DNA of 64,000 bases from Octopus sinensis (lineage: Eukaryota): contig NC_042998.1 of the NCBI RefSeq assembly GCF_006345805.1, forward strand, positions 141,298,001 through 141,362,000, read 5' to 3'. Position numbers and translations under genes: made by a program. Shown here piece by piece: positions 1 to 64,000 of this stretch; position 1 is the stretch's first letter; the number at the start of each line of letters is the position of its first letter. Under the pieces are notes generated by a model. It was given only the letters and a program-made list of their open reading frames with translations, had not been told where the DNA came from and did not search any database.

Positions 1-280
1 CAACTACGTGGTTTCGGGTTCAGTCCCACCGACGACACTCTGTCTTCCACTTTAGTTCCGGGCCGACCAGTACTTTGTGAACGAATTTAGAGACAGAAAC
101 TGTGAGGAAACTCGGTGTGTGTGTGTGTGTGTCTACACCTCACCGATTGACAACCGACGATGGTTCATTTACGCCACTATGGTATGGTAAAAGAGACCGA
201 TAGAATAAGTACTATGCGCGACTAAATTATTCAAGAGGGTGATCCAGTATGACTGTAGTCCAATGTTGAAAAGAAATAAA
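1..280 (+). mobile_element. tRNA-derived SINE family A, degenerate copy cut by the window start
   Basis: B-box GGTTCAGTCCC, internal (GT)n and 3' body (gacaaccga...gagaccgatagaataagtac) align by eye to the copies at 6045 and 24351. Confidence 0.75.
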
Positions 281-299
281 TGATTAAAAAAATATATTT

Positions 300-485
300 T
301 TCTCTATTTATGGGTACAAGGCTTGGAATTTTAGAGAAGGGCTCTGGTCGATTGTATGGAACCCAGTACTCAAATGGTACTTATTTCATTGACCGCAAAA
401 GGATGAAAGGCAAAGTTGACCTCGGTGGAATTTGAACTGAGAACATAAGACAGGAGAAATGCTGTTAAGTATTTTGTCCTGTGTG
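300..485 (-). mobile_element. tRNA-derived SINE family B, degenerate
   Basis: Reverse complement matches the family B consensus (gagttcaaattcc...gaggtcgactttgcctttcatcc...aagtacca). Confidence 0.8.
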
Positions 486-520
<35 letters not shown>

Positions 521-611
521 ATAATAATAATAATAATAATAATAATTATTATTATTATTATTATTAATTATTATTATTATTATTATTATTATTAATTAAT
601 TAATTTATTTA

Positions 612-2160
612 TTTATTAATATGAATGACCTGAAATTGTTTAGGAAATCTGAGAAACAGATAGACTCCTTAACCAAAACAGTCCAGAAGTGTGGTAGGGA
701 CATCGGTATGGAATTTGGGATTTCCAAATGCTCAGTATTTATTATGAAAAGAGGGAAGAAAGCTGCCTGCAGAAGATTGCTGTTACCATCAGGAGAGACC
801 ATGGGTGAACTCGACGGTAGTGGGTATAGATATTTAGGGATTTTGGAGCTGGGTGACATTCTACACAGAGAAATGAAAGTCAAGGTCAGCGAATGTATCA
901 AAAAAGGGTGAAGATGGTGTTGAAATTCAACCCGAATGCCTAAAATTTGATTACCGTAATGAATAGCTGGGCAGTTGCGGTAGCCAGAGATAGAGCGTCC
1001 ATCCTCAAATGGACTAAGGAGGAAATATCAACACTGGATAGAAGGACGAGAATGTTGATGACACTGCATGGGGTGCTACACCCTAAAGTAAACGTACACA
1101 GACTGTATATGAAAAGAAAGTATGGTGGTAGAGGACTAATTAGCATAGACCATTGTATAAGAAGTGAAAGGAGAACATAAAGGAGAACATTTAATGAGTA
1201 TTTGATAAATAGTGATGAAGACCAACTGCAATATACCGCGAAAGATATGGATGTAAATGCAGATGAAATGATGAGCAAGGAGGAGTATAACCAAAGAGCT
1301 GAGGGAAAGAGTAAAGAAGACCTTCTTGAAATGGGAATGCATGGACAGTTTGAAAGGAATACACAGGACGTAAAGAATAATACAGCATCGTGGGCATAGC
1401 TTGAGTGAGGTGATTTGAAGCGTTCCACCGAAAGCCTGATCATTGCTGCACAAGACCAGGCTCTTGCTACCAAATCAGCGAAGTCTATAAAACTTCTAAC
1501 ACCCAGAAATGCAGACTCTGTGGAAAGAGTGTGAAAAATGTAACCCGCTTGGTAAGTGGATGTGAAAGCCTTGCACAAAAACAATACAAGCGTCACCACG
1601 ATAAAGTGTGTGTGTATCTTCATTGGCTCTTATGCTGTAAATACCAATATGAAGTATCAGAGAACTGGTATGAGCATGTACCAAGTAAAGTTATGCAGGA
1701 GGATGGAAAAGTAACTATACTCTGGGACTTTGATCTTCAGGCGGATCGTGTAATCGAACACCGTCGGCTGGATATTGTCATATTGAATAAGAGAAACAAA
1801 TACTATCAGATCACTGATGTAGCTATACCAAATGATATGAATGTTGTGAGTAAAGAGGTTGAAAAAATCACCAAGTTCTCCGAATTGAAAGTGGAAAGGG
1901 CAAGATTTTTTGGAATGCAAGAAGGTAATGTAAAAGCGATATCAGTGGTGATCGGAGCGTTGGGCACACCCCCACTGAAACTTTAAAACTTTTAAAAGCA
2001 ACTGGAAATCCCATGCAAGATTGATGCCTTGCAAAAAGCAGCCTAATAAGGCACAGCGCATATCTTAAGGAAAGTATTATCTGTCTGAGGTCCTTGTTGT
2101 GACTTGACAGATGACTAAAGACTCCGGTGCATTTTTATCTACACTGTGTTATGACGGAAT
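612..2160 (+). mobile_element. 5'-truncated, frameshifted R4/Dong-type non-LTR retrotransposon (RT C-terminal half, zinc knuckle region, restriction-like endonuclease)
   Basis: ORF fragments MNDLKLF (RT catalytic motif), YRYLGI, HPKVNVHRLYMKRKYGGRGL, YKRHHDKV, ILWDF..DRVIEHRRLDIVI, KITKFSELK; (AAT)n 3' tail; inserted in a TAA array. Confidence 0.9.
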
Positions 2161-2209
2161 AATAATAATAATAATATAATAATAATAATAATAATAATAA
2201 ATAATAATA

Positions 2210-2259
<50 letters not shown>

Positions 2260-2282
2260 AATAATAATAATAATAATGGTGA

Positions 2283-2494
2283 TGGTTTCAAATTTTGCCA
2301 CAAAGGCAGCAATTTTGGGGGAAGGATGAGCCGATTACATCGACCCCAGTGTTCAACTGGTACTTATTTTCTCGATCCCGAAGGATGGAAGGCAAAGTCA
2401 ACTTCAGCAGAATTTGAACTTAGAAAGTAGCGACAGGCGGAATACTACTAAGCACTCCATCTAGCGCCTTAACAATTGTGCCTGCTCTCTGCCT

Positions 2495-2495
<1 letters not shown>
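2283..2495 (-). mobile_element. SINE family B embedded in (TAA)n arrays
   Basis: Matches the family B consensus in reverse. Confidence 0.8.
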
Positions 2496-2525
<30 letters not shown>

Positions 2526-2566
2526 TAATAATAATAATAATAAGAAGAAGAAGAAGAAGAAGAAGA

Positions 2567-2954
2567 AAACAAGTCATAACAATAATAGACAAGGAAAAGC
2601 GAAGATGGTTACTTATTGACCCATCGTGTCGGTTTGATTCCAGGATTGTAAAGAAAGACGATGAAAAATAAAAAAAAATAAAATCCCTTCAAATTTGAAA
2701 TTGCAAGAATTTGGAGTATGAAAACTGTAGAGGTTGTGCCTGTAATAACTGGTGTATTGGTAACTGTGAGTAAAGATATAGACAAATGGTTGGAAGAGAT
2801 TGGAATAGAATGTCTTGTAGAGCTTCCACAGAAAGTTTGCCTTTTAGGGACAGGAAAGATTATCAGATGGGTTTTAAGCACCTGAAAAAACTTATGGAAA
2901 TCTAAGATTACAGTTAGTAATCCGCCAGGAATAAGAACGAACCTGAGTTAAATC

Positions 2955-2955
<1 letters not shown>
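2567..2955 (+). mobile_element. 3' fragment of a second R4/Dong-type LINE family
   Basis: Translates to LKFEIARIWSMKTVEVVPVITGVL...LPQKVCLLGTGKIIRWVLST*, followed by a short 3'UTR and an (AAT)n tail. Confidence 0.8.
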
Positions 2956-3005
<50 letters not shown>

Positions 3006-3029
3006 TCTTTCTACTATAGACACAAGTAA

Positions 3030-3572
3030 TAATACAGGCAGTGGTTCTCATGGCTTTTGATCTTATCTAATTAGAAGTGTTGTTATGTACATGTTTTGTC
3101 CTGGTATAAAAGATGGGCTACAGCAAATATTCTGCTCAATACCACAGATTTGCTTTTCAGTTGCTTGATCTTAACCATTTGAACATGTTCCTTGGTAGTT
3201 GACTATATATGCATTTCTGATCACAAGCAGAAGTAGTGGGGGAACATCATAGCCATGTGTTGAGAAGAATTCTTTGGAGTTTGAATAATTCACCTCTAGA
3301 AACATAGGTGTTTCGTTCATCATCCTTGAAAAAAAAACCTTATTCAAGAATCTTTTGAGCAGGATGGGCTGCTCGACATGAAGAAAAATCTAATTGGGCT
3401 CCACCTGCAAGGTCATGCACTGTTTATCTTGATATGAGGTCCCCATGTCGCGCACATATGGTTGTGATGCATGTTCCTGGTATACCCTTATCAGACGGGT
3501 AGTCACGATGGATAAATTGGGCTTCATATATTTAGACCCCAGTGATGGCATGCACCGCTCTCTCACTCAATA
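3030..3572 (+). mobile_element. Unclassified retroposon 3' end with (AAT)n tail
   Basis: Ends in gctctctcactc(aat)n; its last ~170 bp recur at 42632-42807. Confidence 0.6.
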
Positions 3573-3578
3573 ATAATA

Positions 3579-3634
<56 letters not shown>

Positions 3635-3637
3635 AAT

Positions 3638-5258
3638 AATTTATATATGGATGACCTAAAACTATACGCTACAAATAATAAACGGCTGGAAACACTACTA
3701 CAGACAGTACATGGATTAACCAAAGAAATAGATATGAAATTTGGATTAGAAAAATGTACCAAAGCAACCCTGAAAAGAGGAAAACTAGTTAAGAGTAGCA
3801 ACATCACACTAGATAAAGCCAAGGAAATAAGAGGATTAGACCAAAGCCAGCCATACAAATATTTAGGAATCCATGAACTAGATATGATACAACACACACA
3901 AATGAAAGAGAAAATAAAGAAAGAATATTAATAGACGAGTTAGATCAATATTAAAAACGGAGCTCAATGCTAAAAACAAAATGATAGGTATTAACACTTT
4001 AGCCGTCCCAGTTATAAGTTACAGCTACAATATCCTTAACTGGACACTAAATGAACTAACCAAAATAGGCAGGAAAACAAGAAGAATAATGACAGGATCT
4101 AGGATACACCAAACAAAATCTGACATAGAAAGGCTATATAATACAACGTATAGAAGGTGGTAGAGGCATTATACAGCTGGAAAACTATTATAAAATAACC
4201 ACCATAGAACTGCAAAAATACCCACTTCAGAAGCAAGGAAAAATAATACAAATAGCCACAAAACACGAGCAAAACAAAAAAACTGTTCTCACTATTTAAG
4301 GAAGCTGACAAACACAAACAAGAAATCATACTACCTAACAAATATGAAGAAGAAGAAGAAACAACAAAAGCTATAAAACAAATGAAATCCAAACTAGAAC
4401 AGCAATGGACAATGATAAAACGATGACAAGAAAAGCCCCTTCATGGCAAATACTGGGCTAAACTAAACGTAAAAGAAATAGATAGAGAAAAATCCCAGCA
4501 ATGGTTGAGAAGTAGAGACAGAGGGATTTTTAATTGCAGTACAAGACCAAAGCCGCCCCACCAGAAATTACCCAAAACATATAATGAAAAGAAACATAAC
4601 AAGAATATGTGGAGATGGACAAGAAACAATAAATCATATTATCTCTGGCTGCCCTGTCCTGGCTAAGAAAGAATATATTCACAGACACAACAGAGTTGGG
4701 ACCTACATACACTGGAGCTATGCCAACACTTTGGAATAACAACAGAAAAAAGATGGTATAGGTACACGCCAGAAAAGGTCACAGAAAACGAGAAAGCAAC
4801 CATGCCCTGGGATATGCCAATACACACAGATAGAAAAATTAAGGCCAATAGGCCAGATATAGTTGTCAGAGATTATGAAGAAAAAAATGCTTTCTAATTG
4901 ATGTATCAACACCAGCAGATGACAACGTTTCTCTAAAAGAAATGGAGAAACTTTCAAAATACAAAGACCTGGAAATAGAGGTAACTCGAATGTGGAATCT
5001 AAAAACAAACAATTCCTATCGTAGTAGGCGCATTAGGTGTGATAAAAAAATATTCAGACAAATACATAATAAAAACACCAGGACTTACAAATATATATAA
5101 CATACAGAAAATTGCACTGCTGGGCACTGCACACATCCTACGCAAAACACTTTCAATACAGTAACCATAAGAGCATTACAGCAAACCACAGCATATACCC
5201 AAGGCATACAGAGCTGTGCTCAGTAGTGAAGTGAAAGTACACTATAAAAATAAAACTA

Positions 5259-5262
<4 letters not shown>
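3638..5262 (+). mobile_element. 5'-truncated R4/Dong-type LINE (third family), RT plus restriction-like endonuclease, pseudogenised
   Basis: LYMDDLKLY, KFGLEKC, YKYLGI, ETINHIISGCPVL, YIHRHNRVG, IKANRPDIVV, EKLSKYKDLEIE; (AAT)n tail. Confidence 0.92.
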
Positions 5263-5325
<63 letters not shown>

Positions 5326-5359
5326 TAATGATGATGATGATGATAATAATAATAATAAA

Positions 5360-5585
5360 TGGCGCACTTGGAAGTATCAGCACGCTACCAATATGGCTCA
5401 AAAAGATTGATGCATATGTAAAGACAGAACACCAACAAAAATCAGCATTGCTTGGAACTGCAATAATTCTTCACATGGTTCTTGAAGCATAACCAGTAAA
5501 CAAGTGTCACCTTAGCCTGCTGGCTGTGGACAGCTGATACTTTCCACTATACCCAGCAAAATAAGTTGAGAGTTTTCATTAAACG
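5360..5585 (+). mobile_element. Short 3' fragment of a fourth R4/Dong-type LINE family
   Basis: GALGSISTLPIWLKKI...QQKSALLGTAIILHMVLEA*, followed by a 3'UTR and (TAA)n. Confidence 0.75.
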
Positions 5586-5664
<79 letters not shown>

Positions 5665-6044
5665 TAATAATAATAATAATAATAATTTCTTCTATTAACC
5701 ACAGGGACATACATCAGGAGGACAGTGCCGCATTTACAACCTCTGCAACTGTATTGTTTGACATATGAAAACAAACCCACACACCATTTATTAAAGATAT
5801 GAACGATTTTCACAGTTCATGTCCATACAAATATAAATTAAGCTGTCTTATCAAAAAGTAATGTACTTCACTAAATAAAAGAAAACTTTGAGAGGCATCA
5901 CAAAGAGGAACATCATTTATCGTTTATCTTTCACTCTTGTTTCAGTCATTGGACCGCGGCCTTGCTGGGGTATCAAGCTGCTGCGTAGAGGCTTCCCTTT
6001 TTGACCCATAGAATGCTCGTTTGTTGTTGTTTAGTCACTAGTTA

Positions 6045-6227
6045 GGCGTAGGAGTGGCTGTGTGGTGAGTAGCTTGCTCACCAACCACATGGTTCCGAGT
6101 TCAGTCCCACTACGTGACACCTTGGGCAAGTGTCTTCTGCTATAGCCTCGGGCCGACCAAAGCCTTGTGAGTGGATTTGATATACGGAAACTGAAAGAAG
6201 CTCGTCGTGTATATATATATATATATA

Positions 6228-6262
<35 letters not shown>

Positions 6263-6510
6263 GTGTGTGTGTGTGTGTATGTGTGTGTGTGTGTGTGTGT
6301 GTTTGTGTGTGTGTGTTTCTTCCCCCCAACATCGCTTGACAACCGATGCTGGTGTATTTACGTCCCCGTAACTTAGCGGTTCGGCAAAAGAGACCAATAA
6401 AATAAGTACTAAGCTTACAAAGAATAAGTCCTGGGGTCGATTTGCTCGACTAAAGGTAGTGCTCCAGGATGGCCACAGTCAAACGACTGAAACAATTAAA
6501 AGAAAAAGAG
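6045..6510 (+). mobile_element. SINE family A, full length (octopus tRNA-SINE-like)
   Basis: A-box TGGCTGTGTGG, B-box-like AGTTCAGTCCC, CORE-like gtgacaccttgggcaagtg, internal (TA)n(GT)n and A/G-rich tail. Confidence 0.9.
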
Positions 6511-6744
6511 TTTTGGCTGACCAAAACTTATGATTATAGACACTCCAACAATAACTCTACCATCTTGTCTTCGGGTACCATGTAACCAAGTTCACATTAT
6601 CAATGTATCATTCCATATTTTTTTTGGTCCTTCGACGGCAAAGTGTAATCTGAAGTAAATTTACTTCCATTTCAAGCAAATCAAGAAACTTTTCTCGTAG
6701 GCAACCTTTTTTGAATTGCAGTATGTTTATATTCTTTTCAAAAT

Positions 6745-6876
6745 TTGGTGGCACACGTGAACTAAAAATACAACTGAAAGTATAAGGGGAAAAATATATT
6801 CAGGTTACACTGCGGAACACCTAGCATCATCTCGTGGCACACCAGTATGCAGCGAAATACTAGTTGCGGAGCACTG
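6745..6876. mobile_element. Degenerate hAT/Charlie-like MITE fragment
   Basis: gcggaacac...gtggcacaccagt...gttgcggagcactg resembles the end of the MITE at 51568-51768. Confidence 0.4.
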
Positions 6877-7420
6877 GTCTAGAGACATGTTATTACTAGT
6901 TTTGCGTTACTGATGACAGCAAAAGACGATGTTATTGTCGAAAAGTTAATGAACTTCAAACAGATATCAGCCAATAGTGACAGGAGCCAGATCTTTTCTT
7001 CGCCTCAAATGAGTGAAAATGACACTTCGTTAATTTGAACGAAAAACTAAAACGTTTGGTGTAAAATCTACAAGACAAATATTCTGTATTTTCTTCAGAA
7101 TTACAAAATGACAAAGTTGGCAGAAATATATGGTTAGATGTCGTTTTTTGTTTTTGTTTTTGTTTTTGTTTTTTACTTTTTTCGAAGAGAATTTTGGCAA
7201 GAGAAGACGAGGATCCAACCACTTATTGCCAGTCGCGGCGCGATTGTGTGTGTGTATGTGTGCGCGCGTGTGAGTATATTGGTTAATACACTGTCTACGG
7301 AAGGGAGAGGTAGAGGCGGTTAAACACTGGCATTCGATCAAAATTCAAATGTCTGATCAGCGCATTATATTGTATTATAGATATGATAGTATTAATAATG
7401 ATGATGATGATGACGACGAA

Positions 7421-7490
<70 letters not shown>

Positions 7491-7869
7491 AATTAAGCCA
7501 GTGATGACTGGCGATAGTGTGTCTAGTCAAGATAAATTATATCTGTAATTGTCCATATATGTTACTTGCATTTATTATTATTATCATTATTATTGATTAT
7601 CTTGTTTACTTTTAATCCAGTGTCTGTCTTTCAGTAAAAGACCTTGACAGGAAAAATGGAATAAAATAAAATTACCGTATTTGACGTCATGTAAAACACT
7701 TTGTTTATTCAAAAAAAAAAAAAAAAATCTCTTAAAATCACACCGGATCCTAAATTCGAAGTTGGGCTTTCCATATGCCATTTTTGCCCCTGATGCTTAC
7801 TGCTATAGGCTAATTTTAATGCAGCTGTCCCTTCTATCTAGCTTGAGTCCACACTATTAAGAAGTTTTT

Positions 7870-8035
7870 CTTTTATAGGTGCAAAGCTAGAAAGTTGAGA
7901 AGTTTGTGGATTATATCGACCACAGTGCTCAACCAGGTACTTATTTTATCAGCCCCGGCGGAATTTGAACTCAGAAGCGAAGCTAGAATAAATGTTACTA
8001 TGCATTTTCTCTCGCGTGCAAGCGATTCCTGGTCA
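7870..8035 (-). mobile_element. SINE family B, degenerate
   Basis: ggtacttattttatc...ggcggaatttgaactcagaa. Confidence 0.7.
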
Positions 8036-8334
8036 CTGATGTTTATCTCGCTCTGATACATATCGTATTTTTAGCACATGTCTATGAAGAGATTTTCTCT
8101 CGAAGAGAAAACCACAGCATATTACCTGTCAACAGTTTATGTACGCTTAGTATGATACATAGGTAGCTATTTATTTCCTAACTTGAACGACAGACGGAAG
8201 GCGCTAAGTGGTATGATAGGTAATACGGCTCCCAAGGATGTTACAAATACTAATAGGTTCAAATATCATTAGAAATATCTTGCTTTTTCGGTGCTGAATT
8301 ATTCTTATAATGTTTTACATCATACATGTTTATT

Positions 8335-8735
8335 TTTTTGACATTGTTTCAGACATTAGATAGCGGCCATGTTGGGGCATCGCCTCGAAGGATTTAGTCG
8401 AACAGACTGACGCCAGTACTTTTTTAAAGTCTATTTATTCTTTAGATGCCTTTTGCCATGAGACGCAAACAAACCAGCACTGTACGTAAACGAACTAACA
8501 CCGGTTGTCAAGCAGTGGGAGGCATGTACAAACACAAAGACACACATACAAACACATATACGAATGGCTTCCACACAGTTTCCATCTACCAAATTAATTC
8601 ACTAGGTATTGGTTGGGCTACAGTACAAGACACTTGCCTAAGGTGTCACGCTGTGAGATTCACCTGGAAAAAAATAGATAAAAAAGTAAAGCACGTGATT
8701 GCAAAGCAAGCTTCTTAACCACAAAGCCATGTCTG
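8335..8735 (-). mobile_element. SINE family A, degenerate
   Basis: Reverse-complement match to family A head and tail. Confidence 0.8.
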
Positions 8736-9151
8736 TTGCTATTTTTAATTTCGACCTTAAATTCCCAAATCTTTAATGTAATTCTTCCTTAGAGAAATCA
8801 TCTTTCACACCCATGAACTTCTGGCTTGTTAGACTCAAGCCGACGAACGTCACGTACAAAAAAAAAAAAATCTGCCACGTGACCATGTATCATCTCTGCT
8901 TGACAGCCAACGGCTATTCTGAATCAAAGATGGTGACGAACAGTGTAGTGCTTTTAGTTCTTGATTTAGAATGAGGTCTGTGTATTTCCTGTCATTGATT
9001 GTGGTGCTGTATCATTTACTCGTTTCGTTTTTTTTTCCTCTTCTGTCGGTAACTGAGGATTGTTTCCTCTGAGAATAATAGACTGCTAACGAGCTTCACA
9101 CACACACACACAAATATATATACACACACACAAATATATACACACACACAA

Positions 9152-9205
<54 letters not shown>

Positions 9206-9269
9206 ATGCATGTGCATATATATTTACATGTGTGTGCAAAAAATGTATCTGTACATACATTCATATCTA

Positions 9270-9370
<101 letters not shown>

Positions 9371-9386
9371 CATGCATATATATGTG

Positions 9387-9419
<33 letters not shown>

Positions 9420-9574
9420 TTATATACATGCATGAACATATGAATATGTATATACATGTATACATAGTTATATATATTTCTCTCTCATTTACTCTCTCTG
9501 CATGTATGTCTGTATATATATATATATACAAATAATACACACACATGCGCGCGCACACACACACACACACACAT

Positions 9575-9733
9575 AGGTGCAGGAGTGGCTTTGTGGTAAG
9601 TAGGTTGCTTACCAACCACATGGTTCAGGGTTCAGTCCCACTGCGTGGCACCTTGGGCAAGTGACTTCTACTCTAGCCTCGGGTCAACCAAAGCCTTGTG
9701 GGTAGATTTGGTAGACGGAAACCTAAAAGAATC

Positions 9734-9795
<62 letters not shown>

Positions 9796-10012
9796 TGTAT
9801 ATGTTTGTGTGTCTGTGTTTGTCCCCGTTCCCCACCATCGCTTGACCACCGACGTTGGTGTGTTTACAGTCCCATGACATAGCAGTTCGGCAAAAGGGAC
9901 CGACAGAATAAGTACTAGGCTTACAAAGAATAGTCCTGAGGTCGATTCGTTCGACACAAGGCGGTGCTCCAGCATGGCCGCAATCAAATGACTGAAACAA
10001 ATAACAATAAAA
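9575..10012 (+). mobile_element. SINE family A, full length
   Basis: A and B boxes, internal (GT)n and conserved 3' body. Confidence 0.9.
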
Positions 10013-10402
10013 GAACACTTTTATATATACACACACATATTCGTACATACATGCAAGCATGTAATGTATGTATGTATGTATGTATGTATGTAGTCGAGCA
10101 GTATATTCCTGGTTATGATGTATAACCGGTCAAAAATTTACCATTAGTTTCGTGTCTTTTGTTCGTTTTCTGGTTTGCAAGCGTGGAAGACCACGTTCCA
10201 AAATGAATTTTCTGTTATGAGTGCAACCGCCAAAAATTTCACTTTTAAGCTCAAGAAATCACTCGAATCACACGAATTGTTTTAGGAATGTTATCCCCTC
10301 AGTCAATCAGCCAGCTCAGATTCTCTTTGAGCGTGTGTTTTTTATGTCGTATGGACAACTGGCTGATATATGTATATGCGTATTTAAGATATATTTAAGA
10401 TA

Positions 10403-10457
<55 letters not shown>

Positions 10458-10601
10458 ATACTCACAGACATGCACACGTGCGCGCATTCAGGTACACTCC
10501 TCTGCACGCACGCACACACACATAACTTCTGTTTATTTATGCTTTGCCATACAAAAATATAAATTTTATCAGTTTCGCTAATGTAGTAGTAATAATAAGA
10601 G

Positions 10602-10635
<34 letters not shown>

Positions 10636-11469
10636 TGTTGTTGTTTTACTCAAGATCTGCTTCCATCGGGTAGACTTATTGTTGAATGCGTTCCAGACGT
10701 GGCAATCCGGACATTTTCGGTCAAACAATATATACATATAACGCCATATAATCCCAGTATATCGCCTTTTTCATATGACAGGACATGATTTGAAAGAAAT
10801 TTGGTTGCTAATTGTAATAGATCGATTGACCATGTGGACTCTCTCTCAGTCTATGGTATAATTCGTAGTAACCAACGTATGTATGTATGTATGTATGTAT
10901 GTATGTATGTATGTATGTATGTATGTATGTATGTGTGTGCGTATGTATGCATGTATGTATGGATGGATGCGAAGATGTGTAGATTTATGTATGTATGTTT
11001 GTGTGCATTTGTATATGTATGTATTTTCGTATGTATTCTTGTTTCATTTCTCTTTTTCGTGCAAGGCTGGTTGCACGAAACCTTTAGGTATTGATTTGTA
11101 ATCCTAGTTACTATATAAATATAATTCTCCACATGCACACACATAAACGCGCTCACATACATGAACATACACACACTCACACATACACGGTGGCCTATCA
11201 CCGAACTCTATCCACTGGCTTTCGGGACTGAAACATTCCATTAAAGTCTGTGGTTGCTAAGTGATCCATCAATATAAAACTTAACATTTGACCTTGGAGT
11301 TAAATTCGATCGATATTTACCATATTAAATTCCCATGTGTGGCGAGTTTCTTTGGCAAAGATAGAAGCTCCTGGCAAGCCGATTCAGTGAGACGGTTTCG
11401 AATCTTTTTAGAAATATTTCGTAAAGAAGAAACAACCACATGGATAAGGATTTTGAGACACTAACCAAC

Positions 11470-11960
11470 AAGAAATATTTCTGGACAGTACACTAAATTC
11501 TACGTTATTTGTCTATATAATTTTCAGGAAGTGACAAAATATATTGAAATATTAGCCCGAAAACTGTTTGCAGACAGAAGTTAAATTCTACGTTATCTCA
11601 GTGAACATAATTTTCAGAAATAATCTCAAGGTGTTTAAATATTATCTTGTGTGTCTTATTGTGTGATTGGTTATAATTTGAGAGAAATTTTGTTGCTATC
11701 TCTAGCAGAACCGTTGACATCGTAGAGTTTGTCTTACATTACCTCTACACTGTGCCAGTCTACGTAGTTTCCGGGAATAGACTAAAGGTATTGAAACAGC
11801 AACCTTCAAACTATGTTTCTGGATAGAACACTAAATACAATGCTTGTTCAGTCTATATAATTTTCAGAATAGACACAAGGTGATAAAATTCTACTGACAC
11901 AATACTTATTTCCACATTTTCTCAGTCTACATAGTTTCAGAAATAGACACAAAGCTATAT
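11470..11960. repeat. Degenerate tandem repeat, about 5 units sharing cagtcta(t/c)ataattttcagaaatagacacaagg
   Basis: Motif recurs near 11510, 11600, 11756, 11849 and 11924. Confidence 0.6.
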
Positions 11961-12039
11961 GCAATAAACTATCTGTTTCAGACCAAAAACCAGAACTTTT
12001 TGGATCCAGTTAAAAGTTATTTACTTATCGAAGTCAGTT

Positions 12040-12385
12040 TAATTCACTATAAAGTAGAATAATGTCTTATTTTGGTTGAATATATTAGAATATATTTAGG
12101 TAATGCAAACAGTTAAAGACTGAAGATTTTACTCGCAATAAAATCGTGTTTCTCAGGATATGAGTGGTATCCTGAGTGTAGTTGATCGGAATTGCATATA
12201 AAACGAAATGCTTATTTTTCACCAATTGAAATAAGTTGAATAATTACTTAGTTTGGTTGGATATATTGAATATGCATATAATAGTTAATGCAAGCAGTTA
12301 ATTCTGAGTTTTGCTAACAATGAAAACATGTTTCTGGGGATGCATATGGTGTCTCAAGTACAATAGATTGGAATTGCATAAAATA
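12040..12385. repeat. Old tandem duplication of ~180 bp
   Basis: tttggttg(a/g)atatatt...taatgcaa(a/g)cagttaa...gtttct...ggaattgcata occurs twice. Confidence 0.65.
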
Positions 12386-12467
12386 TAATATATAAAAAAG
12401 AAAAAAAGACAGGCTAAAGAATAGATAAGATATCCAATGCTTCATACGCAAACACACACACACACAT

Positions 12468-12501
<34 letters not shown>

Positions 12502-12709
12502 CCACATACATAACTACTTCGACACGGGAACTTACTAATACAAGTTATTCTTGCTAAAGCAAAGCGGACAGTGATATGATTTAATATAATTTAATGTAAT
12601 ATAATTTAATATATAATATACAACAAAGTATGTATACGCATGTTACGCGCGCGAAAGAGTACATGCACAGACACACAGACACAGACACACACACACACAC
12701 ACACACACA

Positions 12710-12818
12710 CATGATAGTGAGAAATGTTCTCCATGAGAAAATACAGTGAACAGCTTTCATACGGTTTCGAATATGCCCCAAGCATATTTCAACCGGTAAC
12801 AAGTTTGTATTTATAAAC
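12710..12818 (-). repeat. ~100 bp interspersed repeat; inverted homolog at 53658-53745
   Basis: Reverse complement aligns to 53658-53745; contains the hairpin AATATGC-ttggg-GCATATT. Confidence 0.75.
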
Positions 12819-12843
12819 ATCACTGGTTAGCGCTTCTATTCCG

Positions 12844-12882
<39 letters not shown>

Positions 12883-12883
<1 letters not shown>

Positions 12884-13677
12884 GAGCAAAACGCGCCCCG
12901 TCCAATGGACGGTGCTGAGTTGTCAAATATTCAAACCAAATTTTCTCAAAACAACTTGTCCGACCGTCCCATAGGACTTCCCTTTGATAAACACTGATTT
13001 AACCTAAATTTGAAACACTAGCAAAAGAAGAAATAAAAATAGACTTCTTTTCTATTCCAAAGGAAAACGATTTTATCCACACAAATATGCAACCGAAGAG
13101 TTTAAAGTACCAGTAATGATAAGGCTGTTGACTGGGAGAACACAAACATGGTAAATCATTTATTAGCTAGAAAATAGTATTTTCCACCTTGAATAAAAAA
13201 CAATCAGTGTTTTCTTTTCATTAAAAAATAATTACGCATGCCTTTATTTCAATAAAATTTTGGGTTTTGTTAAACGAAGTTAAGGCAAAAAAAAAACTTC
13301 TTGAGAAACCAAATAGTCTTTCCTTCATTCATGCCAAGTTTCAAGAAAATATCTCTTTGCATCTTACTTTTTTGGTCTCTTAAATATACTGCATTTTATG
13401 GCATTATTTCAAGCCAGCCGGCTTTTTTTGTGCAAACTGCACGTGCATTTTTCTCGCAATTACAACAGCTGATGTACTTGCGCGTGCAAATGCACGTTCC
13501 CACGGCTTTATCGATCGCATTCTCACCTAGAATCGATTGTTGTAATTTTTTCAAGACTTATACACGCCCTGATACAGTCGGTATCTACATATCAAATTTG
13601 AGCGCAATCGGATGGAGGATGCCCGAGATCCTAGAAGACACACACACAGACAGACAGAACGGATTTTATATAATAGA
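12883..13677 (-). mobile_element. Non-autonomous Helitron
   Basis: Minus-strand 5' TCTATTATATAAAA; 3' hairpin CCGTCCATTGGACGG followed by CTCG|T; A/T target, no TSD; second copy at 46188-46572. Confidence 0.8.
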
Positions 13678-13795
13678 TATGCATGTATGTATATATTTAT
13701 ATGCATATATATATATATTTATATATATGCATGTGTGTGTGTGTGGTGTGTGTGTGTGTGTGTGTGCGTGCGTGCATATCTATATGCATCTGCTA

Positions 13796-14850
13796 AAATA
13801 TCGAGGCTGTCTGCGAATAGTGACATCTTCACGCAGAACATCCGGCACCACAACGAAGCACTGGCCAGGGTTGGGTACGCAGAGAAGATCTCATACATAC
13901 CAGCGGTGGACATCCCGGTTCCCACTTTTAATCACTTCCTGACGCATCGAAACTCTGAGTTAATTACGCAAGACCATATAATAGGAGGCACGGATTTACG
14001 CCCACGCGAATGTTGGATAGGTACACAACACCCAACAAATGTGGTCACTAAGAAATTAGACCCTAATGAAAAACTTGTCGAACAACGCCCTAAACAAAGG
14101 AGCAAACCCAACACACGTAAGCAAGGTCTTACGGGGTGCTCTGATCTGCAGCATAGAAAGTGGAATAACCGGGCACGCAAGTAGAGTATAATATGGTTCA
14201 ACCCTCTTTTTGCATTGACGTACCCGGTATTTTCTTTAGAGCACTAGACAGGCACTTTCCTCCCACACACAGATACCACAAAATCTTTAATAAGCACAAC
14301 TTAAAGTTATCCTATTCGACTACACATAACTTTGTACATACTACAGCTACCCTAAAGAAAATATTGGATCCTAGGACAGATTCGGATCCACCATATAATC
14401 CTGGTAAACCTCTTTACCCCAGCCCGGCCCAGAATACGAGTGACGCTAACGGCCAGCAGGTAGTTAATAACACGGTACCTCATCCCATACATTCGGCAGA
14501 ACTGGGGTAACTTAATAGAACCCCGACTATGCAAGATCCCACACGGCTCTATAACAGTTGTAGACCTTCTACGTGTTCCCTGGACAATCAGTGCCTCAGG
14601 AAGAACATAGTATATAGGGGCACTGTTACTACCGATAGTAATACCTTCCACTACATAGGAGCCACTGCTTCACAATTTAAACGTAGATTTTATAATCACG
14701 TCCACTCTTTTAAGAACTACAGTAAGCATAAGTCCACATCGCTAGCAGAGTTGATATGGGTCTTAAAACTGAAGAGGGATCCATTCGTGATTTCTTGGTC
14801 TGTGGAGACGTCTGCACTCCCATACTCGAGAGGAGGAGGTGAATGCAAGG
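13796..14850 (+). mobile_element. Penelope-like retroelement remnant (RT thumb/linker plus GIY-YIG endonuclease)
   Basis: ISRLSANSDIF..EALARVGY; WFNP..FFRALDRHFPPTHRYHKIFNKHNLKLSYS; CSLDNQCLRKNIVY...YIGAT..FKRRFYNH..TSLAELIW. Confidence 0.85.
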
Positions 14851-14874
14851 AAGAGGTAAATATACAGCTGAAGG

Positions 14875-17125
14875 GGTACATTCCCGGAGGAACGAAAACT
14901 ACAGTGACTCAGACACTATATTTGGAACTATGAAGGTATTTAAACGTTCTAACAAAATGCGGACAAGTACCTTTCCAACCACAGACAAAACCGAAATCCC
15001 ACGAAAATTACCACACAGATCCTTTGGCCCCGATTTATACAAGGAGACTAAAATGGCATCAATCCAGTCTTGAGGCACTTTCTCAGTTCTCCAACAGTGA
15101 CAAATTGAACAGTGACAAATTAACATATTTAAGAGTTCAAGCATTTTGTCACCCCTATATTTCAAGAATTCTGCACATATTCCATCAGACCCTGGAGACT
15201 TATTGTTATTCAGCTTATTCACAGCAAAATAAATGTCATTTAGAGTTGATTCAAATGCCATTTCTTCTATAACTGGAAGGTGTTCGATTTTTTTCTATCG
15301 TCCTCATGTCAGTGGATGATGATCTATTCAAAAGTGCAGGAAAATGTTCTACCCAGTGCTTATGAATAGAAACGGTGTCGGTCAGAAGCAAACGTCCATT
15401 TGCTGTTCTCACTGGAGCTATTGGAGAAGATTTTGGGCCATATACCTCCTTAACATAAGAGTACAAACCCTTGGCATCATTTCTATCAGCTGCTATCATT
15501 CCTGTTTAATTTTCCTTAGAGAAGTCTGCACTTTCCTTTTCGGCTTTCTGTAAGCTTCGTTTGAGTTGGGATTCAAGGACTTTGAAAGAAGTGTAATGCC
15601 TAAGTTTTGTTTTTCTAAAAGTCGATCATGAATTTCTGCTGATCTATCTGATTTAAATCCCACTGACGAACTTGCAGCCTGAAATACTTTTGCTTTGAAA
15701 TCTTCCCATAGATTGTTTGGGTCAAAATTGATACTTTCTAGAGCATCGTGGAATCTTTGCAAGTTGCTTGATAATTTAAAGTTTGCAACATTTAACTTTT
15801 TGGGTACCTTAGGGACAGACTGACGATTTTTAGGCATTATCGAAAAATCTATTTTTCCACGCACAAGATGGTGGTCCATCCAGCTCTCTGCCCCTCTCAT
15901 GACCCGAACGCTAGAAACGTCTTTCGTATCACGTTTTCTGATCAGAATATAATCTATGAGATGCCAGTGCTTAGATCTTGGATGCATCCAGGTAGTTTTA
16001 TATTTATTTTGCTGCTTAAACAGAGTGTTGGTGACAACCAGATTATTCTCAGTACAAAACGTCAAAATAGCTATTCCATTTTTATTACATTTTCTAATCC
16101 CATGTCGACCTAAACAGGCTATGAAATCTCCCAATATGACTAGCTTGTCAGAAATTGGTACTTACCTCAATAATTGTGCTAGATCATCATAAAACTGTCC
16201 TACATTTTCATCAGAATGGGACATTGTTAGTGCGTAAATACTGACAACAGAAAGAAACCTACCTTTTGTCAGTTTAATACGGCATGACATGATCCATTCA
16301 GATATACTATTTGGAAGCTCTGCACCCAACACCAGATTCTCTACACTAACCCTTAGGTAGGCCTCTCCAAAAGATAGTATATCCATAAGTAGGTTCATTT
16401 ACTTGACCCTCACCAGAGAGATGAGTTTCAGAGAGCGCAACTATATCAAAGTATGGAAAAAATCCAAAACGTTTAATCCATAACTGTTAAAAGAACTGTA
16501 TTCTGTATTCCAGAACAATAAAAAGAAGGTAAATCATAAGCTCACGTGCAATAAGTGCAGTACGCCTTTCTGGCCTCTTGTTGAAATTATCATCAGGAAG
16601 TGTGCGCACATTCCAACAACCGAAATTCAAAGGATGTTTATTTTTACTTTTTCTTGAAGAATGTTTGATTACAGTGGCAGGATGACGAACGGGTCCAGCC
16701 TGTGATACACTGGGACACCTGCCGAGCCAGACCTGTTCCCCTGACGTTCCCAAGCCTTTTTTTGCCATTTACTGAATCTGCTTGAGACATTTTAGAGTAA
16801 GTTACAAATGCATTTTTAGGTTTCTGCCAACCAAACAATTCAATGATTTTACTAAGATTTGGAATACAGGAAGTACCTGTGCAGATGAATAATTTTCAGT
16901 GGATGTAGCTTGCACTGCACTACCCCCACCTATTGGCCCAAGAAGACTTTCACCGGTGTGACGTGAAAATTGACAAGACCAGGAACTTCCAAGGCCTCAG
17001 GTTTTATTTCAGAGATTTCCTTCTCCTAGGCAGATTACCAACCAAGGTTAAAGAGCTTCTACCTGCCCATGAGGTAAGCTATCCCATTCCAGACACCAAA
17101 CCGACACTCAAACACTCTATAAAGT
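14875..17125 (-). mobile_element. RTE-clade LINE: 5'UTR, APE endonuclease and start of RT; 3' part lost; pseudogenised
   Basis: GCWNVRTL..RPERRTALIAREL, DIVALSETHL, MGDF, TTWMHPRSKHWHLIDYIL, DHHLV, KSPGSDGI, NFRGISVLSVVGK; RTE-type 5'UTR ctaggagaaggaaatctctg. Confidence 0.92.
16452..16538 (+). repeat. 87 bp direct copy of 18838-18924 inserted in the RTE
   Basis: About 2 mismatches in 87 bp; interrupts the AREL..YFDIVAL reading frame. Confidence 0.85.
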
Positions 17126-17387
17126 GATAAAATATCACTCCAGTGACCGACGCGGAGTAGCTCATTCATACATAAAAAAAGTACGATATGTGATTTGCAT
17201 ATGTAAATAAGAATTAAATATAGATAATATATATAAATATAAAAAAAGTAAAAGATATGCAATAAATATAAATATGTATATAAAAGTAAAAATATACATA
17301 TGTATATACATATATAAAAGAAATAAAAAAGGTACGATGCGTCAATAAGAATTATTTAAGAATTAAATATAAAGCATTAAATATATT

Positions 17388-17554
17388 AACGTAAGGGGGA
17401 TCAGCCATCTGAATGTGGCTAGGGACAGGGCGGGGTGGTGGGGGTGTTACTGATGCTTTTAGCCCCAGGCGATCATCAACGTCACCAGAAGGGCTGACAC
17501 CCCACAGCCCCACTCTGTCCCTAGCCACATTCAGATGGCTGATCCCCTTACGTT
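17388..17554. repeat. GC-rich fold-back element with ~60 bp inverted arms
   Basis: aacgtaagggg(g)atcagccatctgaatgtggctagggacag... and its reverse complement flank a ~45 bp spacer. Confidence 0.85.
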
Positions 17555-17599
17555 GTCGAGCAGTTACTGTTTATATCTCGTTCAGAGATTTATTATTAA

Positions 17600-17643
<44 letters not shown>

Positions 17644-17656
17644 CATACATATAAGC

Positions 17657-17687
<31 letters not shown>

Positions 17688-17733
17688 ATATAATATATAT
17701 ATATACAGATATATATATATATATACCTTAGGA

Positions 17734-17765
<32 letters not shown>

Positions 17766-17800
17766 TCATATAGGCATAGATATATATGCGTATAAGCATT

Positions 17801-17832
<32 letters not shown>

Positions 17833-18054
17833 AGCATATATATATATATATGCATATATATATATATACATATATATATATATGCATATATATATATAAG
17901 AATATATATATATACCATATATATGTGTTTGTGTGTGTATTTGTCTGCGTGTGTGTATGTATGTGTGTATATCTTATATCATACTTATGGATGCTGGCTA
18001 TTTATTTGGAAGGTACGCTGATACTGGCTTCTGAAAATACCCTCTCGTCTCTCC

Positions 18055-18090
<36 letters not shown>

Positions 18091-18134
18091 TATACACATG
18101 AATGTGCGCGTGTGTGTGTGTGTGTGTGTGTGTA

Positions 18135-18227
<93 letters not shown>

Positions 18228-18929
18228 CACAAATCTTCCGACTTTTATTCTCCGACGAGACTATACTTTAAGCGCCTCAGTGTACATCAACATTTTCAAT
18301 GTTCCGTTTTCACAGCCTGTTGATGTATTAGCCATCTCTGATATTAGTTACCAAACCAATACTAATATGCAAATGAGTTCACCGTTGCTTGAGTTACGAA
18401 GCATTTTCTGTATGACCAGTCACTGATATTTTTTTATAAGCTATCAGGACAGCAGGGTTAAATGAGTTTTGATGAGAGATTAAGGAATTGCAAAGCTGTG
18501 GATTAGTTTGATAATCGCCTAAAATTGTCCAATAAAACTGTCACTTTATGTCCCGATGTTCAGTTCACAGAACGACCATATAATATACTTTAATATATGT
18601 GTATTTGTTTGTCGTACATGTGTGTATATGTGCGTATGTGATTAATAACAGGCTTACTCACAATCTTCGTTACTTAGAGTTTCGTAGTTGCAGGTACACT
18701 TCTACATCATCAGACGTACAAGTGAGGAAGTAGATACAGTTGTACAACTACGAAACTGTACAACTGAAATTTTTCTTGTCAGTTACATTTGGGTGGATTT
18801 CCAAAAACTAGAACACTGGTTGAACAGTAAACAAAAATATGGAAAAAATCCAAAACGTTTAATCCATAACTGTTAAAAGAACTGTCTTCTGTATTCCAGA
18901 ACAATGAAAAGAAGGTAAATCATATAAAG

Positions 18930-20380
18930 TCAAATAAGTCAATAGTCAAGTCGCAGCAAGTCATTAGAGAGAATGAAGCGCAATGGTAGGTTGGCTTTGT
19001 TCTTGCATGTGGCATGTAGTTCTTGTATCGTCTTAATTGCTCGCTCACAGCGTTGATTGCTTCTGCTGATGTTTAATTTTGATGGCTCTTGTTTCCGGTG
19101 ACTTGTCAAGCATTTCAAAGCAGTCTTGTTGGGTAGTAAGGCTTGTGATAGCTCTGCATAATCTTCAGCTCTATACTGAACCAGTGGTCTACCCAGTCAT
19201 ATGAGATGAACTGGCAGACCATCTCCAATCTTTCTCTCACATGTGGAATGAAGAAAAATGCAAGAAGGGCTAAGATTGCTGGCATTACTGATGTTCGAAT
19301 TTTTCAGAAACTTGATGAAAGATGGGTCTCCGTTTTCATGGAAGAACCTGAAGTGGAACAGAAACTTCATATCATCTCTCCAGCCAGCTTGATCTTCAAT
19401 AACATGAGTTCTATTCTGGAAGGAGGCTTGGAGTTCTTCACAAATTGTTTCTGAGTCCTTTGACAAAAAATATTCGATGTTGGGTGACTTGCTTGCGCCT
19501 GCTAGCTCCTCATCCATAACAACGCGTAGAATTCTATCCAAGACAAGGTGTTGACAGTTCACGAATTATGGCTTGTCATGGCCTTTCGTCAAGAACATTC
19601 TCTGCAATCTAATTACTACCCCACTCTTTTGTCCTGTATTTACACTCGTCGTATCAGCAATAAACATTGAGTTTGTGTCCTACAAGTGAAATTTGTCCAA
19701 GACGCTTTTCAATCATTCTGCAATGGTCTCAGCCTTGCCATCACACAGCTTCAGAGCAGCCAGCTTGATTTCACCTCTTTCATTCTTAGTGATAACCGCT
19801 TGATATTCATTTCCGTCAATATGTTTACCATCGAAATGCAGGCTCCGTTTCTGATTGCGTAGTATATTGATCAAGTGTTTCTTCATTTCACCAGATTTCT
19901 TGAAGAGTACCTCGTAAATGCTTTGCTGACTAGGAGCTAGGATATCAATGCCCTCCTCTGACAACTATTTTCAGATTTTCGAAGCTATGTTGGCAGAGAC
20001 GTCTGTACCAGTCACAAGTCTCGTAGCAATTTCAGATTCCTTGCGCCTTCTTGTGAAGGAATAAGAGCCACCACTATCACTATCATTTTAATCAACTCTG
20101 TCATCTTCACCATAATTGTACTTTTCAATATCTTCTTCAGAGTCACTTGTCAGTACCCAGGGCCTTGGGTTTGATAAATAATGGGAGGCTTCAGCATCTC
20201 TTGGAAAGATGGATAGTGTGCTTGCTTGCAGCTTTACCTGTCGAATAGCCCACTTTGCCCTTGCTTTGAAGCTGGATGGAGTACAATTTTTTGTTATCAG
20301 CATTGAGCTTTTCACTGTGGACTTTGGTGATATCGAGCAGTTCTTCTAATGGCTCAAATTTTCCTTTCTTGGCGCATCCC
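18930..20380 (-). pseudogene. hAT superfamily (hATm-like) transposase pseudogene
   Basis: LHFDGK, KAETIA, DTTSVNTGQKSGV, NCQHLVLD and SNQRCERAIK motifs, with stops and frameshifts; TIRs not identified. Confidence 0.75.
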
Positions 20381-20433
20381 TAATGTGTTTACACACACAC
20401 ACGCACATATATATTTATGTATATATATTTATG

Positions 20434-20466
<33 letters not shown>

Positions 20467-20469
20467 ATG

Positions 20470-20697
20470 AAGGTGCATGGGTTAGTGGTTAGGGTGTTGC
20501 ACTCACAATTGCGAGATCGTGTGTTCGATTCCCAAACCGAGCGTTGTGTTGTGTTCTTGAGCAAAGCACTTCATTTCACGTTGCTCTGTGATCATTTTGT
20601 CATGTGGCTCACGGTGCTACTGTACATGTGATCTGTGTGGTTGTTCGGCAAGAAATTGCCGAACCCTCATATGTCGTCTAACGATGGGAAAGTCCAT
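20470..20697 (+). mobile_element. tRNA-derived SINE family C
   Basis: A-box TGGGTTAGTGG, B-box GTTCGATTCCC, gtgttcttgagcaaagcactt and (ATA)n tail. Confidence 0.75.
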
Positions 20698-20719
20698 AAT
20701 AATAATAATAATAATAATA

Positions 20720-20795
<76 letters not shown>

Positions 20796-20798
<3 letters not shown>

Positions 20799-21092
20799 GC
20801 GCATGGCCTTGTGCTTAGGGGGTTCACTCACGATCGCTAGATCGGGAGTTCAATTCTTAGACTAGTTGATGCATTGTGTTCTTGAGGAAAAAACCTCAAG
20901 TTATTCTACGATCACTTCAGCACCTGACGCGTCACACACAGAGCACCTGTTCAGGCAACGTCAATGTGATGGAGAGAGTGATGGAGAATGTACGGCGCGA
21001 ACATTTTATCACTGTAAACAAATCATTTTGTGCAGGTTGTTCACTCATAAGCGCAGGATGAACGCTCAAACGTCGTCTTCGACGGGAGAGTC
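20796..21092 (+). mobile_element. SINE family C, second copy
   Basis: Same head (ggcgcatggc...gagttcaattc) and same 3' end (gtcgtc..cgacgggagagtcc). Confidence 0.7.
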
Positions 21093-22971
21093 CTAGCAAA
21101 CGCATCCGTTCTTTGGACGGTTTAAGTTGCTTTGGTGGTATTTTTTTTCACCAAATAATTGGACTACCGAGAAGGTTTATGGGTAGTACGGCAATCTACG
21201 TTTCAGATTAACCTAGGAACAGAAAACCAAATTGATGGCTGGTTATTGTGGAGGTCGTTGCACTTTAATGATCATAGAACATATAAGTTTGCAAGCAAAG
21301 CAAAGTAGAACTACTGAAGTGTTTTGGGAGTATTTTATGGATAATGACTACAAAATGAAAGCAAAATTTCTTGTCAGAAACAGCCTCATAAATGGTGTAA
21401 GGCAATTGAAGGAAAGCGTAGAAACTTCCCCGCTGCAAGTTTAGTTTATTCAATAGCAAAGGGAATTATTTTTTCAGAGAGAAGTATGATTGGTACGTTA
21501 AAAAATAGCAATATAATACCTACTCGTAGGTATTATATAAAGTTAAAGGAATATATTTTCTACTTGCTTACAGTGTATGACCACTCTGATATTGACTTCA
21601 GGTAACGTAAAATGAAGACATGAAGAGTTTGACTTCATTTTATGAATACTGCGTTGAATCTTTAGTAGTTCGCAGAGAAAAGATATCGCGTTCTAAATAT
21701 CATAATGGATAGGTAAATAAGCATCCTTAAAGTGGAACAACGTATTGGTAGATAAACAAAGGTATCAACAAATAGAAGATAGGGGGGAACATCACGTTTC
21801 AAGTAACTCAGAATAAGTAAAGGTAAGCTTGCCAAAGTTTAATGCAGTTTAAATAAGGAGATTAAGATTGTTTGGCATTGGATATTCATCGTGTACAGTA
21901 TTCCTAGTCAATTTAATAATCGTCGCAGGTGAACAGTAGAAATAAATAAATAGACAAAATCCTTTCACTTTTATAATATTCTCTAACCAAAGGCGGCGAG
22001 TTGGCAGAAACGTTAGCACACCGGGTGAAATGCTTAGCGGTATTTCGTCTGCCGTTACGTTCTGAGTTCAAATTCCGCCAAGGTCGACTTTGCCCTTCAT
22101 CATTTCGGGGTCGATAAATTAAGTACCAGTTACGCACTGGGGTCTCTGTCCTTGTTTGTCCCCTCTAGGTTTAGCCCCTTGTGGGCAATAAAGAAATAAG
22201 AAACGTTAGCACACCAGGCGAAATGCTTAGCGGTATTTCGTCTGTATTTACTGAGTCAAAATCCCGCCGAGGTCGACTTTGCCTTTCATCCTTTCGGGGT
22301 CGATCAATTAAGTACCAGTTGCGTACTGGGGTCTATCTAATCGAGTGGCCCCTCCCCCGAAATTTCGGGCCTTGTGCCTAGAGTAGAAAAGAATATTCTC
22401 CAACCAAGTAAAAATTTACAGTTACAACATATAAATAAATAATCACCTGTTGCGTACTGGAGTCGATCTAATCGACTGACCCCCTCCCCCAAAATTTCGG
22501 GCATTGTGCCTAGAGTAGAAAAGAATATTCTCTAACCAAGTGATAATATACAGTTACAACATATAAATAAATAATAACAGGTGGACAGTCGAAATAAACA
22601 GACAAAATACTTTCACTTTTATAATATTCTCTAACCAAGAAATAATACACAATTACAACATATGAATAAATAATAAATTTTAAAAATGTGAAAATCACTA
22701 AAACGTATTCTCTAAAGCCAATGTACGACCATATAGATTAAAAAAGTATGGAAGACCCTACATACAAAAAAACTATGTACAGGCTACGAATTAGAGAAAA
22801 TCCCTTGTAAACCACCGTTTTCCGGGTTTGTCCATCTATGTTGGAGTTCTAGATAAAATGTTATAGTGCATGACCATCCTTGGAACATAAGTAATGTGTG
22901 TGTAAAGTTTGGTGAAAATCGGTTGAGAATTGTGGAAATGTATGCGTTTGTCAATATACACACACATACTG

Positions 22972-22985
<14 letters not shown>
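21093..22985 (-). mobile_element. Non-autonomous Helitron with an internal ~100 bp tandem repeat and SINE insertions
   Basis: Minus-strand 5' atatataaaagcag...ccgattttcaccaaactt; 3' hairpin CCGTCCAAAGAACGG followed by gtttgCTAG. Confidence 0.6.
21989..22530 (+). mobile_element. SINE family B tandem cluster with TSD aatattctc(t/c)aaccaa
   Basis: Two head-to-tail units plus an extra 3' fragment; TSD flanks the dimer. Confidence 0.85.
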
Positions 22986-23016
<31 letters not shown>

Positions 23017-23702
23017 TATATATATGCGTGTGTGTGTGTTGTCGTTGACTGGGTATAACACCAATGTTGGCAGATTATAGAATATATTTGATGGAACATG
23101 CCTTTTGCGTATCACTTACTTTATTGATCACTCAAGAAAAGACAAGCAATTTGGATATGAATGTAAATATGGAAAGAAACTAATTTAGATATTAAAAAGA
23201 GATATCTATATTATTTATTTATCATTTATTATTTTTTTCATTTCCGACTCAAAAGAATTATAAAAAGTGAAGAAAACCGTTGACATAATCTAGTGAGCAT
23301 TTACACACCACACACACACACACACACACACACACAACACACACACACACACGCACGCACACACACACATGCACACACACACATCAATTCAAACCTTGAT
23401 GTGACGCAGACCCTCACCTTTCGCGTTGGATTCTGTTTACCGATACATAAATACATACATATTATAACCCATTACGTGTGTGTGTGTGTGAGTGCGTATT
23501 TGGAGAGACGGAGAGAGAGTGTGTCTATGTGTGTGTGTTTGAGTGTGGTGTGGGAAATAGGCTAGTGAAATTACTGAAGTGCCTTATCCTTAAGTAAATA
23601 TGATTTGCCAAGCCCCTGCTAGCCATTAGAAGCACTTTTACAGTCATCATTCCATCCATCTTATTTATTCATTCTCCCTCTTTTCTTTTCCCTCTCGGTG
23701 TT

Positions 23703-23703
23703 T

Positions 23704-23736
<33 letters not shown>

Positions 23737-23746
23737 CACCACCACC

Positions 23747-23805
<59 letters not shown>

Positions 23806-24122
23806 AACAGGAACGTCATCCCGACGCAGGCTGGCTTCCAAACTAGTTTCATTTGTTTTTATACCTAATGTTGCTGACAAAAGCGACATGTTGTTGTTGT
23901 TGGTGGTGGTGGTGATGTTGATGAATGAAGGCGATGATGATAGTTAACGACAATGACGGTGATGATGATGATGATGATGAAGATGATGATGATGATGATG
24001 ATGATGATGAAGATGATCATCATCATCATGACAGTGACGACATCGACGACGATGAGAATAATGATGAGGACAATGATGATGAAGACAACGATGATAAGGA
24101 CAATGACGATGATGATGAGGAA
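23703..24122. repeat. Compound trinucleotide microsatellites (CTA/CCA/GAT)
   Basis: Read directly from the sequence. Confidence 0.95.
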
Positions 24123-24350
24123 GGTTAAAATTACAATAATTAAGGTTCTTATAACCAGTATAATCATTGTTATTGTCATTGTTTAACCCCAGGTCAAGCA
24201 TCCTAGCTATGACCATCAAATTTGCTATTTTTTCTGTTTTATCTTTTTTTTTTCAGCCAAAGAATCATATTATCCAATATATTATGGCAGGATCTACTGA
24301 GGTTCGTTTATGTCCCCATATCTTAGCAGTTCAGCAAAATAGCTCGATAT

Positions 24351-24522
24351 AGGCGCAGGAGTGGCTGTGTGGTAAGTAGCTTGCTAACCAACCACATGGT
24401 TCCGGGTTCAGTCCCATTGCGTGGCACCTTGGGCAAGTGTCTTCTGCTATAGCCCCGGGCCGACCAATGCCTTGTGAGTGGATTTGGTAGACGGAAACTG
24501 AAAGAAGCCCGTCGTATATATG

Positions 24523-24553
<31 letters not shown>

Positions 24554-24762
24554 CTGTGTTTGTCCCCCTAGCATTGCTTGACAGCCGATGGTGGTGTGTT
24601 TACGTCCCCGTTACTTAGCGGTTCGGCAAAAGAGAACGATAGAATAAGTACTGGGCTTACAAAAGAATAAGTCCCGGGGTCGAGTTGCTCGATTAAAGGC
24701 GGTGCTCCAGCATGGCCGCAGTCAAATGACTGAAACAAGTAAAAGAGAGAAAAAGAGAAAGA
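24351..24762 (+). mobile_element. Young SINE family A inserted into an older family A copy
   Basis: Full-length near-consensus copy; the old copy runs 24300-24350 and resumes at 24763. Confidence 0.9.
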
Positions 24763-24827
24763 GAGTAAGTACCGAACTTAAAAAAAAAGAAAGAGATAAG
24801 TTCCGGGGTCGATTTGTTCGATTACAT

Positions 24828-25689
24828 CAGTGATTCTCAACCGGGGTCCACATGGCCCCTGTAGGTCCATGTAAGATTTTGTTGCTAAAACTTATCTGCA
24901 TTAAATTGGTTATACTTGTACAACACAAAATATTTTAGTTTTTTAATGCAATTCCTAATAATATTTAATCATAAAAGCGGCGAGCTGGCAGAAACGTTAG
25001 CACGTCGAGCGAAATGCTTAGAGGTATTTCGTCTGCCGCTACGTTCTGAGTTCAAATTCCGCCGAGGTCTACTTAGCCTTTCATTCTTTCGGGGTCGATT
25101 AAATAAGTACCAGTTACTCACTAGAATCAATGTAATCGACTTAATCCCTTTGTCTCTCCTTGTTTGTCCCCTCTATGTTTAGCCCCTTGTGGACAATAAA
25201 GAAATAAGAAACGTTAGCACGCCGAGCGAAATGATTCGCGTTATTTCGTCCGGTATCCTACGTTCTGAGTTCAAATTCCGCCGAGGTCGAATTTGCCTTT
25301 CATCCTTACTCACTGGGGTCGATATAATCGACTTAATCCGTTTGTCTGTCCTTGTTTGTCCTCTCTGTGTTTAGTCCCTTGTGGGTAGTAAAGAAATATG
25401 TATTTCGTCTGCCGCTACGTTCTGAGTTCAAATTCCGCCGAAGTCGACTTTGTCTTTCATCGTTTCGGGGTCGATAAATTAAGTACCAGTTGCGTACTGG
25501 GGTAGATCTAATCAACCGGCCCCTCCCTCAAAATTTCGGGCCTTGTGCCTCGAGTAGAAAAGAATATTTAATTATAAAAATATAATAGGAATTTTTTAAA
25601 CAACGAATGGCTGCTGGGTTGGGTGGGGGTCCTGTAGACTAAAATTGGAACCAAAGGGGCCCATAGTTTAAAAATGTTGAGAAGCACTG
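24828..25689. mobile_element. hAT/Charlie-like MITE interrupted by a SINE B cluster
   Basis: TIRs CAGTGATTCTCAAC / GTTGAGAAGCACTG; decayed 8 bp TSD gattacat/gactgcag. Confidence 0.8.
24975..25566 (+). mobile_element. SINE family B trimeric cluster
   Basis: Three units, TSD aatatttaat(c/t)ataa. Confidence 0.85.
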
Positions 25690-27494
25690 GACTGCAGCCA
25701 TCAGATCGGTGCCCCAACATGGCCACAGTCCACTGACTGCAACAAATGAAAGATAAAAGATGAAAGATAAACACGCAAGTCTATTTGTCCAATCATTCCT
25801 TCCTGCTGTGATTTAGTCAGTCTATGGTTCTAACCTAGCACTGTCTCAATAATGGCAATAATAAATATATGATCGGTTGGTGATGATAACAAACGATTTA
25901 TTTAGGAAGACGAGTGTCAATGATTTCTGTTATGAGTCTAATGGCTTCGTAACTGTTCAAGTAATATTTCTATTGTAGTCTTTTGTTAATTTTTGTTGGT
26001 TTGCGTGATAGAATCACGGGAAGAGGGAAGAAAGATAAAATCAAGGGAGAGAAAAATAAAATGAAACTCATAAAATGTCCTTTTGTCTACCAAACACGAA
26101 CGTTATAAAGTTAGAGGTTTTCATTCCACTCTTAGTTTTGACAAACATACAACGCAAATGTCTTCTATTTGTTTTTATTTCTTTGTTTTTGTTTTTCACT
26201 ACATCAGTTCGGAATTCTTGCTTTCTATCTTTGTTTCTTTCTTTTCTTTTTTTTCTTCTGTCTCTTTCATTCTTCAGCTCCTTCATGAAGAAAGAAGAGA
26301 ATGAGGAGGTGAGGAGGAGGAGATGCAGGAGGAGGAGGAAGAGGAGGAGGAGGAGGAGGAGGAGGAAGAGGAGGAAGAGGAGGAAAGGAGGAGCAGGAAG
26401 GTGGGGGAGGGAGTCCGGAATATTGAGAAAAAATGTTTTAAAACATTGTGAATCCAGCATAGCAACTGTACCGTCATCGCCATCTTAATTTCAGAATAAA
26501 AGATATTTCTCTTCTTGTCATTGCGATTGGAGTACAAAGTAGTAACGTTTGAAAGGATACAGAGAGAGAGAGGGGGAGATGAAAGGAGAGAGAAGGGGAG
26601 AGAGAGGCTGGGAGAGAAAAAGAAAGAGGAAGTCAGAGAGAGGATTGAATGAAGGTGAAAGAGCCTTTTAGAAAATGTGATTATTTCACTAAAAAGTTCT
26701 GTATGAAATTTCAGTATGAACACACACACACACACGGTTCTGATAAATGGATAACACGAACTATTTTTCTTCAGCTGTAGTTATTTGGATGCAATGAACT
26801 GAGAAAATTTCCCGCCTAGAAGGTTCTAAGGTTCCACACTTGACCCCAAATGCAATAATTACTGGTATTAGTCCCCTGCCAAACTTAATTTATATTTTTA
26901 ACCACCACAAAGACTTCTCTATAGTCACTAGAGCTGCTCAATAGCAGCATAACCAAGTATTCTCATCTAAGTGTCCGCCATCTTTTAAAATGGCAACCAC
27001 ATGTTTTACAATCATAAATCTTGGAAGAGCAACAAAGAGAGAACAGTCACGGTTTGAACGTTCATTCAATTGAGTCTTTGATCGACTGTTCCAGCACCGC
27101 AGATTCTACTTAAGCTGAACTGACCGATAATTCTTTGTAAGGTCAACAAAACAACAATAAATCAACTTAAGTCTTGAAATGTCTGTCAAAAATTTTGATT
27201 GAAAATAGTGTGAATAATAAAAAAAAGAGGTATTTTCTTGCCTTTTTTTTTCAGTGCTATCGTTGCAGACCCCTAGTCTGCGGGATCAATCTAAAATCAA
27301 GTGAGTATAAAAAGGAAAAAGGGAAAGTGAAACGATTTAATATGGAGTGGCCTTGCTTTGCCTACTTCTGGGTCCTTCTGCGTTTTGAGCCAAAAATTAA
27401 CTAATTAATGGAATTGTAGGGGTGCTGTTGTGACATATGATGAGCATAGGCATTTTATTTATTTACTCTTTAACGGTAGATAAAGCAATTAAAA

Positions 27495-27690
27495 ATGGTT
27501 TGAGATTTTGGTACAAGGTCAGTAATTTCGGGAAAGCGGGTAAGTCTACATCGACTCCAGGGCTCAACTGGTACTTATTTTATCGACCCTGAAAGGATGA
27601 AAAGCAAAGTCGACTTCGATGGCATTTGAACTCAGAACGTAAAGACGGACGAAATGCCGCTAAGCAGTGCTTCTGGGGTGCTAACGATTG
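27495..27690 (-). mobile_element. SINE family B
   Basis: Reverse match to the consensus. Confidence 0.8.
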
Positions 27691-28295
27691 ATAAGAGCGT
27701 CTAAAAGATTAAACTATTGATAAGAGCATGTAAATGTTTACAGACGATGTGGGTTCGAATTCCATGAGGAGCCTTCGACTTTTTCAATCCAAAAGGGTTT
27801 TTAATTCAGTATTTATCCGCTATTATTAACAGTGTTATGCACAGTTTATCTTCATCTAAAAAATGAATTATGTCACGTTCTCCCAAAGTTTCTAAATTCA
27901 TATGATTTCAATTTTGTTTATTGTTTTTTGTAGACTTGGTGGCGCCCATTCCTCGTGGTGTCAATTATATAAGGTACCTGTTACGCACTGGGGTTGATGT
28001 AATCGACTTAATCCCCTCCCTCAAGCTGTCCTTGTGGAAAAAAACTTATTATTTTTTTTCTATACATAAATTACTGCATTTCAGATCCTATTCAAACCCT
28101 TCCCCGAATTTTAGCATTTAGATAATGTACGGAGGATCTTTTCTTTGCCAGAAATCTCTGCACACTTTTAGTTGTATAAAATTCCTTAACTCTTTGAGGT
28201 ATGTAAACGATTTACAAAAGGTGGGATTTAAAACTTGAGAAGCTGCATTAACTGACACGAAATTCAAAATACGTCCGTGAAAATCAAGTTCATTA

Positions 28296-28653
28296 CATAG
28301 GTGCGGGAACGAAATTTGCATAGAGGGGTGCACCCAAGGTCCAAACTTCTTTTACAAACAAGGTCAATTTTTTTCAATTTTAATATCAAAGCAAAGGCAG
28401 GTACAATAATGATTTCTAATTTTAGAACAAGGCCATCAAGTCCAGGAGAGGAGGCAAGTTGATTTCATCGACCCAAGTGCTCGACTGATATCCTTATTTT
28501 ATCGACTCCTAAAAAATTAAAGGCAAAGTCGACCTGCGCTGGTTCGTTTTGACGATGAATTTTTTTCAGGAGATGTTCAAAGCTTTTTCATTGCCCACCA
28601 AAAATTTTAGGAGGTGCACTTGCACCATCTGCACCCTTGTTCCCGGGCCTATG
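28296..28653. mobile_element. hAT MITE containing a SINE B fragment (28410-28540)
   Basis: TIRs CATAGGTGCGGGAAC / GTTCCCGGGCCTATG; 8 bp TSD gttcatta/gttcattg. Confidence 0.8.
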
Positions 28654-30578
28654 GTTCATTGGTTTTGTCTTCGAGTATTTATTTTCCTTTCCAACAACTG
28701 ATATAAAGTACATATTGAGATCCTACCATTTTTATTGACGGATTACTCGTATGCATTCCTTCTGACCAACGAAAGAATCATGTTTGGTTAGAAAATTGTT
28801 GGTAGTATGTATTTCCATAATTTATTACTGAATTAAATTTTCTTGTGAATCATTTTGATGAAGTGCTCAGATGCTAAACAAGTTTTCAGTTTCTTAGTAT
28901 CAGGTAAATTAAAGAAAAAAAAACGCCTTTCAATATGATAATCACAAACTGTAGCATGAATATTTTACAAATGTTATAGTTGTAATCATATTTATGAATC
29001 TCGAAGACAGTGAATTACGTTGTCTCCAAACATTGTTTACCTGGTACAAAGTTCAATGCAGTTATCTTTTTTATAAATGCTCTTCGTTCTCAAAAAATTC
29101 TATAAAGGTTTTCTTTAGCCTATTGCTGATACAAGAATTATTCTTTAAAAAAAATGGTGTTTGCACTTATATATCAGTTACTTCAAGACCTAATAACCAA
29201 AATTTTGACATTTTAAGACGTCAATTAACTCGTTGCACAAAGCCAGAGTAATAACTTTCTTCGTTAAACTCATATATTTTATTCCACATAACTTAACCTT
29301 TTCAAGTAAATTCTCTTCACTGCAATTTGTTATCAGATAAATTTGGTGATCTATCGATCGAATATCATAGTAACATGTTATTTCTACATCATATTTAATT
29401 TCAAATTCTTTCATTTCTGAATTCTAGGTGCAAGCCTTCATAAATATATTTCAAATTAAATTTGAGTTTGCACAATTATTAACATTACTGTTTTGGGGAT
29501 TTTTTTAAAATACAGATTTCCCATGAACAGCTACAGCAGTTTACACGTTTGTTAGTACACAGCATCACAGTTACAACACATGCAGAGTGCATTATTCTTC
29601 CACATGAGTCACCTCAAGTGACTTCCCCAATCTTTGTTATACAGTCAGCCATCATTAGTTATTACATTTTCCTATTATGTGAGGCAGTTAATAAGATTAG
29701 TTAAAAGTTTTCAAAAGATGGATGCTACTATTATAGTTACACAATTTTTTAACCTAATTAAAGAACAGAATTCATTGAACACCAATCGGTAGGTTTTTTT
29801 AAAAATAAAAACAAAAAATCAAATTAATATAATAAACCTCACATTCTTTCACATCTTTTTTTTTTTCAATTCAATTAGGCCGCAAATTAAAGATGGTGGC
29901 ACTGTAAATTAACAATAAAGAACACGCATTTTTAATGAAAACTTTACTACATTTGCATGTAATGAATTTTTGTTGCCATTTTGATTTAATTTAGTAAAAT
30001 AAATAAATAAATAAATAAATTTCTCCATGTGAAATAGCAAATATAAAAGGGAAATTCTTTAATTTAGATTTAAAATGTCTATAAAAAATCCTTACCGAGT
30101 GACATTGTTGAAAACACATATTTTGTACCGAAGACTTGTATATTTACTGCCAATGCGTCCCGGCAGATTCGAACGTGTATATACTAACCGCTGTTGTGTT
30201 TCGTCACACGAAAGCAACTTCACCCTGGATTCATTAACGCAAGAGATTCTGTATTTTGCATTCATATATCGGTCATTGAAATCTTGCCAGAACCAAACCT
30301 AACCCACCTAAGGCTGGGTTACGTAGCATTAGTTTATGTTAATTTACAAAATATTTACATTCCAAGTACATATTTAATATCAGGTGTCAGTTACAAGTGG
30401 GCCGTGGATCATAGGTTTGCCATGAAGGCGCTCTCTGTGAGCTTCGAAACTTTCCTAATTTCTTTTTAACATATTGAGTATTTGATGGTTTTTAGAAAGC
30501 CTTTTGAGTCACGACTGCTTTAATTTTGCATATACATGCATGTCACTAATGGAAAAAATACGTGAGGATATTTTTTAG

Positions 30579-30620
<42 letters not shown>

Positions 30621-31529
30621 GAATAATCGGGATATTTTTGTGTAAAAGATATATAATATATACAGGTGAAATGTAAAATATCATATAATACATACACATG
30701 GAGTATGCGGGATATTTATGTGCATCTCCTGTGATCTGTTCTTCATTACCAGATATTTACAGGCATCATCTGTGTTACGGAGTCCTGCGTTCCTAAAAAT
30801 CTTACCGAACTGTAGAATTCCGTTCCTCGAAACTTATTTTCCTCTTGATTTTGTATGTTATAAATTTTTTTTTCGATCTCACCCAAATTAATTGCTATTT
30901 TTATGCATAAAAATATTAATTTTTAATCACTCTTCATCCCATGGCTCGGGTCATATTATCCACAACGCTCATAACGTTAAATTTTGTTTTGAGTCTCTAA
31001 CTGTATGTTTAACCTCTACATCAACTGCTCTTTTGAGTTATTTCAAAGTTCTCGAATAATATGCATTGAATCGAGCGACCGCATAGAGATACCGTCGTTG
31101 GCTTTCCCATTTGTTGTTGTTGTTTCAGCTGCTGTTACTGCTGTTGCTGCTGCTGCTCTTATTATTGGCACCCCTGCTGTTGTTGATGTTGCTACTGTTA
31201 CATACCGGGACTACTTTCAGACTTACTGCTGTGATAGTCAACTTCTCATATTATAGATAGATATTAAAATTAAATATTTGCCGGGGAGATATTTCATTTT
31301 ATTTTATTTTCCAGAGAAATGCCTGCCTTAAGATTTACCGTGATAGTAGAATTTTAGTGTAACATATTTCTGAAAAGTTTCCCAAACTTAAATAGTTAGA
31401 TTAGAAATCAACCAAAATTTCTTATTTCAAAACAGCTCCCACATTTTGTCTTACCCTTTCTCGAAACAATTTTTTTTCTAACACCCTTCTTTTTTTTTCT
31501 CTTTTTCTTTCACATTTAAAGTAATACAA

Positions 31530-31795
31530 AGAATAATTCATTTCCACTTAAATGTGGATGTTCTATCAGAACAAACTATACTGCGGTAAACACCACGAGG
31601 GAAACTCTCATATTGGCTTTTGGTGCAAAATGTACTCCAGTTTATATCGCTAGCGAGGAAATAAAACCCCCACTAGCGCTACAAACAAGTGTATTTTGCA
31701 CGAAAAATCAATATGAGAGTTTCTTTCATAGCATCTATCGCTGTATAGTTTGTACTAACAGAACATCCATGTTTAAAAGAGGATATATATTCCCA
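31530..31795. mobile_element. Old fold-back/MITE element with >=130 bp degenerate inverted arms
   Basis: Core arms gaaactctcatattg..gtgcaaaat / attttgcac..caatatgagagtttc extend outward (tggatgttct..caaactatac / gtatagtttg..agaacatcca). Confidence 0.7.
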
Positions 31796-32177
31796 ATCGG
31801 TATTAACACTGCTTCTGTCGATAATATATATATTTTAAAAAGAATAATATATCGAAACGATATTGACAAGTGGAAAATATTCGCCATTTTCTCGTGGCAT
31901 GGATTATGGCCGAACAATTTCTCTATGATATTTGATTGCAGATATTATGGGATGTTTTGAATTCCAGAGATTAATAACGCAGAGAAGAAAATGGGTGAAT
32001 TTATTCGTTGTTATGCTTAAGTCAAGTCATACTTGGAATTATTAGACATTAAAATAGCAAATATGCGAATAAGGAAACAAGTAAATATTCAATAAGTAGA
32101 CAGAAGGCTCAAGTTATCAACGGCGTGAATAAAGAAGTCAAACAAATGAGAAACTCAAACTAAAGAAACAATGAATC

Positions 32178-32535
32178 TTGGTTTGAAACATTGGCACAAG
32201 GCCAGCAATTTTGTGGAAGGTGGGTTGAGTCGATTACATCGATCCCAATGCTCGGAAGAAATGCCGCTAAGTGTTTTGCCCGGCGTGGTAACGATTCTGC
32301 CAGCTCACCGCCTTAAAGAAACTATAAATATTCATTTTAAATTTTGGCACAGGGTCAGCAGTTTCGGGGGGTGGTTTAAGTCGATCACATCGATCCCGGT
32401 GCTCAACTATCGATTCCGAAGGGATGAGAGGCAAAGTCGACATTGGCCGAACTTTAACTCAGAACGCAAAGACAGAAGAAATGCCGCTAAGCATTTTGTC
32501 AGGCGTGCTAACGGTTTTGTCAGCTCGCCGCCTTA
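32178..32535 (-). mobile_element. Two SINE family B copies in tandem
   Basis: Reverse match; each copy is followed by ...aaactataaa. Confidence 0.8.
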
Positions 32536-32914
32536 ATAAAACTATAAACATTACCAACCTTTATCGCACTTAAGCCTAAGCGGATACAATTTCGTTTCAC
32601 TGTACTCTCAGGAAAACGCAAAAGCTAGCGATCAAATGGTTTTGTGTCTACGGCTCACTAATTGTCAGAAACATCGTTACTTTCAGCCTTAAACATAAAA
32701 AAAAAACTACGTCGTCAACCGTTTTTACGTTTTCCAAGGTTACAGTAGAACGAAATAGTGACTGCTAAAGCGTATTCACAGATTCAAAGGATTAACTATG
32801 GAGATGAAGGACTCAGAAAAGAATATCACCAAGTACAAAAAGGTCAGCCCACCAGAACTGAAGTCCAGAGATTATAGAAGCTGCAAGATAAACAAAGAAG
32901 TCATGTCATAAGTG

Positions 32915-33220
32915 CAAGTATGGCTGTATGGTTAGGAAGCTCGCTATGTAACCAGTGCTTTGTAAGTGATTTTGATTGACGGAAAGTGTACCGAAGTCCG
33001 CTGTGTGTGTGTGTGTGTGTCCCTTACCATTAGTGTTGGTTTGTTTGTTTGTGGCGCCATAACTTAGCGGTTCAGCAAAAGACGTCGATAGAGTAAGAGC
33101 TAGATTTTAAAAAACAGGGTAATAAATACTAGGGGGCAATTTGTCCTACCAAACCCATCAAGCCGGTGCTCTAGTATGGCTGCTGTCCAATGACAGAAAT
33201 AAGTAAAATATAAAAGATAT
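32915..33220 (+). mobile_element. SINE family A, old and internally deleted
   Basis: tggctgtatggttaggaagc...aacttagcggttcagcaaaa...ggtgctctagtatggc. Confidence 0.7.
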
Positions 33221-33706
33221 GAATGAATTAGAAAAAAGTTACGTTAGCATGTAACGTACATCTGTAGTGCCTTCTTCTCATAACTACCCTCATGAACACC
33301 CAGGAAAGATCCAACCGGCAGAAACGCACACTTGAGGAACGCAATGTTGACGCTCTGCAATGGATCAACAACAAAGCAGGATTATTTGAATGAAAGATGC
33401 ATGAACAACGTATGACGTCTATGCTCATCAAAAGACATCAGGTCAAGCTGCAGCAGTGAAATAACAAAGATCATTTTAAAACCCGGGGCAGGAAAAAGCG
33501 CAGCAGTTGACCTGGCTACAATAGACACTGACAGACATAGAGTTACGTACAGCTCTGTCTCACTGGGAGGGGGAGGTGTACACAGACACACACACACACA
33601 CAAATACATATAAACATATGTAGTATATAATATATAATATAATTTATATAATATAATTTATAACATATGTAGTATATAATATATAATATAATTTATATAT
33701 AATATA

Positions 33707-33739
<33 letters not shown>

Positions 33740-33889
33740 TGTATGTATGTATGTATGTATGTATGTATGTATGTATGTATATGTAGTTTGCATAAAGCAT
33801 TGACTAATATTTTTAATCAATTTTTTTAGTGAAAGCAATGCGAATTATAAGAAATGTTATCAATCCCATGATTTGTACTTTTACCTTGT

Positions 33890-34625
33890 ATTTCAATACT
33901 TCGTAGCTAGGACCCCTTCTTCAGAAATTCTTCGGTGATATGTTGTGAAATGAAGTGTGTTTATGTGAAGGGATAGCATTGCTATAGTAGCCAATCAGCT
34001 GCATATAGTTCGGTTCTGTTGTTAATGTGTATGTCGGTCTTGACAATTAACACGGTTTCTTTTATTATTAAGTTCCAATGGAAAATTTGATGTCTTGGGT
34101 ATAACATTCCCGTAGCTGTTTTTTAATGAAAGAAGCATGAGCATAGGGATGTTCTTTAACCCGTTTGTATACTTGCTTGATGGTACTTCTGATACAGGAT
34201 TCATGTTATATACTACACAAGATTTTACACGGCACGTAGGGCCACAGATATATATTTTCAACGTTGATTGAGCAGTTGAACAATGAACACATGGTATTGT
34301 TTTTAGCTTGGATCCTCTCTGAGGAGGGTCCTGACTGTGCTAGACGTATATTTTATTTCATTTATTTCTTTTTGGGGGTGGGCTGGAACTAAAATGTGGA
34401 AGTTCCAAAAACAATATGGATACATGAGTTAAGTGGTCTGGTAATGTCCTGGTGTTTGGTGAAAGAGTTTGAGAAGCGATTCTCCACAAGAACTTTTCGG
34501 AATTGTATGGTGTTGATCTTTTTGTTGTCTGCTTCGCTGTATTTACAGCGTGTTCAGCAGATCTGATTTCTAATGCAGGCTATTTTAGCTCTGTTGGATA
34601 AGGATGAATTATAATTCACAAACTC
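33890..34625 (-). mobile_element. Highly decayed Penelope-like element
   Basis: Minus strand gives SSLSNRAKIAC (thumb-like) and C..VKSCVVY (GIY-like); a degenerate hammerhead-like CTGAAGA motif lies at the 3' end (33890-33928). Confidence 0.45.
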
Positions 34626-35249
34626 TTCCTTGCATGCCACTTTTTCTGTAAAAGATAATAGAAACGGATCCGTTCTCTGTGATCTTGTGTTCAAAACCAA
34701 GCAGAGATAAAGAACTCGTGATATCGGGATGCTTTACTTTCACCGTTTTACTTCCCTTTTAGGATTGTGGCGTGGAGTCTTTTATTCTCAGTGCAAGCGC
34801 CTTATGACTCTAAATTGACTTTAGTCCAGGATCCTCAGGCTAGGGCGGACATGGTAATCTACAACGTAGCCACAAGGTCATGGATTTGCGGGTGGGGTAT
34901 AAATAGATAATTATAAAAATGTGTGTTTGTAACTGGAGTTTTATTTTATCGAGCTCTTCCTCTAGGCTGATGGAAGACAGAGTAAACTTAAGAAGGATTT
35001 GAACGCAGAACATAAAGGGATGTAACTAATTTACACATCGTACTTTATTCGTTTCTACCAATCTACTGTTCTTTTTATTAAAACTATCTACATGCGTCGC
35101 TTACTTGAACATATATAGATGGTGATAGAGGTGTGGCGATGTATGCAGCTTTGACCGATTGGACGCATTCAGTTACAAATCTGCAAGGCGACAGGGTTCT
35201 TATCTTAACATCGCTAACATGTTTTTATGGACAGGAACTGTTTTCAGTT

Positions 35250-37760
35250 GAGAATCTTGTGTCTGAGCAGCCTTTAAAGGAGAACGCTGCTCGCCTGGAT
35301 ATACCGGGAAGGTGCTAGAAAAGGTGCACTAAAAATGTTAGGTTTTAAGAGGAGACAACACTGAGACTGGTTTGATTCCAATGATACAGTGATAAATGGA
35401 CTTTTAGCAACAAAGAAGGCCATTAATAAAAAAACTTCTTGACCCAAACGTTAAGAACTAAGTGCAACTAGAAAAGTTGTATACGTCTCAGAAAGCAAAC
35501 TTGTAAAAAGAACTCAGACAAATTCCTCCACCAAGTGTCTTTAAAGACACTTGGTGGAGGAATTTGTCTGAGGAAGTACAGGCAGTTTATGACAGGAAAG
35601 ACATTAAAAGTTTTTTAGTTTATTGTGGCAAGATTTTGGACCGCAATCTTCATCATATGTTCCATTGAAGTCAAAAGATGGAAATGAAGTTATTAACGAG
35701 CCTCCTGGAATAATGAATAGATGGAGAGAACACTTTGCAGAACTTTTCCACAATCCGTTTGTTGTGAACATGGATATCATAAACAGCATCTTGCAGAGAG
35801 AGATAGTGCAACACGTGAGCGATACCCTTTCCATTGAAGAAATAAATCCGGCATTATGTAAACTGAGATCAGATAAAGCTCTTGGATTGGATCGTATTCC
35901 AGTTGAAATTCTGAAAGCAGGTGGAGATCATATTTCATCTGAAATTCATAGCCTTATAACTCGAGTTTGGAATGAATCTTCTGTGCCACAGGAATGGATA
36001 AATGACATTCTAATCTCTGTATACAAGGGTAAGGGCCTAAAAGCAGTGTATGGTAATTCTAACGGGATAACTCTCGTTGCATATACCGGGAAGATACTTT
36101 CAAATACCATGTTAGATCGTCTCGTTGAGAATGTGTGCCCGCATATGATTCCTGAAGAACGATGTGGTTTCAGACCTGAGCGAGGAACAATGATCATGAT
36201 ATTTTCTGTGAGGCAGGTTCAGGAGAAATGCTTAGAGAAACAAATGCCACTATACCAGGTCTTCATAGATTTAATTAAGGCATTTGACACGGTAAACAGG
36301 GAGGCATTGTGGATTGTTTTGCATAAACTTGGTTGCTCAACACATTTTGTGAGCATCTTTAAGGACCTACATAGAAACATGAAAGCTCAGGTAGTCTTTA
36401 ATGGTGAGCTATCTCATGAATTTTTGGTGGACAATGGTGTTAAACAGGGAGATATTCCTACCCCTACACTTTTCTCTATTTATTTTGCTGCATTGCTTTG
36501 GTATGCTTTCAAGGATTGCTACAGAGAAACTGGAATCAAATTTCAGACATCTGGTCATATTTTTAATTTGATCCAGTTTAACTGCAAGGCAAAGACTTTC
36601 AAAATACTTGTTAGAGAATTATTTTATGCTGATGATGCTGAATTGTTAGCACACTCAGAGGGGGTTATGCAAAAGATTTTCCACTGAATGTGTACATTTA
36701 GGGCTCACAATTAGTCTGGGGAAAACCAAAGTAATGTTTACTCCCGTACCAGAACAAGCATATTCTGAACCAAACATTTTTGTGAATGGAACAAGGTTAG
36801 GAGTCGTTGACACCTTTGTTTACCTAGGAAGCACACTGTCAAGAGATGGTAGTTTTGATGCAGAGATATACTATCGAATAGGGAAGGCAGGTGTTGCATT
36901 TGGAAAGCTCGAAAAGCGAGTATGGGTTGATAGAGGTATTTCCCTGCAGACAAAATCAGTGTCTATAAGGCGTGAGTATTGACTGCACTTCTCTATTCAG
37001 GTGAGAGGCGGACCACTTACAAGCGTCATATAAAAATGCTGGAGAGATTTTATCAAAAGGGCCTCAGACGTATCTTAGGAGTCAAGTGGGAATGATTCAT
37101 ACCAGATACAGAAGTTTTGCGCATGGCATGTTGTAGCTCAATTGAACAACATGTGGTCTTGGCTCAAATGAGATAGACTGAACATTTTATTAGAATGAAA
37201 GACGAGCGATTGCCAAAGCGTCTTTTTTATGGTGAGCTCAACTCTGGTAAGCGACCACACTGTAAGCCAGAGAAAAGGTATAAAGACTGTGGTGAAGGAA
37301 AACCTGAGGAAACTAGACATGAACCAAAAGTGACTGGAAAAATGATGTTCTAGATCGGAACAAGTGGAGAGGTGCAGTTAGGACTAGTTGCAATGCCTGG
37401 GAGGAAAATATGATTCCGTAATCTGAGCTTATAAGGACCTATGGCAAAGGAACAATTGGAACTGTAATCAACAGTGAATACTGGATATTACATGTGATCG
37501 TGTTCTGTTGTCAAAAGCAGGATACCTGAATCATATGAAGTCACATGAAAATCGAAATGCCCAGACAGGTAATGAATAATCTTGGACATCAACTACCTCT
37601 TAAGGCTTGTGTCATATGTCATAAAACCTGTAAGATAATATATGGACTTAAAAGACATATGCTAGCTCACAAAAACATTCCTTCAGAATCAGATTCCAAA
37701 GGGCAAAGATATAGAAGAAACATGAATATGTCACTTGTTTTAAACCCTGTCATCTGATCT
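35250..37760 (+). mobile_element. 5'-truncated RTE-clade LINE: RT plus C-terminal C2H2 zinc fingers, pseudogenised
   Basis: ORF 35623-36687 has CGFRPERGT, FIDLIKAFDTVNR, GVKQG and LFYADD; then FVYLGS and RLPKRLFYGEL; ends CDRVLLSKAGYLNHMKSH and CVICHKTCKIIYGLKRHMLAH. Confidence 0.92.
35513..35572. repeat. Perfect 60 bp palindrome with no spacer
   Basis: ctcagacaaattcctccaccaagtgtcttt|aaagacacttggtggaggaatttgtctgag. Confidence 0.95.
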
Positions 37761-37853
37761 TAAAAGTGATCTAAGGGTTCATCAACGGAGCGATTGCGCT
37801 GTGTGATTGGATGTGGGGTGTGTTGATGGGACGGCTATCATCTGTAAGAAATA

Positions 37854-38230
<377 letters not shown>

Positions 38231-38635
38231 AATTGATAGATAAACATAGGTACAGATATATATATATATATATATATTATATGTATTATATATGTGTGTA
38301 TGTATATTTGTATATACATATATACACATACATACATACATTCATACACACACGAGCACATTCACACACACACTCTCACACACTCACACACACACACTCA
38401 CATATATATGCATGTATATATATAAAATGTATTGTAGTTAATAATTTCATCAATATTTGATCAATATTTCATTATATAGACTTACATTTATTTAATCGTA
38501 TTATTTAACATTAATCATTCACTTCGATCTATAAAAATTTCTTTTTTTTCTTCCGTCGGAAACATTTTATCCATTTATTTGATGTATTTCTACTTAAATG
38601 TACCTGTAACTTCTAGATAATTCAAAATTAAGCTT

Positions 38636-38703
<68 letters not shown>

Positions 38704-38979
38704 GTGTGTGTGTGTGTGTGTAAACAGAGGGAAAATGGAGAAAAATTTACCGAGAAATAGTGAATAATGGAAAATACAAATAAAAATGAATAAACATTTA
38801 ACTTGTGTTTTTACTGTTATTAATGTAATAAAATAGGTTAATATTTTCCACAAGCTATATATTACCTTATTAAACATATTTGTACAATTAAATTACACAC
38901 ATGCGAACTCTAAACAATATAATACCTGACTAGAGGAGAGTATAACAGCTTAATTTAGATTCTCCCAATATTACTGATA

Positions 38980-39060
38980 CAGTAATCCTCCGACTATCGC
39001 GGGTGTTACGTTCAAAAACCCCACGCTATGGGTGAACCGCGATATGGCGAGGTATTTCTG
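38980..39060. mobile_element. Tiny pogo/Tigger-like MITE
   Basis: TA|CAGTAATCCTCCGACTATCGCGG...CCGCGATATGGCGAGGTATTTCTG|TA. Confidence 0.6.
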
Positions 39061-39066
39061 TATATA

Positions 39067-40085
39067 CAAGGCGTCTCTCAAAATGTATACACACTTCAAC
39101 AGCTGACAAATTTAGATTGAAGCCATAAGAGATAATGAAGAGGATCAAGGTTTGAACAAAAGAAATTTATTCTGAAGTGCCACTTGAAGATTGAAAACGT
39201 AGTCGAATTGCAAAGAAAATTTAGGAAGGAATTTCAAACAGGTCCACCAACGCGATTTACTCTCACTCGAATAAGTTTGTAGCAGATGAAACTACAGAAT
39301 AATCCACAAGAAGCGTTTTGGAATCCCGCAACATCGACGAGTGCCACAACGCAAGAAAGGGTACTAGAAACGTTTTGCCACACTTCAAGGAAGTCTGTAG
39401 GACAAGCAAATCTTGAGATTGGAATTTCTAAATCAAGCATCTATCGCATTATGAAGCACTGTCATTGGAAAAGTTAGATTCCAAGAATAGTCTACGCTCT
39501 CAATAGTCTATGTTCTCAATGAAGTGGTCCTTAATAAGACGTGCAGAAGGTGCACACTTTCCAGCATAGATGGTTTAAAGTATTTAATGCTTGTAGCCTT
39601 TAACTTACAATGGCTCAATTAACCGTCACAGTTGCACCTATTGGAGACCTGAGAATCCATATATTATGGAGGGATGTCATCTTAATTTACTAGCAGTTAC
39701 ATTATGGCGTGGTTTATCATTAAAAGAATTTATTAGATCATTCTTTTTGGACTTTACTGTGACAGGTCCCATTTACTTGAACTTGCTCTGACAATCTGTC
39801 GTGCCAAGCATTCAAGAAGACTTTGAAGATGTGATATTTTATTTCCAGCAAAATGGAGGATCCTCACACCACTACTATAATAGGATAAGAGCCTACTTGG
39901 ATGAGATTTTACCAAAAAAGTGGACTGGACGAAGAAGTTCAGTAGAATACCTTTAGCATTCACCGGAAATCTCACTACTAGATTTTTAATAAGGATATTT
40001 AAACGATAAAGTTTATGGTACAAAGATGGCAACAGTCAGCAAATTGAGGGCAGCTACTGAATGAGAATGCGCACAAATACCAAAC
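39067..40085 (+). pseudogene. Tc1/mariner-superfamily transposase pseudogene
   Basis: TA|CAAGGCGTC start; [65 protein letters not shown]. Confidence 0.75.
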
Positions 40086-40300
40086 GCACGCACGCGTGTA
40101 TTTTCATGTTTGTGCTTGTCCACATCCACCGCTTGACAACCGGTGCTGGTTTGTTTACAACCCCATAAAGTAGCTGCTTCGGCAAAGGAGACCGATTAAG
40201 TTTGCACTTAAAAAAATTGCTGGGTAGATTTCTTCAACTAAACCTTTCAAAGTGGTGCCGCAACATAGCTGCTGTCCAATGACTGAAAAAAGATAAGATA
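40085..40300 (+). mobile_element. SINE family A 3' half
   Basis: ccgcttgacaaccggtgctgg...ggtgccgcaacatagc...aatgactgaaa. Confidence 0.7.
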
Positions 40301-40469
40301 TATGTGTTTAAAACAACACATTTAAGTTGGATGCGCAAACTTATATGCATATTTTTATGTGATATGTTTTTGTTATCTACTTTCCAACAATGAAGTTTTG
40401 TATCTTTGTTAGAAGCCAGTTCCTTCCTCAGAAGAAGAATTTAAATAATTAAAAACAGAAAAGAACGTG

Positions 40470-40506
40470 CATATACATACATACAAACATACATACATAC
40501 ATACAT

Positions 40507-40537
<31 letters not shown>

Positions 40538-40832
40538 TACATACATACATACATACATACATACATACACACATAATACATACATACACACACACACAAT
40601 ACATACATACACACACACACATACATACATACATACATACATACATACATACATACATACATACACACACACATACATACATACATACATATATACATAC
40701 ATACATACATACATACATACACACACACATACATACATACATACATAATACATACATACATACATACACACACATACATACATACATACATACATACATA
40801 CATACATACATACATACATACATACATACATA
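40470..40832. repeat. (CATA)n/(CA)n microsatellite
   Basis: Read directly from the sequence. Confidence 0.95.
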
Positions 40833-41361
40833 GAGGGTAGTTGAAAAGTAACTCCTTGTTTTAAAATACTTATAAATTATTTATTAATTGTAATTTTTTT
40901 TCTCAAATTTTTGTATTTGTTTTTAGAAGTATGAGAATTTAATCTGTAATCTGTAATGGCTGAATGCACACTTCCCCCGAGATGGAGAGGTCGTCGTGGT
41001 CCGCATGAGTGGCGAGCCAGGGGTCCCGACTAAACATCCTGTGACTTCTTTATTAAGGATTGATTAAAAGAACAAATCTAGTGTTCCAAACCAAAGACTT
41101 TGGAAGAACTTGAAGGACTTTGGAAGAACTTGAATACGAGAAATTATATCTTCCATCCCAAAGGACTTCCCTGCTAAAATTAGCTGACACATTTCCTGGG
41201 CGACTCAAGAAGCAGGTGGCGACATCTAGAGTCCATATCGAATTTTAAATGAAACCTCATACTAACGGCTTTCTTCTCATATCCATTTTTGGGTTAAAAA
41301 TTACAATTAGTAAATAATTTATAAACATTTTAAAATAGGGAGTTACTTTTCAATCACCCTG
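40833..41361 (+). mobile_element. Internally deleted Tc1/mariner derivative with ~65 bp TIRs
   Basis: TIRs gagggtagttgaaaagtaactcc...aattgtaattttt / aaaaattacaatt...ggagttacttttcaatcaccctg; residual PKTLEELE...VHIEF*. Confidence 0.8.
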
Positions 41362-41369
41362 CACATACA

Positions 41370-41431
<62 letters not shown>

Positions 41432-41656
41432 AATATATATACTATATATATGTGTGTGTGTGTGTATGTATGTATGTATATATGTATCCCTTTGCTCAAA
41501 TGGCACTTATTTTATCAATCCCGAAAGAAAGAAAGCGAAGTCGGACTCAGCGGAACTTGAACTCAGAACGTATGGACAGGCGAAATGCTACTAACCATTT
41601 TGTCCGGTGTGCTAAAGATCCTGCTCGCTCGCCATCTTACATCAATAACAACAACA

Positions 41657-41707
<51 letters not shown>

Positions 41708-41758
41708 GCTACTGCTACTACTACTACTACTACTACTACTAATAATAATAATAATAAC

Positions 41759-42304
<546 letters not shown>

Positions 42305-42320
42305 CCACTAATAATGATGC

Positions 42321-42351
<31 letters not shown>

Positions 42352-42410
42352 GGTGGTGGTAGTAGTAGTAGTAGTAGCAGCAGCAGCAGCAGCAGCAGCA
42401 CAGCAGCAGC

Positions 42411-42453
<43 letters not shown>

Positions 42454-42477
42454 TAGTAGTAGTAGTAGTAGTAGTAA

Positions 42478-43362
42478 TTTCGACCCGATTTCGCTATTAA
42501 TTTCGTCGAAATTATTGTTTGGAAACACTCAATATGTGTGGAATAGCTGAGAACGTGTGTGCACTGATTAAGACCAGCATGCCTAGTTGGAAAACACGTC
42601 TTTTCTGTAACAACCAGAACTTAGCCGAGGTAACATGCATTGTTTATCGTGATATGAGGTCACCATGTCACGCGCATATGATTGTGATTACATGTGCCTA
42701 GTGTACCCTAATCAGACCGTTAGTCATGATGGTTATATTGGTCTTCGTATATTTGTACCCTATTGTTACTTTGATGACATGCATTGCTCTCTCATTCAAT
42801 AATAATGAGGTCACTCCTTTGATGTACTGGGAACTTTGCAAGAAATACGATCTTCCGTGCATAGATAAGCGGTATGACCACATTCCTCAGGCTTCGATTG
42901 AGGGAATGCGGGAATGAAGCTAAAGTGGGACATGATTATCTTTACAAACAAGCGCATAGAGCATAATCGCCTTGATATCACAATTGTGCACAAAGACACA
43001 TGTGAATGAGCCATGATAGACATCGTTGTTCCTGCTAGTCAGAATGCTGAAGTCACCGATTGGCTGAAGAAGGAAAATGCTAAGATTTGGCCATCCAGGT
43101 ACGAGAAATGCATCAAGCAAGAGTCACAATTCTCCCTTTCGTTATCGGTGCACTCGAAACAATTTTAAAGAATCTGGATGCATTACCTGAGATCTTAGAC
43201 ATACCAGATACCTTAGGGAGTGCACAAATGGCTGTGGTGCTTGGAACGGTTCATGTGCCGAGGAAGGTGTTGTGCCTCTGAGCTGCGAGCAGAAGCTGAG
43301 GCATAATTACACACAACCCGACCGTAAGATAACTTTGTGGAGAACAACAATGATAATTAATA
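42478..43362 (+). mobile_element. R4/Dong-type LINE remnant with an internal deletion and a nested retroposon tail (42632-42807)
   Basis: LETLNMCGI..SMPSWKTRL (RT); YWELCKKY..YDH, IEHNRLDI, VIGAL..AVVLGTVHVPRKVL; the insert is flanked by GAGGT. Confidence 0.8.
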
Positions 43363-43561
43363 ATAATAATAATAATATAATAATAATAATAAGAAGAAGA
43401 AGAAGAAGAGAAGAAGAAGAAGAAGAAGAAGAAGAAGAAGAAGAAGAAGAAGAAGAAGAAGAAGAGAAAGAAGAAGAGAGAAAGAAGAAGAAGAAGAAGA
43501 AGAAGAAGAAGAAGAAGAAGAAGAAGAAGAAGAAGAAGAAGAAGAAGAAGAAGAAGAAGAA

Positions 43562-43940
43562 GAATCCTTTCTACTATAGGTATAAGGCCTGAAATTTGGT
43601 GGGAGGGGTAGTCGATTACATCGACCTCCAGTACTCAACTGGTACTTAATTTATCGACCCCGAAAAGAATGAAAGGCAAGGTCGACCTCGGCGGAATTTG
43701 AACTCAGAACATAGCGGTAGACGAAAATTTCTAATTTGGACACAAGGCCAGGAAATTTGAGAGAAGGGGGAAAATCGATTACATCGAGCCCAGTCCTTCA
43801 ACTGGTACTTATTTTATCGACCCCGAAAGGATGAAAGGCAAAGTCGACCTTGGCGTAATTTTAATTTAGAACAAAATGGGTCGGAAGAAATATTGCCTCA
43901 GCTGCGTTTGGTCCGACGCACTAACAATTCTGCCAGTTTA
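43562..43940 (-). mobile_element. Two SINE family B copies after a long (GAA)n tract
   Basis: Reverse match to the consensus. Confidence 0.8.
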
Positions 43941-44368
43941 ATAAGAATATAGTAATCTGGCATCGATGAAATAGCTTGCTCTGTATGTAGGTCACTGATA
44001 TACACAGACTTGTAGTTAGACTTATCAACAGTAAGTTTGGCTACCAGATTTTCTTGACGTACATCGCTCGCCTTTGATTTCTACAAACTGCGGAGATGTG
44101 TCCTATGTTCATCTAACTCTCAGCATGCATTATCGACTTTTCCTTCCTCTCTCTTTCTCCTCCAGTAAACAAGACTTGCAGATTTTAATCTTCAGTCTTA
44201 TTCTCACCAACTTAACTAAAAGCAATCTTGGATTCAGATCACGTTTTAAGCAAATCACATCCATTTCGCTTCAAATCTTTCCTAGTAAACGGAGAAGATA
44301 CTCCGTGAAGAAGCCATTAATATGTACGTGTTCCCGTGTATGCACGCGTGCGTGTATGCGTATGAGTG

Positions 44369-44425
<57 letters not shown>

Positions 44426-44769
44426 GATGCGTGACACGACAAACCTTTTGTAAAAGGGAGAACCAATCTCGAAAGCAAAGCGAGATTAGTGAAGCTTAAC
44501 GAATAGCAAGGCTATAGTAAAAATAAGTTTCCTCAACAGCAACTATATCGAAGGAGAAGGACAGACTGGCAAATATAGATAAAGGAATGGCTGAACTCAA
44601 AATGCTTGAATTAGATATAAAGAGAAACTGACGAATAAATTTGAAGTTTGAGCCCAACTTATCCAAAACAGGAAAGACGCTTACCGGAGGTTATTAAAAT
44701 AACACACACACCACACACACACACGCACAGATATAAAATATATACACATATACATACACACACATATAT

Positions 44770-45040
44770 ATCGGTATAAAGACATTCATCACCATAAGAT
44801 CGTGGCTTCGTTCTGGTGCGTTGTGTTCTCTAGCAAACCACTTCATGTTGCTCCGGTTCATTCAGCTGTAAATGGGTAACCCAGCAACGAACTGACCTTT
44901 CGTTCAGGGAAAGTATTGGCCTGACCACCTAAAGGGTGTCATCATTCAAAAGCTACAGCTATGCAAGAAGCGTATTGTGACCAGCGATGAATAACAACAT
45001 CCGATAGTCTGGTCGATACAGTAGTATATAGGATATTCTT
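44770..45040 (+). mobile_element. SINE family C-related, CORE-like
   Basis: gcgttgtgttctctagcaaaccacttc...ttcagctgtaaatgggt. Confidence 0.5.
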
Positions 45041-45091
45041 TATCAGAAGTTATTAGTAAATGTATTACATATCTTTTATATATATATATAA

Positions 45092-45146
<55 letters not shown>

Positions 45147-45170
45147 TATATATGGGTGTGTGTATATATG

Positions 45171-45210
<40 letters not shown>

Positions 45211-45431
45211 CATATATATAATATACACATACATATATATATACCTCTCGTTAATATATATATATATAATATATATTTATATCTATCTACGCGCACATAC
45301 ACACACACACACTCACACACTTAGGCATTGCGATGAGAATAAACTGGTGTAGAACTCGATATAGGAGTACTTCTGAACGAATCGTTTGTCGAGTACAGAG
45401 CACGGTGATAAGAAAAAAAGAGATGACATAA

Positions 45432-45512
45432 AGCTTTGATGAAGCTGTAAGGTGTTACTCAGGCACTCAACTATGAGTCCATCGTATCTTATAGCAGAAA
45501 CAGCCGTAAGCT
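45432..45512 (+). ncRNA. Type I hammerhead ribozyme-like motif (C3U, long stem II) in a pLTR-like repeat
   Basis: AGCT-TTGATGA-A-GCTGTAAGGTG..TATCTTATAGC-A-GAAA-CAGCCG-TA-AGCT. Confidence 0.65.
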
Positions 45513-45626
45513 AATGAAGTTCATTGGATAATCATTCATTCCTGTGTCATCTCTTTTTTACCTCGTGTGTACCGTTGGCGATTTTTTTCCTCTGTCTTCC
45601 CTTCTCTGGATCTTTCCTTCTCCTAT

Positions 45627-45661
45627 GTTTCCGACGCAGAGCTCCGCTCGAAACGTTAAAC
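45627..45661 (+). ncRNA. Degenerate minimal hammerhead motif in a ~190 bp repeat (45575-45760)
   Basis: GTTT-CCGACGC-A-GAGC-TCC-GCTC-GAAA-CG-TT-AAAC. Confidence 0.55.
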
Positions 45662-45753
45662 CCTCCTTCTTTTCTTCTTTCCTGAGCGTTCAATAATACT
45701 ATATTTTTTCCACGTCCTCGCGTTGTGTTTTTTTTGTGCTTTCTTGTTTGGAT

Positions 45754-45838
<85 letters not shown>

Positions 45839-46111
45839 TCTACTACTAATATAGGATGAAGCTTTTTTACAGAAAAAAAAATTTCATCAAAAAATGTGGC
45901 ATCATATTAAAATACCTTTAAGGTTAAAATTATAAACAACTTATGAACAAGGGCTAAAGAAAATTATTTCTATGTCAATATGCTGATAACAGACTATTAA
46001 ATCGTCAATTTCCACTTTGTAGCGAGTAACATATGTGGAATTCACGATTAATAGTCTGTTATCAGCATATTGGCATAGAAATAATTTTCTTTAGCCTTTG
46101 TTTATAAGTTG

Positions 46112-46187
<76 letters not shown>

Positions 46188-46194
<7 letters not shown>

Positions 46195-46571
46195 AATCCG
46201 TTCTGTCTGTTGTGTGTGTCTCTTCTAGGATCTCGGGCATCCTCCATCCGATTGCGCTCAAATTTGTTATGTAGATACCGACGGTATCAGGACGTGTATT
46301 AGTCTTGAAAAAAAATTACAAAAATTGATTCCAGGTGAGAATGCGATCGATAAAGCTGTGGGAACGTGCATTTGTACGCGCAAGTACATCAGCTGTTGCG
46401 ATCGATACTACGCGTGAGTGAGAAAAATGCGCATGCAGTTTGCGCATAAAAAGCCGGCTGGCTTGAAATAATCCCACAAAATGGGACGGTCGGACAAGTT
46501 GTTTTGACAAAATTTGGTTTAAAATTGTTTGACAACTCAGCACCGTCCATTGGACGGGGGGCGTTTTGCTC

Positions 46572-46572
<1 letters not shown>
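46188..46572 (+). mobile_element. Non-autonomous Helitron, shorter relative of 12883-13677
   Basis: Same 5' ataaaatccgttctgtctg, same 3' hairpin and CTCG|T end; lacks ~430 bp of internal sequence; sits in (TA)n. Confidence 0.8.
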
Positions 46573-46636
<64 letters not shown>

Positions 46637-47361
46637 CTAAAAATACGCTACAACGAACTTACAAATTCCATTACATACTCACATACTAATACCCCAATAT
46701 CCCACATTACTGTTGCAGGATCTTTTCGGTTGCTTTTCAGATTTGTTCCAATTGTTTTCAAATTTGCTTATACCGATTTAGTTTTATGTGCTAACTTAGT
46801 AGCTTTTAAAGTTTGCAAAGTTTGGGTAATTTTTGCCAATCGAAAGCCACCATTATGTATATGACGGTAAATCTTACATTGGTGTGCATTTCCATAGTAA
46901 CAAACAGCGCTGTAGTCTGACACTTTCACCACCGCGTCCACTACCACAAATGTTGGCGAGCAATATCATTTTGTGTTCGTGTTATTTCTGTCTGTCATTT
47001 TGTGAAAATGCTGGCATCCGATTCTTGTTTTCTGATGATCAAACTTTGAACTTCTGTAACAATTAAAAGAACATTTTTTCTGCAAACAAATGAATTCCAT
47101 ATTCGGATTCAGCACGAAAAGTTACATCGATAAACCAAATTTGAGAAGTTTTCACTTAATTTTAAAATTTCCAAATCACTGCGAGCAAGCGAAAAGACTT
47201 TTACTTCACGAATCTCAGTTCAAGAAGACAGTGTATAACAACGAAGAAATTTATATATTACGCCACGCATAAGCTCTGTGTTATGTCAGATTCACCTTGG
47301 ATAACAAACTACTCAAATATTTAATCGATCACTACGTGTAAAAGGATCTAATAAGATCGCT

Positions 47362-47522
47362 AGGCAGAAATAACACGAACACAAAATGATTTTGCTCGCC
47401 AACATTTGTGGTAGTGAATGAGAGAGGTGAAAGTGTCAGACTACGGCGCTGTTTGTTACTATGGAAATGCACACCAATGTAAGATTTACCGTCATATACA
47501 TAATGGTGGCTTTCGATTGGCA
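47362..47522 (-). repeat. ~160 bp inverted copy of 46834-46993
   Basis: Direct alignment with few mismatches and one short divergent patch. Confidence 0.9.
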
Positions 47523-47930
47523 GAAACGTTAGCACGCCGGGCGAAATGCTTAGCGGTAGCAGTATTTCGTCTGCCGTTACGTTCTGAGTTCAAATTCCGG
47601 CGAGGTCGACTTAGCCTTCCATCCTTTCGGGGTCGATAAATTAAGTACCAGTTACGCACTGGGGTCGATGTAATGGGCTTAATCCGTTTGTTTGTCCTTG
47701 TTTGTCCCCTCTGTGTTTAGCCCCTTGTGGGCAGTAAAGAAATAGGTATTTCGTCTGCCGTTACGTTCTGAGTTCAAATTCCGCCGAATCGACTTTGTCC
47801 CTCATCCTTTCTCGGTCGATAAAGTAAGTAACAGTTAAGCACTGAGGTCGATGTAATCGACTTAATCCCTTTGTCTGTCTTTGTTTGTCCCCTCTATGTT
47901 TAGTCCCGTGTGGGCAATAAAGAAATAAGA
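47516..47930 (+). mobile_element. Young dimeric SINE family B; a 14 bp TSD encloses it together with the 5' inverted segment
   Basis: AATAAGATCGCTAG at 47350-47363 and 47924-47937. Confidence 0.9.
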
Positions 47931-47964
47931 TCGCTAGTCACAACATGTATATGCCTATAAATAT

Positions 47965-48160
47965 TGCTGGTGGGACTCCGTCGCTCGACAACGAGGATTC
48001 AGTTGTTATGTCAACTGAATTACTTGCTTCTGAATTAAAGTGTAAGTGGCTAAGTCTTTCACAAACACATGTGCCATTAACATAATTATCAGGCAGAATC
48101 AGCATTACACATAGGTGGGGGCCGGTGACAAGGCGATACTGTTTGAATAGTAGCTAAAAT
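47965..48160 (+). mobile_element. Old SINE-like repeat fragment
   Basis: gggactccgtcg..gacaacgagg..aagtggct..gtgacaagg resembles an octopus SINE 3' region as I recall it; not database-checked. Confidence 0.4.
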
Positions 48161-48615
48161 CCACTCGGCGTTTCCATGCAACCAACTTCACTTACAAATT
48201 ATGGGTCGCTATATAAATAGATAGATAGATAGCTACGAGCGCGCATGCATACATACATACATATCGGTTTCTATTTATAGTGTTTAGTGTGTGTGTGTGT
48301 GTGCGTGTGCGCGCGCGTGCATGAGAGAGAGAAAGAGAGAGAGATAGTGCTTATGTTTGTCCATTGCTTGTCTTCGTGTTTATTGATTTGGTGGTGTTTT
48401 TTCTGGCCTCTTCCTCGCAAGGGATATGAATACACCAACAGTACCGAATTGGAACAGTTTTTGCCTGAAGATCGCAGTAGCGTGAACGTCGAGTTGCGAG
48501 ACAAACTATCAGTCTCAGTTTCTATTAAAAAAGCACCACGTTTATTGAACCTCTCCTCTCTCATTCATCCGACATAAAGCAGCAACGTGTGTATACATAC
48601 ACATAGATATTATAC

Positions 48616-48679
<64 letters not shown>

Positions 48680-48888
48680 AACAGGGAAGGTTTACGAAAA
48701 TAAACAAAAGACGAAGGCAGGTGGAGTACAAACAAACAAATGTATTAGTATGGCGCTCAGGAATAGAAATAGAACAAGTCTTTTACGTTTCGAGCCTACG
48801 CTCTTCGACAGAAAGATACACAGAAAAAAAAACAAGGAGAGAAACAAGGAGAGAAAAAAATGCGTGTAGGAGCTAACGATCTATCATA
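48680..48888 (-). mobile_element. Short non-coding retro-repeat with a minimal hammerhead (48779-48816)
   Basis: TCTTT-CTGTCGA-A-GAGC-GTAG-GCTC-GAAA-CG-TA-AAAGA; homolog at 50280-50442. Confidence 0.75.
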
Positions 48889-49555
48889 CACACACATACA
48901 CATATACATATATATAAAGACACACGCACTCTCTCTTTCTCACTCACACACACACACACGCACACACACATACACATACATTGGTGTTTAGTGGGAAAAG
49001 AAACACAGTGTCACATGATTGCAAAGCGAGCCTCTTTAACCTCACTGCCATGCTACCTGCGCCTATATTTGTATATATTAAATATGATCGTTTGATAGTA
49101 GACAAAAGTGAAAATATTGAGAAAGAGAAAAAAAAAAGATGGTTACGTGATTATTTCACTTTGATGTTCTGCTGCTGGTTGCAGTTTTCTCTCTCTTTAT
49201 TGCTTTTATTTTGTCTACGTTCAAACGCTTATATTTATTATATTCAAACACTGATTTATTATTTTAAAGCACGCTGAAACTATTATTATATGATAACTAA
49301 ATTATCAGAGAAATAACATTAGGCGAGATACTCCATAAACTTTTTACTGACTTCGTCCAAAGCGCTTATTTTTCTTTTTCTTTTTCTTTTTTTTTTTTGC
49401 TATTCGTTATGGTTACGGATATTTTCCAGGTCCTGTATCATGCTGATATGATTGTTACTCCAAATTAGCACAAAATAAAATTATTGAAATAAAATTTATT
49501 GAAAGTATTGCAGAAAATAAATAAAATTTGGCCTCTCCCTCCCTCCCCCCTCTCC

Positions 49556-49587
<32 letters not shown>

Positions 49588-50065
49588 TTCTCTCTCTTTC
49601 TTTCTCTTGCGCGCGCGCGCTATTTGTCATTCTGTTATTACTTTGTGAGAGAATGTTAAACATATTTTATTTGAATGTTGCATTATTTCAGATACGGTAA
49701 ACGACATACTGGCAACATGTTCTGTAAGTTGTTACTATTTATGTTGTTCTGACGTAAGCAACAAAGTTTCAGGTATAGATAGATAGAGTAGTTTACATTT
49801 AATACAGTTCGCAGCTTGGTGGGGGGAAAATAGAAAAGAAACAGAAGAAAATGAAAAATGCTTAAAAAATGTTTTTCTTTATGCACGGCTCAGCATAACT
49901 AATTAATCAGTGCATATAATGTGTATGTATATGTGCGTGTATATATATAATATATATATATATTAGATATATATATATATATATATATATGCATATATAT
50001 AGCATATATATATATATGCATATATATATTATAATATGCAATAGATATATGCATATATATATATA

Positions 50066-50101
<36 letters not shown>

Positions 50102-50179
50102 TCAATATATGTTATATATGCATATATATATTATGTGTGTGTGTTGTGTGTGTGTGTGTATGGTGTGTGTGTGTGTGTG

Positions 50180-50279
50180 NNNNNNNNNNNNNNNNNNNNN
50201 NNNNNNNNNNNNNNNNNNNNNNNNNNNNNNNNNNNNNNNNNNNNNNNNNNNNNNNNNNNNNNNNNNNNNNNNNNNNNNN
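50180..50279. other. Assembly gap (100 N)
   Basis: Run of N. Confidence 1.
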
Positions 50280-50438
50280 CTCCTTGTTTCTCTCCTGTTT
50301 TTTTTCTGTGTATCTTTCTGTGGAAGAGCGTAGGCTCGAAACGTAGAAGACTTTTTCTATTCCTGAGCGCCATACTAATACATTTGTTTGTTTGTACACC
50401 ACCTGCCTTCGTCTTTTGTTTATTTTCGTAAACTTTGC

Positions 50439-50442
<4 letters not shown>
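50280..50442 (+). mobile_element. Second copy of the hammerhead-bearing repeat (motif at 50313-50350)
   Basis: TCTTT-CTGTGGA-A-GAGC-GTAG-GCTC-GAAA-CG-TA-GAAGA; ends in (TA)n. Confidence 0.75.
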
Positions 50443-50521
<79 letters not shown>

Positions 50522-50574
50522 ACTTGAAATGGATGCATGGCGTTCAATTAATATAAATAATGTATATATATATA

Positions 50575-50730
50575 TATTTTCGTCCAAATTTCCGTTCCAC
50601 CGAGGTCGACCTTGTCTTTCATCGTTTCGGGGTCGATAAAATAAGTACCAGATGAGCATTGGGCTCGATGTAATCGACTTACCTACTTCCCTGGAATTGC
50701 TGGCCTTGAGCCAAAACTTGAAACCAGTAT
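50575..50730 (+). mobile_element. SINE family B, 5'-truncated
   Basis: ccgaggtcgaccttgtctttcatcgtttcggggtcgataaaataagtacc. Confidence 0.75.
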
Positions 50731-51099
50731 TAATACAATAACCGGTATATACCAAACACCTATTTCACATTAAATATTCAGACTCTATCAAAATATCTAA
50801 TACAGCAGAATTTTTATTGTTCTTTATCCGTTTCGTTAAGTGTTTTCATTGTATTGTTGAAAATAAAAATATTTCTTAACAAGCAGTAAAAACACAAAGG
50901 AAAGAAGAAATTATTGGTTTTCAACGAATAATTTTTTTTCATAATAATTATACTTTTATATTTTATTTTAGAAATTTACGTGATGTTGAAGGGAGGCGTT
51001 AAGTGATTTCACGATTCCATCAAGGAGCCAATGATATCAACATTTTTCCGACCCTTGTGTTATGGGTTCACGTTGCTCAGTCACTTAATTCACTATATT

Positions 51100-51495
51100 T
51101 TTTCTACTCTAGAGACAAGGTTCGAAATTTTAGGGGAGGGGGCCAGTCGATTAAATTGACTCCAGTACAGAACTGGTACTTTATTTATCAACCCCGAAAG
51201 GATGAAAGGCAAAGTCGGCGGAATTTGAACTCAGAACACGAAGACAGACGAAATACCTATTTCTTTACTACCCACAAGGGGCTAAACACAGAGGGGACAA
51301 ACAAGGACAGACAAACGGATTAAGCCCATTACATCGATCCCAGTGCGTAACTGGTACTTAATTTATCGACCCCGAAAGGATGAAAGGCAAAGTCGACCTC
51401 GGCGGAATTTGAACTCAGAACGTAACGGCAGACGAAATACTGCTACCGCTAAGCATTTCGCCCGGCGTGCTAACGTTTCTGCCAACTCGCCGCCT
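51100..51495 (-). mobile_element. Young dimeric SINE family B
   Basis: Shares the diagnostic ggtagcagtatttc insertion and gtaatgggctt with the copy at 47516. Confidence 0.9.
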
Positions 51496-51567
51496 GAATT
51501 GTCGTCGTCGAGCGACAGAGATCCATCAATCTATCCATACGTAAGCATTTGGAATATAGGTTTAAAG

Positions 51568-51768
51568 CAGTGCTTTTCAAACTTTTTGCTGGAGCGGAAC
51601 CTCAAGGAAACATTTCACTGGCTCGAGGAACCCCTATGCAATAATTTAATAGTCTTATGCACACATATCTGCACAGGAGAATTAAAAATTACTGCCGATT
51701 TTAGCAGTTTTGTAACTTCTTGCGGAACCCCTGGACTGTACTGGCGGAACCCTGGTTGAAAACCACTG
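51568..51768. mobile_element. hAT/Charlie-like MITE
   Basis: TIRs CAGTGCTTTTCAA / TTGAAAACCACTG; 8 bp TSD gtttaaag/gtttaaaa. Confidence 0.85.
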
Positions 51769-51834
51769 GTTTAAAAGAATGTGTTGTCAAAGGAGGGAGA
51801 GAGAGAGAGAGAGGGGGAGAGAGAGAGAGAGAGA

Positions 51835-51874
<40 letters not shown>

Positions 51875-52345
51875 CAGAGGGAGGGAGAGAGACAGAGAGA
51901 GAGAGAAAGCGGGGCAGGCGGGAGATGAGACAAAATAAAACAGGAGGGAACGGAAAACCAAATAGATAACGGTATTGGTGTAAGGTCAGTGACCAGAATG
52001 ACGAAGTGAGGTGCAGGGATGGACGGAAGGATAGCGATGAGAAAAACAGTAATGAAATCCTATTTTCATGCTGAGGGAGGAAGACTATGAAGAGGGGTGC
52101 AACGGGTGTAGGAGAGTTGTATGTTTATAAACGCATCTATCTCCATATACACGCATACAAACACACACACACACACATAACCACACACATGTCAACACGC
52201 TGTAACTTCTGCTGATTAGTGATGATTATAAAAATGAATATACTCATGCTTTGGGTATTTTCCTGTTTACATCACCAAACCTATAGATGAGTGCACTATG
52301 TGTGTATATGTATGTATGTGTGTGTGTCTGTGTCTGTGTATACAC

Positions 52346-52437
<92 letters not shown>

Positions 52438-52597
52438 GTCTATCTAGCCAGTTAGCTAGCTATCTGTTTTTGTCTATTTGTGTGTGTGTGTGTGTGTGTG
52501 TATGTGTGTGTGCATGTGTGTGTGGTTGCTCACACGCGTGTGCATGTGTAAATAAATTGAATGACAAGGGAACAGGAATTACATAATCAAATTCATT

Positions 52598-52678
52598 GGC
52601 TTACAGATATTTCAGCTATAAGAAGCAGTGCACTAAGAGCTGAGCGCTTGCGCATCAGGTTATGACTTCCTCAGAGCC
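52598..52678 (-). ncRNA. Type I hammerhead ribozyme-like motif, same family as 45432
   Basis: GGCT-CTGAGGA-AGTCATAA..TTATAGCT-GAAA-TATCTG-TA-AGCC. Confidence 0.65.
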
Positions 52679-52852
52679 TTTAAAATGAAGTATACGCCCA
52701 CGTTAAGACAAGCGGAAAGTGGGAAAATATATTGTGTGAGTCAAAGAAGAAGGATAATGAATAGATAAGACGAATGGAATTAGAGTCTGTATGCGCATGC
52801 GCATATATTTTCTGGTGGTTTAAGGTAGTACTGGCGATAGTTAATCGTTATA

Positions 52853-53240
52853 AGACGGCGAGCCGGCAGAAACGTTAGCACGCCGAGTGAAATCTTAGCG
52901 GTATTTCGTTTGTCTTTACGTTCAGAGTTCAAATTCCGCCGAGGTCTACTTTGCCTTTCAGAGTTTCGGCGTCGATAAATTAAGTACCAGTTACGTACTG
53001 AGGTTGAGCTAATCGACTGTCTCCTCCCCCAAATTTCGGGCCTTATGTCTAGAGTAGAAAAGAATCGTTAATCGTTAGAGCATCGGAAAGAAATATCTTG
53101 CGACGTCTTTTGGGTGGTTTTTACGTTTTGAGTTCAAATGTTGCCGAAGTCAACTTTACATTATATATCTCTGAGGTCGATGGTGTCGATTAAGCCCCTC
53201 CCCTCAAAATTTACCTTGTGCCTAAATCAGAAACCAATAC
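52853..53240 (+). mobile_element. SINE family B (TSD gttaatcgtta) followed by an older B copy
   Basis: Consensus match. Confidence 0.8.
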
Positions 53241-53598
53241 TAATCATTCACTTTTATTGCCTTTTCCGCACCGCATAATTAGTTCGTGGTAACATTATAG
53301 GGGTTCTTTCGAAGTTTATATATATAATACGGCGGACAAAGAGAAATGGACTACATCGACTGAAAGAGCTGGGAAGAAACAAACTGGCATCGAGTCTGTA
53401 TGTGTACCCGATGTGCAGTGTGTATAGCCCTGGGTGTATATATGTATACGTGCAGATTTGTATGCTTTGTTTTATGTATGTCTTCTCATACATATACTTG
53501 TATATCTAGACATGCTTTTGTATGTATGTATGTATGTATGTATGTATGTATATATGATGCATGCGCGTGCGCGTGTGTTTGTGTGTGTGAGTGTATGT

Positions 53599-53657
<59 letters not shown>

Positions 53658-53662
<5 letters not shown>

Positions 53663-53745
53663 ACAAAATTGTTACCAGTTGAAATATGCTTGGGCATATT
53701 CGAAGCCGTTCACTGTATTTCATGGAGAACTTTCCTCACTGGAGA
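53658..53745 (+). repeat. Homolog of 12710-12818
   Basis: aaatacaaa..ttgttacc(a/g)gttgaaatatgcttggg(g)catattcgaa..ttcactgtattt..catggagaac. Confidence 0.75.
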
Positions 53746-54004
53746 CATATATGTGCGAGCGTACGTGCATGTACGCGCGCGCGTGTGTGTAGGTGTTTTG
53801 TGTGTGGTGTGTGTTGTGTGTGTGTGTGTGTGTGTGTTCATTTTCTATACCACACTCGGTTCAGTAATTATCTTTTCTGTTCCTATCTTCTGTTGTAAAA
53901 AAAAATCATTCGGTTTAATCATATGAAACATATTACATTAAAATAAATTAATCACATTTTCCAGTTGGTGTCTTTTCTTATCGATTATTCTTTTATTTTA
54001 TTCT

Positions 54005-54375
54005 TTTATTCTTTTATCTTGTTTCAGTCATTAGACTGCAGCCAAGCTGGGGCACCACCTTGAAGAACTTTTAGTCGAATAAATCGATCCCAATACTTTT
54101 TCTATCGGTTTCTTCCGCCGAACCGCTAAGTTACGGGGACGTAACAAACCAACACCGGTTGTCAAGTGGTGCTCGGGGACAAACATCGACACAAAGACAC
54201 ACACACACACATACACACACAGATATATAGAACAGACTTCTTTCAGTTTCCGTCTACCAGATCTGCTAACAAGGCTTTGGACAGCCCGAGGCTATAGTAG
54301 AAGACACGTGCCCATGGTTCCACGCCGTGTGACTGAACCCGGAACCATGTGGTTGGGGAGCTTGCTTCTTACCAT
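54005..54375 (-). mobile_element. SINE family A
   Basis: Reverse match to the consensus. Confidence 0.85.
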
Positions 54376-54447
54376 CGATTATTTAACGTTTATTTGTTTG
54401 TTTCTCACTTTCAATCGGTGCAGTTTGCTACCTCTTTCTCCATCATA

Positions 54448-54962
54448 TCTATATATATAAAACTGTAGTTGTGTGAGTGTCTGTCCCCTTCGATTTAGAT
54501 TCCTAACTCCTCCCACATTTTGCGGTGCAGTTTAACCAAATTCGGGTATCTTATAGTCGTGATTAATATCGAGCCCGTCTGGCTATTAGCGCGCGTCTAC
54601 GATAAGTCTACGATTTTAAAAATAATTTAACATCATTTTTTATTCCATTTTAATGCATAATTTTTCGTGTGTCGATGGCGGCGGTGTTGGCGTCCACGCT
54701 CAAACACCTGCACCTGTTTGCTTCTCCCCCTTCTTCCCTCCCTCGTGAAGCTGTGGGGAAGGGAGTGTAAGCAAATCAACGTCGTAATGCGTTGTCAAGG
54801 AGACCAGCGTTCTTTTAGAACAACGACTTCATGGCTTGAAGACACCAAAACAGAAATGGCTAAGAAAGCCCGAATTGGCATCTATAAGGGAAGTAACTCT
54901 CTAAAAATGCTTATATAGTTATTTCCCTTACAAACCCGAGCAACGCCGGGCGATACTGCTAG
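54448..54962 (+). mobile_element. Canonical non-autonomous Helitron
   Basis: A|TCTATATATATAAAA...CCCGAGCAACGCCGGG-cgatactg-CTAG|T, no TSD. Confidence 0.9.
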
Positions 54963-56052
54963 TTATATCTAGAAAATTCGTAAGCCATTTTCTTTTAAAC
55001 ACTCTACTTTAATTATGTTAACGCTAGCTTTATTCTTTGTCCTGTGCGATTCTGTGCGATTTCTCTCAAAGATATATTTGCTGAGGATTTAGGAGAACGA
55101 TAAGAAGAGAGGGTGTAACTGAACGGAAATAGTGTTGATAGGAGGTTAGTGAAACAGAAAGGAAACGAAATTTATAGTTTTTTGTAGGAGAGGAATTGTA
55201 GTGCATAGATTGACGTAAGGGATAGGAATAAGATTTAATAGGTACATACGCAATTCACATCGAGTGCCCAAAAGTGCGAGGTGGGAGGTAGAGGCAGATA
55301 GATATGAGGAAAAGAGAACTAAAGTAGAAGAGCATTTGTTTAAGCTTATTGGGAAAAATGTGTTACGCATAAAGATATGTTACTTTCTCTTTCTCTTTGT
55401 GTTTATGCGTATGTGGGAGTATGTGGTGTGCAGGGCCGGCTCTAGGGTTAGTGGTGACACGGGTAAGCTGAAATTCTGTGCCCTTCCAAACAACAACGCA
55501 GATCTGGAGTAACGAAGGCATGTCATTAATGAGATTGCGAATAACAACGAAAGGACTCTAGCAAGCAAATCATACCAAACCAAACCAAACCAAATCAAAC
55601 CAACTGATTGATTTATTTGAACAATTGATTGATTAACTAATTGACTAATAATTCTTTCACATTTCGGTACAAGGCCAGCAATGTTAGGAAGAGTGAGCAA
55701 ATTGATAACATTGACCCCCAGTGGCTGGTTAGGCTTTATAGATGATCCGAACATTCAGGTCAAGCTTGCAGTTTCAAGAATAATTTCCTTCATCCTTCTC
55801 ACCAGTCTTGGTGGCCCTACTGACAAAATAATTTATAAAAAAGAAAAAAAAAACTTGTTTCTTATGAATCTCTACACAACTGTTCTTATTCGTCAGCAAC
55901 TACGTTAACCTGAACAGGAAAAACAAAAACAAACAAAATTGAAAGACACACCTTTAAACTTCCAATAATTTCTTCTAGTAACATAAAGCTGTTAATTCAT
56001 AGAAGATGGCTATATTCGATCAGATCGATATATATATATATATATATATATG

Positions 56053-56132
<80 letters not shown>

Positions 56133-56164
56133 GAGAAAGAAAGAGAAAGAGGGATTAATATAAA

Positions 56165-56302
56165 AAAGTCAGGAGGTATGAGATGAATATATTTATTTCA
56201 CCAGTTGATATCCATAGGGTGACGCCTTTTGGGCTGCGAAACGGCCGTTATCCTATGGATATCAGCTGGTGAAATAAATATATACATCTCACACCTGACT
56301 TT
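56165..56302. repeat. Inverted pLTR-like fold-back with a hammerhead 3' half at its centre
   Basis: ~58 bp arms; centre GAAA-CGGCCG-TT; the opposite arm reads CGTC. Confidence 0.7.
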
Positions 56303-57110
56303 CTTTCTATTCTATATACTCTTCATGAAATAACTTTCACTGACTGAATTTGCTGGATTTCAGCTGCATGGGACTCGACATTACACACCCACGTGTTGGT
56401 TTACTATGTGGTTTGTAATTGGATCCACTCAAGGAGCTATTTCGTGATTATCACTGGATTAGATAAATCCATATCCTTCATTAAATATATATGTGTATGT
56501 TTAAAGCAGTGTTTAGGTATAAGCAAACTTGAAGTTAATTAAAATATGCTTGTAACATATTTCTACTTCTCAAGGTAAATTCCCATAGAGAAAAAATTCT
56601 CTTACGGTAAAAGGTGTAAAAACGCCATATCTGCTCAATGTTGCCATCTGTCGGATCTCCAGATGCAACGTTTCTAGCTCTTTAATCTTTATCAATGGGA
56701 AATACCGAAGCGAGGTAACTCTGGGAAGAGTTAAATCGCATTATTAGACTGCCAGATCGAGGGAAATTCAGCAGTATAAGCAAGTTGCCTAACGTCACAT
56801 AACCACACCTGTGCCTTAGCCACGTCACTCTCTCCCTCTCTCTTTCTCTCTCTCCCTCTCTTTATTTCTCCGCCTCTCTCTCTAAACACACGCGTATACA
56901 CACATTAGTATCGAATAGTGAGAATGAGTGCTCAATACCGCATTTGGTGACTAACCATATTCTCAGTCAATATGGACTCATATTACCAAGTGGAACGTTT
57001 GAAAAATTGCAAACTGCAAGCATGAAACCATTGGTAGCATTGTTAAGTTATTAGTCCACAAATAAGAGTGTTTTTGCGTGTGCGTGTGTATGTGAATATA
57101 TGCATGTATG

Positions 57111-57160
<50 letters not shown>

Positions 57161-57174
57161 ATATATATATATCA

Positions 57175-57794
57175 TAGGGTAATAAAATAAATTATTATTA
57201 CCACTGGCCTAGCACAAAAGACGAGTTAGTCGTTAGACTATATATTTTTCGTATAGAAATATAATAAAAGGCTTCCAAATAAGGAAGTGTAGTGCTAGAA
57301 ACACAAAAAGGGATAAATTCATGAAAGGAATGAAAATTAAAAACATTTACCATCTCAGCTATATCCCAGACCGAACGGTTTCTACCTCTTTTTAAGCAAA
57401 CACACAGAATATATTTGCCAGGCCAGGTTCTTCAGTGGGAAGCCTTCGTAATCCTAGACGCACAGACTGTTAGAAGCACATGTAGATCTAACGGTTTGTA
57501 TACCTTAACATTTCAAACCTCTGCGCAGACGCAAACCATACCCGGCGAACAGAGAGGATGCCGGTAAGAGATTTACGAACAAATTTATCAAGCAATATTA
57601 AAACATAATAAAATATGTTGAAGAACTGAAGAACCTGGCCTGGCAAATATATTCTGTGTGTTTGCTAAAAAAGAGGTAGAAACCGTTCGGTCTGGGATAT
57701 AGCTGAGATGGTAAATGTTTTTAATTTTCATTCCTTTCATGAATTTATCCCTTTTTGTGTTTCTAGCACTACGCTTCCTTATTTGGAAGCCTTT

Positions 57795-57802
<8 letters not shown>
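57175..57802 (-). mobile_element. Non-coding Penelope-pLTR-like element with 178 bp near-perfect inverted repeats, inside (TA)n
   Basis: Arms 57259-57436 and 57625-57802 differ at about 2 positions. Confidence 0.85.
57364..57440 (-). ncRNA. Apparently intact type I hammerhead ribozyme
   Basis: TCCCA-CTGAAGA-ACCT..(GCAAATATA/TGTGTTTGC)..AGGT-A-GAAA-CCG-TT-CGG-TC-TGGGA: stems I, II and III, full core and GUC site. Confidence 0.8.
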
Positions 57803-57861
<59 letters not shown>

Positions 57862-58480
57862 CAAACACAAAACTAGACTAGTACACATGGTTATTTAGGT
57901 TTAGCTGTCCGTTAGAACCGTGGCTCACTGATTGGAGCCTCTAAATATTCAGCGTCGTTGATGGAAACGAGGGAGGTACGCAAGCTAGGAAACATCGTTC
58001 TCCTTCACTTCCGTTAACGAGAGAGGTATTCGCGTCTGACCCCCCATCTCTCTTATCTTATCCTCAACCTTAGGTTCGTAAGAGTTCGCCCTAGTTTCTA
58101 AAATACATTTTCATCACAGTTCAGGTTGAGTGGTACGTTGAACGTCTGCTTGTTAAGATTCGTAATAACGTAGACATATTTGGTTAGCGAAATATTATTA
58201 ATGAATTTAAAACAAAAACGAATACAAAAATAAAGAAAAAACGTTTCGATCGTTGGAGATTTTTTTATGACTTATGGATATAGCAAGAGAACTTTGGTTT
58301 AGCATGTTGTTAAGGCTGTATGAACAAAACCAGTCAGAAAAAATTATCCCTTAAGACAACATACGCATGTATTACTACATCAAATGCTTCTAACGAAAGC
58401 TGCAACCAAAAAATACATGAAAGGCGTTAATAATATAAGCGACAATAAATGTAACTATGCTCTCTTTCCTTCTTTCTCCT

Positions 58481-58517
<37 letters not shown>

Positions 58518-58584
58518 CATATATATATCATATATATACATACACATATATATATGCGTATATTTATGTGTAAATGTGTGTGAG

Positions 58585-58621
<37 letters not shown>

Positions 58622-58724
58622 AGATAGATTAATTATTATTTTTTAATCAGCGGAAGTTAAAAGTTACTAATATATATACTTACCTTTACAGTTCTATATA
58701 TTGTTTATTATCAAACGTACACAA

Positions 58725-58788
<64 letters not shown>

Positions 58789-58874
58789 ACACACACACAC
58801 ACATACACACACACAATTATATATGTAGTATGTATGTATGTATGTATGTATGAATGTATGTGTGTGTGAATTTA

Positions 58875-58920
<46 letters not shown>

Positions 58921-59593
58921 ATATATATGTGTGTGTGTGCATGTGTGAATACATGTAGATATACCTATGCATATATAGACATACGTTTAACGTGTGCAAA
59001 TGATTTGTCTTGTGTTGTTGTTGTGTAAGCGCATGTGTGCATGAAAGTATCTGCGTGTGTATGCACTCACGTAATGTGCATGGGTTTTCACTGATGTTGA
59101 CACGTTTTATTTCCAATAATATATTAGTGTTAGATAAAAGCCAACAAATCACTGCTGGGAATTGGAATGTAACATTCAATGAAGCGGGAAATGGGACAGG
59201 AAGCATGGCTGGCTCTTGCAAACCGGAGTCCATCAATATGTATGAAGTCAGGGATTTTGGATTTTTTTTTTTTTTTTTTCGTTTGTTGTTTGTTGTTGTA
59301 ACAGAAAGTCAAACACCATTACCACAACCAAACATTATAGAGTTATATATACAAGATGAAATAAAAATCAACCCATGTTACACATGCTGAAGTTTATATG
59401 TGCGCGCGCGCGTGTGTATATATATATATATATATAATATATAGATATATATATATATATATATGTATATGTAATGTATGCGGTGTATGTGTCTATATAT
59501 AATTGTGTGTGTGTATATATATATATATATACGCACACATATATATATATAACATTATATATAATATGTAATATATAATATATAATATATGTA

Positions 59594-59624
<31 letters not shown>

Positions 59625-60109
59625 CATAAATAATATATATAATATATGTATATAATATATATATATATATATAACAGGTGTTTTGCATTTCGCTTATATC
59701 TGGTAATGTTTTCTTGGTAAGGTAAACAAAACGTTTCCTATTTAATTGAAGTTTTTATTACAGATAAATGAAGAGTTTTCACATTTTAACATTCCTCTCT
59801 CCCCTTTCCTCCCTCTCCATCTCTCTCTTTCTTTCTCACATCTCTCTCCCTCCCCCCCCTCTCTCTTTGTCTCTTACAACCAAACAAAAACAAATGATCT
59901 ACCTTTCTAAAGCAATTCGTTGTCAAGTAATTCATGTTTCTATGAATGTTTATAGCAGGCTTTGTCTTTTTATTTTGTTTTTCATATTCCATTGCCACTA
60001 ATATGTGCTTCTGTAGTAGTATAATAATCTATCAAGTGATCTGTTAGGCATGATCTATATTAGATGAGGTCAGAATAATACTCAAACATGTTTCAAGTTG
60101 TCTCCCTTG

Positions 60110-60450
60110 AGATAATTATCATTCAAAGTCCGTTTTCTATGCTGGTAAATGTTGGGCGGTTCGACAGGAACTGGCGAGCTTGGGGACTACATCAGGTTTC
60201 GATGCCTGCTATACCATTGTTTCTAGAGCTTTTCCTAATACCAACCACTTTTCTGGGTGTATTGGGTGCTTCTTACGTGGCACCAGCTCTAGTAAGGACA
60301 ACAGGTAACTCACAAGACAAGAGCCCTCAAGTAAGGTGTAGAGTAGTGTTGAGGGAGGTGGTTTTATGCCAGATGATGAGAGGTTAGAGTATGATAAAGG
60401 GACAGAAACAGGTGTCTTGCTGTAGAGGAGATACATGGCTACTCTGACTG
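60110..60450 (-). mobile_element. Old RTE-tailed SINE-like remnant
   Basis: Reverse reads agcatagaaaacggactttgaatgat, resembling RTE-type 3' ends. Confidence 0.4.
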
Positions 60451-61366
60451 GAAAACGAAGATGTTGGTGAAGATGTGTGAGGCCATACCGTTAAGTTACC
60501 CAAAAGTGCATAAAAAAGAAGTGGTATGGGTGAGTACGTTTGTAGGAGTACGAGAGATGAGTGCAGATAGAGAGAGAGGTAGGGAGGTAGAGTGAGTGAC
60601 GAAGGTCAAATGTGAATGTCAGCGAGAGAAGGTGGAGAAAGTAGATGTGGATCAAAGGAAGTAATAGGTGGCAGCAGAAATGATGTGAAGAAGTTTGTGG
60701 CGCGAGGTGCAAGAGTTTGTGGCGTGAGGTGCACAGTGCTGAGGACGAAATGTGATGGACGTAAGGATGGAAATGCTGGGAGGCTGACAGGGGTATCGTT
60801 AGGAAGGACTGCTGTTAGCAATATATGTAATGGGAAAGGGTTGGTGGAAAAGGAGAATAATGCGACTAATACTGATTTTCTGTTTTTCCTTTCAAATTAA
60901 CTTTTTAATTCTCCTACATAAAATATTAAAATTTACTTAACTTTTTTTTCTTTTTATTTTAATGCATATTTAATACATTTAAAAAATTTTTTAATTTTAA
61001 TGCATATGGCATCTTTGAATTGTTAAATCGCTTCAACAATTCTGTGGAAGTACATAGCCAAGCGGATAAGGAATGTCGCTCATGATCATAACGAGATATG
61101 TTCAATTCCTGGACCATGTGATACATCGTGTTCTTGAACTCGGCACTTAATTTCATGTTACTTTAGTCTTGTCAACTGCAACGAATACCAACCAGGTGCA
61201 AGCCTCTCTCTTCCTCTGCCTGTCATCTTCGATGTTCCACCGAGTCAAGAGTGACGAACCTCAGATTATGTCTATGTCTGCTGGCGACTACACGGTCACC
61301 TGAAAGTATTAGTAAAAGTATGGTATATGTTACTGTCTCATGCATGATGGCTGATAGTAGTGTACT

Positions 61367-61860
61367 AGGCGCAGGCGTGGCTGTATGGTAAGAAACTTGC
61401 TTCCCAACCACATGGCTCCGGGTTCAGTCCCACTGCGTGGCATCTTCGGCAGGTATCTTCTACTATAGCCCCCGGCCGTCCAAAGCCTTATGAGTGGATT
61501 TGGTAGATGGAAACTGAAAGACGTCAGCTGTGTAAATGTGTGTGTGTGCGTGTATGTGTGCGTGTGCATGTGTGTGCTCGCGTGCGTGCATGTGCGTGTG
61601 TGTGTGCGCCTTTGTGTACGTGTTTATCTCTGTCTTTGTGTACATGTTTGTGTACGTGTTTGTCCCCCACCACCGCTTGACAACCGGTTTTGGTGTTTAT
61701 GTCCCCGTAACTTAGCGGCTCGGCAAAAGAAACTGATAGAATAAGTACAAGGCTTTACTAAAAAATTGTAAGTACTGAGGTCGATTCGTTCGACTAAAAT
61801 TCTTCGAGGCGGTGCCCCAGCATGGCCGCAGCCTATTAACTAAAACAAGTAAATGATAAA
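61367..61860 (+). mobile_element. SINE family A, full length
   Basis: A and B boxes and conserved body. Confidence 0.9.
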
Positions 61861-62651
61861 ATTATCCTAAAAAATTATATTTATTACAACATGGTTGTGT
61901 GGTTAATTTTGGATTTATGGAGGGTCAAAGTTGGGAACAAAAACAGGACAGTGGAGATATATAAGAAAGCCGAACGAAAACAAACATGGGGGGGGGGTCT
62001 TTAGACCAGAACGAGAGGAAAATAGTGAACGCTGGGAGAAATTTTTTTTTTGATAAGAGAAAAGATAGAAGAGAGAGAGAGAGAAAATACGTCTAGTCTT
62101 TTAAACGTCCGTGCAGGGAAAAGAAAGATGGTCATGTGAAGAAAAGAAAGATGGACAATGGTCACGTGTGAGCAATGAGAGAAAGTAAAAGAGAAAAAGA
62201 GGAGAGAGGCGGGTGAAGGGGAGAAAAGGGAATTAGAGAAGGATGGTGGAAGAAAACAGTATAGAGTGGAGTCGCATCAAAAAGGTTAATAAACTTACTT
62301 GGAAATGGATGTGTAGTGTTCAATTAAATAATAATATAAATGATATTATATATGAGTGTGCCTGTGTGTATATATATATATGCATATATAGGTACAGGAC
62401 GTCTCACACACACACACACACTTGTTCGGTTGTTGTGACCTACAGCCACATTGTATTATTTGTTCCTTTCTTATGGGCAGAATCGATACAGCTGATATAT
62501 AGTAAACTGGATTATTGGCGTAATGGAGGTTATTGTTCGTTTAAAAGTGAAGGCGAGTGGGGGGGTAGGGGGTACTATTTGCATTGGCTTGCATGAAACT
62601 GCTTTCTGTTCTTCAGAAGGATCACAAACTATGTATTGTTTCATCGTATAA

Positions 62652-63251
62652 TAGGGGGGTTAATGCGATTTTGCCCAGAAATCACGTTTTCAAAATTTTA
62701 ATATATCCCCAACCCCGCTGCAATTTCTTAATTTGTAACTTTTTCCGAATTTTTTTTATCGACGTAGAATAGAGAGATTACGAATTTGGAAATTTTTTTC
62801 TTAGTTTGATTTTTCCTCCCATCACCTACCCGCTTTCAAAAAGCTAAAGCTTCCTAATATCTCACTTTCGTTTGATGTTTCACGCATATGTAATAGTTGA
62901 CGTAAAAAATACCAGACCACCACCAGAAAACTTGATTTGCAAGAAACAACAGGTAAACGACATAATTTTTGAAGAAACTTCCTCGCTTTCCAAAATGCTA
63001 AAAGTAAAACACTGGAAGTTTGTGGCTTTTTCAAAGTAGTGAAGTGATGGTTGGATGTTTGGGAAAGAGATTTTAGTGTTTCTTTAAGAAAAAAAGGAAG
63101 AAAAAAATTCTTAAAGATTCATAATCACTGTCTTTTTCTACGTAGATTACCAAACAAATTTGGAAAAAAGTAAACAATGAAGCAATTGGAGTGGGGAGGG
63201 AGAAAATGAAATGTTGAGAACGTGTTTTGGGGGCTAAATCCTAACCTCCTG
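62652..63251. mobile_element. Ancient fold-back DNA element with long degenerate TIRs
   Basis: Left tagggggtta..gattttgccc..cacgttttcaa..atcgacgtagaa aligns to the reverse complement of ttctacgtagat..ttgagaacgtg..gggctaaatcctaacctcctg. Confidence 0.55.
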
Positions 63252-64000
63252 TGTCGAAAACATAGGAATCAGAAGAATTTTAGGAAAAAAATAAGGTGGG
63301 TGTGCAAATGTCACTTCGGACATGCTAGAAACAATAGGTAAAGGACAGGATTTCTGGAAAAACTTCCTTTTAATGCAGCTCTATCAAATCACCCTTACTC
63401 ATATATCTCACATTTATTCACTCCTTACCTTCTCATCTCTTCCTATCTCTTCCCCACTCCTCTCCCACCCTTCCCTCACATTATCTTGACCACCAACTAA
63501 CACTCCTTTTCTCTCTTCTTTCACCCTTTCTTCACTTTTTCACTCTTCATTTTTCTCTTTTTTCTCTCTCTTCCTTCCTCTCATTTTTCTTCCTGTTTTC
63601 ATTTTAACCCATCTCCTCATTCTAATCATACGCATCTCTCTACTCCCATCTACCCACAAATACTACCAATACATTCTCAAATTTTTATTCACACCACAAG
63701 GCACTTTCAAATGAGCAACTCAGAATCCACGGCTCCATATTTTAAAATGACTGAACATGAACTACTACTGGAACTTACATCCATCTACAGGAAACTTATT
63801 TACCACTTCTATACACCATTTTCCTCGAATAATGGAACTGCAACTACAATATCTATATTTATTTTATATTGTATTTCTACCTTCATTCTCTTATTTCTCT
63901 CTATATTCCCTATTACCTCCCTTTCCATAATTCCTTATTTCGAATTCAAATATTTACCTCTATTTAACCATCTCACATCGTCTTTGATGAAGGGATATCC

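What the first reader, a model, noticed from the sequence alone, without database searches (positions are those of the whole stretch)
45400..64000. Cluster of several distinct hammerhead-ribozyme retro-repeat families (Penelope-pLTR/retrozyme-like)
Seen: type I hammerhead architecture (stem I, CUGANGA, stem II, GAAA, stem III, NUH, stem I') appears complete or in part at 45432, 45627, 48459, 48779, 50313, 52598, 56238, 57364/57625 and, cut by the window end, ~63981. These fall into at least four sequence families of short non-coding elements, most next to (TA)n or (CA)n tracts and several with inverted terminal copies. Known: Penelope-like elements carry minimal hammerheads in their pLTRs, often with a palindromic stem III that works as a dimer, and retrozymes are non-autonomous relatives. 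Inference: this genome may host a diverse and probably poorly catalogued set of ribozyme-bearing non-autonomous retroelements mobilised by PLE reverse transcriptases. Two PLE remnants lie in the same window.
Basis: partly seen in the sequence, partly recalled or inferred. Interest (0 to 1): 0.75.

Follow-up and report, generated by a model that had tools for sequence, protein, structure and literature searches.

The report
Penelope retrotransposon ends carrying hammerhead ribozymes
The ten hammerhead-shaped sites are mostly worn-out end pieces of seven families of Penelope-like jumping genes, a known arrangement; the unusual detail is that the most abundant family carries a changed letter in the ribozyme core in nearly all copies, predicted to weaken self-cutting, which is untested.

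Summary
All ten coordinates are real: they fall on nine insertions of seven repeat families (A-G), each with a type I hammerhead fold near its 3' end. Stems covary across nine families (71 paired positions against 31 when partners are swapped; 0 of 100,000 permutations). Only one window copy is intact and canonical. A and B are 5'-truncated ends of coding Neptune-type Penelope-like elements (PLEs; RT plus GIY-YIG upstream in longer copies). E is an RT-less Hydra-clade derivative. D is a 439-nt non-coding, retrozyme-like unit. No coding partner was found for C, F or G. (TA)n targeting, back-to-back arms and two fixed 3' ends match published PLE insertions. The 'cluster' is a tail of a genome-wide background (about 136 such blocks expected). 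Best detail: family A (13,797 exact pattern hits) has U instead of A at core position 6, while its stems stay invariant and only the free positions 7 and 17 turn over. Cutting and RNA were not tested. PLE hammerheads are published, including an octopus Hydra element, and this scan noted similar families elsewhere in this genome.

The parts
45322..45428 (-). Family C, inverted arm with the ~95-nt 'tail' (second fixed 3' end)
   Evidence: Matches tails of 40 genomic copies
45429..45561 (+). Family C direct arm; hammerhead 45432-45512, long stem II; this copy has C3>U and one mismatch in the stem III palindrome
45560..45757 (+). Family B: 5'-truncated 3' end of a Neptune-type PLE, inserted right at the end of the C copy; minimal hammerhead 45627-45661 with C4 (family variant) and A9>C (damage); (TA)n 45758-45836 follows
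48416..48580 (+). Family G remnant; hammerhead 48460-48500, GAAA damaged to GAAC in this copy
48681..48887 (-). Family A: 5'-truncated 3' end of a Neptune-type PLE; minimal hammerhead 48816-48779 with the family-wide U6 core
50280..50441 (+). Family A, second copy (5' end in the assembly gap 50180-50279); hammerhead 50313-50350, U6; (TA)n 50442-50518 follows
52552..52700 (-). Family C, eroded copy; hammerhead 52678-52598, canonical core, stems II and III decayed
56162..56485 (+). Family F fold-back insertion: inverted arm 56162-56224, direct arm with only the 3' half of the hammerhead (56233-56253) and the tail; the CUGANGA half, ~130 nt upstream in other copies, is lost
57157..57615 (-). Family D left arm: unit positions 84-439 plus tail 1-104 (more than one 439-nt unit); intact canonical hammerhead 57440-57364
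57625..57802 (+). Family D right arm: unit positions 262-439; hammerhead lacks the 5' strand of stem I; ends in (TA)n
63370..64000 (+). Family E, 3' part of an RT-less Hydra-clade derivative; hammerhead starts at 63980 and, with the tail, runs on beyond the window; this copy has C3>U and U16.1>C
14169..14879 (+). Outside the finding: coding remnant of a Hydra-clade PLE (post-RT region and GIY-YIG part), cut off by a LINE
   Evidence: motifs compared by eye with the Hydra alignment in the supplement of PMC8557442

Best explanation
The ten sites are fixed, mostly decayed 3' ends of seven Penelope-like element (PLE) families, each ending in a type I hammerhead fold, that were likely pasted one by one into TA-rich microsatellites by PLE reverse transcriptase-endonuclease proteins. 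Shown: A and B continue upstream, in longer copies, into RT and GIY-YIG coding sequence; E into a Hydra-type endonuclease remnant without RT; D is a 439-nt non-coding unit; copies share fixed 3' ends at (TA)n, vary at the 5' end, and often form back-to-back arms, one with a tail. Inferred from published PLE work: the protein nicks AT-rich DNA and starts reverse transcription at two internal sites of the RNA (giving the two fixed ends), usually stops early or inverts, and copies uncut or re-joined RNA across the ribozyme site. Inferred: D and E borrow these proteins; the hammerheads act in the source elements, as dimers through the palindromic stem III and probably with protein help, to trim multi-unit RNA; the fold is selected, but fast cutting is not needed for spread, which is why family A could fix U6 and most of B C4. 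The window copies are inert except possibly the left D arm.
For: Coding link, A: L210 and L211 are 86-90% colinear from ORF to hammerhead and hold RT (PF00078, E=6.7e-8 in L210) and GIY-YIG (PF01541, E=4.5e-4 and 2.4e-3, below the curated cut-off) with a C-x4-C-x2-C linker; L041, L050, L059 and L317 also have the endonuclease upstream; L211 has a 107-nt direct repeat of its 3' end before the ORF. B: L217 and L343 are 83-88% colinear from RT to the B hammerhead. E: Hydra endonuclease-region hits upstream of the hammerhead in L211, L303 and L304 and inverted in L305; an intact Hydra ORF hits only with residues 486-685 in 3 of 12 E stretches, never with its RT. D: all 30 pattern loci map onto one 439-nt unit, head-to-tail in L191, L193 and L202, longest stop-free frame 98 codons. 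Covariation: 71 paired positions in nine families against 30.7 in permutations with the same register freedom, 0 of 100,000. Family A copies found by the 3' flank alone: 24 of 24 that reach the ribozyme have U6; 0 of 34 constrained columns but 37 of 113 flank columns are polymorphic (Fisher P=2e-5); position 7 takes all four bases and position 17 takes A, U or C, never G. In four runs under three organism labels position 7 varies and no other base reaches 2% at position 6. Literature: min-HHRs are mostly single and probably truncated PLEs (PMC4209133); inverted arms, tails, (TA)n targets (PMC8557442); two RT start sites, ribozyme mutants still insert, protein-assisted cutting (PMC11167929).
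Against: No coding partner was found for C (60 loci), F (21) or G (9 plus extensions), with probes from two clades only, so for these the PLE origin rests on architecture. The B link crosses a 1.3-kb CA-rich tract that aligns less surely. Columns and copies are related by descent, so the P values overstate independence; at least 3 of the 24 flank-selected A copies are also among the pattern loci used for the profile, and 3 of 27 hits that did not reach the ribozyme were dropped. Minimum-free-energy folds give the hammerhead junction for the A copies and partly for C1 and D1, not for B, G, C2 or E. Mutational scans report low activity for single changes in the CUGA turn (PMC9901934), so U6 may be nearly dead. 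Neptune against Nematis was not settled by a tree.
Confidence: 0.88

Rival explanations
1. One reading: all families are short non-autonomous, retrozyme-like elements that spread through small circular RNAs and only borrow PLE enzymes.
For: True for D: 439-nt non-coding unit, 36% GC, circular fold z=-2.6, two complete hammerheads in tandem in L207 and L209, arms longer than one unit. E lacks RT. C, F and G have no coding partner in my loci. Most A and B copies are under 300 bp.
Against: A and B run into RT and GIY-YIG sequence in several independent loci, with ragged 5' ends. No D array longer than two hammerheads among 30 loci.
Confidence: 0.07
2. In family A the motif is no longer a ribozyme: U6 killed catalysis and the fold is kept only as a binding or folding signal for the PLE protein.
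For: A6C lowers the rate in Mg2+ by several orders of magnitude at 0.3 mM (PMC7151607); CUGA-turn mutants have low activity; catalytic mutants of the anole PLE still insert in vitro; the family reached at least 13,797 copies with U6.
Against: G5, G8, A9, GAAA, U16.1 and the 'H is not G' rule are kept across copies 63-98% alike, as expected if the catalytic geometry still matters. This rival changes only the role of the motif, not the PLE origin; as a share of the question 'does family A cut' I give it about 0.45.
Confidence: 0.03
3. The cluster is a host-selected locus: ribozymes kept together to process a host transcript.
For: Nine insertions in 18.7 kb against 0.51 expected for these seven families and none in the first 45 kb.
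Against: The families were defined from this region, which inflates that contrast; family-blind counts give about 136 such blocks per genome, the four common families alone 2-28 blocks. Six of ten copies have core or stem damage, both strands are used, TA tracts are 1.5 times denser than average and B sits at the end of C.
Confidence: 0.015
4. The motifs are chance matches in AT-rich repeats.
For: Strict descriptor and the listed Rfam matches give no hammerhead in the region.
Against: Family-level canonical cores, covarying stems and palindromic stem III in nine families; descriptor 9 against 0-1 in nulls.
Confidence: 0.005

Closest known systems
Minimal type I hammerheads in pLTRs of metazoan PLEs (Cervera and De la Pena 2014, PMC4209133; text parts 1-2 of 4 read, supplement searched, one file not searchable)
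   Same: A and B: 4-5 bp stem I, extra base between 9 and 10.1, G10.1-C11.1, no stem III beyond a CG palindrome, mostly single truncated copies, some back-to-back pairs.
   Different: Family A has U6 in about 96% of exact-pattern copies; their consensus is CUGANGAH and the only core change in the parts read is U3-A8. About 7 in 10 B copies have C4 (my count of the first 100 rows). No octopus in the searched supplement.
Neptune (or Nematis) EN+ PLEs (PMC8557442; passages, section 11 and supplement passages read)
   Same: RT with DKG motif, C-x2-5-C-x2-C linker, C-terminal GIY-YIG with CCHH, (TA)n targets, partial direct repeat at the 5' end.
   Different: Long CA-rich 3' UTR (0.9 kb in A, 2.8 kb in B); clade not fixed by a tree.
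Hydra-clade PLEs, e.g. Hydra-1_Obim with its hammerhead (PMC8557442 supplement)
   Same: E and the window remnant carry the Hydra post-RT motifs and C-x-C linker; an intact young Hydra family in this genome has a hammerhead with an extra base on both sides of stem II, like C and E.
   Different: E has lost RT; its hammerhead sequence was not found in that supplement (0 hits for three motifs) and differs from Hydra-1_Obim.
Animal non-LTR retrozymes (PMC7229834, passages read; bioRxiv 10.64898/2026.07.22.740005, parts 1-2 of 5 read)
   Same: D: non-coding, 439 nt, low GC, type I hammerhead, head-to-tail units, well-paired circle.
   Different: Mostly partial, back-to-back insertions with a 104-nt tail, no long arrays; circular RNA and cutting not shown. 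A, B and E are not retrozymes.
PAc of the green anole (PMC11167929; passages and second half of the main text read)
   Same: Two fixed 3' ends with a tail between them; AT-rich targets; copies pass through the uncut ribozyme site.
   Different: Tails here are about 95-200 nt against 30-40; PAc is Penelope/Poseidon clade.
Natural core variants A6C (phage Bcep176) and U4C (viroid) (PMC3088659, PMC7151607; passages read)
   Same: Same positions changed as in A (6) and B (4); both are weak but measurable.
   Different: A6U was not found in my searches; here it is fixed in a family of more than 13,000 copies, not a single locus.

Membership tests
EN+ Penelope-like element (families A, B) | RT ORF upstream of the repeat, same strand, colinear in independent copies | tested here: met
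EN+ Penelope-like element (families A, B) | C-terminal GIY-YIG endonuclease | tested here: met
   PF01541 at E=4.5e-4 and 2.4e-3, below the curated cut-off; motif visible in translations
EN+ Penelope-like element (families A, B) | pLTR: partial direct repeat of the 3' end before the ORF | tested here: met
   L211, 107 nt at 93%, family A; not seen for B, whose long copies are 5'-truncated
Neptune clade (A, B) | CX2-5CxxC linker and CCHH motif | tested here: met
   read in translations of L041, L211, L217; shared with Nematis
Neptune clade (A, B) | RT phylogeny | not tested
   no reference sequences in the script machine; likeness to DreriNep1 judged by eye
Hydra clade (E) | Hydra-type post-RT and endonuclease region, C-x-C linker, no CCHH | tested here: met
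Hydra clade (E) | Own RT (autonomy) | tested here: not met
   no RT hit in 12 E stretches; in L303 the 5' start leads to the endonuclease remnant within about 550 bp
PLE insertion anatomy (all families) | (TA)n target, inverted 5'-truncated arm, optional tail | tested here: met
   TA link weakest for C (12 of 30)
PLE (C, F, G) | Coding partner | tested here: inconclusive
   none within the loci read, two clades of probes
Type I hammerhead | Covarying stems I and II, palindromic or paired stem III, NUH | tested here: met
Type I hammerhead | Canonical CUGANGA and GAAA core | tested here: met
   majority core in C, D, E, F, G and part of B
Type I hammerhead (family A) | A at core position 6 | tested here: not met
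   only 438 of 13,797 hits have CUG plus a base other than U, 22 of the first 100 of these with A; 24 of 24 flank-selected copies have U
Type I hammerhead | Self-cleavage at NUH | not testable with these tools
   needs a bench assay; only contigs were served
Non-LTR retrozyme (D) | Non-coding unit of a few hundred bases, GC below 45% | tested here: met
   439 nt, 36% GC
Non-LTR retrozyme (D) | [quoted passage not shown] | tested here: met
   L207 and L209, 439-440 bp apart; 2 places among 30 loci, no longer arrays
Non-LTR retrozyme (D) | Expressed as circular RNA | not testable with these tools
   no RNA holder on record, contigs only
Non-LTR retrozyme (A, B, E) | No protein-coding sequence | tested here: not met

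The most novel reading that the evidence does not exclude
Family A carries a natural A6U hammerhead, a core change not found in my literature searches, that still cuts, as a dimer and only when helped by the element's own protein or by Mn2+, so that a throttled ribozyme has been selected in one of the most successful PLE lineages of this genome; beside it, family D is a cephalopod retrozyme copied from RNA circles by PLE enzymes.
Probability: 0.3. Interest if true: 0.62.

Novelty: new variant of a known kind. Interest (0 to 1): 0.4.

Why it matters
What hammerheads do for Penelope-like elements is open: they are nearly universal, yet dispensable for insertion in vitro. This genome offers sister lineages with canonical, C4 and U6 cores and known copy numbers, so one can test directly whether cutting rate matters for spread. 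The U6 family also shows that descriptor and Rfam scans miss the commonest hammerhead-shaped motif here. The cluster itself and the PLE-hammerhead link are ordinary.

Tried and rejected
Strict descriptor and Rfam scan: no hit on the single copies; rejected as a test because the families carry extra bases and the copies are decayed. DNA search with family A gave nothing because common words are skipped; patterns were used instead. RNA: no RNA holder listed for D; contigs of runs guessed to be RNA cover D and A but cannot show expression, ends or circles, so nothing is concluded. The idea that the two A copies are arms of one insertion: the DNA between them has no match to long A copies. The RT next to D in L207 is an unrelated inverted Hydra piece; no other D locus shares it. 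The intact young Hydra family as parent of D, E, C, F or G: its 3' end matches none of them. Search for what follows the C tail: copies stop at a second fixed end. The 49-of-60 count of inverted arms is not used, since the query itself held an inverted piece. The Poisson P of 4e-9 is not used as the measure of clustering, since the families were defined from this region. Lunse et al. 2017 (PLE hammerhead variants that cut as dimers) is not held; I know it only from recall and a review passage, and it may list U6. Searches for A6U or octopus PLE ribozymes in print; none shows A6U in a hammerhead; a 2026 octopus repeat annotation has no mention of hammerhead or ribozyme in its main text. Supplements of the bioRxiv retrozyme paper were not visible and file 1 of PMC4209133 was not searchable; either may bear on novelty. 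The host as an octopus is inferred from recalled repeat content and from earlier notes of this scan, not from a call that names it.
Full report
Observation. The window is G000:C2:141298001-141362000. The region 45.3-64 kb is non-coding and rich in microsatellites. A strict hammerhead descriptor found nothing there and none of the 150 listed Rfam matches is a hammerhead, but each of the ten sites shows parts of the core. Genome searches turned the sites into seven families: A (48779, 50313; 13,797 exact hits), B (45627; 10,159), C (45432, 52598; 262), D (57364, 57625; 58), E (63981; 2,096), F (56238; 22) and G (48459; 41 matches). Reversed controls gave 0. These are lower bounds.

The fold is real at family level. 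Aligned copies give canonical CUGANGA cores for C, D, E, F and G although, for C, D, E and F, the core was not in the search pattern. One genomic copy each of nine families (A-G and two met by the way) has stem I of 3-6 pairs and stem II of 2-7, with different sequences. With equal freedom of register for swapped partners, own partners give 71 paired positions, permutations 30.7, none of 100,000 reaching 71; A and B are relatives, so nine is an upper count of independent cases. Stem III is a perfect palindrome in A, B, C, E and F and nearly so in the others, as in the dimer-type PLE hammerheads. The window copies are mostly damaged: C3>U (45432, 63980), A9>C (45627), GAAC (48460), eroded stems (52598), lost 5' half (56238), lost stem I strand (57626). 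Only the left D arm is intact and canonical.

What the families are. A: copies share a 3' end at (TA)n and have ragged 5' ends. Longer copies run into a GIY-YIG endonuclease with a C-x4-C-x2-C linker and an RT; L211 is near full length and has a 107-nt repeat of its 3' end before the ORF. B: L217 and L343 are colinear from RT to hammerhead. Both fit Neptune-type PLEs by motif; no tree was made. E: L303 shows inverted arm, partial unit, tail, a Hydra endonuclease remnant and the hammerhead, with no RT; an intact Hydra protein hits E stretches only with residues 486-685. D: all 30 loci map on one 439-nt non-coding unit; 3' ends fall at unit position 439 or about 104 of the next unit; L207 and L209 have two complete hammerheads in tandem; the window's left arm is longer than one unit and crosses the predicted cut site at 329/330, so its template was a multimer or a re-joined circle. 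C and F have the same back-to-back arms and tails, G has back-to-back pairs; no coding partner was found for these three.

How it most likely works. Published PLE work gives the mechanism for this anatomy: inverted truncated arms, tails and (TA)n targets; nicking of AT-rich DNA and two internal RT start sites that bound the tail; insertion that does not need ribozyme cutting; cutting that needs the protein. I infer that these copies arose so, that D and E use proteins in trans, and that the ribozyme trims multi-unit RNA in source elements. Which protein moves D or E is not shown; the intact Hydra family found has a different 3' end.

The U6 core. In family A position 6 is U: 438 of 13,797 hits have another base after CUG, 22 of the first 100 of those A. 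Copies chosen by the 3' flank alone in 1.73 Mb of held sequence: 29 hits, 27 distinct, 24 reach the ribozyme, all with U6; they are 63-98% alike; 0 of 34 core and stem columns but 37 of 113 flank columns carry a second common base; positions 7 and 17 turn over, 17 never to G. Contigs of four runs under three organism labels show all four bases at 7 and no other base above 2% at 6. So the fold is under constraint with U6 in it. Against activity: A6C is slow in Mg2+ and rescued by Mn2+; CUGA-turn mutants are weak in a full scan. About 7 in 10 B copies have C4 (count by eye of 100 rows), a known weak variant. I put cutting by family A under some physiological condition at about even odds.

The cluster. 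A family-blind descriptor gives 4 hits in 18.7 kb against 9 in 400 kb, P=9e-4, about 136 such blocks per genome. TA tracts are 1.5 times denser than average there and B sits exactly at the end of C. No special locus is needed.

Known and new. PLE hammerheads, their massive dispersal as truncated ends, an octopus Hydra element with hammerhead and the PLE origin of retrozymes are in print. Earlier notes of this scan describe similar families in this genome, one a truncated Neptune tail with a changed core letter; my reading was written before those look-ups, and they supplied the lead to PMC11167929. New here, as far as searches show, are these family descriptions and the fixed U6 core; the most relevant paper on PLE variants was not held. 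Verdict: real, mostly ordinary, one testable variant; interest 0.4.

Noticed in passing
window 18713-18667 (-): Another intact canonical type I hammerhead (CUGAUGA, 4-bp stem II, near-palindromic stem III, 3-bp stem I) of a further family, outside the finding.
   Followed up: no
L323-L326 (e.g. G000:C2:88212000-88221900): Young intact Hydra-clade PLE family: 727-codon frames in many copies, pLTR-ORF-pLTR with inverted 5' arm, canonical hammerhead with only 2-bp stem II and an extra A on both sides.
   Followed up: partly
L329:9100-9560: A further hammerhead family (H) in a fold-back insertion, locally duplicated at 394 bp, next to the tail of a D-related element.
   Followed up: partly
family F (L236, L243, L245): Stem II of this hammerhead holds an insert of about 120 nt between CUGANGA and GAAA, beyond usual descriptor limits.
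   Followed up: partly
L217:6000-8500, L343: The 3' UTR of family B is largely a 2-kb CA/CATA microsatellite, so the element itself spreads microsatellites.
   Followed up: no
random and neighbouring stretches L002-L020, L051-L090: At least eight more hammerhead families turned up in 590 kb.
   Followed up: no
window 47517-47787 and 51215-51485: Inverted pair of 271-bp SINE-like copies, 96% alike, 3.4 kb apart, around the G and A copies; one is a 183-bp tandem.
   Followed up: no
window 17387-17555 and 35513-35572: Two long perfect or near-perfect hairpins, probably MITE-like or fold-back insertions.
   Followed up: no
window 14880-16900 (-) and 35608-36982 (+): Remnants of RTE-like LINEs; the first cuts off the Hydra remnant, the second has RVT_1 at E=3.6e-14.
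   Followed up: no
window 50180-50279: 100-base assembly gap hides the 5' end of the second A copy.
   Followed up: no
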